A stretch of 64,000 nucleotides of DNA, taken from an uncultured Myxococcales bacterium (GTDB lineage: Bacteria > Myxococcota_A > UBA9042). The translations under genes and the position numbers were made by a program. The stretch spans positions 11,871-75,870 of the forward strand of contig CAISBR010000131.1 in the NCBI GenBank assembly GCA_903883645.1, written 5' to 3'. Below the pieces are notes generated by a model. That model was not told the origin of the DNA and made no database searches. It worked only from the letters and a program-made list of their open reading frames with translations. This document shows, in pieces, positions 1 through 64,000 of this stretch (the first letter of the stretch is position 1; the number at the start of each line of letters is the position of its first letter).

Positions 1-352
1 GATTGCGCACTATGCCTATCGCAAGGCCTTTGAGGCGCTCGACGGCGCCCAGCGACCGGCCGAGGCCAGCCAACACGATTGCGACGCGGAACAGCTTGAA
101 GCGCAAATGGAAGACCCGGTCGATGTGGTGGCGCGCTGCCGGGCACATCTGCGCAAGACGGCGCTGCGCGGCCTTGACGACGAACAGGCCGCTCAGCTGG
201 GCCACTACGTCGACGCGCGGGTTGCCGGGCTGGCATTGGGCAAGAAGGCCAAGGAGTTGCGCAAGGTGGCGCTGACCGAGCAGTGGCTGTCGCTGCACCT
301 CGGGCTACAGTGGCCGAGTCTTGACGGCTGGTTTGCCGCGGACGGCGCCTAG
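1..352 (+). CDS. 3' fragment of an upstream gene (frame 2 is open from the window edge to TAG at 350-352); hypothetical protein
   Basis: Frame 2 has no stop from position 2 to 352; the listed ORFs 3..275 and 107..352 belong to this one partial gene. No recognisable motif. Confidence 0.35.
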   Translation, partial: IAHYAYRKAFEALDGAQRPAEASQHDCDAEQLEAQMEDPVDVVARCRAHLRKTALRGLDDEQAAQLGHYVDARVAGLALGKKAKELRKVALTEQWLSLHLGLQWPSLDGWFAADGA

Positions 353-366
353 ACCGTGTAGGTCTG

Positions 367-2067
367 CTAGTTGTTTGACGAAAGTGCGCGCCAGCGCTTG
401 GCGCGGTTGCTCCACAGGTACAGCAGGCCGTCGCGGCCGAGGCCGAGCAAGTCGTCGCCCATCAGCCAGATGCCCATCAAGTCGCCGTCGCGGTCGATAT
501 AGCTCGCGACATTACCCGAGTATACGCGGCCTTCGGTGTCGAGGCCGTACCAGGTGGCACCGAATGCCTGTACTTGATGCACGCCCGTGGCGATCGCCTC
601 GCCGCCGTTGTCCCACTGACCGCTGCGCCAGCGAAACAGGGTTCCGCCTTCGTGATCAAGGACATACAATACGCCTCGGCTGGCCGTAAGCGACCCGCGT
701 ATCGGGCGCGAGCTGAGCACCACTCGCTTGTCGCCGCGCACCATCGACACCATACCGGCCTTGTCGAGCACAAACACCGCGCCGTCGCTGGCTTCGAGGT
801 CGCGCGCCGGGCCCAGGCGGGTGCCCTGCCACTTGCCGGTGTCGCGCTCGTACGTCATGACGTTGCCTTCGCTGTCGGTGGCGTAGATCTGGCCGGTGGC
901 GTCATCGATGTCCATCGCCACGGCCTTGCCTACATCAAAGTACTTGATACTGCTACGAATCCATAGGTGGCCACTCTGCGACACGGCCAGCAGCGGAAAG
1001 CTCTGCTCGATGTATTTGACCGCCTTGGGCCGCTCGATGTCGGGCAGGGATGCCAAGGCGCCTTCGAGACTGTCGTTGAGCCAAGCGACCTCGCCAACGC
1101 CGCTGAGCAGGGTGCGCCCACCGTAGGTAAATGCCGAGAATAACGCGCAAACAACCTTTTTCGACTCGCCACCAGGGAAGCGCTTTTCCACGTCGGCAAA
1201 GACGCGCTTGACGATGACTGTCATGGCCGCGCTGTCGGGACTGCCTTTGCTATCCAAGCGTTCGGGCCCACTAGCCAGCGCATGCCCCAGGTCACCCTTT
1301 TGCTCGACAAACGCGCGCACTACATTGGCCGGCCGAGCAAAACCTAGCGATTGCGCATTCTTGCGTATCCACGTGTTGATGCCGACCAGCTTGCCGTCCA
1401 TGTCGAGCAGCGGCCCGCCCGAATTGCCTGGATTGATAGCTGTTTCGGTCTGCAGCGCGTTCTTGCGGATCGCCGAGATCGACCCCGACGTCAGCGTCCA
1501 CGCCAACCCCTGCGGATTGCCGATCGCCACGACATCTTGGCCGACGCGCACTACGTCCGAATCACCCCAATTTACAGTGGGATAGCCCCCTTTGCGTTCG
1601 GGTAGCTGCAGCAGCGCCAAGTCGTTTTCGGCGTCGACGCGCAGCACCCGCGGCGTCAGCGCTTTGGCCTTGTGGGCGCGGACATAGCTCGCCAAATCCT
1701 CTTCAACAACGCGCTCTTTGGGGTCATACAAGAACACGGCGAACGTTTCGGCCTGCGCCGCATCGGCCACCACATGGTGGTTGGTAATGAGCAGACCCTT
1801 GCTGTCGACCACTACGCCCGCGCCGATCTCCGCGCCGTGGCGGGTCATGAGCACGATAAGCGCCGTCGCCGGGCTACATTTGTCGAAGACGTCGGCCTTG
1901 CTGAGTGCCAGGGCAGGGGGCACCGGGGCGATCGCGGCCTGCGCGGCTACGGCTAGCGCGAGCGCACTCAGCCAGCCGAGAGTCTTGTTTGCCATCCGAT
2001 TTCGAAATGGAATCATACGACTATCCTCGAGATTGAGCCGCCTGACTTCGACCGCGTGCGCCCGCAC
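367..2067 (-). CDS. Secreted trypsin-like serine protease (HtrA/S1C-type catalytic domain) with a C-terminal beta-propeller-like repeat domain
   Basis: N-terminal signal-like segment (ANKTLGWLSALALAVAAQAAIA). Catalytic triad context TNHHVV ... DLALLQL ... GNSGGPLLDMDGKLVGINTW, typical of the chymotrypsin fold. C-terminal ~250 aa has repeated G-x-hydrophobic-Y/W...D..G blades. Start probably internal (MIPFRNRM). Confidence 0.7.
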   Translation of the reverse strand: MRAHAVEVRRLNLEDSRMIPFRNRMANKTLGWLSALALAVAAQAAIAPVPPALALSKADVFDKCSPATALIVLMTRHGAEIGAGVVVDSKGLLITNHHVVADAAQAETFAVFLYDPKERVVEEDLASYVRAHKAKALTPRVLRVDAENDLALLQLPERKGGYPTVNWGDSDVVRVGQDVVAIGNPQGLAWTLTSGSISAIRKNALQTETAINPGNSGGPLLDMDGKLVGINTWIRKNAQSLGFARPANVVRAFVEQKGDLGHALASGPERLDSKGSPDSAAMTVIVKRVFADVEKRFPGGESKKVVCALFSAFTYGGRTLLSGVGEVAWLNDSLEGALASLPDIERPKAVKYIEQSFPLLAVSQSGHLWIRSSIKYFDVGKAVAMDIDDATGQIYATDSEGNVMTYERDTGKWQGTRLGPARDLEASDGAVFVLDKAGMVSMVRGDKRVVLSSRPIRGSLTASRGVLYVLDHEGGTLFRWRSGQWDNGGEAIATGVHQVQAFGATWYGLDTEGRVYSGNVASYIDRDGDLMGIWLMGDDLLGLGRDGLLYLWSNRAKRWRALSSNN

Positions 2068-2214
2068 TTACCTGCGCCGAGGCGGCCAGACCACCCTGAC
2101 GGTAGGAGGATGGCGTCGCGCCGTCAACGCAGGACCGCCGCACTGCCGTGCCATCACCTGCGTGACCGCACTTTCGCGCCGCTCTCAGATACAATCGCGT
2201 GACGAAACCCCCGC

Positions 2215-3489
2215 GTGCGGCTATCCTTGCCGCCTCGGCCACAGAGGCCCTCGCCGGTAGGCATGAAGACCATCGCTCTTGTTGCTCCGTTTTTTCAAGA
2301 CAATACCCTTCGTTATGTCCGCGCCCTGGCCGATGTGGGCAAGTGCCAGGCCCTGCTGATTAGCCAAGACCCGCGCGAGCGTTTGCCGGCCGACCTGCAA
2401 GACAAAATCGCGGGTCACTACCGCGTGGGCAACTGCATGAACGGCGATGACCTGGCGCGGGCCTGCCGGGCTTTTCGTAAGCATTTCGGCGAGCTCGATG
2501 GTCTGTATGGCGTGCTCGAGCAGCTGCAAGAGCCCATGGCGCAGGCGCGCGAGCTGGCGGATGTGCCGGGGATGGGCTCGCTCATCGCCAAGAATTTCCG
2601 TGACAAAGCGCAGATGAAGGATGTGCTGCGCGCGGCCGGCGTGCCGGTGGCCCGGCATATGTTGGTCGAGCGTGACTTGGATGCGCTTGACTTTGTTGAG
2701 AAAGTTGGTCTGCCGATCATCTTGAAGCCCGTCGCGGGTCTGGGTAGCCGCGGTACCTACCGCATCCAGACCATCGAGGACCTGCATCAGGCACTCAAGA
2801 CGCTGCGGCCCTCGATCGACGCGCCGCTGCAGGCCGAAGAGTTCGTGGTAGGTCGCGAAAATACCTGCGAAACCGTGACGATCGCCGGCAAGCATGTGTG
2901 GTCGAGTGGCACGTGGTACATGAACCGGCCGCTCGAGGTGCTCGAAAACCCGTGGATGCAGTACTGTGTGATCCTGCCGCGGGAGGATAATCTTCCTGAA
3001 TTCAAGAAGTTCTTGCCCGATAACCACGCTGCGCTGACGGCCTTGGGGATGCAAACTGGGCTGTCGCACATGGAGTGGTTTCTGCGCGCCGACGGTACGC
3101 ACGTGGTCAGCGAAGTGGGGGCGCGGCCGCCCGGCGTGCAGATCATGCCGATGAACGGCATTGCTTACGAAGTCGATATGTTGGCGCTGTGGACCAAGCT
3201 GATGGTGCACGAAGAGTGGCCCAAGAAGCTGACGCGCAAGTGGGCGGTCGGCGCAGCGTTTTTTAGGGGACAGGGGCGCGGGCGCAAGGTGGCGCATGTG
3301 GCCGGCCTCGACCAGGCGATGATCACCGCCGTGCCGTACCTCGTCGATGCGAACTGGCCCACGGTCGGCAAGGCGCGCGCCGATGGCTACGAGGGCGAGG
3401 GCTGGGTCATCGTGAAGGCCAATGACACTGCGACCGTGAAAGACGTGTTGCGTCAACTCGTTACCTTGGTGCAGATACGCTACGCCTAG
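2215..3489 (+). CDS. ATP-grasp family carboxylate-amine/thiol ligase
   Basis: ATP-grasp signatures (LPIILKPVAGLGSRGTYRIQT; EEFVVGRENTCETV; HMEWFLRADGTHVVSEVGARPPG). Likely start MKTIALVAPFF at 2263. Confidence 0.7.
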   Translation: MRLSLPPRPQRPSPVGMKTIALVAPFFQDNTLRYVRALADVGKCQALLISQDPRERLPADLQDKIAGHYRVGNCMNGDDLARACRAFRKHFGELDGLYGVLEQLQEPMAQARELADVPGMGSLIAKNFRDKAQMKDVLRAAGVPVARHMLVERDLDALDFVEKVGLPIILKPVAGLGSRGTYRIQTIEDLHQALKTLRPSIDAPLQAEEFVVGRENTCETVTIAGKHVWSSGTWYMNRPLEVLENPWMQYCVILPREDNLPEFKKFLPDNHAALTALGMQTGLSHMEWFLRADGTHVVSEVGARPPGVQIMPMNGIAYEVDMLALWTKLMVHEEWPKKLTRKWAVGAAFFRGQGRGRKVAHVAGLDQAMITAVPYLVDANWPTVGKARADGYEGEGWVIVKANDTATVKDVLRQLVTLVQIRYA

Positions 3490-3550
3490 GCGCAGAGCTA
3501 CCACACGCCAATCCAACAAGCCAATCCAACAAGCATTACAAGAGGTTCAC

Positions 3551-4405
3551 ATGCGGCCAGCTCTGGTCATCTTGGACTTTGACGGCACCTTTACCGACAG
3601 CGAGGCGGAAGGCGCACCGTTTGCCACAGCATTTCCGTATGTTCTGGCGTGGCACCAGCAGGCGCCCGACGAGTTTATCCGCGCGTGGTCGCCGTCGGTG
3701 GTCGCGGTGCGGCATAACTCGCCAGAAGAAGGCTGGTTTACCAATGGGGTCTACTCAGCGCCGGCGGACGCGGACCCCTACATTCGCTGTTCAGCAGCTG
3801 GGTTGCGCATGCTGCGGCAGTTCGGCATGGGGGGCGACGACGAGCAGCGTGGCGCCTTGCTGGCGGCGACGTATGCCGAGGCCTATGCCTGCTCGGCGAC
3901 TAGCTTTCGGCCGCACGCGACGGAGGCGCTCGATCGCATTGTCGACAGTGGCGCCCGCGTGGTGGTCGTGACCAACAGCGAGCCGACGCATGTCGCCAAG
4001 AAAATCGACCACTTGGGGCTGCAAGACCGCGCGGCGGTCACGGTGGTGGGCAACGCCATGAAATTCTGGGTCGATGCCAAGGGTTGCGACGACCCGGCGT
4101 TTGCCGCCCTGCCGACCGAGCAACGCTGGCCTGGCCTGCAGCGGTCGGTTTTGCTCAAGCGAAGCAAGTACTTCAACATCCTGGCCCAGCTGTGGCGCGA
4201 GACGGGCTGCGGTCCGGCCGAGACGCTGGTGTGTGGCGACATCTACGAGCTGGACTTGGCGCTGCCAGCGGCGCTGGGTGCGCGGGTGGCGCTGATGAAG
4301 CGAGCCAATACGTATGGTTACGAGAGGGCTGCGGTCGCCGCGTTGGGATTGCGCGGGCGGTTCATCTACGACCTGCGCGAAGTGGCCGACTGGGTGACAA
4401 CGTAG
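3551..4405 (+). CDS. HAD-superfamily hydrolase/phosphatase
   Basis: Motif I ILDFDGTFTD (DxDGT), motif II VVVVTNS, motif IV VCGDIYELD. RBS aagagg precedes the ATG. Confidence 0.75.
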   Translation: MRPALVILDFDGTFTDSEAEGAPFATAFPYVLAWHQQAPDEFIRAWSPSVVAVRHNSPEEGWFTNGVYSAPADADPYIRCSAAGLRMLRQFGMGGDDEQRGALLAATYAEAYACSATSFRPHATEALDRIVDSGARVVVVTNSEPTHVAKKIDHLGLQDRAAVTVVGNAMKFWVDAKGCDDPAFAALPTEQRWPGLQRSVLLKRSKYFNILAQLWRETGCGPAETLVCGDIYELDLALPAALGARVALMKRANTYGYERAAVAALGLRGRFIYDLREVADWVTT

Positions 4406-4574
4406 GGGGCGAGTGGCGGGCACTGCTACCTAGCATCCGCGAAGTCCGCGCTAGAGCCCAAAAAACACTACGCCCGGAGTCCAGCGGACTCCGGGCGAGC
4501 GGGGAGGCGGCGGGGTGCGAGGCGGCGCGGCAGGCTAGGTACCAGGTACCCGACGGCCAGCCGCCGCGCACGCG

Positions 4575-4880
4575 CTACTTACCGCCGAGGTCCTTGAACT
4601 TCTTCAGACCATCGGGCGTCAGGTCGAACTTCGGCGCCATGTTGGCGTGGCAGGCCTTGCACGCCAGGGCTGGGTCCTTGGCCTTGGCCTCGCTGACCCA
4701 CGCCTTCCAAGCCTTCTTGGCCTCTTCCTGGCCGCCCTTCTTGCAGGCCTCTTCTGTCATCTTGGTCTCGAACTTGGTGCGGTTGCACGGAGCCGGAGCC
4801 GCCGGAGCATCGGCCATGGCCATGCCCGCGCCAAGAACAACCAGACCGAGCGCCAGGATCATCGAAAACTTCTTCATCAC
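4575..4880 (-). CDS. Small secreted monoheme c-type cytochrome
   Basis: Signal peptide MMKKFSMILALGLVVLGAGMAMA, single CxxCH (ACKACH), strong RBS GGAGGAGG. Same strand and immediately downstream of the sigma-54 regulator. Confidence 0.6.
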   Translation of the reverse strand: MMKKFSMILALGLVVLGAGMAMADAPAAPAPCNRTKFETKMTEEACKKGGQEEAKKAWKAWVSEAKAKDPALACKACHANMAPKFDLTPDGLKKFKDLGGK

Positions 4881-5067
4881 TTCCTCCTCCAGTCAACGGG
4901 CCGACCACCTGGCCGCCCCGCTGTCTGGCTTTGTATGCGAGCAGGCGCGTTTCTGTAGGTGCGCTCTTCTCGCCGAGCTGCCGCAGTTGCCCGCGGTGCT
5001 TCGTTTGCTTGCCCAGGTGCGGAATTTTCCACAGCGACTGGGCCAAATTCCACAGTTTCCGCCGCAC

Positions 5068-6471
5068 CTAACCGGCTTTGGCGGGCGCTGGTCCATCGGC
5101 GTCGGGCGCAAGACCCAGGGCCGCCAGCTTCTCGTACAAGGTGCTGCGATGCAGGCCCGCCAGCTCGGCGGCGCGTTGCACGCTGTGACCCGACCGCACC
5201 AAAAGCCGAGTAAAATAATCTACTTCGAATGCGCGGCGCGCGTCCTTGAAGTGGTCGATGTCGGCTGCGTGCGAGCTACTGGTTTGACCCTCGCGGGGCG
5301 CCACTAGCTCCGTTGGCAGACAATCAACCGTAATTTCAGAACCATCACAGATGAGCGCCGCCCGCTCGAGCACATGCTCTAGTTCCCGAACGTTTCCGGG
5401 CCACGGATATTCAATCATCGCGCGCAACACGGCCGGCACCACGGTGTGTTGGGGCCGGTGGTCGCGTGCCGCAATCTTCTGCAAGAAGTGGTCCACTAGG
5501 CGGCCGATGTCCTCGGCGCGCTTGCGCAGGGGCGGCAGCTCGATACGCACGGTATTGATACGATAATACAGGTCTTGGCGAAACTGACCGCGCTCGGCCA
5601 GCTGCTCGATGGCCCGGTTTGAGGCGCACAGCATCCGCACGTTGGTGTGCTCGAGCCGCCTGCTACCAACTCGATAATACTCGCCATTTTGCAGAACGCG
5701 CAGGAGCTTGGGCTGCAGCGCCAGGCTCATGTCGCCAATCTCGTCGAGGAAAAGGGTGCCGCCATCGGCCTCGGCAAAAAAGCCTTCGCGCGACTGATTG
5801 GCGCCCGAAAACGCGCCCTTTTCGTGGCCAAATAGCTCACTTTCAAGCAGGTGTTCGGGGATCGCGCTGCAGTTCAGCGACACGAACGGCCCCTTGTTGC
5901 GCAGGCTCAACTTGTGGATATGCTGGGCAAACACGTCTTTTCCGGTGCCGCTTTCACCCAGGATCAGCACGGGCAGGTCCGAGGGCGCCGCCCGCGCGGC
6001 TAGCTGCAAGGCCGCCTGCATCGTTGGGGCACTTCCAATAATTCCATGACTTTCAGTTTGGCGCGAGACCACGGAGCGCAGTCGGGTGTTTTCGCGCACC
6101 AACTGCCGGTGGGTGATCGCGCGCTCGACCACAATCTCGAGCTCGCTCGGATCAAAGGGCTTGCGCAAGTAGTCGAACGCGCCGCGCTTCATCGCCTCGA
6201 CAGCGGTCTCGACCGTGCCAAACGCGGTGATCACGACTACCGGCAGATCGGGATCGAGCTTGTGGAAGCGCTCTAAGCCCTGCAGCCCGTCGATTCCGGG
6301 CATGCGCAGGTCGGTCACCGCGACGTCCGCACCATCGGTCTGAAGAAATTCCTCGGCTTCGGCCACACCCGTGGCCGTGGCCAGCCGATAGCGCCGCGCA
6401 TCCATACTGCGGGTGAACAGCTCGCGCGCGGCGGGCTGATCGTCGATGAACAGGACGGTCGGTCGATTCAC
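5068..6471 (-). CDS. Sigma-54-dependent response regulator (NtrC family: receiver + AAA+ sigma-54 activator + HTH)
   Basis: Receiver (LFIDDQ...DLRMPGIDG), Walker A GESGTGKD, GAFSGA/ESELFGHEKGAFSGA sigma-54 interaction motif, C-terminal HTH. Overlaps the kinase gene by 4 bp. Confidence 0.9.
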   Translation of the reverse strand: MNRPTVLFIDDQPAARELFTRSMDARRYRLATATGVAEAEEFLQTDGADVAVTDLRMPGIDGLQGLERFHKLDPDLPVVVITAFGTVETAVEAMKRGAFDYLRKPFDPSELEIVVERAITHRQLVRENTRLRSVVSRQTESHGIIGSAPTMQAALQLAARAAPSDLPVLILGESGTGKDVFAQHIHKLSLRNKGPFVSLNCSAIPEHLLESELFGHEKGAFSGANQSREGFFAEADGGTLFLDEIGDMSLALQPKLLRVLQNGEYYRVGSRRLEHTNVRMLCASNRAIEQLAERGQFRQDLYYRINTVRIELPPLRKRAEDIGRLVDHFLQKIAARDHRPQHTVVPAVLRAMIEYPWPGNVRELEHVLERAALICDGSEITVDCLPTELVAPREGQTSSSHAADIDHFKDARRAFEVDYFTRLLVRSGHSVQRAAELAGLHRSTLYEKLAALGLAPDADGPAPAKAG

Positions 6472-8450
6472 GGCGCCTCCTGTTTCGGCCCGTCGAGCGG
6501 CAGGTCGATGGTAAAGGTGGTGCCCACGCCGAGCTGCGACTCAACACTCAGCTGTCCGCCATGTAAAGCAATGATTTGATGGGCAATTGATAGGCCAAGG
6601 CCCGTACCTTTGCCTTCCTTTGTCGAAAAGAACGGGTCGAAGATGCGGTCGAGATTCTCGCGCGGAATGCCGCAGCCGTTGTCGGCGATGACGACGCGGG
6701 CGCGCTGGTTGGCGTCGCGATGGGCGCTGACCCGCAGTGTCGGGTGGGGCACGCCGTCGAGCGCGTCGAGAGCATTGAGCAGTAAATTGACCAGAACCTG
6801 CACCAACTGCCGGCCATCACAGCGAATCGCGCCCAGATCGGCCTGGATATTCTCGTCGAGCTGCACTGTAGACGACCGCAGCCGATATCCACACATGCCC
6901 AGCGCCTCTTGCAGTAGGTCCGCCAGCGATTCGTCGCCAAAGCGGTTGTGCCCCGGCCGTGCAAACTGCAAGAAACGGTCCAAGATCTGAACACCTCGCT
7001 GATTTTCGCTGCGAATGGCGGCAATGTCGGGCGTGCGGTCGTCGTCGGCGGGCGTGGCGCGGGCCAGCAGCCCGGCAAAGCCTTGGATCGCGTGCATCAC
7101 GTTGCCGAGCTCGTGGGCCAGGCCCGCCGCAATCGTTCCGAGCGAAACCAAGCGGTCGTGGCGGCGCAAACGCTCTTCCAGCATGCGGTCGGCCGTCACA
7201 TCCGTCACGATGAGCACCGCGCCCAATGAACGGTTGCCCTGGCCGAGCAGCGGGTAGGCGTGGATGGCGAGCTGCCGCTGGGTAGGGCCACTGGCCTGTT
7301 CGCCGTCGCCGGTCGATGGATCATACATCCTTGAAATTTCGAACTTTCTCCCCTTGCGTGTATGGATTACCTCTTCGACCGTACGCCACAGCGGCTCGCC
7401 CTCGGGCACGATCTGTGCCAAGTGCATGCCGGGCTCGGGCTTCGACAGCCCCGCTAGCTGGCGACTCGCAGACTGGTTGACCTGTACGACCTCGCCGGCC
7501 AAATCACATGTTAACACGCCCTCTTCCATCGCACGGAACACCGACTCAAGGTAACGCGCCGTCTCGCGCAGCTCGGCCGTCACATCGTCGACGCGCTGGC
7601 GCAGGCGCGCACTCTGCAGCTGCAGCTTGTCGAGCAGGTCGGCGTTTGCCGCGCGCTGTTCTTTCAAAGCATCGACCAACTGCCCAAATCGATACTGCAA
7701 TTGACCGATCTCGTCGCGTGAAGTGGGGGCGATGGCGACTTGATCGAATTTGCCCTCGGCCACGGCTTCGGCCGCCTTGCCCAACTGTGCCAAAGGATTG
7801 GTAATTCTTCGCACATATACCGAGGCCAGGGCCGAGCCCACTAGCATCCACAGCAGCGCCATCGCCAGGGCAACTGCAGTTAAATGAAAGCTTTTTTCGG
7901 CCAGCACCGTCGAGCGAAAAACCAGGTTGATGTTGCCTACGATCTCGCTACCGCGCGCAATCGGCGCCCCAACCTCGTACATCGCATCGTCGCCGACCAG
8001 CGCCGCCAGACCTGGACTGCGCCGTGGTGTCCGAAATGCACCAAATGGCTGCGTTATTTGCGGTTCACGCCCCGGGCGCTTGCGCGACGCCAGCACCTTG
8101 CCGGCGCGGTCGCTCACCACTACCTCGACCACATCGACGGTCTTGTCGAGCCGGTCAAAGAGCAGACCAAAGGCCCTTTCGGTCGGATTCTCGAGCAGCG
8201 CCACCGCACTCGTGGCCACGCTCTGGGCAACGATGGTGCCGTCGCTCAGCACATGCTGGTCCATATCCGTGATTTCGCTCGATAACCACACCAAGGTCTG
8301 GCCGAGCAGCACCAGGCAAATCACGCCCGACATCAGCACGACCAGCTTGGTGCCGAGACTTATCGGTGCGCCACGGAGCCACGCCATCGCTGTTAACCAC
8401 GGCCGCAGACTCAGCTTCATGACTGGCCTCGCATGGGCAAGCTGTGGCAT
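6468..8450 (-). CDS. Transmembrane sensor histidine kinase (TM, HAMP, PAS, HisKA, HATPase_c)
   Basis: H-box [15 protein letters not shown]; N/G boxes [22 protein letters not shown]...GTGLGLSIA. Alternative start ATG at 8420 forms an ATGA overlap with the stop of the upstream cytochrome gene. Confidence 0.85.
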
Positions 8451-9439
8451 TTTTCGCAGGGCAAGGTATTCATGCCCGCGGGGGCGGTGCGCGGTCTGCG
8501 TCGTTCAGGGCGACCGCCCTCGGCGCTGCTGGGCGAGACATCGGGCGGCAAGCGGATGCCGGGTGGCAAGGTCTTGAAATCGCTGTTGTCGTGGCACTCG
8601 CGGCAGGCGCTTAAGCTCACGCGCCACAGGTGTGGTTTGTGGCAGTCGCCGCAGTTGCTGTGGTCGGCGATGTCGTGGATGGCCGACGGCAGCTTGCGCT
8701 TGTGGCAGCTGGTGCAGGCGACGATGCGGTCTTGGCCCTTGCCGTGTGGGCGGTGGCAGGTGCCGCAGCCCAGGTTAGCCATGTGGTGATCCTTAGAGTA
8801 ATCGGGCACATAAATGCCCCTCGCGCTGTGGCAATCGATGCACTGCGCCTGCGACGGCAACAGATCATCGCGCTTGGTACGAAAATCGTGGCACGCGTTG
8901 CAGTGCAGCTTCGACATGCCGGCGATGCGCACCTGCTCTTCGTGGCACTTGCCGCACGCATCGAGCGGGTCTACGTTCTTGTGCATCGACGCGCCGTGGC
9001 ACGAGTCGCAGCGCACATTGGGCTGGCGCAGGTGCAGGGCATGGCCGGCCGACACGTGGATCGGCGCATGGCCCGGCATCGGCTTGCCATGGCACGCGGT
9101 GCACGCACTCATCGGCACTTTGGGCGAATGTACGGCGGCCACAGAGCCCGGCTTGGTCGGATCGCGGCCACTCGCATAGGCCCTCAGCATCTCGGCGGCC
9201 TGTTCCAAGGTCTGGTGGTGGCAGTCTTGGCAGGCCACATCGTGGTGCGCGCTTTTTTGCCAAAGCTGGTACTGCTCTTGCGGCTCGTGGCAGTTGGCGC
9301 AAAATTGCGAGTCGTGTTCAACACTATGCACCACCTGCCGCCAGCTTGCGTAGGCAGCCACCACGAACACGATCCCGGCCGCTAGCCACCACCGCATACG
9401 CGGCGACAGTGCGGGTTGGCTTGGCTCCTCTCTGTCCAT
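8417..9439 (-). CDS. Membrane-anchored dodecaheme c-type cytochrome
   Basis: N-terminal TM helix (WWLAAGIVFVVAAYASW) and 12 CxxCH motifs in ~300 aa (CANCH, CQDCH, CTACH, CDSCH, CGKCH, CNACH, CIDCH, CGTCH, CTSCH, CGDCH, CRECH, CEKCH). The heme density resembles c7-type polymer cytochromes. Confidence 0.85.
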   Translation of the reverse strand: MDREEPSQPALSPRMRWWLAAGIVFVVAAYASWRQVVHSVEHDSQFCANCHEPQEQYQLWQKSAHHDVACQDCHHQTLEQAAEMLRAYASGRDPTKPGSVAAVHSPKVPMSACTACHGKPMPGHAPIHVSAGHALHLRQPNVRCDSCHGASMHKNVDPLDACGKCHEEQVRIAGMSKLHCNACHDFRTKRDDLLPSQAQCIDCHSARGIYVPDYSKDHHMANLGCGTCHRPHGKGQDRIVACTSCHKRKLPSAIHDIADHSNCGDCHKPHLWRVSLSACRECHDNSDFKTLPPGIRLPPDVSPSSAEGGRPERRRPRTAPAGMNTLPCEKCHSLPMRGQS

Positions 9440-9520
9440 GCCGTCCCCCGTCTCCTCGGTCCGCTGCGCTCATCGGCACAACCGGGCCGCAAGCACTAGG
9501 TCTCTAACCCGCCTCAGCAC

Positions 9521-10105
9521 CTAATGGCAACCTCCGCAGGTCTGTGTGCGGATCGTGACCTGAAAGTGCCCTTCAAAGGCGTGGCAGCTGTGGCAGTGTC
9601 CCACACCCTGCTCGTCGTGATCAAAGTGCGAGAACGTACCCGTAGGCAACTCAACTTTGGCTGGCTTCTCCGCTGCGTCGTCGTCGTCGCCCGTCGCCGT
9701 TGTCGCCGCAGGGGCCCCCGCTCCCGTCCCGCCGTCGTCCGCTGCTGTGGGTGAGGCTTCCCCAGCGGTGGCGGCAGGATTGGGAGCGGCAGGCTCCGCG
9801 GGACCGCCGGCATCACTGTCGACGGTCGCAGCTTCCGCAGGCGTTGCCGCCGCAGGTGGTTCGGCAGGAGGTGGGCCGAACGGGGTCCCCTTGCGGAAAG
9901 CTTCGAAATTGTGGCACCCAAAGCATGGTAACTTAGCAATTTTAGCAGCTCTACGGGCCTTTTCGGCCTCAGCAGCCTTGGCTGGGTCCTCGGCGGCGGC
10001 TGCGACATGGCTGGGGTCTTGCGCGGCGGCGCGTTGCCCTCCCACGACCCATGCGACCGCCGCTAGCATGGCCACCATGGCGCCTACTGCAGCGATGCGC
10101 TTCAT
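9521..10105 (-). CDS. Secreted triheme c-type cytochrome with a Pro/Ala-rich linker
   Basis: Re-called start: ATG at 10105 (GGGAGG RBS; ATGA overlap with the stop of the upstream gene). Signal peptide MKRIAAVGAMVAMLAAVAWV. CFGCH, CHSCH, CGGCH. The long N-terminal extension in the ORF track (9521..10708) lies in the same frame as the upstream gene's C-terminus and is rejected. Confidence 0.65.
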   Translation of the reverse strand: MKRIAAVGAMVAMLAAVAWVVGGQRAAAQDPSHVAAAAEDPAKAAEAEKARRAAKIAKLPCFGCHNFEAFRKGTPFGPPPAEPPAAATPAEAATVDSDAGGPAEPAAPNPAATAGEASPTAADDGGTGAGAPAATTATGDDDDAAEKPAKVELPTGTFSHFDHDEQGVGHCHSCHAFEGHFQVTIRTQTCGGCH

Positions 10106-11841
10106 TTTTCGCCTCCCTCTGGCGCAGTCGGCTTGGCCGCACTTGGCTCGGGCGCGGCCGCTTGCTCCGCAATGGGGGGCTGCGGGGCCTCGTCGGCCTT
10201 TTGCGCCTCTTTGACCCACTTGTCGTGCTCGTCTGCGTGCTCTTCGGCATAGTCGTGCAGGCTCATGCGCCCCGTCAAGAACACCCACGACATCGGGAAG
10301 ATAGATGGCCTCAGGTGCACGTTGTAGAAGTGCCAGACAAAGATCGCCAGGGCGGCCAGCAGGGCCTCGTCGGTATGGGCAAACCAGGCGATCTCGTAGA
10401 CCCAGGTGGGTGCGTACTTCATGATCGTGCTGGGGAACCAGCGTACCGCGCCCGACCCGACCATGATGACGCAGCCCCAGAACACTGCCCAGTAGTCGAA
10501 CTTCTCGAAGTAGGTGTAGCGACCATAGCGCGGACGCTCTTTGGCAAAGCCCAAGAACCAGGCGAGGTTTTGCGCCAAGTGCATCACATCGCGCGGCGCG
10601 GGCAACATGGTCGGCTGCAGCTTCTTTTGCAGCAACTTCTGCACCAGGTACGTCACGTGCAGCAGGGCCGCCACGATAAGACCGATCGCCGCGGCGCGGT
10701 GCAGCCAACCCAGCTGCTGCAAGCCACCGAACAGCGCGACCAAGCTATGCGAAGCGCCGATACCTCGCGTACTTAGCGGCCAACCCGTCAGCACCAGCGT
10801 CGAGAACGACAGCGCCATCAGGCCGTGGGCCGCGCGCTGCTGGCCGTCAAAGCGCAGCACCGTGCCGTCTTTGCCCACCCGTCCGCCACTGGCTTTGTGC
10901 AGCTTGTCGGTGTCAACCTTGTTGTTTTGGTGGGGCTTGCCCTCGGTAGCCTCGCGGCGCGCGCGGCGGATGACGTTGACCAGATCGAGCAGCACGTGCA
11001 GCGACAGGCCTAGGATCGTCAAGAAGGTGAGCCAGCCAAAGAAGCGGATGGTCCAGAACGACACCGGGCGATCCTCGGCGGTAATACCCTTGTGCCCGGC
11101 CAGTTTTTGGAAGTCTTTATCGGCACCTTGGTGGCACTTGGCGCACGGACCGGCGGCGCGGGCCTCGGTCTCGGTCACACTCTGCGGCGGATGCACCGGG
11201 TGGCAGTCGGCGCAACCGGGCGCATCGGGCGAGCCCAAGCTCAGCTTGGTAAAGTGCATCGTGTGCTCATACCCCTCGACCACATCGGCGCGCTGCTTAA
11301 CCGGCGCCATCTTCTTTTCGTCGCCATGGCACTTGATGCAGTGCTCGTTCATGTGCTTGCGCCAATCGTTCTTGGGCACATCGGCGCGCTTTTGGATGGT
11401 GTGGGGGTCGCCGTGGCAGTCGATGCAGTAGGGCAGGCCCGCCTTTAGACCGTCTTTCTGCTTGCCGTGCGGCATGGCGCCGGGCACTGCGCTCGGGCTG
11501 TCGTGGCAGTCGGTACACGCTGCCAGCGGCTCGGGGTGCTTGATGCCGCGCTTCTTAAGTGCATCGGCCGTCTCGCTTTTTACTTCTTCGACCGGCTCGT
11601 GCGGGTTGAACTGATAGCCCGTGTGACAGTCATTGCAGGCCTGCTCGCCGTGCGCCGAGGCCTTGTGGATCTTGGCCGAAAACTGCTCTTCTTGATGGCA
11701 GTTGCGGCACCACTTGGGGTCGTTGGCATCGGCCGGAGCCGCCAGAGCGGCCGCGGCAGTGCCGGTCACAAAGAGCAAGTTGGTCAGCGCCAGCCAGGCA
11801 GTGAGGCGAAGGGGCGGCAGACAGGCCAAGAAACGATGCAT
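10102..11841 (-). CDS. Fusion of a periplasmic heptaheme cytochrome c with an integral-membrane diheme cytochrome b (HydC/FdnI fold); CbcL-like quinol:cytochrome oxidoreductase
   Basis: Signal peptide, then 7 CxxCH (CRNCH, CNDCH, CTDCH, CIDCH, CIKCH, CADCH, CAKCH), then four or more TM helices carrying conserved His (HGLMAL, LHRAAAIG, LHVTYL, WFAHTDE, VWHFYNVHL) as in formate dehydrogenase gamma / hydrogenase b-type subunits. Confidence 0.75.
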   Translation of the reverse strand: MHRFLACLPPLRLTAWLALTNLLFVTGTAAAALAAPADANDPKWCRNCHQEEQFSAKIHKASAHGEQACNDCHTGYQFNPHEPVEEVKSETADALKKRGIKHPEPLAACTDCHDSPSAVPGAMPHGKQKDGLKAGLPYCIDCHGDPHTIQKRADVPKNDWRKHMNEHCIKCHGDEKKMAPVKQRADVVEGYEHTMHFTKLSLGSPDAPGCADCHPVHPPQSVTETEARAAGPCAKCHQGADKDFQKLAGHKGITAEDRPVSFWTIRFFGWLTFLTILGLSLHVLLDLVNVIRRARREATEGKPHQNNKVDTDKLHKASGGRVGKDGTVLRFDGQQRAAHGLMALSFSTLVLTGWPLSTRGIGASHSLVALFGGLQQLGWLHRAAAIGLIVAALLHVTYLVQKLLQKKLQPTMLPAPRDVMHLAQNLAWFLGFAKERPRYGRYTYFEKFDYWAVFWGCVIMVGSGAVRWFPSTIMKYAPTWVYEIAWFAHTDEALLAALAIFVWHFYNVHLRPSIFPMSWVFLTGRMSLHDYAEEHADEHDKWVKEAQKADEAPQPPIAEQAAAPEPSAAKPTAPEGGEK

Positions 11842-11900
11842 AGGGTCCTCCGAAGCGGTTGCGTCACTCTAACCAGGGCAGCCCAACCGCATTGACCCTT

Positions 11901-11917
11901 CGCACGATGCGTGCCAA
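11901..11917 (-). promoter_or_regulatory. Candidate sigma-54 (-24/-12) promoter for the cytochrome operon
   Basis: Minus strand reads TTGGCACGCATCGTGCG: TGGCAC-N5-GTGC versus the consensus TGGCAC-N5-TTGCA, with GG/GC spacing preserved. About 60 nt upstream of the ATG at 11841 and adjacent to the NtrC-type regulator. Confidence 0.45.
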
Positions 11918-11996
11918 GTTTTTTCGTCACTTGATCTGCGTCAAGTGTTAATAGTATCGCAATGTTGTGCGATGCAGGCTCGCGAGCCCAGGCCGA

Positions 11997-12135
11997 TGTC
12001 GGGTTTGCCGGACGGCTGTCGGCATGTCCCGACAAGTCCGCTGTCGGGTTTTCCAGACAAGCATACATGCGTACTATCGATGAGATATGTGGCATGTCTG
12101 GATTTCCAGACACCCTTTGTCGGGTTTTTTGGACA
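11997..12135. promoter_or_regulatory. Array of five TGTC-N10-GACA palindromes (putative enhancer/UAS sites)
   Basis: Copies at 11997-12013 (degenerate), 12017-12034, 12042-12059, 12095-12112 (perfect TGTCTGGA-tt-TCCAGACA) and 12118-12135; consensus TGTCGGGTTTTCCAGACA. They lie 80-230 bp upstream of the candidate sigma-54 promoter, in the divergent intergenic region. Confidence 0.5.
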
Positions 12136-12289
12136 AAAGCTGCCGAGAGCGCCGACACCGGCCTCGCTAGCGGTCTGGCACCGCGCCACCCGTCACAGCA
12201 ATGTCTGAAAATCCGACACGCCTTTCGGCCTTGCGCCGCTCGCCAACACGGCTCACCATCGCTGCGACACCCACTCGCCGGGCGTAGCG

Positions 12290-14590
12290 TTGCGCGCCCA
12301 TCCGGAGGTTCCGATGCCCGTGCTTGCCCATTTGGTTCAGCGGCGATGGCGCGCGCTGCCTGCGATTGCAGGCCTGCTTTTGCTGGCGACGCCCAGTTGC
12401 CGCCTCTTTGATCCACCGGCAATTGCGCAAAAAGCTATGGCCGACATGCCGATTAAGAAGGTGGTCCTGTACCAAAACGGCGTGGGCTACTTTGAGCGGC
12501 GCGGCAAGACGAATCTCGAAAGTGTGGAGCTGCGGGTGCGGCCCGACCAGGTCAACGATGTGCTGAAGTCGTTGGCTGTGCTGGACTTAGCGGGTGGTGC
12601 GGCCTCGTCGATCTCGCTGCCGGCTGAAAAGTCTGCCGACCGGCAAGAGGCCGAGATTCCGGCACAAGTCCGCAATGCTACGGGGCTTGTGGGCATGCTT
12701 GGGGTGCTGCGCGGCGCCGATGTGACGGTCGAGACCAACTCGGATAGCTGGACCGGCCGGGTGGTGGGCGTCGAAAATCCGCCGCAGGGCAAAGACGACA
12801 AGCCGCGGCCGGCGACGGTGACGCTGCTGGTGGGCGACGATCGCCTGGTGCCCGTGCACATCGACGCGATCAAGAGGGTGACGATCGGTGATCGGGCGCT
12901 GTCGGTGGGGCTAAAGCAGAGCCTGGATGTGAGCAAGCGCGAGGGCGCGTGGAAGCCGGTGTCGCTCGAGGTGCGGCTCGCGGGCGACAAGACGCACGAC
13001 TTGCTGATCAGCTACATCCACGAAGTGCCGGTGTGGCGGCCGGCCTATCGCGCGTGGGTCGAGACCGGAAAGGGTCTGCAATTGCAGGGTTGGGCGGTGG
13101 TCGACAACACCTCGGGCGAGGACTGGAACAAGGTCAATCTGAGCTTGGTGGTCGGCGCGCCGCTGTCGTTTCGCTACGATCTGCATACGGCGCACCATGT
13201 TACGCGGCCCGACCTGTCGGTGCGGTTGCCGCAAGAGGCCGCAGCGCCGCCGTCGCCCGACTCGGGCTTTGATGCTGCGCCCGCCGAAGTGCCTGCTGCC
13301 GAAGCGGCTGCCATGCCGCCCCCCGCGCCATCGGCGGCGCCTGCGGGCAATGCCATGGCCGACGAGTCGATGGAGGATGCCAAGAAGGCATCGTCTTCTT
13401 TTGGATTTGCTGGGGCAGGCCCCGGTGGTGGAGGCATGGGCGGTGGCATGGGTGGTGGCCGGTTTGCCAAAGAGCTGCCGCCGTCGAAGGTCGCGCGGCG
13501 CGCAATGCCGGCCGAGAAGTCGAAAGAGCAAGCGGACGACGCCGAGACCGAGCGGCAGCAGCGCGATGCGGCGATCAAGAACGTGCAAGCCCTTGTAACA
13601 GGTAAGGAAGTGGGCGCCTTGTATGCCTACGAGGCCACCTATCCGGTGACCGTGCCAGACCGGTCGTCGGCGCTGATCAATATCCTAAATCGCCACTTAG
13701 AGGGTCGCGATGTGTATCTTTTCCGCGAGCCGCAGAGCGGGCAGGCGCCGTATCGGGCGGTCATGCTGCGCAACGAAAGCACGGGGCCAGGTGCGGGGGC
13801 GCTCGAAGGTGGGCCGATAACACTCTATATCGACGGCACTTTTGCGGGCGAAGGCTTTGTTGGACGCATTGCGAAGGGCGAGGTGGCCTTTGTGCCGTAC
13901 GCCCGCGAGTCGGGCAGCACCGTGAGCCAGTCGAGTGACGACAAGACGGACGAGCTGCGGCTGGTTACGGTGGTCGATGGGCGCATCCGCATCGAGGGCA
14001 AGCAGCTGCATATCCGCACATTTACTGTTGAATCGAATACGGGCAAGCCCGCGCTGGCTTACGTTAAGACTAGCGCGACGGCGGGGATGACGCTGCGGGA
14101 CCCGCCGAAAGACTTCATCAAGGCTGGCAGCGACTGGTATGTGCCGGTGCTGATGCCCGCGAAGGGCAAAGGCGAGACCAAGCTTGTAGAAGAATCGCCG
14201 GTTTCATACGAAGAACTAGATGTAACAGATCGCGCTGCGGATGCGATGGCCTTGTATCTAAAGGGTGCCAAGGTTCAAGACGCGGTGAAAGGGCCAATTG
14301 AGCAGTTGTTGATGATTCGGGCGCAAATTGGCGATATTCAACGGGATACCAAGGGTCTCGACAGTCAACGCAGCGTGCTCGACGATGAGCAGCGGCGCAT
14401 TCAGGGCAACCTCGACGCGCTGCCGGCGGGTGCGGTGGCGGCGGACCTGCGGCGGCAGCTGCTGGGCCAGCTCGAGTCCGCATCGAAGAAGGCGGGCGAA
14501 GTGGCGAAAAAGCTGGTCGAAAACGAGGTCAAGATCGCCGCGTTGCGCGAGAAGATGGTGGTGCTGCTGCGGTCAATTGCACTCAAGTAG
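12290..14590 (+). CDS. Large secreted/membrane-associated protein; possible DUF4139/DUF4140-type protein common in myxobacteria
   Basis: Signal-like N-terminus, KVVLYQNGVGYFERRG segment, long Ala/Pro/Gly-rich low-complexity linker, C-terminal coiled coil. Domain naming is from memory only. Confidence 0.5.
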   Translation: MRAHPEVPMPVLAHLVQRRWRALPAIAGLLLLATPSCRLFDPPAIAQKAMADMPIKKVVLYQNGVGYFERRGKTNLESVELRVRPDQVNDVLKSLAVLDLAGGAASSISLPAEKSADRQEAEIPAQVRNATGLVGMLGVLRGADVTVETNSDSWTGRVVGVENPPQGKDDKPRPATVTLLVGDDRLVPVHIDAIKRVTIGDRALSVGLKQSLDVSKREGAWKPVSLEVRLAGDKTHDLLISYIHEVPVWRPAYRAWVETGKGLQLQGWAVVDNTSGEDWNKVNLSLVVGAPLSFRYDLHTAHHVTRPDLSVRLPQEAAAPPSPDSGFDAAPAEVPAAEAAAMPPPAPSAAPAGNAMADESMEDAKKASSSFGFAGAGPGGGGMGGGMGGGRFAKELPPSKVARRAMPAEKSKEQADDAETERQQRDAAIKNVQALVTGKEVGALYAYEATYPVTVPDRSSALINILNRHLEGRDVYLFREPQSGQAPYRAVMLRNESTGPGAGALEGGPITLYIDGTFAGEGFVGRIAKGEVAFVPYARESGSTVSQSSDDKTDELRLVTVVDGRIRIEGKQLHIRTFTVESNTGKPALAYVKTSATAGMTLRDPPKDFIKAGSDWYVPVLMPAKGKGETKLVEESPVSYEELDVTDRAADAMALYLKGAKVQDAVKGPIEQLLMIRAQIGDIQRDTKGLDSQRSVLDDEQRRIQGNLDALPAGAVAADLRRQLLGQLESASKKAGEVAKKLVENEVKIAALREKMVVLLRSIALK

Positions 14591-14726
14591 CTGCCGCAGC
14601 ACGGGATGTTGGGTGTCGTGTGTACGCTGCGGCGGAGTGTGCTAGGATCCCGAGCCGGTCGCCGACTCGGCTGGTCCGTCGCGCCAAAGCCGAATCGCCA
14701 AGCCTTCTTTGCCCTTGGAGCCCTGA

Positions 14727-15977
14727 ATGCAACTGCGCAATCAAGACATTATCTACGACTGGAACGAGGTCAAGCGCACTACGCCGCCTATCGCCCAGGG
14801 CTTTCAGTTGGTCGACGAGACCCTGCGCGACGGGATTCAGTCGCCATCGATCACCAATCCGCACATTGAGCATAAGCTAGCAATTCTGCACAGTATGGAG
14901 CGTCTCGGTATCGATGTGGCCGATGTGGGGCTGCCCGGTGCCGGCGCGCAAGCTGTGGCCGATGTTACGCGCCTTGTCGAAGAAATTCGCGACCAACACC
15001 TGAATATCAAGCCTAATTGTGCGGCACGGACCCACTCGGCCGATATCCAGAGCATCATCGATATCTCGCAGCACACGGGCGTCGAGATCGAGGTCTGCGC
15101 GTTTCTGGGAAGCTCGCCAGTGCGGCAACTAGTCGAAAACTGGGACATTCCGCACATGACCAAGCTGGTGGTGGCGTCGGCGGATCAGGCGGTCAAGGCT
15201 GGGCTGCCGTTTTCGTTTGTGACGGAAGACACCATTCGCTCGCACCCCGAGACGCTGCGCGCGCTATTCAAGGCGGCCATCGACCACGGCGCCACCCGGC
15301 TGATCTTGTGCGACACGGTTGGCCATGCAACTCCAGATGGACTTTGGAATTTGCTCGAATTTACCCGCAGCGTGATCGCCGAGACCGGGGTCAAAGTGGC
15401 GCTCGACTGGCATGGCCACAACGACCGTGCGCTGGCGGTGCCGCTGTGCTTGTCGGCGCTCGAATTCGGCATCGACCGCGTGCACGGCACCTGCTTGGGC
15501 GTGGGCGAGCGCGTCGGCAACGCGTCGATGGACCAGATTCTGTTGAATTTGCGTCTACTTGGTGTGTGGAAGCAGCCGCTGCACGAGCTGCGCCACTACG
15601 TCGACTTGGTGTCGAAGCACTATAGCGTGCCGGTGCCGTACAACTACCCGGCCTTTGGTGTCGATGCGTTTCGCACGGCGACCGGAGTGCACGCGGCGGC
15701 GATCGCCAAGGCGCTCAAAGCCGGGCGGCGCGACCTGGCGGATGCGGTCTACAGCTCGGTGCCCGCGCACGAAGTGGGTTGCAAGCAGCGGATCGATATC
15801 GGATTTTATAGCGGCAAGGCGAATGTAGAGGTCTGGCTCATCGAGCACGAACTCGACGCTACCGAAGAGCGGGTGCACGCGGTGCTGCAGCGCGCCAAAC
15901 AGGGTGATGCGACGCTGACCGATGTCGAAATCTACGAATGCCTGGCCCATCTCGATGGCCGGAGCGGCGCGGTCTAG
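14727..15977 (+). CDS. 2-isopropylmalate synthase / homocitrate synthase family (DRE-TIM metallolyase)
   Basis: ETLRDGIQS, HGHNDRALA, GVGERVGNA motifs of the HMGL-like LeuA/NifV/CimA family. Confidence 0.8.
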   Translation: MQLRNQDIIYDWNEVKRTTPPIAQGFQLVDETLRDGIQSPSITNPHIEHKLAILHSMERLGIDVADVGLPGAGAQAVADVTRLVEEIRDQHLNIKPNCAARTHSADIQSIIDISQHTGVEIEVCAFLGSSPVRQLVENWDIPHMTKLVVASADQAVKAGLPFSFVTEDTIRSHPETLRALFKAAIDHGATRLILCDTVGHATPDGLWNLLEFTRSVIAETGVKVALDWHGHNDRALAVPLCLSALEFGIDRVHGTCLGVGERVGNASMDQILLNLRLLGVWKQPLHELRHYVDLVSKHYSVPVPYNYPAFGVDAFRTATGVHAAAIAKALKAGRRDLADAVYSSVPAHEVGCKQRIDIGFYSGKANVEVWLIEHELDATEERVHAVLQRAKQGDATLTDVEIYECLAHLDGRSGAV

Positions 15978-17533
15978 CCATGCCGCAACCGGGGCCAACC
16001 GCGCCTACTAGCGCGAACTTACCGATTCTTGTCGCGGGTTTAGGGCATGTGGGCGTGGCCGTCGTGCACCGCCTGCACGCGCTTGGTCTGCCGGTGCGGG
16101 CGCTCATGACGCCGGCCGAAGTGGCGCGCCACGGCGTCGAGCTGCACAACCTGGGCGTCGAGGTGATGGCGGCGTCGGCGATGCTCGACAACGACCTGAC
16201 TCGCCTAGACTTTGCCGCGACGTGTGCGGTGGTCTTGGCGGCCGACAACGACTCGGGCAACGTGGATGCGTGTCTGCTGATTCGGCGGCAGTCGCCCGAT
16301 GTGCCTGTGTTGGTGCGGGTTTCGGATCCCACGCTCGTTCGCTTCTTGCGCATGTCCGTGCCGCATGTCGAACCCTACTCAATGGGATCGGTCATTGCAC
16401 CGGTGGCCGCCGACATGGCGCTGCAGCTGCTCACCCAGCCGCGCACGCCGTCGCGGGTGCTGCGTCCGCAGCCGGCGTGGCTCAAAGCGCGGGCTTGGCT
16501 GTGGGGCGTAGTCATCGCCGCCGGCGCCGGCAACGTGGCTGCTGCAATCGCAATTGCTAACTTTCAGGCGGCCCAGGGCAGCCACACGCGGGGGGTGCTC
16601 GGTCCGGTGGGCGTGCTGGCCTCGCTGCTGACTGGCCTGCATGTGGGCGGGCTCGACAACGTGTTGCGCTCGTCGCAGGCCGCGGGGCTGGCGCTGACGG
16701 TGGCGCTGCTCGACCGCGTCGCACTGGTGGCGGCGGCGGCGTTGCTGGTCGATTGGCTGGTGCCGCTGCGACTGGGGACGTCGGCGCCTGCAACTCCAGT
16801 AAGCTTGCGTAATCATGTGGTTATTCTTGGCGCGGGCAGCATTGGCTCGCGGGTGGCCGAGCTGCTACACCAACGGAATCTGCGGGTGGTGGTGATCGAG
16901 CGCGACGCACACCACAAGAATGTGCAGCGGTTGCGCTCGCTTGGCATGGCGGTGGTGGTGGGCGATGCCACCGTCGACGAGACGCTCGACCTGGCGGCGG
17001 CCTGGTCGGCAGGGGCGGTGCTGGCGCTGACGAATAGCGACGCGGTGAACCTCCATGTGGGCCTGCTGATGAGCGATCATAAAATCGGCGTGCCCACCGT
17101 GGTGCGGCTGCTGTCGCCCGAACTGAACGACCACGCCACAAAGGCTTCTGAGATTACACCGCTTTCTCCTGTTGCTGAAACGGCAAGCTACCTCTGTCGG
17201 GCCGTAGAGCGACTGCGCAGCGACCGCGCCAAGCCGCGCGAGCCGGTGGCGGCGGCGACGGCAGGCGAAGTGCTCAATCGACCGACAGGGCGCTATGCCG
17301 GCGTCGAATTTGACGGACGTATCACCGACTTGCACTTGCGCAGCGCCCGCACACCGTCGAGTCCGCGTGTGCCGAGTGGTGCAGCGAGTGCCGCCCCAAC
17401 CGACCGGCCCGTCGAATCGCAGCGGCGAGCCCCGTCGAATCAGCGGCCTGCCGTCGATGTCTCTGCAGCGGTGGCTGCAGCCAAGACGCCCGCAACTCCG
17501 CCCGATGGCGAGGGAACGCCCCCCGATGCCTAG
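15938..17533 (+). CDS. Membrane protein with two TrkA-N (RCK, NAD-binding) domains; K+ transport/channel regulator-like
   Basis: Two Rossmann GxGxxG segments (ILVAGLGHVGVAVVHRL; VVILGAGSIGSRVAELL) flanking a hydrophobic core. True start probably MPQPGPT near 15980. Confidence 0.55.
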   Translation: MPGPSRWPERRGLAMPQPGPTAPTSANLPILVAGLGHVGVAVVHRLHALGLPVRALMTPAEVARHGVELHNLGVEVMAASAMLDNDLTRLDFAATCAVVLAADNDSGNVDACLLIRRQSPDVPVLVRVSDPTLVRFLRMSVPHVEPYSMGSVIAPVAADMALQLLTQPRTPSRVLRPQPAWLKARAWLWGVVIAAGAGNVAAAIAIANFQAAQGSHTRGVLGPVGVLASLLTGLHVGGLDNVLRSSQAAGLALTVALLDRVALVAAAALLVDWLVPLRLGTSAPATPVSLRNHVVILGAGSIGSRVAELLHQRNLRVVVIERDAHHKNVQRLRSLGMAVVVGDATVDETLDLAAAWSAGAVLALTNSDAVNLHVGLLMSDHKIGVPTVVRLLSPELNDHATKASEITPLSPVAETASYLCRAVERLRSDRAKPREPVAAATAGEVLNRPTGRYAGVEFDGRITDLHLRSARTPSSPRVPSGAASAAPTDRPVESQRRAPSNQRPAVDVSAAVAAAKTPATPPDGEGTPPDA

Positions 17534-18356
17534 CTGGCGCCTGTGGCCTTTGGTGCTCGCGCTGGCGATGCCGGTCGTGGCGCACGCGGCCGAGCCGGCG
17601 GTGCTGCCGCCCGAGGTTACGGCCACGCAGCTGCCGACCGACGCGGAGCTCGACGGTGCGTGGGCGCGGGTGCAACTGCGGGCGAATCCCGGTCCTTTCC
17701 AATACTTGGCCTACGAGCTGACCAGTCGCGGCCCGGCCGGCGTGGTCTCGCACGTGCGCGGCTTTATGGGGCGCAGTGACGTAGTGACGCGCACCGAGCT
17801 GCTGACCAAGACGGACTTGCGGCGTATTATGGGCTACTTGCGTGATCTAGGGGCGCTCAAGCTGCCGGCCGTGCTGCCTGCGCCGTTGCAGCCGCGCAAG
17901 CCCAAGCCCAGTGCCATCGGCGTGCTCGATACTGCCAGCGAGGCCACGCACGGTCCCGACCACTCGCCGGTGCCGGTGGTCGAGCTGTCGTTTCGCTTGG
18001 GCGATCACGAGTGCACGGTGCTGGTGACCGACCCCGATAGCCAAGCAGACCGCCGCTATGCGCGGTTTATCGAGCTACTTCGCCATGTTGCGTTGCATGT
18101 GGCAGGCCCCATCGCCTACGAGGCGCCGAGCGGCAGCGCCGGGCAGGCCGGCTACCTGTTCATCGATAGTGCGCCAAGCGCCGAGGTCAGCGTCGACGGC
18201 GTGCCGTTGGGCGAGACGACCCCGGTCTTTGCCCACGCCGTGGCGCCTGGCAATCATACGATTATGCTTGAGAATAAGCGCCTTGAGCTGCGCCGCGAGG
18301 TCAAGGTCAAGGTGCAAGCAGGGCTGACGACGGCCGTGGAGCTTGAGCTGCCGTGA
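17526..18356 (+). CDS. Secreted PEGA-domain protein
   Basis: Re-called start ATG 17526 (MPSWRLWPLVLALAMPVVAHA signal peptide), overlapping the previous stop. C-terminal PEGA-like domain (GYLFIDSAPSAEVSVDGVPLGETTPVFAHAVAPGNHTIMLEN). The longer ORF in the track (17295) is rejected. Confidence 0.55.
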   Translation: MPSWRLWPLVLALAMPVVAHAAEPAVLPPEVTATQLPTDAELDGAWARVQLRANPGPFQYLAYELTSRGPAGVVSHVRGFMGRSDVVTRTELLTKTDLRRIMGYLRDLGALKLPAVLPAPLQPRKPKPSAIGVLDTASEATHGPDHSPVPVVELSFRLGDHECTVLVTDPDSQADRRYARFIELLRHVALHVAGPIAYEAPSGSAGQAGYLFIDSAPSAEVSVDGVPLGETTPVFAHAVAPGNHTIMLENKRLELRREVKVKVQAGLTTAVELELP

Positions 18357-19303
18357 GTGATGCCGTCTTTGAGCCTGACGAGGCGGCCGAGGTGCCAGCC
18401 CAGCCGAGTCTTGCGGAACAGACAGCGCACGCCCTGATGCGGCTGCGGCGCGCGATCGATGCCACGCCCGATGCGGCCCTGCGGCTGCGGCGGGTGGCCC
18501 AGCAGGTGCGCGAGACGGAGCCGGCGGTGCTGGCGGCGCTGCTTACGGAGGCCGCCCAGGGGTCGATTACGCGCGGTTGGCGCAGCGTGTATCTAGCTCT
18601 GGCGCAATGGGTTTTGCACTCTCGTCCGCGGCCCAAATTCCCCGTTGGCCACTGGCCACTGCCCGACGACGAGCTGGCTCCGCAGGGGGTGCACTTGGCG
18701 CTGGCTGTGGCCGCGTGTGGGCCGCAGAACAATGCCTTTGCTCTCATCGTGTTGCGCGATGCGTTTGCCCGCACCGGGCCGAGCGACGGCGTGCTGCTGA
18801 ACCTGCACCCCTCGGTCGAAAAGTGGCCTCTGGGCGTGCGGCGCGAGCGTGCCCGGGGGATCGATAAGAATATCGTACAGTTACTTCTGCTCGATACCAC
18901 GCCGGCGGTGGTGCAGATCCTGGCTGAGAATCCGCGGGTGCTCGAGACGCACGCGGTACAGATCGCCAGCTTGCGCAGTCAGCATCCGTGGTCGCTGCAG
19001 AGCCTGCTGATGGTGCCGCGCTGGATGGGCAACGAGCGGGTGGTCGAGGCGGTGCTGCGCAATCCGTCGGCACCGGCGTGGCTGGTGCTGCTGCTGGCCC
19101 CGTTGGTGGCGCGCCGTGTGCAGATGGCGGTGGTGCACCTGCCGTGGTTGGCGCAGCCGGTCGCGCAAGAGCTGGCCAGGTGGCACGGTGTGACGCTGGC
19201 GCCGACGAATCTTGGCGAAGAGCCCCCTACGGGGGTCTTTCTTGTGAGCGACGACGGCGATCTTGTGCCGTATGCCGATGACTATGGCGACGGCGAAACC
19301 TAG
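18353..19303 (+). CDS. Hypothetical protein
   Basis: GTG start overlapping the previous TGA; 316 aa, no recognisable motif. Confidence 0.45.
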   Translation: MSDAVFEPDEAAEVPAQPSLAEQTAHALMRLRRAIDATPDAALRLRRVAQQVRETEPAVLAALLTEAAQGSITRGWRSVYLALAQWVLHSRPRPKFPVGHWPLPDDELAPQGVHLALAVAACGPQNNAFALIVLRDAFARTGPSDGVLLNLHPSVEKWPLGVRRERARGIDKNIVQLLLLDTTPAVVQILAENPRVLETHAVQIASLRSQHPWSLQSLLMVPRWMGNERVVEAVLRNPSAPAWLVLLLAPLVARRVQMAVVHLPWLAQPVAQELARWHGVTLAPTNLGEEPPTGVFLVSDDGDLVPYADDYGDGET

Positions 19304-19321
19304 ACGAGCGAGGTAGTATTC

Positions 19322-19762
19322 TTGCAGTTCAAGCATTTGCCCTTCGATCAGCTGAGTCTAAGCGACTTGTATCAGCTGCTGTGGCTGCGCGACGAAGTGT
19401 TCGTTGTTGGCCAAAAGATCACCGCCGAGCCCGAGGTCGATGGCCTAGATCCACAGGCGATTCATGTGCTTGGCCGGCATGAGCCCGCTGGGCGCGTGTT
19501 GGTTACAGCGCGGCTTTTCGTCAGCGACGACAAGGTCAAGGTGGGGCGCGTGGCCGTACATCCCGACCTGCAGCGGCAGGGTCTGGGTACGCAGCTGATG
19601 CACTATGTGCACGAGATTATGCAAGATCGTCGCGGCGAGATGAGCGCCCAGGCCCACTTGCAGCCCTGGTACGGCTCGCTGGGCTGGCAGGCCGATGGGC
19701 CCGTGTACCTAGAGGCCGAGCTGCCGCATGTGCACATGCTGCGACCTGCTAAGACTAGATAA
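19322..19762 (+). CDS. elaA: GNAT acetyltransferase, ElaA family
   Basis: LYQLLWLRDEVFVVGQ ... VGRVAVHPDLQRQGLG, the ElaA-type signature. Confidence 0.75.
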   Translation: MQFKHLPFDQLSLSDLYQLLWLRDEVFVVGQKITAEPEVDGLDPQAIHVLGRHEPAGRVLVTARLFVSDDKVKVGRVAVHPDLQRQGLGTQLMHYVHEIMQDRRGEMSAQAHLQPWYGSLGWQADGPVYLEAELPHVHMLRPAKTR

Positions 19763-19894
19763 GGCCCTGTTCTGAAACAAGTTGGACAGTTCCTTGTGGC
19801 TAGGTGGGTCGCAAGCTCGCGTCGATACAGCCGACTCGCCGCACTGCCGTCGGAGCACCCGCTTGAGCTTTGTAAGGACAGATCCTAACTTCGC

Positions 19895-22369
19895 TTATTT
19901 GCTAGGCTTAGTCGCTGCCGGCGCCGGCGGTACCAGCACACTCAAGCGCAGCGCACCGGTCTCGGGGTCGTAGCCGTATTGTTCCACCAGCTGGGCCGCC
20001 ACTTTCTTGCGGTCACCCTCGCTCAATGCGGCGCGGCTCAGCCAGGCCAACGCCAGCCAATGGCCCTTTTCGTCAGCAGTTTTGCTCGCTTCAGCCTTGG
20101 CGACAAAACGTGTCGCGTGGTGGCTCAAGGCCTCGAGCACCGGCTGCAAAGCCGGCTCGACCAACCGTCGCGCCAAACCTGCCGTCACACTCGCGTCGTC
20201 GGGCAGGGCCGCAGCGTGCTGGGCTTCGAGCACTTGGCCTTTGATCATCACGGTATCACTGGTGAAATCCTCGCTCACCTCGTCGAGCCCGCGATTCGTC
20301 TCGGCGCGCGGCGCGGCACCCTTGACCGCCCCTTCGACCAGCGCCAACTTGAGCTGCGCCGCCACCTTCAGCCGATGCAGCGTCACCGCGTAGCTGTACG
20401 GTAGATTGACCGGCTGCGGCATCTTGCGCGAGGTCTTTTCGGCCACATCGCGGGCGCCATCAAAGCGCTTTTGTGCAGCATCTTCGGTCTCTTGTGCCAC
20501 ACGCAGCCTGGGGGCGAGCGTCGCCAGCTTCGCGCTTTCTTCGGCAATGCGCCGGTCGTAGTACTCGACGTTGGCCTTCCACCGCAGCTGCGCCTTGGTC
20601 TGGGGGCAATCGAGCTTGCCGTCAGGGCAGGGCGACGGGGTCTTGGCGTAGGTGACCCGGTCCTCTTCGACCATCTTCTTCTTGACGTCGGCCAACTGCC
20701 CCTGCAGCTGAAACAGCTTACTTTCAGCCATGTTGGCGGCATCGCGCAGCGGGCGCGCATCGTCGGTAGCGGCGTTGAGCTTGGCCAGCTCGGCACTCAT
20801 TTTCGACTGAGCCAGCCCCCATTCGGGGTTGTCGACCAGCTCGGTATGATCCAGGAATTCTTTGGTGCGCTGCTGCTGGCTCTGACTGCGCTCGATGATC
20901 AGCTTGGGCCACGCCACTTGCAGCACGCCGTCTGTCTGCTTGCCCTTGGCCGTAGTTACCGTTTCGCCGGCTGGCCCGAGCGTGCCAATTTGCCGCACCA
21001 CCGCAGCGGCGGTCGCCTGCACGACCTGTTCGGGCACACCGGCGTGCAAGGCCCCTGCCACCGGCTTGTCGAGCGGGGCGACGCGGGTGGTCAAGTGGTA
21101 ATGGGCCGATTCCGTAAGGATGGCGGTCAGTTTGGCCTGCGCCGCATCCCGCTTGGCCTCGCTGCCCAGCACCGCCGCTGTCAACTGGCCGTACCACCAC
21201 ACCGAGCCAGCGTAACCCTTGCCTTTGGCCGCCGCAGCTTTCTTGCCAAGCGCTGCAAGTACGGGTTTCTGCACGGCGCTGGCCGTCGCTTCAAGGCCCT
21301 TTTGCAGGTCGGCGTCGGCACCGGCAATGTGCCGTGCTTCTGCGACCTTTTGCGCCGCCTCTTGCCAGCGCCCCGCGCCCAAATCGCCAACGGCGGCAGC
21401 AACTTGGCTGTCGATGACCGCCCGCGCGGCTTTGCGCCGCATCGCCAGCAATTCCTCGTCACCTGGGTGCGCAAGTAGGGCTGCATCGGCCCGCTGCAGC
21501 GCTGCGCCATGGTCGCCGGCGCCGAGCAGCGCTTTTACCGCCGCCCGATCGGCCGCTAAGGCCCCGTTCTTCTGTTGCTCTTGCCGCGCCAGCGCCACAT
21601 CGGGGTGGTCCGCCTTCCAATGTTCAGCTTCGGCCAAGCGGGCTTGCGCGGCCTCGGCATTGCCGGCCTGCCACTCCGCTCGCGCTTCGGCACTTTTCCA
21701 CGCCGCAATCAGCGGTGCCGCTCGATCGCGCAGTTCGGCCGCTGCCGGGTAATCCTTCTGCCAACCTAGCAAAAATTCAACACTATCTAAGAGCTGTGCG
21801 TACAGCGCGGCGTCTTTGGCAGCATACGACTTGCCATCCAGACGCATCAGCAGGCCGCGCACTTGACCCTGCAACATCGCGCAACGACCCCGCAATTCTG
21901 CCACGCGCCCCCGCGTCGCCATCAGACGCGTATCAATGGCATCGTAGCTCGACGCGAGGACCAGCTCGGCCTCGGCCGCCGCCAAGTCGTGGGCATTGAC
22001 ATAGCGGTTGGCCGCATCGACATGGGCTAATTCAGCTGTATTCTTGGCAGCTTGGAGCTGCTCTTGCCAAGTGGCGGCCTCGGGGCTACCCGGATGCTCC
22101 GCCAGTTGCCTGCGCAAGTGCACCACCTTAGCGTCGACGTCGTCGGGCAGGGGTGCCACTACGTCACTCGCTACTGTAGCCGGACCCGCACAGCCCATCG
22201 CCAGAAGGACCGTCGCCAGAAGGACCGTCGCCAGACCCGTTGCCGCAGCCGTCCGCTTCCAAGCTGTTGCGCCGTTTTGAAGATGTTTCTGCCAGATCAT
22301 GCAAACCTCTCCTTTAGTGTAGCGGAATACTGCGCGCCGGTGCACCGCCCTGTTCGCAAATGTTGGCAA
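19895..22369 (-). CDS. Large Ala-rich coiled-coil lipoprotein; hypothetical
   Basis: Lipobox LLAMGC after an internal Met (MIWQKHL, alternative start 22300), long heptad/coiled-coil Ala/Glu/Gln-rich body. Confidence 0.55.
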   Translation of the reverse strand: MPTFANRAVHRRAVFRYTKGEVCMIWQKHLQNGATAWKRTAAATGLATVLLATVLLAMGCAGPATVASDVVAPLPDDVDAKVVHLRRQLAEHPGSPEAATWQEQLQAAKNTAELAHVDAANRYVNAHDLAAAEAELVLASSYDAIDTRLMATRGRVAELRGRCAMLQGQVRGLLMRLDGKSYAAKDAALYAQLLDSVEFLLGWQKDYPAAAELRDRAAPLIAAWKSAEARAEWQAGNAEAAQARLAEAEHWKADHPDVALARQEQQKNGALAADRAAVKALLGAGDHGAALQRADAALLAHPGDEELLAMRRKAARAVIDSQVAAAVGDLGAGRWQEAAQKVAEARHIAGADADLQKGLEATASAVQKPVLAALGKKAAAAKGKGYAGSVWWYGQLTAAVLGSEAKRDAAQAKLTAILTESAHYHLTTRVAPLDKPVAGALHAGVPEQVVQATAAAVVRQIGTLGPAGETVTTAKGKQTDGVLQVAWPKLIIERSQSQQQRTKEFLDHTELVDNPEWGLAQSKMSAELAKLNAATDDARPLRDAANMAESKLFQLQGQLADVKKKMVEEDRVTYAKTPSPCPDGKLDCPQTKAQLRWKANVEYYDRRIAEESAKLATLAPRLRVAQETEDAAQKRFDGARDVAEKTSRKMPQPVNLPYSYAVTLHRLKVAAQLKLALVEGAVKGAAPRAETNRGLDEVSEDFTSDTVMIKGQVLEAQHAAALPDDASVTAGLARRLVEPALQPVLEALSHHATRFVAKAEASKTADEKGHWLALAWLSRAALSEGDRKKVAAQLVEQYGYDPETGALRLSVLVPPAPAATKPSK

Positions 22370-22459
22370 TCGTTGATCTGAGCGCCACCGCCGCGTTCGT
22401 CCGCGCCCCGGTTCACAAGTTCGTCAGGGCGCGCTACGCTGCCGCGCCATAAGGTCCCG

Positions 22460-23329
22460 GTGGGCCTCCGCAAAGCCATGCTCAAAGTTGCCCTTCCCAA
22501 AGGCCGAATCGCCGACAAAGTCCTGCTGCTGATGGCCGATGCTGGCTTGCCGGTGCAGATCCCCGAGCGCGGCTATCGGCCCGACTGCGCCGACGGTCGG
22601 CTGCGGATGAAGATCTTGAAAGCGCAGAATATTCCGGCACTTGTGTCCCTTACCTCGCACGACATCGGCTTTACCGGTCGCGACTGGGTGGCCGAGAATG
22701 GCTCGGATGTGGTCGAACTGCTTGACCTTGGCTTCGACCCTGTGCGCATCGTGGCGGCGGCCCCGGCGGATTGCGACGAGGCCGAGCTGCTGGCCCGCCC
22801 GCGGCTCGTAGTGGTGAGCGAGTACGAGTCGCTGACGCGGCGGTGGCTCGATGCCCGTGGCGCGCGCTACCACTTTATGCGGTCGTACGGCGCGACGGAG
22901 GTTTTCCCCCCTGAAGACGCCGACTTGATTGTCGACAATACGGCTTCAGGGCGGACGCTAGTCGAGAACAACCTGAAGATTCTCGACACTCTGCTGCGCT
23001 CGACCACCTGCCTGGTCGCCAACAAGCAGGCGCTGGATAATCCAGAGAAGCTGCGTATAATTGAAGAGTTGCTGCTGCTATTTCGCGCAGTGCTGGATGG
23101 CCGGCAGCGGGTGCTGCTCGAGATGAACATCGACGAGGCGCGCTTGGGTTTGCTGGTGCAAGCGCTGCCATGTATGAAAAGCCCTACAATTTCAAAGTTG
23201 TATGGCGACGGCGGCTTTGCGGTCAAGGTGGCGGTGCCCAAGCAAGATGTGGCCAAGCTTTTGCCCGAGCTCAAGCGCCTGGGTGCCACCGACATCCTCG
23301 AGACGGGGATTCGCAAGGTGGTGGCGTAA
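22460..23329 (+). CDS. hisG: ATP phosphoribosyltransferase, long form
   Basis: MLKVALPKGRIAD ... C-terminal regulatory domain VKVAVPKQDVAKLLPELKRLGATDILE. Alternative start at 22478. Confidence 0.85.
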   Translation: MGLRKAMLKVALPKGRIADKVLLLMADAGLPVQIPERGYRPDCADGRLRMKILKAQNIPALVSLTSHDIGFTGRDWVAENGSDVVELLDLGFDPVRIVAAAPADCDEAELLARPRLVVVSEYESLTRRWLDARGARYHFMRSYGATEVFPPEDADLIVDNTASGRTLVENNLKILDTLLRSTTCLVANKQALDNPEKLRIIEELLLLFRAVLDGRQRVLLEMNIDEARLGLLVQALPCMKSPTISKLYGDGGFAVKVAVPKQDVAKLLPELKRLGATDILETGIRKVVA

Positions 23330-25114
23330 GTGGTGGCCGGTAAGCTCGCGACTCGCTTTGATCTTTCGGCGGTGCAGGCCTACCGCATCCCCGATCGCGA
23401 GCGGGCCGGGCTGCTGCGGCTCGACGTCAATGAACACGCCGAAGGGGCGGCTGCGGCGATCGTGCAGGCGGTGCGCGACGAACTGACCGGCGAGCGGCTG
23501 GCCACCTACCCCACCTATGGCCGCTGGCACACGGTTGCGGCGCACTACTTTGGCGTGCAGCCCGAGCAAGTGACCTGCACGGCGGGCGGCGACGAGGCGA
23601 TTAAGGCGATTTTTGAAGCCTTTTTGCTGCCTGGGCGCGCTGTGGTGATGCCCGAACCTGGCTTCGACATGTTTGCGCTGTGGGCCCGCGTGTACGGTTC
23701 GCCGCTGCGGGGCGTGGCGCTCAATGCCGATTTTACCTTTAATTCAGACGCTTGGTTTGCTGCGCTCGGCGACGACGTGGGCATGGCCATCTTGACCACG
23801 CCGAACAATCCCACGGGTACGCTGGTGCCGCCCACGGTGATTGAGGCGACGCTGCAGCGCCTGAGCTGCCCCGTGCTGGTCGACGAAACCTACATTGAAT
23901 TCGTAGGTTCGAGTGCTGCGGCCTGGATCGATCGCTTTCCGAACCTGCTGGTGGTGCGGTCGTTTTCCAAGGTATATGGCCTGGCCGGTCTGCGGGCCGG
24001 GGCGGTGCTGTCTCAAGCTGAGAATATCGAAGAACTGCGCAAGCTTCTGCCCCCATTCAATGTCGCGCGCCCGGCGATCGCGGCGTCGCTGGCGGCCATG
24101 CAGAACCCCGCCATTTTGGCCGACCATGTGGCCGCGATTGGCCAAGTGCGCCAAGAATTTGCTGACCAATTGGCCGTGTTGGGGATCCAGACGGGGCCGC
24201 TGTACGCCAACTTTGTGCTGGCGCGGCTGGGTGAGCGGGCTAGCGCGCTGGTCACGGCGCTGGCGGCCGAGGGCATCTTGCTGCGCGATCGCAGTCAAAC
24301 GCACGAAAGTATGCGCGGTTGCGTGCGAATCGGCCTTGGCTCGCGGCTGCAGATGGCCCGGGTGATCGCCGCGCTGCGCAAGCACGTTGTGCCGCCGCCG
24401 ACACTGCAAGCGCTGATTTTTGATATGGATGGCCCGCTGGTCGACACCGCGCGCTCGTACCGCGTGGCGATTGTGCAGACCGCCCAGACCTTGCTGGCTC
24501 GCTATGGGGCGCCCGACGCGGTGGTGGCCCAGGCCAACTTGGATGCGGTCGAAAAGCTGAAGCGACGCGGCGGCTTGAACAACGATTGGGATTGTTGCCA
24601 CGCCCTGATCGTGCAGCTTGGTGGGGCGGTGGGGTACGAGCAGGTGGTCGCGACCTTCCAAGAGCTGTACTGGGGCGAAGACGGCGATGGACTGATTTTG
24701 CAAGAAGAATTCTGTGTGCCAACAGAGTTGCGCGGGCAGATTCGCGCGACCTATGCCACCGCCATTGTGACGGGCAGGCCGCGCATCGAGGCGTTGCGAG
24801 CGCTACAAATTGCAGGTGCAACGGATACTTGGACCCCCGAGCGTGTGTTTGCGCATGAAGATGGACCCGCCAAGCCCGCGCCAGGCGGGATCTTGCAGAT
24901 GCTGCAGCTTGTGGGGGTGGCCGCCGGGCAGGCCGCGTATCTAGGTGATTCTGTAGATGATATGCGCGCCGCGCGTGCGGCCGGTGTGCGGGCTATCGGT
25001 GTGCTGCCGCCGCAGGCGAACTGGCACGATGGGCTGTGCGAGCGCCTAGTCGAGGCGGGCGCCGAGTGGGTTTTTGCCAATGTTGCCGAGGTGATGCGAT
25101 GGTTGCAGGCGTAA
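23330..25114 (+). CDS. hisC: Histidinol-phosphate aminotransferase fused to a C-terminal HAD phosphatase domain (putative histidinol-phosphatase)
   Basis: Aminotransferase class I/II body (TTPNNPTG, PLP-Lys context RSFSKVYGLAGLRAG). At ~aa 375 a HAD domain follows, with motif I IFDMDGPLVDT and motif IV YLGDSVDDMRAARAAG. Single uninterrupted ORF. Confidence 0.8.
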   Translation: MVAGKLATRFDLSAVQAYRIPDRERAGLLRLDVNEHAEGAAAAIVQAVRDELTGERLATYPTYGRWHTVAAHYFGVQPEQVTCTAGGDEAIKAIFEAFLLPGRAVVMPEPGFDMFALWARVYGSPLRGVALNADFTFNSDAWFAALGDDVGMAILTTPNNPTGTLVPPTVIEATLQRLSCPVLVDETYIEFVGSSAAAWIDRFPNLLVVRSFSKVYGLAGLRAGAVLSQAENIEELRKLLPPFNVARPAIAASLAAMQNPAILADHVAAIGQVRQEFADQLAVLGIQTGPLYANFVLARLGERASALVTALAAEGILLRDRSQTHESMRGCVRIGLGSRLQMARVIAALRKHVVPPPTLQALIFDMDGPLVDTARSYRVAIVQTAQTLLARYGAPDAVVAQANLDAVEKLKRRGGLNNDWDCCHALIVQLGGAVGYEQVVATFQELYWGEDGDGLILQEEFCVPTELRGQIRATYATAIVTGRPRIEALRALQIAGATDTWTPERVFAHEDGPAKPAPGGILQMLQLVGVAAGQAAYLGDSVDDMRAARAAGVRAIGVLPPQANWHDGLCERLVEAGAEWVFANVAEVMRWLQA

Positions 25115-25707
25115 CGCGACGCGGTGTGGTCGAGCGCACGACCCAAGAGACTCAAATTCGCTGCGAAGTCGACCTGGATGGGGTCGGCAAGTCGGAGATC
25201 GCGTGTCCGATCGGCTTTCTTGGCCACATGCTCGAGGCGCTCGCCCGCCACGCGCACCTGGACCTTGTGCTGACGATTGCCGGTGATCTGCATGTGGATC
25301 AGCACCATACGGTCGAAGACACCGGGCTAGTGCTGGGGCAAGCGCTGCGGCAGGCCTTGGGCGACCGGCGCGGCATTTGGCGTTGCGGCGACGCGCGCTT
25401 TCCGATGGACGAAGCGCTGGCCGAGTGCGCCATCGACATCGCGGGCAGGCCGTATCTTAGCTTCGACGTTACGTTTTCGCGGCCGTTCTTGGGTGAGCTG
25501 CAGAGTGACCTAGTGCACGAGTTCTTTGCGGCGGTGGCGATGGGCTTGGGCGCCAATGTGCATCTGCGGCTGTTGTCGGGCGACAACGACCACCACAAAT
25601 GCGAAGCCGTTTTCAAGGCCTTTGCCCGTTCGCTCGAGCTGGCGGTGGCGCGCCATCCGCGGGCGGTCAGCGAGGTGCCAAGCACGAAGGGTGCGCTGGA
25701 TTCGTGA
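25099..25707 (+). CDS. hisB: Imidazoleglycerol-phosphate dehydratase (monofunctional)
   Basis: Re-called start ATG 25099 (MVAGVTRRG), 16-nt overlap with hisC. IGPD motifs DLHVDQHHTVEDTG, HEFFAAVA, ANVHLR. Confidence 0.85.
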   Translation: MVAGVTRRGVVERTTQETQIRCEVDLDGVGKSEIACPIGFLGHMLEALARHAHLDLVLTIAGDLHVDQHHTVEDTGLVLGQALRQALGDRRGIWRCGDARFPMDEALAECAIDIAGRPYLSFDVTFSRPFLGELQSDLVHEFFAAVAMGLGANVHLRLLSGDNDHHKCEAVFKAFARSLELAVARHPRAVSEVPSTKGALDS

Positions 25708-25743
25708 GGAAATACTTGAGGGTCGGCGCTCTGTTGCACCCAA

Positions 25744-27624
25744 TTGCCGCACCTCGCACATTCGCCGCACTTGCCGTATCCTTGGCCTGCGCTGCCTCCA
25801 ATTGCAGCCCGTGATCGCATGTCGAGCGCTGAGTCCATTTTGTCGCCAACCGTGCCACCGCCGCCCGAGCTGCGGCCAGCCGATGTGCGGCTTGCGGCGG
25901 TTTCTGAGGTGGCGCGCGCACTTTCGGCGCCGTGGACGGTTGACGAGCTGCTCGATCTGGTGATGGACCGGCTCACCTGGGCGCTCGACGCGGACCGCTC
26001 GACGCTGTTCTTGGTCGACGGCGACGCCCTGTGGTCCAAGATTACCCGTGGCGGCGATGCCGCGCAGTTTCGCGTGCCGATCGGCGTGGGCGTCGTAGGT
26101 TGGGTGGCGCAGCGGCGCCGCGGCGTAAACGTGAAAAATGCCTACGATGATCCCCGGTTTGATCCCAGCTGGGACCAGGTGACTGGCTACACGACCCGCT
26201 CGCTGCTGTGCCAGCCCGTGCTCGACCGCGAAGAGAACCTGGTGGGCGTGGTGCAGGTGCTGAACAAGCGCGGCGGCTACTTCCATGTCGACGACGAGCG
26301 CCTGCTGTCGACGATCCTGTCGATGACCGCGATCTCGATTGTGAACGCGCAGTTGGCGAATCAATTGGCGGTGAAGAACGACGAGCTGCTGAAGACTCAG
26401 GGGGATCTTGCCGACCGCGTGCGCGAAATCGACATGCTGTACGACCTAGAACGCGAGGTGGCGCGGGCGCCGACCTTTGACGATGCGGTGCGGGCGGTGG
26501 TCGAGCGCGTGAGCTACACCCTGCACGCCGACTTGCTGCAGGTGGCGGTGCGCACCGAGGGCGGCGGTCTGGTCCTGTATCGCGCGCTAGGGCCTGACTT
26601 TTTTGAGGTGCTGCCCCTGCCGGAGGCCCGTGGGCTGGTGGCGCGGGTCTTCGCCGAGCCCAAGCGTTACAACCCCTGCGACATGCCGCGCGACGAGCTG
26701 AAACGTGCGGCGGCAGAAGAACAATTGCCCTGGGTGCCGGCGGCGGGGCTGTGCGTGCCCCTTGAGCGCGACGACGGCTTGGTGGGGGCGCTGGCGGTCT
26801 ACTGGAAGCCCGGTCGCCACACTTGCATGACCGAAGATCAGGTGCGGGTTGTCGAATTGACCGCCGACCAGATTGGCCACGCTTTGGCGCAGCGCCAGGC
26901 CCGCCAGCAGCAAGAGCGCGAAGAACGGCTGTCGGCGATCGGTCGGGCCCTGGCCAGCATTGTCCACGACCTAAAGACGCCGATGACCGTGGCGAGCGGC
27001 TATGTGCAACTGCTTAAAATCGAAGATGATGAGGGCGAGCGGGTCAGCTTGGCCGACGGTGTGCTCGAGCAGCTGCGGCGGATGAACGAGATGACCCGCG
27101 AGGTGCTGGGCTTTGCCCGTGGCGACAGCGAGCTGCTGCTGGTAAAGGTGGTGATGCCCGATTTCGCCAAGGACCTGCAACGTCTGTTCGAGTCGGTGTT
27201 CGCAGATTCGCAGACCCACTTTACGATTGAATGCTTGGACCGCGGTTTTGCCCGTATCGATGCCGGGCGGGTCATGCGCGCCGTGCAGAACATTGCCCGC
27301 AACGCGCGCGAGGCCTTGGGCAGCGTGCACCCGCATCGCTTCGACGTTAAAATCCTGAGCGAGAGCAGCGACTTGCTGATTCTGTGCAGCGACGACGGTC
27401 CGGGCGTGCCGCGGGAATTTCAGCACCGCCTGTTCGAAGCCTTCGCTACGCACGGCAAGGCGGAAGGTACCGGCCTAGGGCTGGCGATGGTCAAGCAAAC
27501 CGCAGACTTGCATGGCGGTACCGTGGTCTATCGCGAGACGCCGGGCGGCGGCGCGACCTTTGAGCTGCGTTTGCCGCGCGATTCGCGACTGGGCCGCACT
27601 ACGGCGCCGGCGCCCCAGGCCTAG
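25744..27624 (+). CDS. Cytoplasmic tandem-GAF sensor histidine kinase
   Basis: Two GAF-like domains, H-box LASIVHDLKTPM, HATPase DDGPGVPREFQHRLFEAF...GTGLGLAMV. Confidence 0.8.
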   Translation: MPHLAHSPHLPYPWPALPPIAARDRMSSAESILSPTVPPPPELRPADVRLAAVSEVARALSAPWTVDELLDLVMDRLTWALDADRSTLFLVDGDALWSKITRGGDAAQFRVPIGVGVVGWVAQRRRGVNVKNAYDDPRFDPSWDQVTGYTTRSLLCQPVLDREENLVGVVQVLNKRGGYFHVDDERLLSTILSMTAISIVNAQLANQLAVKNDELLKTQGDLADRVREIDMLYDLEREVARAPTFDDAVRAVVERVSYTLHADLLQVAVRTEGGGLVLYRALGPDFFEVLPLPEARGLVARVFAEPKRYNPCDMPRDELKRAAAEEQLPWVPAAGLCVPLERDDGLVGALAVYWKPGRHTCMTEDQVRVVELTADQIGHALAQRQARQQQEREERLSAIGRALASIVHDLKTPMTVASGYVQLLKIEDDEGERVSLADGVLEQLRRMNEMTREVLGFARGDSELLLVKVVMPDFAKDLQRLFESVFADSQTHFTIECLDRGFARIDAGRVMRAVQNIARNAREALGSVHPHRFDVKILSESSDLLILCSDDGPGVPREFQHRLFEAFATHGKAEGTGLGLAMVKQTADLHGGTVVYRETPGGGATFELRLPRDSRLGRTTAPAPQA

Positions 27625-27750
27625 CGGCGGCGCGATCGCCAATTTGATCGTTGTGTAGGCGCGATCGTGGCTTACACGCGCAACCTGCAAAAAACTAGAC
27701 AGGATCTGCCGCAGCGCTAGCCTCCGAACCGGTTCGGGCCGGAGGATGCG

Positions 27751-28071
27751 ATGCAGCAGTGGTCGTGGTGGAAAGCGGTGCGTAAGGCCGGGCAGCTGCT
27801 GGGCTCTTTTGTCAAGCTGGTGCTGTACGTGGTATTCGCCGCGGTGGCCGTGGCCGGCCTGGGGCACGCCTTTACCCAGCGCGGTTATGCCGAGGATCGC
27901 GGCATGGAGCTGCGGCAAGTGCGCGAACAGCTTGTGCAAGCCCGCATGCGCGGTCAGGAATTGGGTGCTCGCGTCGACGCCTTTGCCAGCCGTCGCGATG
28001 TGCGGATTCAGACCATTCGCAGCGAGCTAGGGCTGGTGCGTCCGGGCGAAAAAGTCTACGTTCTCAAGTAG
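27751..28071 (+). CDS. ftsB: Septum formation initiator family protein (FtsB/DivIC-like)
   Basis: Single N-terminal TM, coiled coil, C-terminal IRSELGLVRPGEKVY motif. Confidence 0.55.
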   Translation: MQQWSWWKAVRKAGQLLGSFVKLVLYVVFAAVAVAGLGHAFTQRGYAEDRGMELRQVREQLVQARMRGQELGARVDAFASRRDVRIQTIRSELGLVRPGEKVYVLK

Positions 28072-28074
28072 TTC

Positions 28075-28518
28075 TTAGCCAATCGTTAGGCTTCGCGTCA
28101 TGAGCACCGCGTCCATGTCGTCGTGGTAGTACTTCTTGCGCAGACCTGCCTGGCCAAAGCCGTGGCGCAGGTACAGTGCGAGCGCTTGGGCATTGTCGGC
28201 GCGCACTTCGAGATAGGCTCGATCGGCACCCTCGGCCTGGGCCCGCTCCAGCGCAGCCGCGACCAGTAGCCCCCCTAACCCCTGATTTTGCATGGCAGGA
28301 TCGACAGCAACGCGGTTGATCTGCAACTCGCCGCCCAACAGCCACGCCAGCAAGGAGCCCAGCACGACCCCATCGCGCTCGACGACGAGCGGCCGGCAGT
28401 GCAGCTGCTCAAGCTCGGCGCGCACCCCGTCAGATGTCCAAGGATCCTGAAAACACAGCGCTTCAAGGCACAGCAAGGCTTCTAGGTCGCGCTCGCGCGC
28501 CGGGCGTACCTGCATCAT
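28075..28518 (-). CDS. rimI: Ribosomal-protein-alanine N-acetyltransferase (GNAT)
   Basis: LEALCFQDPW ... INRVAVDPAMQNQGLG ... GF motifs. Confidence 0.75.
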   Translation of the reverse strand: MMQVRPARERDLEALLCLEALCFQDPWTSDGVRAELEQLHCRPLVVERDGVVLGSLLAWLLGGELQINRVAVDPAMQNQGLGGLLVAAALERAQAEGADRAYLEVRADNAQALALYLRHGFGQAGLRKKYYHDDMDAVLMTRSLTIG

Positions 28519-28527
28519 AGTCAGCGG

Positions 28528-29337
28528 CTACTTGGCCTTGACAGCCTTAGGTGGCCGTGGATACGCGGTGTTGCGCAGCTTGTTCAGCAATTCCACGATG
28601 TGGGAGCCGTCGCGGGCCGACACGGCTAGCGGCAGTTCTTCGAGCTGAAATTCAGCCTTTAGTCGGGCACATACGGTACCAATCTTCGTCTTCGAGATCT
28701 CGTCTGCCTTGGTCGCCACCACATCGAAGGGCACGCGGTTCTCGTTCAGCCAGCGCGCAAAGCCGATAGCGTCTTCGTCGCGGTCGCGGCGGGCGTCTTG
28801 CAGAATCAGCACCTTGCGCATGGTCTCGCTGCCGACCAGATAATACTGAATCATTTCAGAAAATTGCGCCATCATCGCCTTGCTGACCTCGGCGTGGCCA
28901 AAGCCGGGTAGGTCCACTAGGCGCAAGACTTTGCCGTCGGACAGGGTCGCGTCGAACAGATTGATGCGCTGCGTGCGCCCCGGCGTCTTCGAGGTGCGAG
29001 CCAAGGCCTCGCGGCCGCAAAGTGCGTTAATAAGCGAAGACTTGCCCACATTGCTGCGACCTACAAAGGCGATCTCGGGCGCTCCACTCGGAAACTCGCC
29101 GGCCTTGCGCACCGACGCCACGAAATCGGCAGAAATGATGCGCAATACCCGCGGCGCTCGCTTTTTGGGCGCGGGCTCGCCTTTTGCCGCGGCCGCATTG
29201 GGCTGAATCGGCTTGGCGTGCGACTTGGTCACGATTTTGGCCGACGGCTTGGGCTGGGGCTTGGGCTGAGGCTTGGACTGAGTGGTCGCAAGCGCCTTAT
29301 TCGTGCGTAACTTCGGCTTGTTGCTTGGCGTTGCCAT
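28528..29337 (-). CDS. engB: Ribosome-biogenesis GTPase EngB/YsxC with a Lys/Pro-rich N-terminal extension
   Basis: G1 GRSNVGKSS, G3 DLPGFG, G4 ATKAD; N-terminal KPQPKPQPKP repeats. Confidence 0.85.
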   Translation of the reverse strand: MATPSNKPKLRTNKALATTQSKPQPKPQPKPSAKIVTKSHAKPIQPNAAAAKGEPAPKKRAPRVLRIISADFVASVRKAGEFPSGAPEIAFVGRSNVGKSSLINALCGREALARTSKTPGRTQRINLFDATLSDGKVLRLVDLPGFGHAEVSKAMMAQFSEMIQYYLVGSETMRKVLILQDARRDRDEDAIGFARWLNENRVPFDVVATKADEISKTKIGTVCARLKAEFQLEELPLAVSARDGSHIVELLNKLRNTAYPRPPKAVKAK

Positions 29338-29346
29338 GGTTTGTGC

Positions 29347-31035
29347 CTATTGGACGGAGTCGTCGTCGCGCCAGCGCGCGAACGCCAGCACCACCGGTTT
29401 ACGCGGCGTAAAGCGCTTGGCCACGCGCCGCACTTGGGCCTGGACCATCCCTTCGATGCCATCGAGCGGGGTGCGCGCGTCGAGCCCGCCCAGCCAGCGT
29501 GTCAGGATCTGTTCCGTTTCTTTGGCCAATTCGCCCTGGGCCGCGTAGACGCCGTGGTGCTTGACCCGCGCCTGGCCGCTGACGACGCCATGCGAGCGAC
29601 GCAGGTCGAGCTCTACGGCAATCACGCCGTGCCACGCCAGCTGCTGCCGGGCCGACAGTTCGACCATATGGGCATCGCCAAAGGTCAGGCCATCGCCGTA
29701 CCAGGGCTCAACATCGCGAACACCAAGGCTTTCGATGCCGGTCGGCGTAATGGCGCAGTGGTGGCCATTTTCGATGAGCGACACATTGGGCACGCCCAGC
29801 GCCCGCGCCATGTCGGCATGTCGCTGCAAGAACGTGTACTCGCCGTGCACTGGGATGAAGCAACGCGGCCGCACCAGCTGCAGAACATGTTGCAATTCAT
29901 CGGCGTACGCGTGGCCCGAGGCATGGATGGCCCGGTCGGTGCGGGTATAGACCACATGCGCGCCGCGGCGGGCAAAATCGTTGAGCATCGCGTGGATACG
30001 CCGCTCATTGCCCGGAATATTGCGCGCCGACAGCACCACCGTATCGGTCGGACGCACATGCACATCGGGATGGGTGCCGTTGGCCACGCGCGCCAGCGCC
30101 GCACGCGGTTCCGCTTGCGATCCGGTGCACAGCAGCACCAGCTCGTCGTCGTCGTAGCGGCTGAGCTCGCTAACTTGGATAAAGTCTTCGGGGTCGAACG
30201 GCATGTTGGTAAAGCCGTTGGCGCACTCGACAAAGCGCTCGAGCGACTTGCCCAAAAGTGCGCAATAGCGACCATTCTTGCGCGCCGCATCCACAATCGA
30301 ATGCACGCGATACAAGTTGCTGGCAAACAAGCCGACGATGATGCGGCCGCGGCATTCCGAAAAAACGTCGCCTAGGTGCTCGCTTACGTCGTGTTCATTG
30401 CCCGACCAGCCCGGCACTTCGGCGTTGGTCGAGTCGCTCATCAAGAGGTCGACGCCGCGGTCACCGGCTGCCTTGAAACCGGCTTCGTCGAATACGGCGC
30501 CGTCGCGCAAGCCCTTTTCGATTTTGAAGTCGCCGGTAAAGAGCAGGGTGCCGCCGTCCGACTTGACCACAAGCGATACACAATCGGGGATGGAGTGGGT
30601 AACCCGCAGAAAATCGAGGACAAAGCCGCCGATCTTGACCGTTTGCCCCGGCGCGATAGCGTGCAGCACAGCCTTGTCGGTCAAGCCGTGCTCGCGCAGC
30701 TTGTGGGCCAGCAGCCCCATCGTGAAGCGCGTAGCATATACGGGGCAATCCAAGACCTTAAGGGCATACGGCACCGCGCCGATGTGATCCTCGTGGCCGT
30801 GGGTGAGCACGATCGCCTTGATTTTCTTCTTGAACGCGCCCAGCACCGCCAGCGAGGGCAGCACCAGCTCGACGCCGGTCTGATCGGGCTCGGGGAAGGC
30901 GACGCCGCAGTCGAGCAGCAACCACTCGTCGCCACAGCCGACCAGCATGGCGTTCATGCCGATACGGGCCACGCCGCCAAGCGGCAGCACCTGCAGCGAA
31001 GGAAGGGTAGGCAGGGTAGATAAATCGGTCGTCAA
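29347..31035 (-). CDS. rnj: Ribonuclease J (metallo-beta-lactamase / beta-CASP)
   Basis: HGHEDHIG motif, beta-CASP and C-terminal domain; 562 aa. Confidence 0.85.
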   Translation of the reverse strand: MTTDLSTLPTLPSLQVLPLGGVARIGMNAMLVGCGDEWLLLDCGVAFPEPDQTGVELVLPSLAVLGAFKKKIKAIVLTHGHEDHIGAVPYALKVLDCPVYATRFTMGLLAHKLREHGLTDKAVLHAIAPGQTVKIGGFVLDFLRVTHSIPDCVSLVVKSDGGTLLFTGDFKIEKGLRDGAVFDEAGFKAAGDRGVDLLMSDSTNAEVPGWSGNEHDVSEHLGDVFSECRGRIIVGLFASNLYRVHSIVDAARKNGRYCALLGKSLERFVECANGFTNMPFDPEDFIQVSELSRYDDDELVLLCTGSQAEPRAALARVANGTHPDVHVRPTDTVVLSARNIPGNERRIHAMLNDFARRGAHVVYTRTDRAIHASGHAYADELQHVLQLVRPRCFIPVHGEYTFLQRHADMARALGVPNVSLIENGHHCAITPTGIESLGVRDVEPWYGDGLTFGDAHMVELSARQQLAWHGVIAVELDLRRSHGVVSGQARVKHHGVYAAQGELAKETEQILTRWLGGLDARTPLDGIEGMVQAQVRRVAKRFTPRKPVVLAFARWRDDDSVQ

Positions 31036-31071
31036 AAGCAGGGGCCTTTGGCGAAAGTGCAGCGCGGGCGG

Positions 31072-32262
31072 CTAGTTCTTGGCCAGCACGATGGCGGTAC
31101 CCTGACCGCCGCCGATACAAGCCGAGCCCACGGCGTACTGTTCGCCGGTACGCTGCAGGTGCAGCGCCAGATGCAAGGTAATCCGCGCGCCCGAGGCGGC
31201 CAGCGGGTGACCCAGGGCGATCGCGCCGCCGTGGATATTGGTCTTTTCGCGCGGCAGGCCCAGGTCTTTTTCGACCGCCAGGTACTGTGCGCCAAACGCT
31301 TCGTTCACCTCGAAGAAGCTGATATCGCCGATGCCCAGGCCGGCCTTGGCCAGCGCGGCCTTGATAGCCGGTACCGGGCCAATGCCCATCACGGTCGGGT
31401 CGCAACCCACGCTCGCCGAAGCGACAAAGCGCGCCAGCACCGGCCAGCCCTCGGCCTTGGCCCGCTCGGCAGTGGTGACCAGAACAGCCGCGGCACCGTC
31501 TACGATACCTGAGGCATTGCCAGCTGTTACCACACCATCTTTCTCGAACGCGGCCTTGAGCTTGGCCAGCCCTTCGATCGTGGTATCGGGCTTGGGGTGC
31601 TCGTCTTTGCTGACCATAATCGGACCCTTGCGGGTCTGCACTTCGTAGGGCGCAATCTCGTCGGTGAAGATGCCGGCGGCGAGCGCAGCTTGGTAGCGCT
31701 GCTGGCCTTGCAGAGCAAACGCATCGACGTCCTCGCGCTTGATCTCGTGCGTGCGCGCCAACTTCTCGGCCGTATTCGCCATCATCAGGCCGGTCATCGA
31801 GTCCGTCAGGCACGACCACAGCGTGTCTTCGAGCAGCGGACCCTTGCCAAACGGCACGCCGTTGCGAGCGCCGCGAACCACGTGGGGCGCCTGCGACATC
31901 GACTCGGTGCCGCCGGCCAAAATCACTTCGCCTTCGCCCAGTTCGATGAGCTGCGCCGCTTGGATGATCGCCTCGAAACCGGAGCCGCAGAGGCGCTGCA
32001 CGGTCAAGGCGGGGACTTCGACGCGGCAACCGGCGCGCAAGCCGATGTGGCGAGCCAAGTAGATGGCGTCGGCCGCAGTCTGGCACACGTTGCCGAACAC
32101 GACCGCGTCGACCTTTGCGGGGTCACAGCCGATCGCCGCCAGGGCAGCCTTGGTAGCGCCCACAGCGAGATCGGTCGCGGTCTGGTCCTTGAGCGAGCCG
32201 CAAAAGGCGGCGAAAGGAGTACGTTTGCCGGCGACGAGCACAATATTCTTCTGCGGTTTCAT
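31072..32262 (-). CDS. Acetyl-CoA C-acetyltransferase (thiolase II)
   Basis: Re-called start ATG 32262 (MKPQKNIV; AGGAGG RBS 8 nt upstream). Active-site Cys context QRLCGSGFEAI, C-terminal GGAIALGHPLAASGARI, CIGGGQG. Confidence 0.9.
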   Translation of the reverse strand: MKPQKNIVLVAGKRTPFAAFCGSLKDQTATDLAVGATKAALAAIGCDPAKVDAVVFGNVCQTAADAIYLARHIGLRAGCRVEVPALTVQRLCGSGFEAIIQAAQLIELGEGEVILAGGTESMSQAPHVVRGARNGVPFGKGPLLEDTLWSCLTDSMTGLMMANTAEKLARTHEIKREDVDAFALQGQQRYQAALAAGIFTDEIAPYEVQTRKGPIMVSKDEHPKPDTTIEGLAKLKAAFEKDGVVTAGNASGIVDGAAAVLVTTAERAKAEGWPVLARFVASASVGCDPTVMGIGPVPAIKAALAKAGLGIGDISFFEVNEAFGAQYLAVEKDLGLPREKTNIHGGAIALGHPLAASGARITLHLALHLQRTGEQYAVGSACIGGGQGTAIVLAKN

Positions 32263-32439
32263 AGCTGGGCCTCCTGCATAGGTTGGCGCGACGAGCGGTC
32301 GCACGGGCGCAGGAGTGTAGCCGCGGGCGGCGCATAAGTCGATCGGTCGTCGCGGAGAGCGCGTCACGAAAGGGCCATAGCGCCCACCCCGAGCAACCAG
32401 AAGTAGGCACCCATTTTCTACTGCTTGAAATTAAAAGGA

Positions 32440-33957
32440 TTAGCTGGCGGTGGCGTGCGCTGCCACCAGCTGCTCGACCAGCGCCCTGACATGGGGCCGC
32501 CGCGCTGGCTGGACGAACTCAAAATTAACTTGCCGATCTGTAATTTCGTAGAACGACCGCTCGGTGTTTTCGAGCAACGTCGCCGCCACTTCGCGCAGCA
32601 CATTGGGTGGCACGTTGGCCAAATTGTCGCGCACACGCTGGGCTTCGGCATCGCGGCCCGTCTCGGCCAGCCCCGCGCCCAAGATCACCTTGGCCTCGAC
32701 CAGCATGGGCTGGGCCTTGCCTCCGGCCATGTGGTCGAAACGCAGCAATTCAGTGAGTAATTCGGGGGCGGCCGCGCAGTTGTTGTCGTACGAGCGCCGC
32801 ACCAGCCAGCCCAGGTCGAAGGCGCCCATATGCGCGGCAAAAGTGAGGCCCGCGTTGCCGGCTTGCACGCTATAAATCCTTAAGAATCCGCCAATTTTGC
32901 GGACCAAGTCGGCGTCGCTGGCGGTGTCGCGCCCAAGGCAGCGGTACTGGTAATACAGGTCGTACAGCGCGTGCATGTCTTTGCGCTTGATGGCTTCGCG
33001 CAGGTAGTTATTGAAGAATTTAACGACCAATTCGGCCGCCCGCTTGTCGCCGCGCTGGTGCGCCAGGGTGCCGATGACCCGCGTCGCGTCGCTGATCCAC
33101 GACACGGCGTCGGTCGACTTGCTCAGCGCTTGACCGTAGGCGAGGTACATCTGCGCCATCACCTTCATCTCGAACCAAGTGCCTTCTTCGTTTAGCAATT
33201 CGAGCGCTTCAGCCGACATCCCCACGAAGTCTTGGCGATCGACATGGAACCAAGCTTCGGGCATCTTCGACTTGTGTTCCCCATATAAATCCATGATTTG
33301 CTTGAGAGTCCACACGCCCTCGGTCACGACGCTGCGGTCGGCGCGGTCGATGCTTTTCAACACGATCGTGCCAATCTGGTTCAACCGCTCGTGCACAATG
33401 TTCTGCCCGGCGTTGGCCGCGATCTTGCCCGCCTGAACGTCGCGGATGGCGCTGCAGGTCTGATCCTTTAGGCGCGACAGGATGTTCGAGGGGTCAAGGA
33501 AGCGGACCACGTAAAAGAAATACGGCACCAGGGCGATCCAGCCGAGGATGGCGCCGATGACCGAGATGCGAAACGTCCACATCGTCGCGAACTTAGGACC
33601 TACCATCCAGTCGGCGAAGAGCACGTTGGCGGCGCCAAAAGCGCAGGCGAACAGCATGAAGCGATTGGTGCGATCGCGCAGGAACATGTCGATCAGCTTG
33701 GGCGTATGCATGTTCGCCGTCAGCGGAATGGCGAGGCCGATGGTGGCGATCAGCATGGCCAAGATGTTGTTGTAGGCGCGCGCCATGGGCGACAAAATGT
33801 CGACGATCTTGGCGTTGTTGGCGTCGGCCCACGACATGTCGGCTAGGCTGGGCTGGCCTAGACGTATGTACTCCATGGCGAATTCGGCGACGAAGATGGC
33901 GCAGAACACGCCGGCGGCGATGAACATGCTGCGCAAAAAGGTGCTCCGGGAGTCCAT
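32440..33957 (-). CDS. Integral membrane protein, DUF2254-like
   Basis: Four or more N-terminal TM helices followed by a large soluble domain. Family assignment is from memory. Confidence 0.5.
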   Translation of the reverse strand: MDSRSTFLRSMFIAAGVFCAIFVAEFAMEYIRLGQPSLADMSWADANNAKIVDILSPMARAYNNILAMLIATIGLAIPLTANMHTPKLIDMFLRDRTNRFMLFACAFGAANVLFADWMVGPKFATMWTFRISVIGAILGWIALVPYFFYVVRFLDPSNILSRLKDQTCSAIRDVQAGKIAANAGQNIVHERLNQIGTIVLKSIDRADRSVVTEGVWTLKQIMDLYGEHKSKMPEAWFHVDRQDFVGMSAEALELLNEEGTWFEMKVMAQMYLAYGQALSKSTDAVSWISDATRVIGTLAHQRGDKRAAELVVKFFNNYLREAIKRKDMHALYDLYYQYRCLGRDTASDADLVRKIGGFLRIYSVQAGNAGLTFAAHMGAFDLGWLVRRSYDNNCAAAPELLTELLRFDHMAGGKAQPMLVEAKVILGAGLAETGRDAEAQRVRDNLANVPPNVLREVAATLLENTERSFYEITDRQVNFEFVQPARRPHVRALVEQLVAAHATAS

Positions 33958-34066
33958 TGGGCATCACCTGTTGGCGCGAATAGCCGCGCGCGAGCTGCGG
34001 GGGCGAAAGGGCACGCTGGGTACCAACGGAGCGTAGTCGCAAAAGCTGCGCGGGGATACGGTCGGC

Positions 34067-35740
34067 GTGACACTCTTGAGACAGAAACGCGCAGTTGCAG
34101 CGCGGGTGATTGGGCCGACCTGGCAGCCGTGCTATCGTCGTGCTGCCCGCCGTAGCGGGTCGATGGCGCCCATGGCCCGCCGCGGCATTAAACCCCCTGA
34201 AAAGAAAACGAGTCGCCCGGCCGCAACGCTGGGGTCGCCGCTGCTGACGGGCGAAGTGGGCACCCTGTGGCGGCGCGCGCCGACGGAAGTGGTGCTGTGC
34301 TACGCCAACAGCTACCGCGTGGCTGCGTCGAGCCTGGGCTTTCAGCTCATTTACCGCGAGCTGAACCGTCGCGACGATATGGCCTGCCACCGCGCCGTGT
34401 TCGAGCCTCTCGCGGTGCGCGGGCCGTTGCCGCCGATTCGCTCGCTCGAGTACGGCAAGCGCCTCGACGACTACGATGCGATCTTGCTGTCGCTGGCCTA
34501 CGAGCTTGATCTGGCGAATCTTGCTTTGATGCTAGAGGCTTGTGGCCTGTCGCCCCTGGCGAGTGAGCGGCCGGAGTCGGCGCCGCCGCTGATTGTGGGT
34601 GGGCCGGTCACGACCTCGAATGTGCTGCCGCTGGCCGTGTTTGCCGATGTGGTGGTCATGGGCGAGGCCGACGAGCTGATTGTGCAACTGACCGATGTGC
34701 TGGCGCAGCGACCGTCGCGGGCTGAGTTGCGGCGCTGGGCGCTGACGGTGCCGGGCCTTTGGGTGCCGGCAGAGCAGGGCGATGCGGTGCCGGCGCTGCT
34801 GCCGGTGGGCGCGCATTGTCTGCCAGCTTTGGGGCAATTTCGCAGTCCGAATGCTGAGTTTAGCGACATGATGCTGCTCGAGGCGAGCCGTGGCTGTCCG
34901 CGCTATTGCAGCTTTTGCGTGGTCCGCGCCCCCTTGGCGCCGATGCGCGAGCCCGAGCTTGATCGCGTGGTGGCAGCGCTCGATCGCCCTGAATTTGCTT
35001 CGAGTCCGCGGGTTGGCCTTGTGGGCGCGGCCGTGAGCGACTGGGGGCCGATCAAGGGCGCGATGCGCGCCATCATCGAACGTGGCAAAACCTTTGGAAT
35101 TTCGAGCTTGCGGGCCGATCGCTTGGACGAAGACGACGAGTTTGTCGACTTGTTGTACCAGGGCGGTTACCGAACCATGACAGTCGCGTCGGATGCCCCC
35201 AGCCAGCGCATGCGCAACAAGCTGAAAAAAGGTATTCGCGAAAGGCACTTATGGGGCTCGGCCCTGCAGGCGCGGCGCGTGGGCATGAACGGCTTCAAGA
35301 TGTATCTGATCATCGGTTTGCCGGGCGAAGAGGCCGAAGATATCGACGAACTCATCGCGTTTTGCCAGCGCTTGTCGACGCAGGTGCGCACCGCGATTAC
35401 ACTATCGCCCTTTGTGCCCAAGCTGCATACCCCGCTGGCGGCGGCGGAATTTGCCGATCCCGACGCGACCCAGGCGACGTTGCGGCGCATTCAGGCGGCC
35501 CTGGCCGAGCGGGTGGATGTGCGCTTCGACGCGCCGAAGTGGGCCTGGGTCGAGTATCGGCTGAGCCAAGGTGGCATGGCGACAGGGCTTGCCGCGATCG
35601 AGGCTGCGCGCAATGGCGGTGGATCAACGGCGTGGCGGCGGGCGTTGGCGGCCCTGGATGCTCGCGATGCTACAGAAGAACGAGCGGCACTGGCGGCGGC
35701 GGAGCGGCACAAACTGTGGCCGGCGACCGGCGAACGCTGA
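34067..35740 (+). CDS. B12-binding-domain radical SAM protein
   Basis: N-terminal cobalamin-binding-like Rossmann segment, radical SAM cluster motif SRGCPRYCSFC (Cx3Cx2C). Alternative start 34163. Confidence 0.7.
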   Translation: MTLLRQKRAVAARVIGPTWQPCYRRAARRSGSMAPMARRGIKPPEKKTSRPAATLGSPLLTGEVGTLWRRAPTEVVLCYANSYRVAASSLGFQLIYRELNRRDDMACHRAVFEPLAVRGPLPPIRSLEYGKRLDDYDAILLSLAYELDLANLALMLEACGLSPLASERPESAPPLIVGGPVTTSNVLPLAVFADVVVMGEADELIVQLTDVLAQRPSRAELRRWALTVPGLWVPAEQGDAVPALLPVGAHCLPALGQFRSPNAEFSDMMLLEASRGCPRYCSFCVVRAPLAPMREPELDRVVAALDRPEFASSPRVGLVGAAVSDWGPIKGAMRAIIERGKTFGISSLRADRLDEDDEFVDLLYQGGYRTMTVASDAPSQRMRNKLKKGIRERHLWGSALQARRVGMNGFKMYLIIGLPGEEAEDIDELIAFCQRLSTQVRTAITLSPFVPKLHTPLAAAEFADPDATQATLRRIQAALAERVDVRFDAPKWAWVEYRLSQGGMATGLAAIEAARNGGGSTAWRRALAALDARDATEERAALAAAERHKLWPATGER

Positions 35741-35838
35741 AACCCGCACCCCGAGCACGCCTTGCCAGTTGTCGAACGGCGGCAGTAACTGCATCCTATG
35801 GTGAGTCGGGCCGGCCAGCCCGCAGCCGAGGCTACGCC

Positions 35839-38800
35839 GTGCTCCCAACCCATCGCAGAATTCTTTCACTGTGGTTTCAAGTGCTTCTTAGCCTTGTGGC
35901 CGTATTTGCGACCGCCAGCTGCGGCGACGGTGCCTCGAGCCACCCCTGGGCCATCACCGGCGTACCGTGCCCAACCAGCAAAAGCCGCTGCGCCGAGCTG
36001 TGCGTCGACCTGAAGGCGGACCCCATCAACTGCGGCGAATGCGGCCACGGCTGCGGCCTGGGCGAGGTCTGCTCGCTGGGCAAGTGCGCGCTGTTCTGCG
36101 CCGACCCCTTGGTCGACTGCGGTGGCCTGTGCGCCGACCTTCGCACCGATGTGGCCCACTGCGGCACCTGCTCGACCGGTTGCCCCAAGGGCAGCGTGTG
36201 CCAAAACAGCAAGTGCGAGCTCAGCTGTATCGACGGCGATGTACCGTGCGGCGGCGCCTGTGCCAACTTGCAGGCGGACCCCAAGCACTGCGGCAAGTGC
36301 GAAAAATCGTGTGTCGGCGAAGAGTTCTGCAGCTCGGGCGAATGCAAACTGCCGTGCACCGGCGGCCAGCTGCAGTGCGGCGACAAGTGTGTCGATCTAG
36401 CGAGTGACGTAAGCAACTGTGCCGGCTGCGGCCAGACCTGCCCCGCGGGCAACTGGTGCGTCAATGCCAAGTGCGTGCCCACGTGCCAAGTTGGCATGGC
36501 GGAGTGCGGTGCGGCGTGTGTCGACCTAGATAACGACTTGAATCACTGTGGCAATTGCGACAAGGTCTGCGCGGCTGGCCAAGTGTGCAGCAAGGGGCAA
36601 TGCACCGCCGCTTGTGCCACGGGCCAGATCGAGTGCGGCGGCAAGTGCAGCGACCCCAAAGAGGATTCAACCCATTGTGGCGACTGCGAAACAGCGTGCA
36701 AGGCCGGCCAGTTGTGCTCGGGCGGCAAGTGCACACTGTCGTGCCAAGAAGGCCTGATTGATTGCGAGGGCGTGTGCGCCAACCCCAAGACCGACATTAC
36801 CCATTGCGGCGGCTGCTACCAACCGTGCGCCACCGGCAGCGTCTGTGTCGACGGCGCGTGCAGCTTGGCCTGCCCCGGCACCATGACCGGCTGCGAAGAC
36901 GGCCTGTGCGCCGACTTGACCACCGACCCCTTGCACTGCGGCAGCTGCAGCACCGTCTGCGCACCCGGCGAGAAGTGCACCGGCGGCAAATGCCTGCTGT
37001 CGTGCCAGAGCGGTTTTGAAGTGTGCGCGGGCACTTGCGTAGACTACGCCAGCAACAACCAGCACTGCGGCGACTGCGAAACCAGCTGCGCCACCGGCCA
37101 GCAGTGCAAGAATGGCAAGTGCGTCCTCGACTGCCAGCCGGGCCTGAGCGCGTGCGGCGGCACCTGTGTCGACGTCTCGACCAACAACGCGAACTGCGGC
37201 GATTGCGACCAGCCATGTCCGCTCGGCCACGTCTGCCAAGCCGGCAACTGCAAGCTTAGCTGCCAGCAAGGCATGGATGAGTGCAGCGGCACGTGCAGCA
37301 ATCTGAAAACCGACGAATTGCACTGCGGATCCTGCGACAAGCAATGCGCGTCGGGCATGATCTGCGTCAACGGCAAGTGCACGCCCGACTGCCCGGTCAG
37401 CCAGGTCAATTGTGGTGGCAACTGTTCGGATTTGCAGGTAGACCACCAGCACTGCGGCGACTGCGACACGGCGTGCTCGTCGGGCGAAATCTGCTTTAGC
37501 GGCAAGTGCGTGTCGAGCTGCAAGTCGCCCCTGCTCGGCTGCGGCAACGTGTGCATCGACCCCAATTTTGACCCCAACAACTGCGGCGATTGCGGCCAAG
37601 TCTGCCAACTGCCCAACGCGGTAGCGCCGGCGTGCATGGGCGGGGCTTGCCAAGTCACTACGTGCCAAGACGGCTACGCCAACTGCGACAACCAGTCGGC
37701 GAATGGCTGTGAAATCGAGCTAAAATCAAGTGGTTTGCACTGCGGCGCCTGCAATAAGGTGTGCACGTTGTTCAAGGCCATCCCCTCGTGCCAAGACGGC
37801 AAGTGCGTCGTCACCGCGTGCGAAGAGGGCTGGGGCGACTGCAACGGCAACGCTGACGACGGCTGCGAGCAAGACCTGGGCACCTCGGCGGCCAACTGTG
37901 GCGGTTGCGGCATCAAGGTCGCGGCCGGCGAAGTTTGCTGCGGCGCCAAGCCCGTCGTGGGCAGCAGCTATGCCACCGACTCGAACAACTGTGGCGCGTG
38001 CGGCAACGTCTGTGGCAGCGGCCAGGTGTGCTGCGGCGGCTTCTGCTACACGGTCGACGGAAGCAAAATCTGCCCCGATTGCGGCAAGTTGTGCAACGTA
38101 GCCGAAGTCAGTGGCAACAAGTTCATCACCACCGGTGCGGTCAGCAAGCTAGAAGCGTCGGGTTCGGGCATTAGCACCGTATCGAACGAGGGCGGCAAGA
38201 ATCAGGTCGCCACGCCCCGGGTGTGGATCGCCGCCCACGACTCGAACTTGGTGAACCGCCTCGACACCGGGTCCGGCAAATTGATGAGCGTGTTCCCATC
38301 GTTCGGCAGCAATCCGTCGCGCGGCGCGGTGGCACTCGACGACACGTTCTGGATTGGCAACCGCTGCCCGAGCGACGCCAACAACCCCAAGTGCAGCAAC
38401 GTCGCGCAGTTGAACAGCGACGGCACGCTGGGCTGCTTGGTGGGCAACGCCGCTGACGGCGCGCCGCTGCCGCTGGTTCGGGCGATCGCGGTCGATGACC
38501 AGGGCTTTATCTGGCTCGGCACCTGGAACGACGCGCGTATCCACAAGATCGACCCGTTAGCCTGCAAAACGATTGCCGATTACACCGTTCCCGTCGGTGC
38601 TAGCCCTTATGGCTTCGCGATCGACAGCACTGGCTTGCTCTGGATCAGCAGCCCCAACGGCCCGACCGAGCCGCTCCGCTCGTTCGACACCAAGACCGGC
38701 AAGTTGGTCGACAGCGTAGCGCGCAACTCGAACACCTATGGCGTGGTGGTCGACGGCGATAGCAACGTGTGGTTCGCGTCGTGGTGCACGCCCAACGTGC

Positions 38801-39522
38801 TCGAAATCGACAAAAAGACCAAGGCGTTGACCACCCGCAGCATCGATGGCTTGCCCAGCCCGAGCCAATGGTGTGCGCGCGGCATGGCGGTCGATGTCGA
38901 CGGCAACGTATGGGCAGCCGTGGGCCGCTACAACAGCGATGCGTGTGCTGCCGGCGAGAGCTATGTAGCTAAGTACCAGAAAACTACTGGTAAATTCCTG
39001 GGTTTGTACAAGATCGGCGCTCCGTTCGGCGGTGGCGCGCTCGGCATCTCGATGGACGCCAACGGCCGCTTGTGGGTCACCAGCACCTGCACGAACAAGG
39101 CCGCGCGCATCAACAAAGACACGGGCGCTACCGAGCTCGTCGCCGATTTGTACGGCACCAACCCGTACACCTATTCGGATTGGACCGGCGCGATGCTGAA
39201 GAATGTGACGACGCACAACGGTCAAATGGGGCTGTGGACGGCGAATTTTGATGGAAATGCCGCGACGGCCCAGTGGCAGCAGGCCACCTACACCAGCGAC
39301 ATCCCGGCTGGCACGCGCATCCGCTTGCGCTTCCGGGCTTCGTCGGCCATCGAAGCGATCGAAGGTGCGACCTGGTGCGTGCCCGCCGAGACGTCGCCCG
39401 TAGACCTAAAGTCCTGCAATTTCGGGCAGAAGCGTTACCTGCAGGCCCAGGTGTACCTGATTACCAACGATGTGGATGTGCGGCCCACACTCGACAACTT
39501 CAAAGTCTACTGGCAGAACTAG
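35839..39522 (+). CDS. Giant lipoprotein: about twelve tandem 43-aa 8-Cys repeats plus irregular Cys-rich modules, with a C-terminal beta-propeller (Vgb/SMP-30-like blades)
   Basis: Re-called start GTG 35839, giving MLPTHRRILSLWFQVLLSLVAVFATASC (lipobox). Repeat C-x3-C-x6-C-x3-C-x(9-10)-HCG-x-C-x3-C-x5-C (for example CELSCIDGDVPCGGACANLQADPKHCGKCEKSCVGEEFCSSGE). C-terminal blades VDDQGFIWLGTW, STGLLWISS, DSNVWFASW, DGNVWAAVG, NGRLWVTST. The in-frame upstream 196 codons in the track overlap the previous gene and are rejected. Confidence 0.8.
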   Translation: MLPTHRRILSLWFQVLLSLVAVFATASCGDGASSHPWAITGVPCPTSKSRCAELCVDLKADPINCGECGHGCGLGEVCSLGKCALFCADPLVDCGGLCADLRTDVAHCGTCSTGCPKGSVCQNSKCELSCIDGDVPCGGACANLQADPKHCGKCEKSCVGEEFCSSGECKLPCTGGQLQCGDKCVDLASDVSNCAGCGQTCPAGNWCVNAKCVPTCQVGMAECGAACVDLDNDLNHCGNCDKVCAAGQVCSKGQCTAACATGQIECGGKCSDPKEDSTHCGDCETACKAGQLCSGGKCTLSCQEGLIDCEGVCANPKTDITHCGGCYQPCATGSVCVDGACSLACPGTMTGCEDGLCADLTTDPLHCGSCSTVCAPGEKCTGGKCLLSCQSGFEVCAGTCVDYASNNQHCGDCETSCATGQQCKNGKCVLDCQPGLSACGGTCVDVSTNNANCGDCDQPCPLGHVCQAGNCKLSCQQGMDECSGTCSNLKTDELHCGSCDKQCASGMICVNGKCTPDCPVSQVNCGGNCSDLQVDHQHCGDCDTACSSGEICFSGKCVSSCKSPLLGCGNVCIDPNFDPNNCGDCGQVCQLPNAVAPACMGGACQVTTCQDGYANCDNQSANGCEIELKSSGLHCGACNKVCTLFKAIPSCQDGKCVVTACEEGWGDCNGNADDGCEQDLGTSAANCGGCGIKVAAGEVCCGAKPVVGSSYATDSNNCGACGNVCGSGQVCCGGFCYTVDGSKICPDCGKLCNVAEVSGNKFITTGAVSKLEASGSGISTVSNEGGKNQVATPRVWIAAHDSNLVNRLDTGSGKLMSVFPSFGSNPSRGAVALDDTFWIGNRCPSDANNPKCSNVAQLNSDGTLGCLVGNAADGAPLPLVRAIAVDDQGFIWLGTWNDARIHKIDPLACKTIADYTVPVGASPYGFAIDSTGLLWISSPNGPTEPLRSFDTKTGKLVDSVARNSNTYGVVVDGDSNVWFASWCTPNVLEIDKKTKALTTRSIDGLPSPSQWCARGMAVDVDGNVWAAVGRYNSDACAAGESYVAKYQKTTGKFLGLYKIGAPFGGGALGISMDANGRLWVTSTCTNKAARINKDTGATELVADLYGTNPYTYSDWTGAMLKNVTTHNGQMGLWTANFDGNAATAQWQQATYTSDIPAGTRIRLRFRASSAIEAIEGATWCVPAETSPVDLKSCNFGQKRYLQAQVYLITNDVDVRPTLDNFKVYWQN

Positions 39523-39539
39523 GTCAAAAGCGGGGCTCT

Positions 39540-40088
39540 GTGAAGAACATTCTTGTGCTGCTAGCCGCCGTCGCGCTGACCGTGCTGGCGTGCCGGCCCG
39601 CCCAGACTGCCGCCCATCCGCCGCATTATGCTGTGCAATATCCAAATGGTCCGCCAACTGGCATGGCGATTTGCGAAGTTGAACTGGCGGGGCGAGTTAG
39701 CGAGACGGTGACCGGCAATCGCGCGATTATCACCTATGTCAGCGAAGGCGATTGTCTGGCGCCCGAGGCGCGCATCTTGGCCCGCTCGCCGGCCCTGGGT
39801 GACGGTGAGTTTTTTGCTGAAGTTTTCGTGCCTTGTGGCACCAAGCTGGGGATATGCGCCAGCGTAGAGCCGCGCGTGAACCCGGACCAAGTGCCGCTGG
39901 CGAGCCGCCACTATGCCGCGCTGAATCGGCTGCTGACAGCGCAAGGATCTGGCGAGATTGAGTTTTTTGGGCTTGCTTGGGCGATGCGCGATGCGGACGA
40001 GAAGACCTTTGCCGCGCCGCGCCCCTATTTTGAGCGGCCCGGGGATCAGCCGCAGCGGGCGGACCCGCGACCGCTGCCTGCGCATTAA
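39540..40088 (+). CDS. Small lipoprotein, hypothetical (co-directional with, and 18 nt after, the giant lipoprotein)
   Basis: GTG 39540, giving MKNILVLLAAVALTVLAC (lipobox), 182 aa. Confidence 0.5.
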   Translation: MKNILVLLAAVALTVLACRPAQTAAHPPHYAVQYPNGPPTGMAICEVELAGRVSETVTGNRAIITYVSEGDCLAPEARILARSPALGDGEFFAEVFVPCGTKLGICASVEPRVNPDQVPLASRHYAALNRLLTAQGSGEIEFFGLAWAMRDADEKTFAAPRPYFERPGDQPQRADPRPLPAH

Positions 40089-40105
40089 CTGCATCTAATG
40101 GTTGC

Positions 40106-40525
40106 CTATTTGCAGGTCTTGTTGACGCAGGCCAGGCCGGCCGGGCACTCGCAGTCGACCTGGCAGGCGGTGGTGGGCGCGAGCGAGACGGAGCAGTAGC
40201 CGCTGATGCAGCTCTCGCCCGTGTGGCATTCGCAGCTCGCCTTGCAGCGCAGCAAGCAGAAGCTGCCGACGCAGTCCTCGGCCGCGGCGCAATCCTGATT
40301 CTTGCTGCAGGTATACGTGGTGCTGGTGACGACCGTGTCGGTGGCGCTGCTGGCGTCGGCGCTGCTGCCTTTGGCGCTGCTGCCTGTGGCGTCGGCTGCC
40401 TTGTCTTTGTCGCAGCCTAGATTCATACCTTCGCCGGTGTAAGTCTCGATATTGCAACCGCCAAGGCCCGCCAGACCAGCGATCGTGACCGCGCCAACTA
40501 CCCAACTCGAAATCGCCAAACGCAT
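40106..40525 (-). CDS. Small Cys-rich lipoprotein (about 13 Cys in the C-terminal 70 aa)
   Basis: ATG 40525 with AGGAGG RBS; MRLAISSWVVGAVTIAGLAGLGGC lipobox; Ser/Ala/Thr-rich linker; CSKNQDC...CVGSFC...CKASCEC...CISGYC...CQVDCEC...CVNKTC. Confidence 0.55.
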   Translation of the reverse strand: MRLAISSWVVGAVTIAGLAGLGGCNIETYTGEGMNLGCDKDKAADATGSSAKGSSADASSATDTVVTSTTYTCSKNQDCAAAEDCVGSFCLLRCKASCECHTGESCISGYCSVSLAPTTACQVDCECPAGLACVNKTCK

Positions 40526-40765
40526 CCTATTTGCCTCCTGCGCCACCGGAATCTGTGTGCGCCTTGTGGTTCGCGCCAGCGCCATGCTGTGCACTTCGCC
40601 AGTGGGTGCCCGCCCGGTATCGGTTCGTTCAAGCGCGCGTGCAGTAAAGTGTAATAAGGCATTCTTCAAGCTATTTTGCTTAGTCGTGTGCGGTGCGCTA
40701 CCGTGCAGACGCGGCCGCAGCACCCGCGCAGCGATTTCTTGGGGCGGTGTTGAACGGTCGCGCCG

Positions 40766-41419
40766 GTGGCGGGCACTCAGGGGCAGATGGCAACGGTGCC
40801 GTCGCGTTGTGGTGTGCGCATGATCCTGCCTGTGCTCGCAGTCGAGGCCCAAATGTGGTGGCGGCGTAGCCCCGGCCCGGTGCTGGATGAGCTGAGTCAA
40901 CGGCTGCAATCCGGCGATTCTGTTGCGCTTGGACAGGCTTACGACCTGCATCACGCCGCAGTACGGGCCTTTGCCCGGCGGCTGCTCGGCGATGCGGATG
41001 CGGCCGAAGACCTGGTGCAAGATGTGTTTGTCACGCTTCCCAAGGCGATACGGCGCTTTGACGGGCGATCGGCGCTGCGCACTTTTGTGCTGGGGATTGC
41101 AGTGCGGCACGCCCAACATCACCAGCGGGCCCTGGCGCGGCGGCAGCGGGCGTGGCGGCGCAGTGGCGACGTTGAGAGGACGCACTCCGCGAACCCAGAA
41201 GCGCAATGTGGCGAAAATGAACTTGCGGCGGCCTTGGCGCGGGCCCTAGAGCAACTGCCGATCGACCAGCGTGCGGCGTTTGTCTTGTGCGAGATCGAAG
41301 AGCGCACGGCGGGCGAAGTGGCGACCATTGTCGATGCCCCCGAGGCGACGGTGCGGACACGCTTATTCCACGCTCGCAAGAAACTGCGCGAGGCATTGGA
41401 GCGGGAGGGACTGCGATGA
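40766..41419 (+). CDS. ECF-family RNA polymerase sigma factor
   Basis: Region 2 (LVQDVFVTLPKAIRRFDGRSALRTFV) and region 4 (LEQLPIDQRAAFVLCEIEERTAGEVATIVDAPEATVRTRLFHARKKLRE). Start may be 40850. Confidence 0.8.
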   Translation: MAGTQGQMATVPSRCGVRMILPVLAVEAQMWWRRSPGPVLDELSQRLQSGDSVALGQAYDLHHAAVRAFARRLLGDADAAEDLVQDVFVTLPKAIRRFDGRSALRTFVLGIAVRHAQHHQRALARRQRAWRRSGDVERTHSANPEAQCGENELAAALARALEQLPIDQRAAFVLCEIEERTAGEVATIVDAPEATVRTRLFHARKKLREALEREGLR

Positions 41420-42201
41420 CTGACGACGAACTGCTGCAGCGCGCGATAAAAGCATTGCGCGATGAAGAGTTGGGCGATGCTCCGGCGGGGGCTCGGCATC
41501 GTATGCTGCAGGCCGCTGGGCGGGCGCGCAAGCTCGAGACGCGGCAGACTGTGGTCACCTTGGCCCTTGGTTTGGCACTTGTGGCCTCGACGGCGGCGGC
41601 GACGGGGCAGCTACAGCGGGCGGTTGCGGCGCTTAAAGCGGTGGTGGCGCCGGTGGTACCCGCGCCGCAGGTGGTCGTGCCGCAGAAGTCTAACGCTCGA
41701 GCGGGTCATTACGCCGCGAATTTGATGCGGATTACGCCCAGCATGCCCGCTTGTGCGACGCCGACGGCCACTGTTGCGCAAGTGCCTGTAGACGAAGCTG
41801 CAGCGGTGTCGCCGCGCGAGCGTGAGTCGGCTCCACATACGACAAGTGATCGCCATGTAGGAAGAATGCGCGTTGCGCCTGTCGCACTAGAGGCCCTGCC
41901 TGAACTCGCTTCGACCGACGAGGCGCTGCAGCAGTTCCGCGTTGCCCAACGGCTGCACGCCCAGCACCAGTGGCAGGCGGCCTTGGCGGCGTGGGGCAAG
42001 TATTTACAACTAGTTCCGAGCGGCGAGCTCGCCCCCGAGGCGCGTTGGAGTCGTGCGCAGTGCCTGGTTCGCCTGGGGCGGGGTGCCGCGGCGCAGGCCG
42101 CGCTGCAGCCATTTGCGAGCGGTGCCGAAGGCGGTTACCACCAGGCCGATGCCGCAGAGCTGCTGCAGGCGCTGGCCAACCCGTCTGAGCCCACCCAGTA
42201 G
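41416..42201 (+). CDS. Putative anti-sigma factor (single TM, periplasmic C-terminal domain)
   Basis: ATGA overlap with the sigma-factor stop; N-terminal cytoplasmic helix, TM segment VVTLALGLALVASTAAATG, TPR-like C-terminus. Confidence 0.5.
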   Translation: MTDDELLQRAIKALRDEELGDAPAGARHRMLQAAGRARKLETRQTVVTLALGLALVASTAAATGQLQRAVAALKAVVAPVVPAPQVVVPQKSNARAGHYAANLMRITPSMPACATPTATVAQVPVDEAAAVSPRERESAPHTTSDRHVGRMRVAPVALEALPELASTDEALQQFRVAQRLHAQHQWQAALAAWGKYLQLVPSGELAPEARWSRAQCLVRLGRGAAAQAALQPFASGAEGGYHQADAAELLQALANPSEPTQ

Positions 42202-42213
42202 CCGGGAGACCCC

Positions 42214-43764
42214 ATGAAACTGCAGATGTCGACAGGACTTGTTTGGCTGCTCGTGCTGCTTGCGGCGGCGCTGCCGGCGTGGGCGCAGGGCCAGGTGGCG
42301 CCGAACACGGCTCTGGTGCTCGACGTCGCGCGTGCCCCGCAGCTGCCGACCGCGCAAGTGTTGGCCGCAGCTTTGGAAGCGGAGCTTGCTATTCACGTCA
42401 GCCTGTTTCAGGTGGTGGGCCAGCAGACGGCGCGGCTGAGCGTGGCTGCCGCCGGGCCGAATCGGGCTAGGGTGGCCTTTTTGTTGCCTGGACGGCCACT
42501 TGTGGGGCGCGAGGTGCAGCTGCCGCGCGACCCCATGCGCGCCGTGGATACGCTGACTTTACTGCTGGCCAACATGGTTCACTCTGAAGCGGGCGAGCTG
42601 CTGGCGAGCTTGCGTGCGGTCAAGAGGTCTGAACTGGCTGCGCCGCCAGTAGTTTTGGAGCCGCCCCCTGCTGTGCCGGCGCCAGCGCCGCCGACCCCTG
42701 TGGCGCTGCTGCCGCCGCCTGCCGACCCTACGCCCATCGCGCAGCCTTCTGCGGCTACGCCCGTCGATTTTGCGGCCGATGGGCTGCGCACCGTGTTGCT
42801 TGGTGTTGACCTAGTGCCCGGAATTACCTTTCCGCCGGCGCCCTTTGAAGGCACTGTGCGTCGCTTTTCGTTTGGCGGCATTACCTATTCAAGCGGGCTC
42901 GATGGCATGGAAGCCGCAGCCATTGGCACTCTGCATAGCGGCGATGTAAAGGGCGGACAGTTTTCGTCTGTTTTTAACGCGGTGCGTGGCGATGTGCGCG
43001 GTTTTCAGGGCGCCTCGTCGCTCAATGTGGTGGGGGGCAAGCTCCATGGCGCGCAGCTGTCGAGTGGCGCGAATCTGGCCGGCGAGGTCGACGGTGGCTT
43101 ACAGATGGCGGTGTTTAATGGAGTCCTTCGGTCCATGCGCGGCGCGCAACTCGGCGTAGCCAATGCGGTAGCTGGGCCGGTCGCGGGTCTACAACTCGGC
43201 CTTGTCAACCTAGCGGGCGAGCATGTGCACGGCGCTCAGATTGGCCTTGTCAACCTGGGCAAGTCGGCTGACGCGGGAATCGGCCTACTTTCGCTGTATT
43301 CAGATGGTCGCAGCCATGTGCAGGCTTGGACCGACGGGGCACTTGGGGCGACAGTTGGCGTAGAGCACGGCAGCAAGCGGATGCATAATCTGTTCGCAGT
43401 GGGGGCGCAACCGGTCAGTAATGCTGGGCATTGGCAACCGCACGCCGGTCTGGGCCTGGGCATCCACCTGCAACCCAAAGATTGGCTGACTGTAGATTTT
43501 GATGCGCTTGAAATGGTGCGCTACGACCGTGATCGCAGCGACTGGTTCGCCGAGACGCAGCTGCGCGTGGTGGGTGGCGTGCGTCTGTTCAGTAGCGTGC
43601 GGCTGATCGGCGGCCCGACTTGGGCGGTGCGCGTGGCGGGCGTCGGTGCGCATCTGACTACGGTGGTTGATGGGCGCAACGCCATGGTACGGTTCAACAT
43701 TTCGGACCGGGGTGCGCGGGTGGCGATGGACCTGGGCTGGTTTGTCGGCTTGTCGGTGTTTTAG
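42214..43764 (+). CDS. Secreted repeat protein with Gly/Gln-rich G-x-Q-x-G-x-x-N repeats; hypothetical
   Basis: Signal peptide MKLQMSTGLVWLLVLLAAALPAWA; Pro-rich linker; C-terminal repeats GAQLGVANAVAGPVAGLQLGLVNLAGEHVHGAQIGLVNLG; 12 nt after the anti-sigma gene. Confidence 0.55.
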   Translation: MKLQMSTGLVWLLVLLAAALPAWAQGQVAPNTALVLDVARAPQLPTAQVLAAALEAELAIHVSLFQVVGQQTARLSVAAAGPNRARVAFLLPGRPLVGREVQLPRDPMRAVDTLTLLLANMVHSEAGELLASLRAVKRSELAAPPVVLEPPPAVPAPAPPTPVALLPPPADPTPIAQPSAATPVDFAADGLRTVLLGVDLVPGITFPPAPFEGTVRRFSFGGITYSSGLDGMEAAAIGTLHSGDVKGGQFSSVFNAVRGDVRGFQGASSLNVVGGKLHGAQLSSGANLAGEVDGGLQMAVFNGVLRSMRGAQLGVANAVAGPVAGLQLGLVNLAGEHVHGAQIGLVNLGKSADAGIGLLSLYSDGRSHVQAWTDGALGATVGVEHGSKRMHNLFAVGAQPVSNAGHWQPHAGLGLGIHLQPKDWLTVDFDALEMVRYDRDRSDWFAETQLRVVGGVRLFSSVRLIGGPTWAVRVAGVGAHLTTVVDGRNAMVRFNISDRGARVAMDLGWFVGLSVF

Positions 43765-43970
43765 CGGCTGGGGATGGGGTGGCCACGACCGCGACGGATT
43801 CTGCGCGGCGGCGGAGGCTGCAATGGCAAGGTCGGGCAAGAACGCGACGACATTGCGGTCACGCTGGGTGTGCCGCCTGCGGCGGCTGGGCTGCGACTTC
43901 GGGCGAGCACAGGTTTCGCGAGCCAGCGAGAGGGCTTGCGCCCGAAGCGGCGACGCGCGGGCCCTCTCAT

Positions 43971-44059
43971 TTTCTAAGCTGCCTACGCGGCAGTGAACGA
44001 GATGGCCCAGCAGGATGCGCTCACGGACCTTCTTCTAAGCTGCCTACGCGGCAGTGAAC
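43971..44059 (-). CRISPR. Orphan CRISPR mini-array: two repeats matching the type I-F consensus (28 bp) flanking one ~33-bp spacer; no cas genes in the window
   Basis: Plus-strand repeats tttctaagctgcctacgcggcagtgaac (43971-43998) and cttctaagctgcctacgcggcagtgaac (44032-44059). The reverse complement, GTTCACTGCCGCGTAGGCAGCTTAGAAA, matches the I-F consensus including the CUGCC-N5-GGCAG hairpin. Spacer 43999-44031. Confidence 0.55.
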
Positions 44060-44125
44060 ACCTGCAGGCCTTGCGCATCACAGCGTCAAGAAGGCACTCG
44101 GTCGATAGCGGATCGCTGTAGCCCA

Positions 44126-44222
44126 TCGAGTGCTCAACGCCTTACGGCAGCACGGCGACAAGAAGCTTGGCGCCTACACCAGATGGTGTAGATTGTGTCG
44201 TGCTCAACGTCTTACGGCCAGT
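44126..44222. repeat. Pair of degenerate ~24-bp direct repeats (tcgagtgctcaacgccttacggcag / tcgtgctcaacgtcttacggccag), possibly decayed CRISPR repeats
   Basis: 44126-44150 and 44198-44222; the core gcct-tacgg-cag resembles gcctacgcggcag of the neighbouring I-F repeat. Confidence 0.3.
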
Positions 44223-44322
44223 ACAGCCCCAGGCCAATCGGCAACTTGGCCCGCTGGCGCCTTGCACAGCGAAATCGACAGCCTTGGCAGCGGCTGCGGT
44301 GCCATGTCAAGAATCTCTGGCG

Positions 44323-44796
44323 TTAAGGCAACGAGCGCACTTGGCGCCTGCCCGACCCTTCAGTAGGGCATCGGCCAAATCCGGCCCATGGACCATCATC
44401 GGTTTCCCCTTGTGAATACAATGCAATGGCCTGCCATCCAAAGGATACCAGCCGCTCCACCAAGCCCAGCAGCGACCCCAACGCGCCCCTCCACGCCGCG
44501 TAGCCCATAGGGTCCACAATCAGCAAGGGCCCGTTCGCCCAGCACGGCGTCTGCATCCCCGGCTGGCCACCGGCAAGCGCCAAACGAGCGAACGTTTGCA
44601 GCCGCGGCACGGCATCCGCGCGGGCTAAGTGCAGCTGTAGATGCCACCCGCCGCCGTCGCGGGCAGGCTGTTCACGCACCCGACTCCACGGCGAATTCTG
44701 CAAAATCGCTACCAAAAGGTCGGCACGCGCTCGGCCCTCGATGGGCTGCGGCTCGCCATAATGCCGATACACCGTGTCGATTTGCTCGCCGGTCAT
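44323..44796 (-). CDS. Hypothetical protein
   Basis: ORF only; no motif recognised. Confidence 0.3.
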   Translation of the reverse strand: MTGEQIDTVYRHYGEPQPIEGRARADLLVAILQNSPWSRVREQPARDGGGWHLQLHLARADAVPRLQTFARLALAGGQPGMQTPCWANGPLLIVDPMGYAAWRGALGSLLGLVERLVSFGWQAIALYSQGETDDGPWAGFGRCPTEGSGRRQVRSLP

Positions 44797-44993
44797 GCCA
44801 GACGGCTCAACAGCTTGAACTGGCTAGTACCGCTTGGCGGCAGTGGCTTGGCCCGGCGTGCGAGCGCTTGCAAGCCGGTGAGCCAGGCGCCGCAACCGAG
44901 CTAGCCGATGTGCGGTTTTCGTGCGATGCCGCGGTTGGAGTAGGTGTTTCCTTTGGTTCTAAAGAGTTGTAATGCCTATGGCGCAATGGCGAT

Positions 44994-45056
44994 TTCTGCT
45001 GGCCCTGTGGCTGCTTCTGCTGGCCCTGTGGCTGCCTCTGCTGGCCCTGCGGCTGC
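44994..45056. repeat. Three copies of a 21-bp tandem repeat (ctgctggccctgtggctgcyt)
   Basis: Direct reading; encodes LLALWLL (+ strand) or PQGQQ(K/R)Q (- strand) heptads. Coding status uncertain. Confidence 0.6.
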
Positions 45057-45273
45057 GGTGGCAGCACCGCGTACCCGACCTAGTTGGCGTGTTCGCACGG
45101 GTCAAGCGCAAGCAGCGCACGCAGTTTTGTCGGGAACATCACGGGTTACAACCCGTCGCTGGGCCCCTAGCGCCGCTTGAGTTCGCGCTGCCTGTCATTG
45201 CTGCGGTGCGCCGGGGCTTAATTTGATGCGGAGGCCGATCTGTGACCGTTCGCCCGGAGTTGCGCCTTGTTCG

Positions 45274-45684
45274 CTACATCAACAGCAGGAACACGGCGCC
45301 AGCCGCGGCCGCCATGCGCCCACCGCCCTCGATAATTGCGATGACCTTGCCATATTTCGAGTCGCCCCGAATGACTTTATCTCCATCAAGAATTGCGATG
45401 ACTTTGCCGTATTTCGAGTCCCCAGCGATCAACTTTTCGCCATCGACGAGCGCAATCACTTTGCCATACTTCGAATCGCCGCCAATGACCTTTTCTCCGT
45501 CGACGAGGGCAATCACTTTGCCGTACCTGGAGTCTCCGGCTATCAGCTTGCCGTCCTCAAAGACCGCAATTACTTTGCCATACTTCGAGTCTCCGGCGAT
45601 CACCTTACCAAGCGCCCAAGCAGGCGAGGCCGCGCACACGCCGATTGCCATTGCCAGCCAGAAGTGCAGTAGTTTTTGATACAT
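45274..45684 (-). CDS. Small secreted protein composed of six tandem 19-aa repeats (GDSKYGKVIALVDGEKLIA)
   Basis: ATG 45684 with GAGGGG RBS; signal peptide MYQKLLHFWLAMAIGVCAASPAWA; 57-bp DNA periodicity; lower local GC. Confidence 0.6.
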   Translation of the reverse strand: MYQKLLHFWLAMAIGVCAASPAWALGKVIAGDSKYGKVIAVFEDGKLIAGDSRYGKVIALVDGEKVIGGDSKYGKVIALVDGEKLIAGDSKYGKVIAILDGDKVIRGDSKYGKVIAIIEGGGRMAAAAGAVFLLLM

Positions 45685-45890
45685 CGAGTGTCACCCCTCT
45701 GCCTTGACCATGGTTGCTGGCCTCTTTGGCTGGGCTCCGCCGTGCATCCGCCCGCGTGGGGCGTAGTGTCGCGACAACCTCAGCCTGTATCTGCTCTTGG
45801 CGCCTATCAGCGGCGTCCCTATATCCTTGTTGTAACTGTGGTCTTGCCGTCGTTCAGCGGCCAAGTACCGCCGTCGTGCCGGGCACCACC

Positions 45891-46349
45891 CTAAACCCCA
45901 GCCGGATACCCAACAACCCCAACCTCAATCCCCGCCCGCGACAGCCGCCCCGGCTCAATCGCATTCGTTCCAACAGGATCGGTCTCGGTCCACGCGTGCC
46001 CTTGGCCATAGCCGCTCTCGACACAAAACGCGTGCCGCCACGCCGCCACCAGTCGACGACCAATGTAAAGTCGCGAAATCACCCAGCCTTCCGTCAGCAC
46101 GTCGCACTGCTGGTCCACATGGTAGCGCTGCCGCACCTTGACCGGCCGCTTGCGCTCGGCCAGCTTGCCCACCAGCCACCGCGCCGTAGCGACCGAATTG
46201 TCGCCGTATTCATCCAATTCGTCCGCCAGCAGCAACTCCAGCAGCTGCCGCGCCTGCTTATCGCGAATCGGCTTGTCGGGCACATCGGGAATCAGCGGCG
46301 CATTCTTGTCTGCATAAGCGTAAGGATAATCAGTTGGTTGACTCGACAC
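45891..46349 (-). CDS. Hypothetical protein (cargo of the accessory region)
   Basis: Start re-called to GTG 46349 (GGAGGTG RBS); no motif recognised. Confidence 0.4.
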   Translation of the reverse strand: MSSQPTDYPYAYADKNAPLIPDVPDKPIRDKQARQLLELLLADELDEYGDNSVATARWLVGKLAERKRPVKVRQRYHVDQQCDVLTEGWVISRLYIGRRLVAAWRHAFCVESGYGQGHAWTETDPVGTNAIEPGRLSRAGIEVGVVGYPAGV

Positions 46350-46422
46350 GGGGCACCTCCAAGAAGTTTGAACTGCAGGTACCCTGGCACTTTTCGCCAC
46401 CGAGTGCCAGGGCATTTTTCGC

Positions 46423-46803
46423 CTACCTCTGCTGCGCCAGCCACGCGTCGAACTCCGCCCGCCGCCCCTTCACAGCAAGCTCGTTGACTGCCCCGCACCG
46501 ACATAGCACCACGTAACCCACTGGCTGGCTTGCAATAAATGCATTCGGCTGCGTCAACACCACCGGCACCAGCTTCCCACAGGTCATGCACGGCGCGACA
46601 AGGGTCACATCCGCCACCGCCGCCAACACCGCGTCCCGCCTATGTTTTGCCCCAACTGTGTTATCCGTCCGCGCCACCTCAGCCAGGCGCTTAGCAATCG
46701 TGTTGCGATGCACGCCAGTGCGCTCGGCAACCTCAGCAATCGAGTACCCAGCTTTGTGGTCCTTCAGCAGCATATCCACAACTTCCTTCTTGAGTTTCGC
46801 CAC
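46423..46803 (-). CDS. Small HTH DNA-binding protein with a C-terminal Cys4 cluster (MGE regulator / excisionase-like?)
   Basis: GTG 46803 with GAGAGGTG RBS; HTH GYSIAEVAERTGVHRNTIAKRL; CMTCG...CRCG. Confidence 0.5.
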   Translation of the reverse strand: MAKLKKEVVDMLLKDHKAGYSIAEVAERTGVHRNTIAKRLAEVARTDNTVGAKHRRDAVLAAVADVTLVAPCMTCGKLVPVVLTQPNAFIASQPVGYVVLCRCGAVNELAVKGRRAEFDAWLAQQR

Positions 46804-46850
46804 TTTACACACCTCTCGTTTGCCGCTCGCTTCAGCATTAAGAGTCCATT

Positions 46851-46990
46851 CGCTGGCCGTCGGTAGCCTGTCTGTCTGCGAGTTCGAGAAACGCCTGCCG
46901 CGACGAGTGGCACGCGCTCGGCCGGCCGGCGGATCTGGCCGCGATGGAGTTGATCGAGGCGCGGTTGTGGGTGCGGCGCCGGCTGGGTAG
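46851..46990. repeat. ~140-bp block duplicated at 50582-50716 (about 88% identity; this copy has a 1-nt indel)
   Basis: Both copies were aligned by eye: ctggccgtcggtagcctgtc(t/c)gtctg...gagtggcacgcgctcggccggccggcgga...atggag...gatcga...tag. Confidence 0.6.
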
Positions 46991-47179
46991 GGCAGAGGAA
47001 GGGTGGGTTGCGCTGGATTGCAGTGTCGTGGCCGCCCGGTTCGGGCCCACGGACCTACACCAGCGGCACGAAAGCCCGCGGTGGCACCTGCACATTCTGC
47101 CCGTCGGGATAATTGCGCCGGCGCATATGCCATCACTACAACTGGCGGTCACTGAGGCCATGCCGGCGCGCCGCGGCCG

Positions 47180-47556
47180 CTAGTTGTCGCGTTGCCATTC
47201 GCACTTGCCGGAAAATGGTCTAAAGGCAGGAGTAATCGCCTTTATAATTAGCTGGTTTGCCCTTTGGTTGTTGCCAACCATTCCCGACTCGACCGTCGCT
47301 ACTCGCTGACCTCGTTTGAGCTTGCCACACGCGACGCCATCGGTGCTATCGAGCGTCAGCGCATACCCCTTGCCTGCCAGGGTCAGGCGGCCCGTCACGC
47401 AGCACGCGTTGCCGGCGCAAAGCTCAATCGCCGTGGATCGGGTGTCGAACTTGGCCGTAAGCTGGTTGCCGGCGCAGTCGTAGACACCATCGACGGCGCC
47501 CGCAGCGGGCTGGCTTGTTGCGGCAATGGCCAACACTATAAGATGAAACAGGTAGG
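47180..47556 (-). CDS. Small secreted protein, hypothetical
   Basis: GTG start with AGGTGAA RBS, signal peptide MPYLFHLIVLAIAATSQPAAGA, six Cys; low-GC context. Confidence 0.4.
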
Positions 47557-47668
47557 GCACGGTATTCACCTGAACCAGCACCGAGCTGGCGAAACAGAAT
47601 TGCCCCGAGCGTAGCCAGACTTGGCCGCCACGTCGAGAGGGTGGGCCCGGCTCCATTGGCGTCAGCGC

Positions 47669-48577
47669 CTACCCGGCCACCCGCCCGCCGCGCTCCATCG
47701 GCAGCACCTCCGCCCCACCACCAGGCCCAAGCCCATCAAACCGCCCAAGATCCCCCATGAACGCCGCCGGGCTCAAATGCGCATACCGCAGCGTCAGCTC
47801 GGTCGACTTGTGCCCCAGAATCTTCTGCAGCTTGAACAGATCGCCGCCCGCCATCATCCAGTGGCTAGCGAACGTATGTCGCAGATCATGAAAGCGAATG
47901 TAGTGCGACTGCCGCCCCTGCTCCGGCCGCTTGAACCCCGCCGCGTCGAGCACCTTGTGAAAGCGCTCGCAAAAGATGCGGTCCTTCGACCGGTGCATCA
48001 GCCCCTTGGTGTTCGGAAACAGCAGCCCGCCCGGGCAGCGCAGCCGCCATGCCCGCAAAATCGGCAGCAGCACGTCCAGAATCGGCACATAGCGCACGTC
48101 GCCGGCATTGGTCGGCCCGTCAAAGCTGCGGTCCACGGTGATGATGCGCCGGTCCAGGTCCACGCACTGCCAGCTGAGCGCCGCCAGCTCGCCCTGGCGC
48201 AGCCCGGTGTAGACCGCAGTAGCAAATCGGGTGTAGGCGTCGACGCTATCGTCGTGCGCGGCCCGCAGGAACCGTTGCACCTCCTCGCTGGACCGCAGGT
48301 AGCTGAAGTCCTGGCCGTTGACCCGCACGCTGGGCTTGTCGATGGGCGGCACCGCCAGCAACCAGCCCAGCCGGTGCGCCTGTTTCAGCATCGACCCCAG
48401 CAGAATCAGCAGGTGCCTTAGCATCTGCTTGGACAGGCCGGCGCGCTCGGGCTTGAATACCGCGTTGCGGGCAAGGGCAACGTCTTGCAAGGCCTGCCCA
48501 AGAAGGCCCGGCGCCAACGGCCTGCTTGGCGCCTGCACAGGTGTATCCGCCGGGTACGTCTGCAGATTGGCGCCCAC
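47669..48577 (-). pseudogene. 5'-truncated copy of the tyrosine recombinase (integrase) found at 52375-53508
   Basis: About 90% identical to the full integrase from FKPERAGLS onward (catalytic R...HxxR...Y region intact), but the N-terminal ~125 aa are replaced by unrelated sequence. Confidence 0.7.
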
Positions 48578-48586
48578 CGCCCGCTA

Positions 48587-48605
48587 CCAGGATTCGCACA
48601 GGGCC
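48587..48605. repeat. Degenerate att-like copy of the tRNA-Arg 3' end (ccaggattcgcacagggcc versus cctggattcgaaccagggacc)
   Basis: It sits just 5' of the truncated integrase, mirroring the tRNA/integrase arrangement at 53.5-53.8 kb. Confidence 0.35.
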
Positions 48606-48708
48606 GATGCGCGCGCAGCACTCTGCGGGTGATGGGCCACCGGGACCATGTATGACCGTTGCTGCCACGAGACCGATCGATCATGCCTAAAGTCGCCTAC
48701 AATAACAT

Positions 48709-50076
48709 GTGCTTGTGTGGCATCTTGGCGCTCGTGCCCTGCCAGACTGGCGCAAACACGACCTACTGGTTGACGCCAGCCGCCGCGGCGTCAAGATCGC
48801 CGCTGTCCGCATCGGGCGCGAGGTCACCATGTTCAGGCTTCTGACGGGCATTGGCTGGTTCGTGATGCTACCGATCTTCCTGGTATCGCACGTTTTTCAG
48901 TCGCTATTCGGCAATCGCAGACTTGGATCGACGGCGTGGGATGCCGGCACTGTGCTGCAAGCGTGCATCGCTTTCCACAAGCCGCAAGCGGGCGATCGTC
49001 CTGAAGTCAAAGTTCGGCTGACCGGTGATAGCGACTACGCGCCCGAGTTGCTGCTCTGGCTCGCCGTTCGCGTCATCCAGGACGCAAATGCGCTACGGTC
49101 AAGGTCGCTTACCCCACTTGGCATGGGGGCGCCGGAATACATCGATCTGCTGGACGCGCGCGCGACAAAGCGCCCATCGCAATGGAGTGCCTCCTGGGCC
49201 CCGTACCTTCGTATGATGCGAGCGACCCACGCGCCGTCGGGTCCGATGGCCTACCAGATCGTTGTGAACCTTGTGGCGGGGCAGCGGCGCAACGCCAGGT
49301 GGCTGTGTATGGTACACCTCGAAGGACCGGTGCCTGATGTTGCGCTTGTCGTCGCGCCCTGGATTCTCTGGGACCATCTATCTGCGGTGCTTGAAGCCGA
49401 CCTCTTGGACGAGATCGACTTGTACGTGCACTCCCTTGAAAATAAGTCCAATTTCCCAGTTGGCCACGTAATGGCGGCGCTCTGGGTAAACCGTGTGTTT
49501 GACGCCTATCTCGCATCGTCGGAGGCGAGAGCCGGAGCCAGCCGTCAAAGCGATTCGCCCGCCCCGTATCCCGAAGGCCACAGGGCCCCATCCCACGGCG
49601 CCGCTGTCGCCGCCACGGAACTCGCGGAAGCCATGAGGATCGACGATGTGCTCAGTATGGCCGCTGCCTACCGCGCTGACCAACTTGCAGTCTCATACCT
49701 TGTTCCAGGCGAGCGCGACCCTGCAAGGCGCTGGGTGACGTACCCTGAGTGCAAATTCTGCAAGGAACCGACCAGCAAGACCGGCAACATTGCGAACATG
49801 TTGTTGTCTGGGATCGGCGACCCAGGCGCCTTCCATGACAGGTTCGGCATGGCGTGCTCGCCCCACGCACAAAGGATGACGGCAGAGCTTGCGCCAGATT
49901 TAGGCAATAGTATTCAAGGTCTGCGACAGACTATTGAGAGGGCCCATGTAGAAATGAGGAAACATGCCGAAATTTATGACGTTGACCACCAGTTCGAAAC
50001 AGACGCAACTACGTTGCTCGACCAGCAGCGGCGCGAGAGGGCCGAAGTACTGGGGAGATACGGATTGGCAAATTAG
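48709..50076 (+). CDS. Hypothetical membrane-anchored cargo protein (455 aa)
   Basis: N-terminal TM (FRLLTGIGWFVMLPIFLVSH; probable start MFRLL at 48829); no recognisable motif; lower GC than its surroundings. Confidence 0.45.
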   Translation: MLVWHLGARALPDWRKHDLLVDASRRGVKIAAVRIGREVTMFRLLTGIGWFVMLPIFLVSHVFQSLFGNRRLGSTAWDAGTVLQACIAFHKPQAGDRPEVKVRLTGDSDYAPELLLWLAVRVIQDANALRSRSLTPLGMGAPEYIDLLDARATKRPSQWSASWAPYLRMMRATHAPSGPMAYQIVVNLVAGQRRNARWLCMVHLEGPVPDVALVVAPWILWDHLSAVLEADLLDEIDLYVHSLENKSNFPVGHVMAALWVNRVFDAYLASSEARAGASRQSDSPAPYPEGHRAPSHGAAVAATELAEAMRIDDVLSMAAAYRADQLAVSYLVPGERDPARRWVTYPECKFCKEPTSKTGNIANMLLSGIGDPGAFHDRFGMACSPHAQRMTAELAPDLGNSIQGLRQTIERAHVEMRKHAEIYDVDHQFETDATTLLDQQRRERAEVLGRYGLAN

Positions 50077-50581
50077 GTGACTGCGCAATCGCGTTCGCCG
50101 GCCGCCTTAATTATCCGTGGCGACCACGTCGGAGCGAAGCTTGAATCCGCCCAAATGGTACCGACTTAATGGTGCGGCGCGCGATTTTGGGCCAAGGTTC
50201 GCAACAGCCGCATACTCCCGCAGCGGCACCCCGTGTCATGGGCTTCGTCGCCAAGAGCGCGTAGTGATTCTGAGTTGGCGGCGAATTCCAACCGAAGTTT
50301 GTAGCTGCCGGGCCTCGGCAACTGCCCCGGTCGATTGCTATCCAGCTTGAGCAGAGCTGCTTTGCAACGCGCCTTCACCTGCCAATGTGCGGACCGCCGT
50401 CGCCCACGGCCCGCCGAGGCGGGAACACGGGCCGGCTACCACGAGCGCGAGCCGGTCCGCGCATCGCGCCGCCCGTCGCCCCCGGGACCCTGATCCGCTA
50501 CGAAACCGGTGCCTGCGCCCTGAACACTGGCGTGACCTCCGGCGAGGCCCGCGCATTGGGCTGCAGGCTCGACGCGCTGGC

Positions 50582-50716
50582 CGTCGGTAGCCTGTCCGTC
50601 TGGGAGTTCGAGAACGCCTGCCGTGACGAGTGGCACGCGCTCGGCCGGCCGGCGGACCTGGCGGCCATGGAGCTGATCGAATCGCGGATGTGGGAGCGGC
50701 GGCGGGCGGGGTAGAG
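50582..50716. repeat. Second copy of the ~140-bp duplicated block (see 46851-46990)
   Basis: Direct alignment with the first copy. Confidence 0.6.
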
Positions 50717-50823
50717 CGACACAATCGAGAAGCCCAGTGGGTTACAGTGCTGCGATCTGGGCGGTTTGGTTATCAAGTGGGCAGCAAGTTGCAGCACCCT
50801 GCCCGGAATGCGCCACAACCCAA

Positions 50824-51222
50824 TTACGACACGCGAACCATCCGCGGGGCGATCCAAAGCGCCAGTGCTGCCAACGAGCAACGCTTTGCCGCCACATCTT
50901 GGATTTTTTGGGCAAGCATCGTAGGGCGCACGGAATCGGCAAGTACGAGTCCGTTCGCACCCAAGAACACAATCATTGCTACCGCTGCCAGGCGCTTGTT
51001 GCCGTCTTCAAAGCAGTGCTTCATCGCTGCGAACCACGCGTAAGCTGCTGCTTTTTCGGCGAGTGTCGGATAGTGGTCTTGCCCCGCAAAGCCGGCAGCC
51101 GGCTGTGCAGCGGTACCGTCTGCACAGCCTTGGTGCAGTTCCGGTGGAACCGGGCGACTCTCCATTGCGAAGAGTTGCCGGTGGAGACTGCGGAGCTCAT
51201 CACCGGTTAGGTAGCGAACCAC
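50824..51222 (-). CDS. doc: Doc (death-on-curing) / Fic-family toxin
   Basis: Fic/Doc active-site motif HCFEDGNKR within ...AAYAWFAAMKHCFEDGNKRLAAVAMIVFL; 132 aa. Confidence 0.8.
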   Translation of the reverse strand: MVRYLTGDELRSLHRQLFAMESRPVPPELHQGCADGTAAQPAAGFAGQDHYPTLAEKAAAYAWFAAMKHCFEDGNKRLAAVAMIVFLGANGLVLADSVRPTMLAQKIQDVAAKRCSLAALALWIAPRMVRVS

Positions 51223-51620
51223 TAGGAATTCCCGAGAATTTCAAGGTCCTCTGCGAAGCGGTTCGCTGTATACCGAAACCATTTCGACAACTCGGCGTCT
51301 AGGCCTTCAAGAGGTGGCGAGGCCAAATCTGCTTGGTGAGCGAAAGGCGGCGGGCCGCCGTGCAGATCGACGAGCCCAGTGACGGCTACGCCCACAGCTC
51401 GGCGAACATTGGGAATTTCAACCTCGCACGGGCATGGAGCCACCAAGCCGGCCGTTACTGCGAATGCAAGAACCGTTGTCGTAACTTTTTCCTGCAAATT
51501 TCCACGGCTCCGCTCCCTGTGCGGCCGGGCAATTCGCTTGATTGGCTTCGCCACAGGTGCCGGCCTAAGGTACCCGTCCGCAGTCCAATCACGAATCATG
51601 TAGTCGTTGAAATCACTCAT
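51222..51620 (-). CDS. Hypothetical protein immediately upstream of, and overlapping, doc; candidate non-canonical antitoxin
   Basis: ORF terminates with a 1-nt overlap at the doc start; no similarity to Phd/YefM recognised. Confidence 0.3.
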   Translation of the reverse strand: MSDFNDYMIRDWTADGYLRPAPVAKPIKRIARPHRERSRGNLQEKVTTTVLAFAVTAGLVAPCPCEVEIPNVRRAVGVAVTGLVDLHGGPPPFAHQADLASPPLEGLDAELSKWFRYTANRFAEDLEILGNS

Positions 51621-52234
51621 TTTGTGTCCATGCTTGCGGCAGATGCAGGTGCAACGACCGCCAACTGGTCTAGGAGCGTGCCCAGGGCTGCCGTCGAGAG
51701 CTGAATTCTGACCACCGGCTCTACTGTTGCTTCTCTTGCGGTAGCTCCAGCTCGGCCCAAATCATGACGAGCCCAGGCCGTCAAGTCGTACAAGTCGATG
51801 GAGGCCTGATACCCCGCGTGAACCATCGCGGCAATCGAAAAGTCTACTTTCACTGTGGGATCTGGATCCGCAGTAAACGCCAGCGGGGGAGCACTATTCA
51901 GACCAGACGAAGTCAAAAACTCGCGGACACGCGGTCCGAATTCCCTGCAACTATTCACCACATCCAGCACACGGTCGGCGCTCGTGCGGGCCACGAGCAA
52001 CTGTGTCAGGCCATCGCCCCGGCACTTTGTTTGGCCGAAAAGCACAAGAATGTCTGCTCCGTCGGTCTCGACTGCAACCCGATCCGCAAGGAATCGGCGG
52101 CTTGGTATGGGGAGGTCGGCTAGCGCAAACGAGACTGTTCCGGTGCCAGGCGGCCCAGGAACAATCGGCAATGCAACACCCGTCGCGCGAGTCAGCGAGG
52201 AAGTGTGCGCCAAACCGGCGCCTTTCTTGACCAT
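51617..52234 (-). CDS. Hypothetical protein, first gene of the three-gene doc operon
   Basis: 4-nt overlap with the next ORF; no motif recognised. Confidence 0.35.
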   Translation of the reverse strand: MVKKGAGLAHTSSLTRATGVALPIVPGPPGTGTVSFALADLPIPSRRFLADRVAVETDGADILVLFGQTKCRGDGLTQLLVARTSADRVLDVVNSCREFGPRVREFLTSSGLNSAPPLAFTADPDPTVKVDFSIAAMVHAGYQASIDLYDLTAWARHDLGRAGATAREATVEPVVRIQLSTAALGTLLDQLAVVAPASAASMDTK

Positions 52235-52374
52235 ACTGCCCTAACCTTGCGGGCCAACGCCGAAGCGAACTTAGGCCCTCCTCATCGTAGTAGGCACGCC
52301 GGCGATCGTCAACAGCCAAGTTGCCCGTCTATGTCGAAAATAATGAGCTTTTGCCGATAATTGAGGGGCTTATG

Positions 52375-53508
52375 CTACCCCACCCGCCGCACCCGCCCGC
52401 CGCGCTCCATCGGCAAAACCTCCGCCCCGCCACCCAGCCCAAGCCCATCAAACCGCCCAAGATCCCCCATGAACGCTGCCGGGCTCAAATGCGCATACCG
52501 CAGCGTCAGCTCGGTCGACTTGTGCCCCAGAATCTTCTGCAGTTTGAACAGATCGCCGCCCGCCATCATCCAATGGCTAGCGAACGTATGTCGCAGATCA
52601 TGAAAGCGAATGTAGTGCGACTGCCGCCCCTGCTCCGGCCGCTTGAACCCCGCTGCGTCGAGCACTTTGTGGAACCGCTCGCAGAAAATCCGGTCCTTCG
52701 ACTGGTGCATGACGCCCTTGGTGTTCGGAAACAGCAGCCCGCCCGGGCACCGCAGCCGCCACGCCCGCAGGATCGGCAGCAGCACGTCAAGGATCGGCAC
52801 ATAGCGCACATCGCCGGCCTTGGTCGGCCCGTCAAAGCTCCGGTCCACGGTGATGATGCGCCGGTCAAGGTCCACGCATTGCCACGTCAGCGCGGCCAGC
52901 TCGCCTTGGCGCAGCCCGGTGTAAACCGCAGTCGCAAACAGGGTATAGACGTCGACGTCATCGTCGTGGGCCGCGCGCAAGAACCGTTGGACCTCCTCGC
53001 TCGACCGCAGGTACGAAAAATCTTTGCCGTTGAGGCGCACGCTCGGCTTGTCGATGGGTGGCACCGCCAGCAACCAGCCCAGCCGGTGCGCCAGCTTCAG
53101 CATCGACCCCAGCAGAATCAGCAGATGCCGCAGGGTCTGCTTAGACAGGCCGGCGCGCTCGGCCTTGAACGCCTCGATGCGAGCAAAGGTAATGTCCTGC
53201 AGCTGCAGCTTGCCAAAGGCCGGAGTCAGGTGGGCCCGCAGCCGGGACGCATCGTCGTTGCCGCTGCGCTTGTGGATCGCCCGCGTGGTCATCCACTGGT
53301 GCGATAGGTCGGCAAAGGTCTTCTTGGGCGGCGGGGCGGGCACTAGGCCCTGCTTGGCCGCATTGACGTTGGCGAGGAGCTGGTGGGTCGCCTGCTGGGC
53401 CTCGTTGTAGCTGTCGAAGGTCTTGGACTGCCGTTGGCCGGCGACGTCGTACCAGCGGACCTGCCACTTGCCGCTCGGCATTCGCTTAGGGTGAACTGAC
53501 CGGGCCAT
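52375..53508 (-). CDS. int: Tyrosine-type site-specific recombinase (phage/ICE integrase)
   Basis: ATG 53508 with GGGAGG RBS (MARSVHPKRMPSGKWQVRWYD); catalytic C-terminus ...HDLRHTFAS...LGHKSTELTLRYAH; adjacent to a tRNA. Confidence 0.85.
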   Translation of the reverse strand: MARSVHPKRMPSGKWQVRWYDVAGQRQSKTFDSYNEAQQATHQLLANVNAAKQGLVPAPPPKKTFADLSHQWMTTRAIHKRSGNDDASRLRAHLTPAFGKLQLQDITFARIEAFKAERAGLSKQTLRHLLILLGSMLKLAHRLGWLLAVPPIDKPSVRLNGKDFSYLRSSEEVQRFLRAAHDDDVDVYTLFATAVYTGLRQGELAALTWQCVDLDRRIITVDRSFDGPTKAGDVRYVPILDVLLPILRAWRLRCPGGLLFPNTKGVMHQSKDRIFCERFHKVLDAAGFKRPEQGRQSHYIRFHDLRHTFASHWMMAGGDLFKLQKILGHKSTELTLRYAHLSPAAFMGDLGRFDGLGLGGGAEVLPMERGGRVRRVG

Positions 53509-53737
53509 CCTTGCCTCCCGAAGGGGCAAGCTATCCATTCGTCTCAACTTCTTCTGCTGACAGTTTTGCCGACTTGTCTGTCAGCAAAACGGCCGGGCAG
53601 GGCGCCTTGGGGGCAGCCGCGCCGCGCCGAATCCCCGGTGTCCGAGCTACCCGCGAGCACCTCGAAAAACAGGGGGGGTACGAGCCTCTCGGGCAATTTT
53701 CGGGCAACGACAGGGGGTCAAAATCGAAATTCCCTAG

Positions 53738-53811
<74 letters not shown>

Positions 53812-53915
53812 CCGCCGCGCAGTTTCCTTGCTGCCCGCCCCACAGTCAACGGGCTTGCCCGCTTTGCGTCATCTTGTTACGGTGGAGCGGTGGCCCGCAG
53901 CCACGGCGAACTCCA

Positions 53916-55847
53916 GTGGCCAACCCAGCAGAATCACCAAAGCTTGCCCCCGCGGCCCCTGTCCTTGGCGACGGCGAACTCCCCTTTCGCGTCACCGATG
54001 CCTGCTTGGCGCATTGTGTATTCTGTGCCGAGCATGTTCCGCGCCGCACGCCCGACCTGGCTACCGACGCCGTGCTGGTCCGCCTGCGCGACCTGCTGCA
54101 CCAGCGCATCCCGCGTCGGCTGCTTTTGACAGGTGGTGAGCCGGCTTTGCACCCCCGCCTGCCCGAGCTCATTGCGCTGGCCCGCGCGGCCGGTGTCGCC
54201 GAAGTTGTGCTTGCCACCCACGGCGCGCCGCTGGCCGACGTGGTCAAGCTCGCGACTTGGCGCCAAGCCGGGCTGACGGGCGCGCGGGTGCTGCTTGTCG
54301 CCGCAAATCAAGAAGACGCCTCTGATCTCACACGTCTAGCCGATAGCTGGCGTTGGCAGCGCATGGGCCTATTGGCGGCGCTGCACCACGGTCTGCGCTG
54401 CGAGGTCGAGACGCCCGTACTCACCCTAACTGCGCCGAACTTGCCCGAAATTGCCGCGTGGCTGGCTGCCCTGCATCAGGCCGAGCGCGGTGCCAAGCGG
54501 CCGGGCCTGGCGGGTTGGCGCCTGCTGCCCTACATCAGCCATCCGCCCGGTGCGCCAGCGAATTTGCACGCGCTGCCCAGGACCATCGAGCCCCTGCTGT
54601 TGCAAGCCCTTACCGCCGCGAGCAGTGCCGATCTGCCCCTGGCGCTGCCGCCGAACCAAGGTTGGCACGCCTGTGCTTTCGACGATGTGCACAAGCTCCG
54701 CGGCCTTCTCGCTCGCACATCTGGCGGACTTTCAAGGGTTTACCTGCCCCAGTGCCACGATTGCGCTGTGCGGCAGCAGTGTCCGGGTGTCGAGGCGACG
54801 TTAGCCGGGCAGGGCGGTCCGGACCTGGTGCGGCCGTTTCGCGACGCGCAGAAGGCGGCCTGGCTTCCGCTGCACCGTGGCGGTACCACGCGCACTGCCG
54901 ATGGCCGGGAGCGCAACGTGCAGGTGCCCGTATCCAAAGACGAAGGCCAGGGTCGCGAGGTTCACGAGCTGGTCGTGCGGATTGTGCACCAGTGCAACCA
55001 GCGCTGCGCCTTTTGCTGGGTCGACTTCGAGGCGCCGCGCATGGAGCTCGCCGAAGTAAAAGACCGCGTGGATCAAGGCTTTACGGGCGGTCAGACGCCC
55101 ACGGTGGCCTTCACGGGCGGCGAACCGCTGCTTCATCCGCAAGTGCTCGAGATGATTGCCTATGCTCACGCTTCGGGTGCGCCCACGGTGTCGCTGCAGA
55201 CCAATGCCAGCCGCGTCCGCAGTCTTGAGCACGCTAGGCAGCTCGCCCAGGCTGGCTTGGGGCACGCGCTTGTGTCGCTGCACGCCGCCGATGCCGCCGC
55301 GTCGGACCACCTGACCGCAGCGCCCGGCACGTTTGAGCGGACCGTTCAGGGGATAAGATGGCTTTGTGAAGCAGGTATTTCCGTCACCATCAATCATGTG
55401 CTTACGCGCGATCTGGCACCCAAGTTTGCAGAGTTTGTGCGTTTTGTCGCAAACGAGCTCGCGCACCCCAAGCTTGGCCTGACTCTCGCCGTCGCCGGCC
55501 ACATCGACGCCGGTCCCATCGATCAGGGCGTGCTGCCCACCCACCGCGAACTTGGGCCGTGGGTCGCGCAAGGTGTTCTGCTCGCTAAGGAATTGGGCGT
55601 GCAGGTGGTGGGGCTGCTGCACCCGTGCGGTCTAGTGCCGTGCGCGCTGCCCGACCCGTGGCCCGTGCTCGATGCCGCCACCCTGCGGCCACCCGCTCTC
55701 GACGATTCGGCGGTGCTGCGCGACGGCGGTGTCAAGTCGGCCGAATGTGAGCGATGTGCTCTGAATCGCATGTGTTTTGGTCTGCGGCGCGAATATGTTC
55801 AGGTGCACGGTCTGGCCGAGCTGCACGCGATCGCTCCGCGGAGCTAG
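53916..55847 (+). CDS. Tandem (di-domain) radical SAM protein with C-terminal Cys-rich (SPASM/twitch-like) region
   Basis: Two Cx3Cx2C motifs (CLAHCVFC at ~aa 30; CNQRCAFC at ~aa 350), each followed by a GGEPxLHP segment (LLLTGGEPALHP / VAFTGGEPLLHP). C-terminal CGLVPC...CERCALNRMC. Start uncertain: the track's start (53511) runs through the tRNA, and GTG 53916 is the first plausible in-frame start. Confidence 0.65.
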   Translation: MANPAESPKLAPAAPVLGDGELPFRVTDACLAHCVFCAEHVPRRTPDLATDAVLVRLRDLLHQRIPRRLLLTGGEPALHPRLPELIALARAAGVAEVVLATHGAPLADVVKLATWRQAGLTGARVLLVAANQEDASDLTRLADSWRWQRMGLLAALHHGLRCEVETPVLTLTAPNLPEIAAWLAALHQAERGAKRPGLAGWRLLPYISHPPGAPANLHALPRTIEPLLLQALTAASSADLPLALPPNQGWHACAFDDVHKLRGLLARTSGGLSRVYLPQCHDCAVRQQCPGVEATLAGQGGPDLVRPFRDAQKAAWLPLHRGGTTRTADGRERNVQVPVSKDEGQGREVHELVVRIVHQCNQRCAFCWVDFEAPRMELAEVKDRVDQGFTGGQTPTVAFTGGEPLLHPQVLEMIAYAHASGAPTVSLQTNASRVRSLEHARQLAQAGLGHALVSLHAADAAASDHLTAAPGTFERTVQGIRWLCEAGISVTINHVLTRDLAPKFAEFVRFVANELAHPKLGLTLAVAGHIDAGPIDQGVLPTHRELGPWVAQGVLLAKELGVQVVGLLHPCGLVPCALPDPWPVLDAATLRPPALDDSAVLRDGGVKSAECERCALNRMCFGLRREYVQVHGLAELHAIAPRS

Positions 55848-56275
55848 CCGCCGTCCGCGCGCACGCCGCACCACTCGCCACCGTCTTCTTCCGAGCTCTC
55901 GTAGCCATAAATGCCAGAGAATTTGCTGCTTTCGCCGTCGAGCACAAACCTTCCGCGGCCCTTGTTGCTGCCGCCTTGCTCCACCCAAGTAAAGGTGAGT
56001 ACGTTGCCCAGCGGCTTGCCTACCAGCAGGCCGACACGCTCCGTACCTTCGCTAACATAGCGAAAGGCGCCACGAATCTGCCCATCCGCTGCGAATAGCT
56101 CCAGCTGCCCCCAGTTGGTCTGCCAGCGCCCGCTCCAGTGCAAACCATGAGCATTGTCATTGGGTTCAATGCTATCAACATGCAACGCGTTGACTTGCAC
56201 GGCCTTGGGCCCCGAGCACGCGGCCAGCACTAGCAGCGAAATTGCGGCAATGGTCTGCAAATTCAGCATGTTCAT
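55844..56275 (-). CDS. Lipoprotein, hypothetical
   Basis: MNMLNLQTIAAISLLVLAACSG lipobox; 143 aa. Confidence 0.5.
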   Translation of the reverse strand: MNMLNLQTIAAISLLVLAACSGPKAVQVNALHVDSIEPNDNAHGLHWSGRWQTNWGQLELFAADGQIRGAFRYVSEGTERVGLLVGKPLGNVLTFTWVEQGGSNKGRGRFVLDGESSKFSGIYGYESSEEDGGEWCGVRADGG

Positions 56276-56281
56276 AGCCTC

Positions 56282-57757
56282 TTATAGGTCGATGCGCAGG
56301 TTCATGCCACCGCGAAACAGCGGCGCGTGCAGCTGCTCGGCAAAACTGGCAAACACGGGTGTCAGCTGCGTCATCGCATCCTTTAGCCGCGGAATATACC
56401 CACGAAATTCGCCTGTTCCCCACGATATCGCCCCGTAAACTTCAACGGTTAGGTCCGTTAGGAAGCGATTCGACAGGCTAAGTTGCGCTGTGCCGCTTTT
56501 ATCGGTCAGGTTGGTCAGCCCCATCGCCGTGATAGCGGCGTCGCTAAAGCTACCTGGCGAGGTCACTGCGGCAAGCAAACCCATGTAATCCTTGCCAGTG
56601 TACAGGGGCGTCATGGCCGGGGCTGTCTTGCCTTGCAGCGCCGCATCCACCTGCGCCTTCACCACCGCATCAGCCGTTTGCCCTTGCGGATTATGGAAGT
56701 ACTCAGCGCCAAGTGTCAGCGAGTCGTCTTCGCGATACGCCCACGACCACGATGCGCCAGCGCTCGCGTACCACTGTGGGTCGCCGTAGCCGCTTGACGC
56801 GACCCCCTGCTGGGTTCCCAGATTTGTGGATCCCTTGTTCGGCAGCCACGCGGACACTTCGCCCGTCAGGTCAAAATCGCCCACACCCGCCGACACATCG
56901 AAGCCGGCCTTTGGGTCAAAACCCTTGCGCGCCAGCCCGGTTAGTCCCATTTCAACCGGACCAAACACGAACTCGCCGCGGACCGCCAGGCCCAACTGCT
57001 CGGCTTTCGCGGCATTCTCTGTCAGCGCCAGCGCATAAAAGTTCCAACCGAGCGACTCAATCGGGATGTGGAACTTGATCATGGTCGGGCCCACGCGATC
57101 ATCAAAGAAAAGCAGGGGGTTATACTTTGCCGAGTTCAGCACATCCACCGGATTCCAAAACCGCGTCGCGCCCCAGCGCACAAATTGCCGGCCCGCCGTC
57201 ACAAAGACCCGCTGATTCAGGTCGAACTTCACCCACATTTGCGTAAGCACGGCGCGCACTTCGTCGGTATTCGCCGCGGTGGTGCTGTAGCCCGGAATGC
57301 TCGCCATGCTGCTCGGCACGTCGGCCAGCGGGTTGTAAATCAGCCGCCCGCGCGTATAGACCCGCAGCCGATCGTTGATGCGCGAGTCAAAATAACTCTC
57401 AAAAAGCGTGGTGTTGCCCAAGCCCGCGTCCGAGATTTTCTGCCCCTCGCCCAAGCTGCCCGTGGTGCGCGTGTAGAAGAATCCGCCGATTTGCGTGCGG
57501 TCGCGGGTGAGCAACTCGGTATTTTCTTTGGCCGGCCCGGTGATACGCGCGTCGCCCAAGTCGCTGGGGTCGGCCGCAGCTTCCGCCTTGCTCGCAGCAG
57601 GTTGCGCCGCTGCTGTTGTCGAAGTAGCTGCAGCCGCAGGAGTTTCTTCGCCAAAGATCGCGTCGTCGCGGTCCTCGGCCTGGGCCGTCCACGACCACAG
57701 CGACCCCGCCACTACTAGCGCCAGCCCAAGCCGGCGAACGATTTCCTGTGTACCCAT
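56282..57757 (-). CDS. Secreted protein, probable outer-membrane beta-barrel
   Basis: Signal peptide (LGLALVVAGSLWSWTAQA), alternating amphipathic strands rich in Tyr/Gly, C-terminal ...GGMNLRIDL. Confidence 0.5.
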   Translation of the reverse strand: MGTQEIVRRLGLALVVAGSLWSWTAQAEDRDDAIFGEETPAAAATSTTAAAQPAASKAEAAADPSDLGDARITGPAKENTELLTRDRTQIGGFFYTRTTGSLGEGQKISDAGLGNTTLFESYFDSRINDRLRVYTRGRLIYNPLADVPSSMASIPGYSTTAANTDEVRAVLTQMWVKFDLNQRVFVTAGRQFVRWGATRFWNPVDVLNSAKYNPLLFFDDRVGPTMIKFHIPIESLGWNFYALALTENAAKAEQLGLAVRGEFVFGPVEMGLTGLARKGFDPKAGFDVSAGVGDFDLTGEVSAWLPNKGSTNLGTQQGVASSGYGDPQWYASAGASWSWAYREDDSLTLGAEYFHNPQGQTADAVVKAQVDAALQGKTAPAMTPLYTGKDYMGLLAAVTSPGSFSDAAITAMGLTNLTDKSGTAQLSLSNRFLTDLTVEVYGAISWGTGEFRGYIPRLKDAMTQLTPVFASFAEQLHAPLFRGGMNLRIDL

Positions 57758-57805
57758 CCGTCGCCTACCTTGCGTTCAGCCCGGACCAAAACTAGCAGGA
57801 ATTGG

Positions 57806-59761
57806 CTACTGCGACGACTTGGCCGCGGCAAATCGCTGGCGCAGCACCGCAAACGTCACACTCAGCGCCAGCCACGTGACCAGCAGAATCACCAACAGGC
57901 GAATCTGGAAGTGTTCTAGGTGGCTATTGCCCTCATCGGCGCCCACAAAGTACCCGGTCGTCTTGCCGTCGCGCAGCACTGGCGCATAGCCAGAAAGCGA
58001 CAAACCCCAAGAATCACGGGTAAAATCGGTGTCAGCCATCGGAATCGCCGCCTTCGACCCCTCGACAATCTGCCCCGACGCCTCGCCCGCGTAGTCGTCG
58101 CCAGGAAGCGAGCCCTTTTCCTCGTCTTCGATCACGCCGTTACCATCCCGATCGACATCCTTTGGATACAGATCGACAACGAACGTGAAGTGCCCCGCCG
58201 CCGTCGCCGGCTTCATCACATAAAGCGACTTGATCTCGGGATCGCGCTGGTGATAGCGCTCGAGCAGCCGGTGTACCCTCAGGAATTCGGGCGAGGTAAT
58301 GCTTTTGCTCGCACCGATGCGGTCCAGATCGTCCGCCGCGATCTGGTTGGCAATCGCCTCTGCCAGACGCGCTTGCGCCGGCCGCATCTCGCGAATCACG
58401 GCGCTGTGCGCAATGGTCCACAGGCCTACACCCACCAGACTGAGCAAAATCGCTAAAATTGTAGTCGCGCCAGCAACTTGCGCGATCGCCTGCTTGCGCC
58501 GCTGGCCGCGGTCCAGGCGCTCGAGCACATCGCCAACGGACTGCGGGCGCTGCTCGGGCCGCTTGGCCAGGCACGCCGCCACCAGCTTCGCCAAGTCGCG
58601 ATCGACCCCTGGCACCAGCGTCTCTAGGTTGGGCGCCGGCGACGAACGATGTAAATCAGCAAGTTCTTGATTGGTTGCAGCCTTAAACGGCACTTTCTTC
58701 GTTAAGCTTACATAGAGAATTACGCCCAGTGCATACAGATCTGTGCGAGCATCGCCGCGCTGACCGTCCCACTGCTCGGGGGCCATATAGGTGGGCGTAC
58801 CGCGCCCGGCCGAGGTCACTTCCCACGGCGCATTGGCACTAACTTCGACCAATTCTTCAGGATTTGGTTCATCGTCATCGACGGCGGCGGCGATGCCAAA
58901 GTCCATGATGACCGCCACTCGCGCATCGGGCACCAGCATGATATTCGCCGGCTTCAGGTCGCGGTGCACCACGCCCGCCTTGTGCGCCGCCCGCAGCCCT
59001 TGGCAAATATTCACTGCAATTGCACGCACTTCAGTAGACGACAGCGGATCGCTGCGCTTGATGCGCGCCACCAGCGTCTCGCCCTCTAGGTGCTCCATCG
59101 TCAGGTAGTGTACGCCGGCCGCCTCGCCCAGGTCGTAAGTACGCGCCACATTAGGGTGATTGATGGCGTGGGCGATCGCCACCTCGCGGCGAAACCGCTC
59201 AAGGTCCTCTTCGGCCAGCTCGGCGCGGTCGGCGAACAGCGTCTTGAGCGCAACCTTGCGCCGCAGCAGCAGATCCTCGCACAGCCACACCGCACCCATG
59301 CCGCCTTCGCCCAGTTTGCTAATCAGCTTATAGCGACCATTGAGCGGCCGCCCCGACGACCAATCGATCGCGCGCACCAGCGGCCGGCGCGGCATCGGAC
59401 GCGGGCGCGGCGGCATTGGCGTGGCCTGGCGCAGACTTCCCGGCCCTGTGACCGGCTTGGGCGGCGGTGGGGGCGGCGGCGTCGGCACGCTCGGCACGGG
59501 GCCACTTGGCGCAGCGGCGGCACCACCGCGCAGGGGCTCGGGTGCGGTCCCCGGTCGCGGCACCACCAGCGGCGGCTGAGTCTGGGCGCGCACTGGCGCC
59601 GGACTCGGCACGGTAGGCGACCAAACACTAGGCTTTTCGTGCAGATTAGCACTAGCAACGGGCGCGCTCGCCGGCAGCTCGGGCCGCTTGGGCATGGGCC
59701 GGGCCGGCAATCGCTGGGGCGGCGGCGCCTTGGGCTGGGGATCGTTCGGCGGCTCGGCCAC
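57806..59761 (-). CDS. Transmembrane Ser/Thr protein kinase with a periplasmic Cache-like sensor domain between two TM helices
   Basis: Pro-rich N-terminus; kinase motifs GEGGMGAVW, VALK, HRDLKPANIML, DFGIA, GTPTYMAPE; TM, ~230-aa extracytoplasmic domain, second TM. GTG start abuts the paralogue's stop. Confidence 0.85.
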   Translation of the reverse strand: MAEPPNDPQPKAPPPQRLPARPMPKRPELPASAPVASANLHEKPSVWSPTVPSPAPVRAQTQPPLVVPRPGTAPEPLRGGAAAAPSGPVPSVPTPPPPPPPKPVTGPGSLRQATPMPPRPRPMPRRPLVRAIDWSSGRPLNGRYKLISKLGEGGMGAVWLCEDLLLRRKVALKTLFADRAELAEEDLERFRREVAIAHAINHPNVARTYDLGEAAGVHYLTMEHLEGETLVARIKRSDPLSSTEVRAIAVNICQGLRAAHKAGVVHRDLKPANIMLVPDARVAVIMDFGIAAAVDDDEPNPEELVEVSANAPWEVTSAGRGTPTYMAPEQWDGQRGDARTDLYALGVILYVSLTKKVPFKAATNQELADLHRSSPAPNLETLVPGVDRDLAKLVAACLAKRPEQRPQSVGDVLERLDRGQRRKQAIAQVAGATTILAILLSLVGVGLWTIAHSAVIREMRPAQARLAEAIANQIAADDLDRIGASKSITSPEFLRVHRLLERYHQRDPEIKSLYVMKPATAAGHFTFVVDLYPKDVDRDGNGVIEDEEKGSLPGDDYAGEASGQIVEGSKAAIPMADTDFTRDSWGLSLSGYAPVLRDGKTTGYFVGADEGNSHLEHFQIRLLVILLVTWLALSVTFAVLRQRFAAAKSSQ

Positions 59762-61651
59762 TCAGTCCTCTCGTTTCCGCGCCGTCTCGTCGGCCAGGCG
59801 CAGCGCGCGCGCGAACTGCCGGCTCGGCGACAACAGCAGCGTAAGCGTCACCATCACGGCCAGTTGCGCCAGGCCCAGCAGCACCGCCAGCCGCGTACGC
59901 AGCGACCCCAGCGTCTCACTCGTCACGTCACAACCCACTAGGTAGGGTGCTTTGGCTTGGCCCACCGGCAGCGGCGAGTAGCCCGAGATCGACACCCGCC
60001 AGCTATCTGCCGAAAAATCCTCGTCTGCCGTCGCTTTGCCCGTGGCCAGCGCTTCGTTCATCGCCGGGTACGGCCCGCTGTCAAACGCCTTGCCGGGCGG
60101 GTCACCCTCTTCGTCGGTATCGGGGTCAATGCGGCCATTGTGGTTCAAATCCTGGCTTTCGTGGTAGGTATCATATACATACGACCACCTCGATGCCGTT
60201 GCCCCAGCGCGGAACACATACAGGTAGTGCACATCGAGATTCTCGGCCTCAATGCGCCGCATCACCGCCTTCAGCTTGGCAAACGCCGGCGTCTTGATGT
60301 CGGCCTCGCTGCGGATCTGGTCGAGCACCGCCGGGTCGAGCTGCCGCGCCGTCAACTCACCTAATCGCCGCAGCGACGGGCGCAATTCGTCGATCACGAT
60401 GTGCGCCGCCAGCGAATAGAGCGCCAGCCCCAGCAGCCCCAGCACTAGCGCCGTCGCCAGCGTACCCAGTACCAGCTGCGCGGCATACGTCTTGCGTCGC
60501 GCCGGCCGCTGCAACCGCTCGATCACCATGTCGATCGTCTGCGGGCGCTTGTTCGGATCCTTTGCCAGGCAATCCGTAACAAGTTCAGCTAGATCCTTGT
60601 CGATCCCCACCGCGAGCTTGGCTACATTCGGCACTGGCGCACTTTTGTGCAGCTCGGCGATCGCCTCATTGCTGTCGGCGACATACGGCGCATCGCCCGT
60701 CAGGCACACAAACAGAATCACGCCCAGCGAGTACACATCGGTGCGCGCGTCGCCGGTCTGCGAATTCCACTGTTCGGGCGCCATGTATACGGGCGTGCCC
60801 AGCCCCGCCGACGTCACTTCCCACGTGCTCGGCGCTTTGCCCTCGGGCCGGCGCGTCATCGACGGCGACTCGATCATCTCCGACACCGCCGCGGCGATGC
60901 CAAAATCCATGATCGCCACTTTGCGCTCGCCGCTCACCAGCATCACGTTCGCCGGCTTCAGATCGCGGTGCACCACCCCCACGCGATGGGCCGCACGCAG
61001 GCCCAGGCACAGCGGAATCGCCATATCGCGCACTTCGGCGCTCGTCAGATTGGGCCCGCGGCGAATGCGGTCCATCAGCGTCTCGCCGCGCAGGGCTTCC
61101 ATGGTGATGTAGTGCACGCCGCCCGCCTCGCCCAGGTCGTACGTACGCGCCACGTTGGGGTGGCTAACACTGTGCGCCATCGCCACTTCTTTGCGCAGGC
61201 GCTCGATATCGGCACTTTCGAACAGGTCCTCGTCCCACAGCGTCTTTACGGCCACTTTGCGCCGCAGCAGCAGGTCTTCGGCCAAATACACCGTGCCCAT
61301 GCCGCCTTCGCCCAGCTTGTCGACCATCACATAGCGGCCCGACAGGGGTTTGCCCGAGGTCCACTCAATGCGCGTCACCTTATGTGTCAGCGGCTTGCGC
61401 GGCGGCGGCCGACCTCCCGGCACCAGCCCAGCGGGCGGCGGCGTCAGCAGCGGAATATTCGACTGCGGTTGCGGCGCGGCGGGCACCACATCCATCGGCA
61501 TCGTCGGCAAGAAGTCGTTTTCGGGCGGCGGCGGCGGCGGCGGTGGCGGTGGCGGCTCGGTGGGGCGTCGCCCAGGGCCCGCGCGCGTAGCACTGAGCGG
61601 CGGTCTCGCCGGACCGGTACCTGCATCGCGGTTGTTGGGATCGTTCGCCAT
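59762..61651 (-). CDS. Paralogous transmembrane Ser/Thr protein kinase with a periplasmic Cache-like domain
   Basis: Start re-called to ATG 61651 (MANDPNN; GAGG RBS) by paralogy with the downstream kinase. GEGGMGTVY, VAVK, HRDLKPANVML, DFGIA, GTPVYMAPE; Cache-like YLYVF...NHNGRIDPD...SWRVSISGYSPL. Confidence 0.85.
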   Translation of the reverse strand: MANDPNNRDAGTGPARPPLSATRAGPGRRPTEPPPPPPPPPPPENDFLPTMPMDVVPAAPQPQSNIPLLTPPPAGLVPGGRPPPRKPLTHKVTRIEWTSGKPLSGRYVMVDKLGEGGMGTVYLAEDLLLRRKVAVKTLWDEDLFESADIERLRKEVAMAHSVSHPNVARTYDLGEAGGVHYITMEALRGETLMDRIRRGPNLTSAEVRDMAIPLCLGLRAAHRVGVVHRDLKPANVMLVSGERKVAIMDFGIAAAVSEMIESPSMTRRPEGKAPSTWEVTSAGLGTPVYMAPEQWNSQTGDARTDVYSLGVILFVCLTGDAPYVADSNEAIAELHKSAPVPNVAKLAVGIDKDLAELVTDCLAKDPNKRPQTIDMVIERLQRPARRKTYAAQLVLGTLATALVLGLLGLALYSLAAHIVIDELRPSLRRLGELTARQLDPAVLDQIRSEADIKTPAFAKLKAVMRRIEAENLDVHYLYVFRAGATASRWSYVYDTYHESQDLNHNGRIDPDTDEEGDPPGKAFDSGPYPAMNEALATGKATADEDFSADSWRVSISGYSPLPVGQAKAPYLVGCDVTSETLGSLRTRLAVLLGLAQLAVMVTLTLLLSPSRQFARALRLADETARKRED

Positions 61652-61852
61652 ACCTCGCCCTCGGAGTCTAGCGTGCGACGCAGCGAGCCGGGCGTCAAGC
61701 CGGCGCGGTTGGCTCCGTGGCGCCAGGTCGTGCAACCCCGCATCGCAACAGTGGACTGCATGCGCCAGTGGCAATGGCTTCTGGATTGTCGTAGCCTGCA
61801 AAATGGCTGCAAGCGCGTTCCGCTTGCCCCGACACTACTAGGAGGACCGCCG

Positions 61853-64000
61853 ATGCCGGTCGCCAATTGTCAGAATAATCATGGAATTCTAGGCGCTTTG
61901 CTGTGCTTGGCTCTCAGCCTCGCCGCGTGCAACGGTTCCGACATCAACCTTGGAGCGACTGGTGCCCCGGGCAAGCCGATCGCGACAGGCAGCGACGTCA
62001 GTGGCACGCAACCTAGCGAGTCAGTTTGCTTAGCCGATGCCGATTGTGCCGCCTTGGCCAAGACCGCCTGTTCTGTGGCTTTTTGTGAACCTGCGTCAAA
62101 GCGTTGTGTCGTAGCGGCCCGACCCGATGGTGCGGCGTGCGACGACGGCGACCCGTGCAGCGGCGAGTCGCTCTGCGCGAGTGGCGCTTGCCGCGCGAGC
62201 CATGCGGTCGACTGTGACGATAAAAATCCTTGTACTACAGATACTTGTGCGGTCGATCTGGGCTGCAGCCACACCGCGGTCGATGCCCCCTGCAGCGACG
62301 GCAACGCTTGCACGACCGGCGACCATTGCGCCGCCGGGGTCTGCGAGTCGCTGTCCAACGTGTGCAGCTGCGGCAACGATGCCGACTGCGCCGCCTTTTC
62401 GCCCGACAAGTGCTCAGGTTCACTGCAATGTTCCGCTGGTGTGTGCGTCGCCAACCCCGCCAGCAAGATCGACTGCAGCGACAGCAACCCGTGCACCGTA
62501 GACGCGTGTATCCCCGCCACTGGCTTGTGCCAGCACGACTTAGCGGCCACGGGCCAACCCTGCGACGACGGCGACGTGTGCACCTTTGGCGAGACCTGCC
62601 AAGGCGCGACGTGCAAGCCCACCTCTACTCTAAATTGCCAAGGCGGGGCAGGGCAGTGCACCCTCGCTTGCGACAAGAAGCTGGGCTGCTCGGCCCCAGC
62701 CGGCGGCGCGCTACCCTGCGACGACGGCAACACCTGCACCAAAGACGACACCTGCCATAGCGGCGTGTGCGTGGGCGCGCCCAGCTGCGGCTGCCAGGTC
62801 GACAGCGACTGCAGCAGCGCCAATGTGCCCGCTTGCCAAGGGATTGCGGTTTGCAAGGCCGGTCAGTGCATGGTCGACGTAGGCTTGGCTGTGCCGTGCA
62901 CCCAAGACACCGCGAGTTGCATTCAGGCGGCGTGCGGTAGCAAAGGTTGCGAAAAGCTTAGCACTCCCGATGGTGGAACCTGCAGCGACGGCAACCCGTG
63001 CAGCTTGGGCGACCACTGCCAGAGCGGCAGTTGCCAAAGCGCGGGCCAAGACGGCTGCGACGACAGCAACCCCTGCACCAGCGACGGCTGTGTGCCCAGC
63101 AAGGGCTGCGTCCACGTGGCCGCCAGCGACAACCAGCCGTGCGACGACGGCGATGTCTGCAGCCAGGGCGATGCCTGCCAAGCCGGCAAATGCCAAGGCA
63201 AAACGGGTCAGTGCGACGACAAGGACCCTTGCACCATCGACGTGTGTGCACCGCTGACCAAGGCCACGTGCCTCCACGACCAGCGGCCCGAGGGCGCGGC
63301 CTGCGACGACGGCAACCCCTGCACCGTGGGCGGCGCCTGCACCAGCGGCACGTGCGTGCCCACGCAAATCCTCGACTGCGATGACCAAAGCCCTTGCACC
63401 GTCGACGTTTGCTTGCCCGAGGGCTGCACCCACACCGCGCTCGCCACCGACGTGAGCGTGGCGTGCGACGACGGCGACAGCTGCACCACCAGCGACCTGT
63501 GCAACGGCGGCGCGTGCCAAGGCCAGCCCGGCGCGTGCCAGTGCCAAAACGACAGCGATTGCGCAACCTTTGAAGATGGCAACCTGTGCAACGGCACCTT
63601 GCGCTGTATCGAGCACGCCTGCGCCGTCGACCCGGCCACCATGGTCGGCTGCCCCGTCTCGCAAAACCCGTGCACGGTGGTGCAGTGCCAGCCGGCGATC
63701 GGTATTTGCCAAGAATTGCCTGTACCTGTAGATGTTACGGCCACCACCTGCGACGACGGCAATGCCTGCACCGTGGGCGACGCGTGCGGCATCGGCGGCG
63801 TGTGCCTGGGTGGTAACCCGTTGAATTGCGACGATAGTAATGTCTGCACCCAAGACAGCTGCGACCCCGCCGGCGGCTGCGCCTACCTACCCTGGGACGT
63901 GAGCGCCCTAGTGCCCTGCGACGACGGAAACCCCTGTACATTCAGCGATGTATGTGGTGTTGGCGCCTGCCAGCCCGGCACACAGGCCTGCGAGTGCACC
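61853..64000 (+). CDS. Cys-rich repeat lipoprotein (CDDGNxCTxGDxCxxGxC / DCDDxNPCTxDxC repeats), 5' portion; continues past the window end
   Basis: ATG 61853 with AGGAGG RBS 7 nt upstream; lipobox LCLALSLAAC; 716 or more codons open to the window edge; 20 or more repeats resembling the Myxococcus cysteine-rich repeat. The opposite-strand ORFs 61879..62856 and 62711..63853 are rejected. Confidence 0.75.
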   Translation, partial: MPVANCQNNHGILGALLCLALSLAACNGSDINLGATGAPGKPIATGSDVSGTQPSESVCLADADCAALAKTACSVAFCEPASKRCVVAARPDGAACDDGDPCSGESLCASGACRASHAVDCDDKNPCTTDTCAVDLGCSHTAVDAPCSDGNACTTGDHCAAGVCESLSNVCSCGNDADCAAFSPDKCSGSLQCSAGVCVANPASKIDCSDSNPCTVDACIPATGLCQHDLAATGQPCDDGDVCTFGETCQGATCKPTSTLNCQGGAGQCTLACDKKLGCSAPAGGALPCDDGNTCTKDDTCHSGVCVGAPSCGCQVDSDCSSANVPACQGIAVCKAGQCMVDVGLAVPCTQDTASCIQAACGSKGCEKLSTPDGGTCSDGNPCSLGDHCQSGSCQSAGQDGCDDSNPCTSDGCVPSKGCVHVAASDNQPCDDGDVCSQGDACQAGKCQGKTGQCDDKDPCTIDVCAPLTKATCLHDQRPEGAACDDGNPCTVGGACTSGTCVPTQILDCDDQSPCTVDVCLPEGCTHTALATDVSVACDDGDSCTTSDLCNGGACQGQPGACQCQNDSDCATFEDGNLCNGTLRCIEHACAVDPATMVGCPVSQNPCTVVQCQPAIGICQELPVPVDVTATTCDDGNACTVGDACGIGGVCLGGNPLNCDDSNVCTQDSCDPAGGCAYLPWDVSALVPCDDGNPCTFSDVCGVGACQPGTQACECT

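Follow-up and report, generated by a model that had tools for sequence, protein, structure and literature searches.

A conserved gene pair found upstream of a Doc toxin gene and of other putative toxin genes suggests a new three-part form of toxin control

Background

How is a Doc toxin held in check where no Phd, RHH, AbrB or HTH antitoxin is encoded at its locus? The question is raised by a compact 1.4-kb cassette of three genes, here called A, B and Doc, in a window of 64,000 nucleotides (the whole stretch of DNA that was analysed) from an uncultured Myxococcales bacterium. Doc phosphorylates EF-Tu and so arrests translation, an activity established for P1 Doc, and, as P1 Doc shows, an intact Doc without a neutraliser is expected to be lethal. 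The locus would imply control of Doc without a Phd-like, RHH or AbrB protein.

Toxin-antitoxin (TA) and antiphage systems are built of interchangeable parts. Promiscuous scaffolds for their control are known in only a few cases, among them Panacea and the SecB-like TAC chaperones. The present locus points to a further scaffold of this kind, made of two families that carry no annotation in any library searched. Such a scaffold would provide a new class of partner for Doc/Fic toxins and a functional handle on at least three uncharacterised families (A, B and SQGD/SHDCE) as well as on DUF7689. In this paper, we report a computational analysis of the three genes, of their relatives in other genomes and of the explanations that may account for their association.

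Results and discussion

Operon structure and genomic setting

The positions, strand, lengths and overlaps given for the three genes by the first-pass annotation were recovered unchanged (Table 1), and A, B and Doc are a real, coupled operon. GC content is uniform across the three genes (57-60%), which have an atypical base composition in common; GC3 is 0.83 in the flanking integrase gene and 0.87 in a 109-aa ORF. A promoter-like site is located in the 140-nt gap that follows the integrase gene. A consensus scan of the region returned 2 sites where 0.6 were expected, and the site upstream of A is, as a pattern match, a candidate promoter.

Table 1. Features of the A-B-Doc locus, in window positions
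Feature	Position	Strand	Description
Doc gene	50824-51222	-	132 aa, GTG start; overlaps stop of B by 1 nt (TAGTG)
Gene B	51222-51620	-	132 aa, ATG start; overlaps A by 4 nt (ATGA)
Gene A	51617-52234	-	205 aa, ATG start; first gene of A-B-Doc
Promoter-like site	52284-52312	-	TTGACG-17-TACGAT, ~50 nt upstream of the ATG of A
Tyrosine integrase	52375-53547	-	directly upstream of A; Pfam Phage_integrase, E 1.4e-27
tRNA-Arg(TCT)	53737-53811	-	ARAGORN; probable integration site of the island

The locus is flanked by the integrase gene and the tRNA gene. A search of the window for an att repeat of the tRNA-Arg 3' end (≤3 mismatches over 27 nt) found none. Every metagenome contig with the cassette showed the order integrase, A, B, Doc, and the cassette was not found in the GTDB representative genomes.

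An intact Doc without a recognisable antitoxin

The Doc product matched the Pfam family Fic/DOC, PF02661 (E 2e-12, 48.2 bits against a cut-off of 24), PHROG 577 'Doc-like toxin' (E 9e-20) and the solved Doc structures 9vzc and 3k33 in the PDB, and scored below the cut-off of the NCBIfam model TIGR01550 DOC_P1 (34.9 against 38.65 bits). By these comparisons it is a divergent member of the family, with closest relatives that are just 36-50% identical. Its catalytic motif HCFEDGNKR (residues 69-77) fits the pattern HxFx(D/N)(A/G)NKR and aligns to HIFNDANKR of P1 Doc (3k33), and in an alignment with nine homologues (10 sequences) the residues H69, F71, D73, G74, N75, K76 and R77 were invariant. 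The alignment agrees with the initial reading of the motif as catalytically intact; the gene appears to be real and its product looks active.

The first-pass annotation had also found no Phd-like partner for this toxin, and wider searches bore this out. Neither A nor B gave any match in Pfam, NCBIfam, PADLOC or PHROGs at E ≤ 1 or among the PDB sequences, and the list of window ORFs holds no further, overlooked ORF that ends near the start of Doc. The antitoxins beside the nearest Doc relatives (36-50% identity) are proteins of 64-100 aa that end in the motif ..VLxKNAELYRRLA, which is absent from B. Among 80 other Doc loci, retrieved with the Doc alignment, there was no homologue of A or B. By eye, the segment LDAELSKWF of B resembles LDAEFASLF of P1 Phd. 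At the level of sequence, a Phd-like tail in B nevertheless found no support: a phmmer search of the tail against the PDB gave no Phd. A profile built from 39 Doc-linked antitoxin C-termini scored neither B nor P1 Phd, and is a weak test of B because P1 Phd fails it too.

Gene A: an unannotated family with a predicted Pur-alpha/Whirly-like fold

Word-indexed homology searches returned only self matches for A and B, and an exhaustive HMMER search was needed to reveal the A family. It comprises 261 clusters at E ≤ 1e-3, with full-length matches and a best non-self E-value of 1e-22. The members are unannotated proteins of ~205 aa with 25-38% identity and common motifs (PxRRY, FGQ, EPxQTV, DFYxxS and DPVVRV), and the common motifs are kept in the window protein. 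No Pfam family was detected in 85 A homologues at E ≤ 0.01, and A has neither an RHH nor an HTH domain. The full alignment was too divergent for collection scans and a sub-alignment of 13 sequences was used instead; no A homologue was found in the GenBank phage and PLSDB plasmid collections.

The AlphaFold model of A reached a pLDDT of 91.6 with an alignment of 85 sequences against 35.8 from the single sequence. The nearest counterpart of its predicted fold is Pur-alpha, with further resemblance to MRP1/2, Whirly and a deaminase-toxin immunity protein; the match is moderate, and on it A is predicted to have a Pur-alpha/Whirly-like fold. No sequence relationship of A to the Pur-alpha/Whirly/sPC4-like families was detected, and the viral fold library BFVD gave no match. 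Folds of this type are known for binding single-stranded nucleic acid and as a toxin-immunity scaffold. Pur-alpha/Whirly (sPC4-like) folds occur in immunity proteins and in the putative sensor domains of Menshen and Shedu (PMC9424270, PMC12065111).

Gene B: a modular protein

Members of the B family begin with the motif M..F..[FY]....W...G, followed by a basic patch, a hydrophobic stretch and a variable C-terminus. In the window protein the N-terminal motif reads MSDFNDYMIRDW..DG and is followed by the basic patch and by a hydrophobic stretch at about residues 49-67, and the C-terminal tail, which is unlike that of other members, ends in LDAELSKWFRYTANRFAEDLEILGNS, a probable amphipathic helix. 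A leave-one-out HMM trained on 18 B-like proteins from other loci matched only B among the 953 window ORFs (E 5e-8), and the match begins at the proposed ATG. These homology searches place A and B in conserved families and show that they are not ORFs that arose by chance.

The two ends of B behave differently. The N-terminal 45 aa scored 41.8 within third-gene type against 35.3 between types, whereas the C-terminal 50 aa scored 42.6 within type against 21.6 between types, and the B proteins partnered with DUF7689 have a distinct C-terminal domain in common. On these alignment scores B is modular: its C-terminus tracks the type of the third gene and its N-terminus does not. Part of this co-variation could reflect simple physical linkage.

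The hydropathy maximum of B is 1.63 over 19 residues and is marginal (1.3-1.7) in several members of the family. Positive charges flank the hydrophobic stretch on its N-terminal side. Should this stretch really span the membrane as a helix, the variable tail would, under the positive-inside rule, lie outside the cytoplasm and be separated from Doc, which would count against neutralisation of Doc by the tail.

The A-B-X triad

We inspected 19 A-family loci out of about 261 clusters. In all 19, A and B are followed by a coupled third gene, here denoted X: an uncharacterised SQGD/SHDCE protein at 13 loci, DUF7689 at two, Fic at two, a 134-aa protein without assignment at one and Doc at one, i.e. 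the window itself. The gap between A and B ranges from -8 to +3 nt in 16/19 loci, and that between B and X from -8 to +15 nt in the 17 other loci where it was measurable, compared with the 1-nt overlap in the window. A and B are a conserved pair, usually accompanied by a third gene other than Doc, and by sequence comparison A-B-X is a conserved, translationally coupled triad in which the third position is exchangeable. The view that the three genes are one unit is strengthened by the coupling of the triad in other genomes; as to conservation of the trio, A-B with a coupled third gene recurs elsewhere, while Doc occupies the third position in the window only.

When the A proteins are arranged in a neighbour-joining tree, loci with the rarer third-gene types are nested among those of the SQGD/SHDCE type, which points to replacement of the third gene. 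The commonest third gene, SQGD/SHDCE, is a putative toxin. Two of nine SQGD/SHDCE members gave a sub-threshold PemK/MazF match (E 0.007), and an assignment to MazF/PemK was rejected after both an hhalign comparison with E. coli MazF and a PDB profile search proved non-significant. A literature search turned up no paper that mentions DUF7689. The occurrence of a conserved A-B pair before different putative toxin genes suggests a new, three-part form of toxin control.

One alternative reads A-B as a unit of its own, for example a small membrane-active toxin (B) with its antitoxin (A) or a pair with a housekeeping membrane function, with Doc as an independent passenger, possibly attenuated or lacking an antitoxin. 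B does resemble small proteins in which a charged N-terminus precedes a hydrophobic helix, a pattern known from membrane toxins (PMC8832971), and its tail shows no detectable similarity to Phd. This arrangement is nonetheless highly improbable in view of the coupled third gene at every locus inspected, the overlap of the Doc start with the B stop, the base composition common to the three genes, the lethality expected of an intact Doc that lacks a neutraliser and the C-terminus of B that tracks the third gene.

A second alternative makes A itself the promiscuous antitoxin or immunity protein, which would bind the various X toxins while B serves as a membrane anchor or auxiliary. Panacea and the polymorphic-toxin immunity proteins of the same fold class are analogues. 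However, A keeps its identity level and motifs while X changes fold between Doc, Fic, DUF7689 and SQGD/SHDCE, the sequence that changes with X is that of B and not of A, and the 80 other Doc loci have no A homologue beside them. We consider a directly neutralising A decidedly unlikely.

Proposed mechanism

The trio probably functions as a module of the A-B-X family that controls a toxin. As regards protein-protein contacts, toxicity, neutralisation, the role of A and the biological function, we infer the following. A-B-X would be a previously undescribed family of three-gene modules with A and B as constant parts and X as an exchangeable, growth-arresting enzyme. In the window, the effector X would be Doc, and its intact HxFxDGNKR motif suggests that it arrests growth as P1 Doc does. 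B would be the cognate neutraliser or adaptor of Doc: the N-terminal motif together with the hydrophobic stretch would anchor B to A, or to the membrane, and the variable C-terminal portion would inhibit the toxin encoded alongside by binding to it, a task that for Doc would fall to the C-terminal helical tail. A would have an accessory part and would stabilise, regulate or trigger B; it might, for instance, sense foreign nucleic acid or repress the operon. Loss or inactivation of B would set Doc free. This distribution of roles, with Doc as effector, B as modular neutraliser and A as accessory sensor, regulator or stabiliser, we judge to have about an even chance of being correct. Precedent for a portable, linear C-terminal element that neutralises Doc and is grafted on unrelated antitoxin scaffolds exists in the Phd-C element carried by Panacea (PMC10440598).

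A more specific version of the same explanation assigns to A the part of a chaperone, which would bind the aggregation-prone N-terminal or hydrophobic segment of B and shield B from degradation ('chaperone addiction'). B conserves its hydrophobic stretch and its N-terminal motif whatever the type of toxin, A and B are always translationally coupled, and TAC systems (PMC5105189, PMC6377645) offer a precedent. Fold searches ruled out A as a SecB-like chaperone, and the classical TAC version of the chaperone proposal in the first-pass annotation is unsupported because A is not SecB-like. We hold the chaperone role for A to be rather unlikely.

The neighbourhoods of the loci bear on function. Other A-B-X loci adjoin MmeI (L089), an HsdM-like methylase called by eye from its translation (L093), an N6/N4 methylase (L109), a SNF2 helicase (L101) and an integrase (L102), and six A-B-X loci are on IMG/VR contigs. 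Restriction-modification genes, integrases and proviral contigs, i.e. neighbourhood alone, suggest a role in defence. In the window the module is cargo directly behind the integrase at tRNA-Arg, so stabilisation of the element and/or defence by abortive infection would be its likely roles.

A broader reading is put forward tentatively, as possible rather than probable. A and B may be a rare, phylogenetically scattered toxin-control platform, composed of a Pur-alpha/Whirly-fold protein and a small modular adaptor, that has on repeated occasions taken up effectors unrelated to one another (Doc, Fic, DUF7689, SQGD/SHDCE and others), the third gene being swapped together with the adaptor tail; A may sense foreign single-stranded nucleic acid and thereby release the toxin. 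If true, A-B-X would stand as a class of its own among tripartite systems of abortive infection or TA, new to science and with an antitoxin architecture that has no precedent.

Comparison with known systems

The window locus resembles phd-doc, the type II TA module of phage P1, and its relatives with RHH or AbrB antitoxins in its Doc toxin with HxFxDGNKR, in having the toxin gene last and overlapping the preceding gene, and in its residence on a mobile element. It differs in having no Phd/YefM, RHH or AbrB antitoxin and in having two genes upstream of Doc instead of one, neither with a recognisable DNA-binding domain.

Similar to Panacea (DUF4065)/NetFlax, A-B-X combines a constant scaffold with many unrelated toxins, Fic/Doc included (PMC8832971, PMC10440598). 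In both, neutralisation is proposed to lie in an exchangeable C-terminal element and the constant part may be sensory. Unlike Panacea, A and B have no DUF4065 domain (Pfam, E ≤ 1), the constant part of A-B-X is split over two genes (A and the N-terminus of B) and similarity to Phd-C is undetectable.

With the TAC systems (PMC5105189, PMC6377645), A-B-X has in common three genes, toxins that differ between systems and a conserved accessory protein that may be required by a labile antitoxin carrying a hydrophobic recognition segment. The accessory protein A is however no SecB homologue, the candidate recognition segment of B is N-terminal or central whereas the ChAD is C-terminal, and the proposed gene order of A-B-X is accessory-antitoxin-toxin.

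Operons of the order regulator-antitoxin-toxin are known from omega-epsilon-zeta and paaR-paaA-parE. A-B-X is comparable in its conserved first gene, which is followed by a putative specific antitoxin and a toxin, and in that the first product may bind nucleic acid; A differs in having no RHH or HTH domain, and its predicted fold class binds single-stranded nucleic acid or proteins. Finally, the sPC4-like/Whirly/Pur-alpha proteins of conflict systems are similar to A in its predicted fold, a moderate match, whereas A is a stand-alone protein of ~205 aa with motifs of its own and no sequence relationship to them.

Three coupled genes ending in a divergent Doc

The first-pass annotation had described three overlapping ORFs ending in a Doc gene, and both their coordinates (see table) and their overlaps, 4 nt between A and B (ATGA) and 1 nt between B and Doc (TAGTG), were reproduced. 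The Doc product was matched to Pfam Fic/DOC (E 2e-12), to PHROG 577 'Doc-like toxin' (E 9e-20) and to the solved Doc structures 9vzc and 3k33, while its TIGR01550 score lies below the cut-off and its PADLOC matches (PDC-S23 and others) are domain-level, to longer Fic/Doc-containing candidates. A search of 5.8 billion proteins found nearest relatives that are only 36-50% identical. The motif singled out earlier, HCFEDGNKR, lines up with HIFNDANKR of P1 Doc, and its catalytic residues hold up in an alignment of 10 homologues, in which H69, F71, D73, G74, N75, K76 and R77 are invariant. Y4 and L5 are invariant in the same alignment, and their position near the N-terminus supports the GTG start. 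On sequence grounds, we regard the protein as a divergent member of the Doc toxins.

Features of the window, with coordinates and strand
Feature	Coordinates	Strand	Remarks
27-nt direct repeat, copy 1	43972-43998		perfect; TTCTAAGCTGCCTACGCGGCAGTGAAC
27-nt direct repeat, copy 2	44033-44059		61 nt from copy 1
ORF matching Bflower_3	45274-45684	-	contains tandem repeat
Tandem repeat	45324-45608		57-nt period
Paralogue of 109-aa ORF	46586-46990	+	88-95% identity
158-aa ORF	47180-47656	-	
Truncated integrase paralogue	47669-48577	-	4.7 kb from tyrosine integrase
455-aa ORF	48709-50076	+	between triad region and truncated integrase
109-aa ORF	50385-50714	+	convergent, downstream of Doc
Doc gene	50824-51222	-	GTG start, 132 aa
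Gene B	51222-51620	-	ATG start, 132 aa
Gene A	51617-52234	-	ATG start, 205 aa
Tyrosine integrase	52375-53547	-	same strand as triad, which lies 140 nt downstream
tRNA-Arg(TCT)	53737-53811		integrase adjoins

The absence of a recognisable Phd-type antitoxin before Doc was likewise upheld: A and B matched nothing in Pfam, NCBIfam, PADLOC or PHROGs at E ≤ 1 and nothing among PDB sequences, and no further window ORF terminates near the doc start. At the loci of the closest Doc relatives and at 80 further Doc loci, RHH or MazE/AbrB-type antitoxins of 64-100 aa accompany the toxin, most of them sharing a C-terminal motif ..VLxKNAELYRRLA, and homologues of A and B are absent. No resemblance in sequence to Phd-C or to this common motif was detected in the tail of B; the profile test used has little power, as it also misses P1 Phd.

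Families and predicted fold of A and B

A word-indexed search with A and B returned self matches only, and the cassette was found at 100% identity on some 25 metagenome contigs, each time with the order integrase, A, B, Doc, 109-aa ORF and ORF of about 455 aa, followed by a truncated integrase where the contig extends. Scanning 1.84 billion cluster representatives exhaustively with HMMER yielded 261 A relatives with E ≤ 1e-3, 64 of them below 1e-10. The best 150 of the 261 are mostly of about 200-215 aa (range 166-270) and align along most of their length. In a sample of 85 members no Pfam domain was found, and their source annotation is hypothetical protein. Neither the GenBank phage collection nor the PLSDB plasmid collection contains a homologue of A. 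The motifs PxRRY, FGQ, LRSL, EPxQTV, DFYxxS and DPVVRV are common to the family and occur in diverged form in the window protein.

Three features recur in the B-type proteins: the motif M..F..[FY]....W...G at the N-terminus, a patch of basic residues and a hydrophobic stretch. A profile made from those of the 18 non-window loci, with window B left out, matched window B alone among 953 window ORFs (E 5e-8; next best 0.05), the alignment starting exactly at its proposed ATG. A and B are real genes, each a member of a family.

When folded alone, A reached a pLDDT of 35.8, as against 91.6 (pTM 0.85) with an 85-sequence alignment. A Foldseek search with the model, like the other fold search, placed Pur-alpha first (E 2e-3), and SecB was absent from both lists. 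The assignment of a Pur-alpha-like fold to this predicted structure is of moderate strength and not decisive. In published comparative studies, proteins of the Pur-alpha/MRP/Whirly (sPC4-like) superfamily are described as binding single-stranded nucleic acids, as an immunity-protein scaffold in polymorphic toxin systems (PMC9424270), and as candidate sensor domains of the antiphage systems Menshen and Shedu (PMC12065111).

An exchangeable third gene

A comparison of 19 loci (the window and 18 others with a homologue of A) out of about 261 A-family clusters bears out what the first-pass annotation had suspected, an unconventional arrangement of three components. All 18 non-window loci carry A, then a small protein of 114-209 aa, then a third gene, here called X. 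A and B are separated by -8 to +3 nt in 16 of the 19 loci, and B and X by -8 to +15 nt in the 18 that are measurable. X is Doc solely in the window. At 13 of the 19 loci X belongs to an uncharacterised family of 175-200 aa with invariant SQGD, H.C and Y.D.R residues (SQGD/SHDCE), which, like A and B, has no match among the PADLOC models. X is DUF7689 at two loci, a Fic protein with the motif HPYANGNGH at two (one above the Pfam cut-off, the other just below) and a 134-aa protein of unknown family at one; one further locus, seen as a gene list only, has a third gene of 229 aa. In a neighbour-joining tree of A, whose long branches make it indicative only, the minority types are nested among the SQGD/SHDCE-type loci, the pattern expected from replacement of the third gene. 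The window locus is thus the one Doc-bearing member found so far in a three-gene family, not described before, whose third gene is exchangeable.

A sub-threshold PemK/MazF match (E 0.007) was seen in two of nine SQGD/SHDCE members, and the family profile gave nothing significant against E. coli MazF or in a PDB profile search; this commonest type of X is a putative toxin at most. The canonical Fic motif is HxFx[DE]GNGR, and the HPYANGNGH of the two Fic third genes (L105:4546-5187 and L108:2814-3446, locus handles with positions) is degenerate, N replacing D/E and H replacing R, such that these proteins may have an activity other than AMPylation. The 134-aa product (L102:1692-2096) has no family match; inspected by eye, it has LFRQV, LSVAR and VQE in an R...S...E-like spacing that recalls ADP-ribosyltransferases. 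Both DUF7689 genes (L091:1642-2142, L101:5185-5679) bear a pattern NC[IV]AFA...TH[MV]ARQ, suggestive of a hydrolase of Cys-His type (papain- or NlpC/P60-like); our literature search found no mention of DUF7689.

The C-terminal part of B varies with X

Local alignment scores for the first 45 residues of B are 41.8 within X types vs 35.3 between them, and for the last 50 residues 42.6 vs 21.6. The part of B adjoining X therefore changes with X, while A and the N-terminus of B remain constant. Partners of SQGD/SHDCE genes have in common a tail ..P.[YH]W..L...., and those of DUF7689 a distinct domain of about 90 aa; B next to the 134-aa gene carries a separate domain of about 120 aa, the two Fic partners resemble each other, and window B has a unique tail ending in LDAELSKWFRYTANRFAEDLEILGNS. 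Plain linkage could account for something of this co-variation. Positive charges flank the hydrophobic stretch of B towards the N-terminus, and its 19-residue hydropathy is 1.63 in the window and marginal (1.3-1.7) in several members. As a membrane-spanning segment it would put the tail outside the cell, where the tail could not bind Doc; alternatively, the stretch may be buried within the protein or bound to a partner.

Genomic context and island structure

A, B and Doc have 57-60% GC and a GC3 near 0.6, as against a GC3 of 0.83 in the integrase and 74.5% GC (GC3 0.87, strong coding bias) in the 109-aa ORF. This difference from the flanks indicates a joint arrival of the three genes from another genomic background, and the triad looks like cargo recently acquired as a block. 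A promoter-like site was found by pattern match in the gap between the integrase and A. The neighbourhoods of other triads are mobile or defence-type: they adjoin an MmeI-type restriction-modification enzyme (L089), an HsdM-like methylase recognised by eye from its translation (L093), an N6/N4 methylase (L109) or a SNF2 helicase (L101), one lies near an integrase (L102), and six are on IMG/VR contigs.

The truncated integrase is 95% identical to the tyrosine integrase over 300 nt. The offsets between paralogues differ, 4712 nt for the integrase vs 3723 nt for the 109-aa ORF, so the triad occupies the slot filled in the other copy by the 158-aa ORF. The arrangement resembles tandem or mosaic islands in which the position behind the integrase holds variable cargo. 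The 455-aa ORF, for which Pfam, NCBIfam, PADLOC and PHROGs give no match, accompanies the cassette on those metagenome contigs that reach it. DNA past the integrase varies among the metagenome contigs, with a radical-SAM gene in one (L001) as in the window, which also has the tRNA there, and other mobile-element genes (HTH_17, AAA_25, DUF4145, WHD) elsewhere, which points to integrations in tandem or to a site that is polymorphic in the population. Elsewhere in the window, the ORF matching Pfam Bflower_3, '6-fold beta flower protein' (E 6e-17), contains a tandem repeat with 114-nt units of 66-73% identity, and each copy of the 27-nt direct repeat has an internal palindrome.

Proposed mechanism and comparison with known systems

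We consider it probable that the three genes work together as a toxin-control module belonging to the A-B-X family. For a more specific model the chances seem evenly balanced: Doc would be the effector, by homology with P1 Doc a kinase inactivating EF-Tu; B would be its cognate neutraliser or adaptor, the variable C-terminal part binding the toxin and the constant N-terminal part connecting to A; and A would be a constant accessory protein, either a nucleic-acid-binding sensor or regulator or a stabiliser of B. Against this model weigh the missing likeness of the tail of B to Phd-C, the charge pattern of its hydrophobic stretch, the merely putative toxicity of the SQGD/SHDCE family, the share that plain linkage may have in the co-variation of B with X, and the sample size of 19 among about 261 clusters. 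The role proposed for B fits the model of a 'linear neutralising element on an exchangeable scaffold', in which a Doc is neutralised by a Phd-C element fused to Panacea, or indeed to SUMO (PMC10440598). Systems that combine a toxin, a modular neutraliser and an accessory third component are known in kind; what is new is the two families of proposed control proteins, A and B, and their arrangement is unprecedented.

Follow-up and report, generated by a model that had tools for sequence, protein, structure and literature searches.

The gene next to the tRNA-Arg(TCT) in this window (the whole 64-kb stretch of DNA that was analyzed) encodes a tandem radical SAM protein, in which a module made up of a radical SAM core, a GGEP motif and a cysteine-rich tail occurs twice. 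Judged from its sequence, the 643-aa product is a soluble enzyme, encoded monocistronically on the core chromosome of an uncultured Myxococcota bacterium. The chemistry that we infer for it is that of a two-step radical enzyme working on a polyol-type molecule together with a Gfo/Idh/MocA oxidoreductase partner, and neither that of a peptide maturase nor that of genomic-island cargo; the probability of this reading is put at about 0.45, a little short of even odds. The gene is real, intact and a conserved core gene, and its neighbors in the window are uninformative on function. Two-core single-chain radical SAM enzymes are almost unstudied, and here a whole family has that layout.

Two radical SAM modules in one chain

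The features used in the analysis are given below in their order along the window.

53737..53811, minus strand: tRNA-Arg(TCT), found with ARAGORN; context only, the attachment point of a variable island to the left
53916..55847, plus strand: coding sequence of the tandem radical SAM protein, 643 aa, GTG start, stop codon included in the end coordinate
53976..54530, plus strand: N-module radical SAM core, residues about 21-205 (PF04055 at residues 26-169; partial barrel in the AF2 model)
54003..54026, plus strand: first CX3CX2C (C30, C34, C37), predicted to ligate module 1's SAM-binding [4Fe-4S] cluster
54132..54143, plus strand: first GGEP, residues 73-76, module 1's SAM 'GGE' motif (G73, G74, E75 and P76 invariant)
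54672..54782, plus strand: module 1 auxiliary cysteines, C253 (in G-x3-C) and C280-x2-C283-x5-C289, invariant in 40/40 sequences
54846..54962, plus strand: inter-module linker, residues 311-349 (AF2 pLDDT <50 at 322-347)
54963..55505, plus strand: C-module radical SAM core, residues about 350-530 (PF04055, 80.3 bits on the C half)
54993..55016, plus strand: second CX3CX2C (C360, C364, C367), predicted to ligate module 2's SAM-binding [4Fe-4S] cluster
55116..55127, plus strand: second GGEP, residues 401-404 (G401, G402, E403 and P404 invariant)
55626..55775, plus strand: module 2 auxiliary cysteines, C571, C576 and C611-x2-C614-x5-C620, all invariant except C571

Translation from the GTG at 53916 gives the database protein P0001 (643 aa) with 100% identity and coverage. 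The open frame extends, stop to stop, upstream to 53511 and overlaps the tRNA-Arg(TCT) on the minus strand, and it is this tRNA that sets the upstream limit of the gene. An alternative start at TTG 53874 is possible; no conclusion depends on the choice of start. No signal peptide or transmembrane segment was seen in the 643-aa protein, and a scan for promoters and terminators gave no signal above the shuffled expectation.

An earlier note on this DNA, made by reading the sequence, had proposed two complete radical SAM cores in a single polypeptide that arose by internal duplication. The motif strings that it quoted are all found, in the frame it gave, in the translation of 53916-55844. CLAHCVFC supplies C30, C34 and C37, with LLLTGGEPALHP at residues 69-80; CNQRCAFC supplies C360, C364 and C367, with VAFTGGEPLLHP at residues 397-408; and the CGLVPC...CERCALNRMC segment holds C571, C576, C611, C614 and C620. 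The presence of two cores is borne out by PF04055, which is detected twice. The model scores 115.5 bits in two stretches of the whole protein and, with the halves searched separately, 38.2 bits (N) and 80.3 bits (C) against a Pfam gathering cut-off of 29.5. The duplication is upheld as well: BLASTP of residues 1-330 against residues 331-643 returns E = 9e-10 with 27% identity over 164 residues, a similarity that by this comparison exceeds chance. When all halves are aligned jointly, seven cysteines per half fall in register and the halves match end to end. On average, N halves share 33.5% identity with one another and C halves 43.5%; an N half compared with a C half averages 25%. Because the last value is alike for halves of the same protein and of different proteins, the duplication appears to be ancient and, on these identities, is older than the family.

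In the AF2 model the N-module core is a partial barrel of alternating strands and helices, mostly at pLDDT >90. The model is a confident one: for the whole chain, a pLDDT of 88.4 and a pTM of 0.81 imply a defined packing of the two halves, and the modules appear to pack as an intramolecular pseudo-dimer. Despite its low pLDDT, the linker is the best-conserved segment among close orthologues (85-87% identity, dN/dS 0.06-0.12).

The C-terminal cysteines had been read in the earlier note as compatible with a SPASM or twitch auxiliary-cluster domain. A cysteine-rich tail is indeed present, in fact one per half: C253, C280, C283 and C289 form an equivalent N-half tail that the first reading missed, and they align in register with C576, C611, C614 and C620. 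The tails, however, are only SPASM/twitch-like, as the SPASM HMMs find nothing; neither PF13186 nor the SPASM model matched the whole protein, either half or the isolated tails. The isolated tails match only HxsC and HxsC4, with E about 0.03-0.04. The SPASM family (PF13186, TIGR04085) has a motif of seven cysteines (CX9-15GX4C ... CX2CX5CX3C ... C), and a twitch is a reduced set that binds one cluster. Each tail here consists of G-x3-C followed by CX2CX5C, with four invariant cysteines; the fourth cysteine of CX2CX5CX3C and the downstream cysteine are absent. By its cysteine spacing the pattern resembles a one-cluster, twitch-like remnant, and the module 1 set probably binds one auxiliary [4Fe-4S] cluster. 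C571 is not universal and is replaced by threonine in P0034-P0040.

Conservation and spread of the tandem family

Conservation was followed in an alignment (A1) of 40 sequences, P0001-P0040, with the window protein as the first row; P0016 and P0032 lack the N terminus. The window protein shares all 34 invariant columns. The C-module core is rich in them, including QTN 428-430, H456 and D464. Down to about 27% identity, each homologue with a complete N terminus retains all 14 cysteines and both GGEP motifs. In keeping with the earlier note's two-core reading, the second CX3CX2C is conserved in 40/40 sequences and both triads in the 38/38 that are N-terminally complete. Ratios of dN/dS against orthologues run from 0.06 to 0.25 across all segments and from 0.13 to 0.25 in both halves, which indicates purifying selection on each half.

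The tandem radical SAM family is defined here by two modules, each with CX3CX2C, GGEP and C...CX2CX5C, in about 600-650 aa; the window protein has both motif sets twice. A wider sample comprised 180 proteins, taken as representatives at 50% identity. The second CX3CX2C occurs in 179 of them, and both Cys motifs are doubled (the 2+2 layout) in 122, so that the full layout spans at least about 120 clusters at 50% identity. The family also occurs in one-and-a-half-, three- and four-module versions. The earlier description of such proteins as uncommon thus holds in part: the architecture is uncharacterized, but it is not rare in metagenomes. The family is without a curated model, a solved structure or a paper, and a literature search on tandem or double radical SAM domains led only to work in the contexts of FbiC, Tes and Mmp10.

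The N module shows more variation. Its CX3CX2C is missing in 28 of the 180 proteins; among about 20 of these that were aligned, most are full length, the GGE is often missing too and the N-half C...CX2CX5C is retained. The 'TN(G/A)' ribose motif of the N module is THG in the window subclade (the window, L009, L012 and L013) and TLG or SIG in the next clade. These motif changes, along with loss of the N triad in distant members, suggest that the second active site may be altered or dispensable.

The tRNA locus and the partner genes of orthologues

In L005, L006, L009, L012 and L013 the orthologue adjoins the same tRNA. The integrase and island sit on the opposite side of the tRNA from the tandem gene. 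L005 and L006 have an identical gene and identical downstream genes with different island cargo. In L009 tRNA and gene stand together with no integrase, and in L013 none is obvious. Proximity to this integration hotspot had been taken as functionally suggestive, a hint that does not survive the comparison, since the tRNA-Arg adjacency is kept with or without an integrase and the cargo varies beside identical genes. No second copy of the tRNA 3' end, allowing up to 3 mismatches, was found in the window. The envelope genes fare no better as a clue. The lipoprotein and putative barrel genes run convergently to the tandem gene, and their synteny reaches only as far as relatives of at least 65% identity; the downstream gene overlaps the stop codon of the tandem gene, and the convergent orientation means that the pair is not co-transcribed with it.

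These data bear on a reading of the gene as cargo of the tRNA-Arg island, for example as a viperin-like defense gene, possibly tied to the lipoprotein and putative barrel. It does adjoin a tRNA flanked on the far side by an integrase, and PADLOC pVip models reach 78 bits. The PADLOC hits are, however, generic viperin matches confined to the radical SAM core, the NCBIfam viperin model (NF038283) scores 62.4 bits against a cut-off of 180, and the envelope genes are convergent. With the island across the tRNA, identical genes beside different islands and integrase-free loci, island cargo is already contradicted by synteny, as far as gene order can tell, and is scarcely credible.

The earlier note saw no obvious precursor peptide, and a search for small ORFs (at least 20 aa) between the integrase and the gene agrees, giving none. 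ORFs in that interval that were considered as precursors were antisense or overlapping artifacts only. A Pfam survey of 20 long ORFs in window positions 1-41,000 found ordinary chromosomal genes and one unrelated radical SAM gene, with no obvious pathway partner.

Across the wider orthologues, surveyed at 40% identity or above, the recurrent partner is a Gfo/Idh/MocA oxidoreductase. Its gene overlaps or directly follows the tandem gene in L003/4, L010/14, L011/17, L015 and L016, and it is fused C-terminally in L001/2, L019-21, L030, L092 and P0017-26. In the partner profile GxGxxG, EKP and D-x3-H are invariant, and the EKP/D-x3-H signature, of inositol-dehydrogenase type, aligns to an inositol 2-dehydrogenase. 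The best PDB matches of the profile are inositol and scyllo-inositol dehydrogenases, and the best NCBIfam matches are UDP-GlcNAc 3-dehydrogenase and inositol 2-dehydrogenase. This sugar-type dehydrogenase gives the family a clear, testable genetic partner. A literature search pairing radical SAM with the MocA family found no relevant paper.

Other neighbors are more restricted. A 1184-aa NodU-like carbamoyltransferase is encoded directly upstream of the fused form in one subclade (L001/2, L019-21), and in L092, L022 and L023 the 3' end of the gene is overlapped by a gene for a Gate-domain ('nucleoside recognition') membrane protein. Orthologue neighbors are otherwise housekeeping genes such as priA, prfB, nadC and birA. 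An adjacent Gfo/Idh/MocA gene was not found beside the window gene or in L009, L012, L013 or L018, so for the window subclade and L018 the partnership is an extrapolation from relatives that are 40-51% identical. Within the 64-kb window, tblastn with six queries (Gfo/Idh/MocA, p162, UbiA) found no homologue, and carbamoyltransferase, Gate, PMT_2 and DUF483 queries found no match.

Proposed chemistry and rival readings

In the proposed mechanism, each CX3CX2C would hold a SAM-cleaving [4Fe-4S] cluster, the GGEP would bind SAM and each Cys tail (G-x3-C ... CX2CX5C) would hold one auxiliary [4Fe-4S] cluster. With a core, a GGEP and a Cys tail in each module, the motifs lead one to expect up to four clusters and two 5'-deoxyadenosyl-radical sites per protein. 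Two sequential radical reactions on one substrate, as the earlier note suggested, are plausible with this layout. Both steps would begin with hydrogen abstraction from a sugar, nucleoside-sugar or cyclitol, and the auxiliary clusters would accept or relay electrons, as they do in twitch/SPASM dehydrogenases. A Gfo/Idh/MocA secondary-alcohol oxidoreductase that depends on NAD(P) would be the partner. Most orthologues have it fused or translationally coupled; in the window lineage it would have to be encoded elsewhere or be lost.

The closest solved relative is BlsE (cytosylglucuronate decarboxylase, PDB 7vob), which acts on a sugar-nucleoside. BlsE is a single module of about 330 aa. The tandem protein scores 82 bits against a cut-off of 400 for TIGR04466 and has no blasticidin-type gene context. 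The highest NCBIfam score belongs to MoaA (GTP 3',8-cyclase, TIGR02666) at 122.2 bits, against a cut-off of 284.05. MoaA has two [4Fe-4S] clusters, the C-terminal one binding its nucleotide substrate. It is likewise a single module, and its auxiliary motif is CX2CX13C as opposed to CX2CX5C with an upstream cysteine; PF06463 (Mob_synth_C) has no match in the window protein. Also among the matches are BtrN (4m7s), SpeY (7wzv) and anSME, twitch/SPASM dehydrogenases with a radical SAM core and a nearby auxiliary cluster as electron acceptor, from which the window protein differs in being tandem and in leaving the SPASM HMM unmatched. Enzymes of this type act alongside NAD-dependent inositol-type dehydrogenases in aminocyclitol pathways, and the pairing of radical SAM and Gfo/Idh/MocA proteins is one that we take to resemble spectinomycin biosynthesis. 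An established case of a single polypeptide with two complete radical SAM domains, and the precedent for this layout, is FbiC (F0 synthase, a CofG-CofH fusion). There, however, the domains come from two different radical SAM families and lack C...CX2CX5C auxiliary tails, whereas the halves of the window protein are mutual paralogues with two such tails. CofG, CofH and FbiC models were not among the best 25 NCBIfam families listed.

The protein could instead mature a peptide or protein in the manner of HxsC or of SPASM/twitch RiPP enzymes, with its precursor encoded elsewhere in the genome and each module making one of two modifications or one crosslink. Behind MoaA, the highest-scoring specific NCBIfam models for both halves are HxsC4 (NF038332, 115.1 bits) and HxsC (TIGR03977, 100.3 bits), and the place of these peptide maturases among the best models counts against a small-molecule substrate. 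The Cys tails weakly match the C termini of HxsC and HxsC4, and SkfB, SuiB, CteB, anSME and PqqE are structural and sequence neighbors. HxsC and HxsC4 each have an N-terminal radical SAM cluster and a C-terminal CxxC-type second cluster, and HxsB and HxsC are two-cluster enzymes that mature HxsA (PMC13128918). Paralogues at 27-29% identity occur in multi-radical-SAM clusters with HxsD (PF27806) and small ORFs. The scores are nevertheless far under the curated cut-offs of 267.9 (HxsC) and 500 (HxsC4), both of which describe single-module proteins. HxsD is found only beside those distant paralogues; the gene and its orthologues of at least 40% identity have no HxsA (with its His-Xaa-Ser repeats), HxsB, HxsD, RRE/PqqD or small ORF beside them. 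Where HxsC is partnered by a repeat peptide, the conserved partner here is a sugar-type dehydrogenase, and the neighbors are housekeeping genes. A maturase is thus rather unlikely.

A different possibility, itself unlikely, keeps only the C-terminal module catalytic and makes the N module a decaying duplicate, a scaffold for an auxiliary cluster serving electron relay or substrate binding, so that one radical reaction would take place. The N half is less conserved (33.5% vs 43.5%) and matches PF04055 more weakly (38 vs 80 bits), TN(G/A) has become THG in the window subclade, and the N-half C...CX2CX5C is kept in the roughly 20 that were aligned of the 28 family members without the N-half triad. 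Yet none of the 38 N-terminally complete homologues at about 27% identity or more departs from the N-half triad or GGEP, dN/dS of 0.13-0.25 speaks for purifying selection, and the best match of the family profile to both BlsE and MoaA is the N half. Less probable again, and quite unlikely, is a role in tetrapyrrole or cofactor biosynthesis, as a fused AhbC/AhbD/NirJ-like pair or in a group VI nitrogenase-like (NFL) pathway. Sub-threshold matches to AhbD (90 bits), NirJ2, AhbC, NirJ1 and NirJ, and a distant PDB match of the partner profile to biliverdin reductase, lean that way, and relatives from Elusimicrobia (25-28% identity) adjoin NifH-like and NifD/K-like genes. Those loci are group VI NFL, for which a tetrapyrrole-derived cofactor has been proposed (bioRxiv 10.1101/765248). 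The scores, however, fall far under the 500-650-bit cut-offs and below those of MoaA and HxsC, Nif-like genes are absent from the window and from the surroundings of orthologues of at least 40% identity, and the partner's EKP/D-x3-H signature aligns to inositol 2-dehydrogenase. Heme O synthase is encoded two genes downstream in L003, in one species only.

The two-step radical enzyme with a polyol-type substrate can be set in a wider frame, offered tentatively and with some doubt. The family would be a modular one with two independent SAM-cleaving sites and two auxiliary clusters in a chain that, with its dedicated inositol-dehydrogenase-like partner and in some lineages a carbamoyltransferase, builds a new housekeeping metabolite or cofactor in uncultured Myxococcota, by chemistry akin to that of the group VI nitrogenase-like radical SAM suites. 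The product, once found, would add a new multi-cluster radical reaction pair and could illuminate the radical SAM clusters in which paralogues sit, both those linked to HxsD and the group VI nitrogenase-like ones. The group VI loci with their radical SAM 'suite' were described by Meheust et al. 2020 (bioRxiv 10.1101/765248), and their function was still unknown in 2026 (PMC13474568). These papers describe no two-module radical SAM protein; such NflH/D/K loci in Elusimicrobia and aquatic Myxococcales do carry relatives at 25-28% identity with the two-module layout.

Two duplicated radical SAM modules in one chain

The tandem radical SAM (rSAM) gene lies beside a tRNA gene:

52375-53547, minus strand: tyrosine integrase (PF00589), beyond the tRNA-Arg gene and upstream of the tandem rSAM gene
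53737-53811, minus strand: tRNA-Arg(TCT)
53916-55847, plus strand: tandem rSAM gene, 643-aa product

In the six-frame ORF list the stop-to-stop frame is 53511-55847 (plus strand), and because its first 300 nt overlap the tRNA, the true start has to be downstream of the tRNA. The GTG at 53916 gives the 643-aa product, which is identical over its full length to the database protein P0001, already called on four metagenomic contigs. A TTG at 53874, 14 codons upstream, is an alternative candidate, with no effect on any later result. The motif strings quoted in an earlier note, a reading of the sequence alone, are all found where it placed them in the translation.

The internal duplication with two rSAM cores claimed in that note is real. 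Residues 1-330 align with residues 331-643 by BLASTP (E = 9e-10, 27% identity across 164 residues), the Pfam Radical_SAM model proposed there as a check matches the protein twice, and each half tested singly exceeds the curated threshold of 29.5 bits (38.2 for the N-terminal and 80.3 for the C-terminal half). In a joint alignment of N and C halves from 40 homologues, the window's halves match end to end, with seven of seven cysteines in register (C30/C360, C34/C364, C37/C367, C253/C576, C280/C611, C283/C614, and C289/C620). The note was right about structure and slightly understated the case: it placed a Cys-rich tail at the C terminus only, and the same tail is also found in the N-terminal half, so each module has the layout CX3CX2C, then GGEP, then G-x3-C ... 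CX2CX5C. SPASM models, also suggested there, match neither the whole protein, nor either half, nor the isolated tails. Judged by their motifs, the tails are best described as SPASM/twitch-like, with CX2CX5C and the upstream G-x3-C and without the remaining SPASM cysteines. No curated family claims the protein, and the best NCBIfam models all score far below threshold: MoaA reaches 122 bits (cut-off 284), HxsC4 115 (500), and HxsC 100 (268), followed by AhbD, TIGR04053, StsB, NirJ2, and BlsE.

A search of 5.8 billion proteins returned ~40 homologues of full length, roughly 600-680 aa long with a subset of ~940-1000 aa, which where named come from Myxococcales, Myxococcota, or "Deltaproteobacteria" metagenome-assembled genomes (MAGs). 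Both rSAM cores and both four-Cys tails are conserved across the homologue alignment: among the invariant columns are both GGEP motifs, C253, C280, C283, C289, C576, C611, C614, and C620, as well as C360, C364, and C367, the second CxxxCxxC on whose conservation in orthologues the note had staked its reading. C30, C34, and C37 are missing from two entries only, both N-terminally truncated. Mean identity is 33.5% among the N halves and 43.5% among the C halves, and N-versus-C identity is 25% within one protein and between different proteins alike, so the duplication predates the family radiation, and each half has since evolved on its own. Purifying selection acts on N and C halves alike, with dN/dS against orthologues of 59-81% identity of 0.13-0.25 (N) and 0.15-0.17 (C), rough values given that dS is near saturation. 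The most conserved part among close orthologues is the intermodule linker at residues 311-349 (54846-54962; 85-87% identity, dN/dS 0.06-0.12), which may be where a partner docks.

A confident two-barrel model was obtained with AlphaFold2 on the homologue alignment (pLDDT 88.4, pTM 0.81, whole chain); it has two partial barrels of strands and helices, with a low-confidence, predicted disordered linker (residues 322-347) between them. For a chain of two modules, so high a pTM suggests that the halves pack in a defined way, as an intramolecular pseudo-dimer. In three independent rankings the nearest solved structure is the cytosylglucuronate decarboxylase BlsE (Foldseek E = 1.8e-10; profile-versus-PDB E = 4e-26), followed by MoaA, GDGT-MAS, AbmM, NifB, viperins, DesII, SkfB, SuiB, anSME, and PqqE. 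With small margins between matches, this ranking is only a weak pointer to sugar or nucleoside substrates.

An exhaustive profile search of 1.84 billion cluster representatives found at least 150 clusters with strong matches (at least 362 bits), most of them full length. Motifs were counted in 180 proteins, the 40 homologues and 140 new representatives. Two CX3CX2C and two CX2CX5C motifs occur in 122 of the 180; the N-half CX3CX2C is absent in 28, some of them truncated. Many of the aligned proteins without the N triad are full length and have also lost the GGE motif while keeping the N-half auxiliary cysteines. P0206 (923 aa) has three modules, with three copies each of CX3CX2C, CX2CX5C, and GGEP, and P0156 (1318 aa) has four CX3CX2C motifs. 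By these motif counts the architecture is an undescribed modular family and not a one-off. Other variants in module number or in the N module include P0170, P0181, and P0188 (~1030-1070 aa), P0136, P0200, and P0209.

The tRNA-Arg locus

The tandem rSAM gene is effectively monocistronic. Downstream, a convergent gene for a 143-aa lipobox protein (LVLAAC) overlaps its stop codon by 4 nt, followed by a 491-aa secreted protein whose sole Pfam hint is a nonsignificant porin match (E = 0.036) and by two Ser/Thr kinases. On contigs with the identical rSAM protein these downstream genes are the same and the DNA upstream of the tRNA differs. In the upstream 10 kb, locus L006 matches the window (a Fic-family gene and two integrases) and L005 carries a different integrase (409 aa), a resolvase, an MqsA-like antitoxin, Trypsin_2, and DUF5906. 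The tRNA-Arg site is an active integration hotspot. The adjacency of tRNA and rSAM genes is kept in L009 (65% identity) and in L012 and L013 (77%); no integrase is found among the called genes of L009, and there is no obvious one in L013. Since downstream DNA is constant, upstream DNA is variable, and the adjacency persists without an integrase, the tRNA is an integration site, with the rSAM gene on its core side. Synteny of the lipoprotein and putative barrel genes is confined to the close subclade. The hotspot and the envelope genes, offered earlier as a functional hint, therefore find no support as such, the more so as the cargo varies.

The kinases (57806-61801, minus strand) are tandem paralogues with proline-rich N termini, and the start of a 2360-aa Dicty_CTDC-repeat protein (61853-64000, plus strand) is divergent from them; this arrangement of kinase pair, Dicty_CTDC-repeat gene, and rSAM gene is kept in all close relatives.

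Partner genes in relatives and a possible reaction

The informative context lies in orthologues of 40-51% identity, not in the window's neighbors. A sugar-type oxidoreductase of the Gfo/Idh/MocA family is a recurrent, often fused partner: its gene overlaps or abuts the rSAM 3′ end in L003/4, L010/14, L011/17, L015, and L016, and it is fused to the rSAM C terminus in L001/2, L019-21, L030, L092, and P0017-P0026. Across nine aligned partners the Rossmann GxGxxG is invariant, as are EKP and D-x3-H motifs, the latter two aligning in HMMER with the same motifs of the inositol 2-dehydrogenase 4hkt. In Bacillus inositol dehydrogenase the catalytic triad is Lys, Asp, and His. Inositol and scyllo-inositol dehydrogenases are among the best PDB matches, and the best NCBIfam matches are UDP-GlcNAc 3-dehydrogenase and inositol 2-dehydrogenase. 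In L001/2 and L019-21 the gene immediately upstream of the fused form encodes a 1184-aa NodU-like carbamoyltransferase whose C-terminal part weakly matches DUF483; in L092, L022, and L023 the rSAM 3′ end is overlapped by the gene for a "nucleoside recognition" Gate-domain membrane protein; and a PMT_2 glycosyltransferase is directly upstream in a 31% relative. The remaining orthologue neighbors (priA, prfB, nadC, birA, and heme O synthase) have housekeeping functions. None of these four partner types occurs within the 64-kb window, and the adjacent dehydrogenase is absent from the window's own subclade and from L018.

In L001 the NodU/CmcH-type carbamoyltransferase gene (6398-9952) lies upstream of the fused gene at a distance of 49 nt; in HxsD-type clusters the equivalent upstream position is taken by a stand-alone DUF483-like protein.

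The best overall explanation, with a probability of about 0.45, is a four-cluster, two-site rSAM enzyme that acts on a polyol-type small molecule with an oxidoreductase partner. The two-module architecture by itself is very likely; the substrate class (a sugar, nucleoside-sugar, or cyclitol) is tentative. The protein would carry four [4Fe-4S] clusters, and two SAM-cleaving sites would each start hydrogen abstraction on one such molecule. The auxiliary clusters may accept or relay electrons, as they do in enzymes of the BtrN/anSME type, and the partner would contribute an NAD(P)-dependent step, either ketoreduction or the oxidation of an alcohol.

An HxsC-like peptide maturase with a remotely encoded precursor is an unlikely alternative; an ORF search found no plausible precursor beside the gene, in agreement with the earlier note. 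A PqqD domain can serve as a RiPP recognition element, and the only RiPP-type domain noted near any orthologue of at least 40% identity is the PqqD-family gene of L092 (2611-2958, minus strand), 7 kb upstream of the fused orthologue on the opposite strand and probably unrelated to it. Somewhat less likely again is a single active site with a decaying N module, a reading favored by the change of the N-half TN(G/A) to THG in the window subclade and by the relatives lacking the N-half Cys triad; purifying selection acts on both halves. A tetrapyrrole or cofactor role ranks just below this. Island or defense cargo is very improbable, being contradicted by the synteny and by viperin models that score below threshold.

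A precedent for two such domains in one protein is FbiC, a two-domain radical SAM protein that uses two 5′-deoxyadenosyl radicals (PMC11917521). Two-domain rSAM proteins are thus known in principle, whereas the tandem-duplicate layout with a predicted auxiliary cluster per module is undescribed, having no curated HMM, no solved structure, and no paper in full-text searches. The protein is a clean, testable enzymology target, its function here being read from relatives.

Distant paralogues and other features of the window

Relatives at 27-29% identity (Minicystis rosea DSM 24000 and Byssovorax and Archangium MAGs) belong to very large clusters that contain ~10 radical SAM genes, two tandem rSAM paralogues, HxsD (PF27806), and a DUF483-like protein. 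The antiphage effector HxsA is matured by HxsB and HxsC (PMC13128918). Relatives at 25-28% in Elusimicrobia have NifH-like and NifD/K-like genes next to them, that is, they sit at group VI nitrogenase-like loci, where a large set of radical SAM proteins was described by Meheust et al. (bioRxiv 10.1101/765248) and whose product a 2026 review (PMC13474568) still gave as unknown. These loci show that the rSAM module is reused in multi-rSAM pathways. The HxsD and Nif-like links do not transfer to the window gene because it has none of those neighbors.

One such ~10-rSAM cluster is L008 1-21884 (also L034-L039 and L053, including Minicystis rosea CP016211), with rSAM-methyltransferase and rSAM-AhpC/TSA fusions, 73-aa and 96-aa ORFs, a conserved unknown protein of 876 aa, and a PMT_2 glycosyltransferase. 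Nif-like genes within a few kb of tandem rSAM relatives are found in L072 (1-4202; also L024, L054, L070, L075, L077, L079, L080, L082, and L090), mostly Elusimicrobia.

In the window's island, the variable DNA left of the tRNA-Arg, the integrases at ~47669-48538 and 52375-53547 (both minus strand) have a common 300-nt repeat (47678-47977 and 52390-52689, 95% identity), and a second segment is repeated at 46851-46987 and 50575-50710. The region 46851-53547 looks like two related integrative elements in tandem; the window holds no second copy of the tRNA 3′ end. After a Fic/Doc-family ORF (50824-51222, minus strand, 132 aa) come, in the same orientation, overlapping ORFs of 132 aa and 205 aa without Pfam match, and the group (50824-52234) may be toxin-antitoxin-like cargo. 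At 45324-45608, within the island region, a 57-nt unit recurs ~5 times in tandem, the copies being 66-73% identical to the reference one.

Another rSAM gene (34037-35737, plus strand; PF19864 Radical_SAM_N2 and PF04055) adjoins a ~1500-aa ORF (region 34037-39519, plus strand) that carries eight Cys-rich, Stig1-like repeats as well as 20-nt repeats whose spacing is a multiple of 129 nt (36028-37598). Genes for multiheme c-type cytochromes (c3/c7/NapC-like) and for a cytochrome b561 fusion at 8420-11868 (minus strand) fit an anaerobic or microaerobic respiratory lifestyle.
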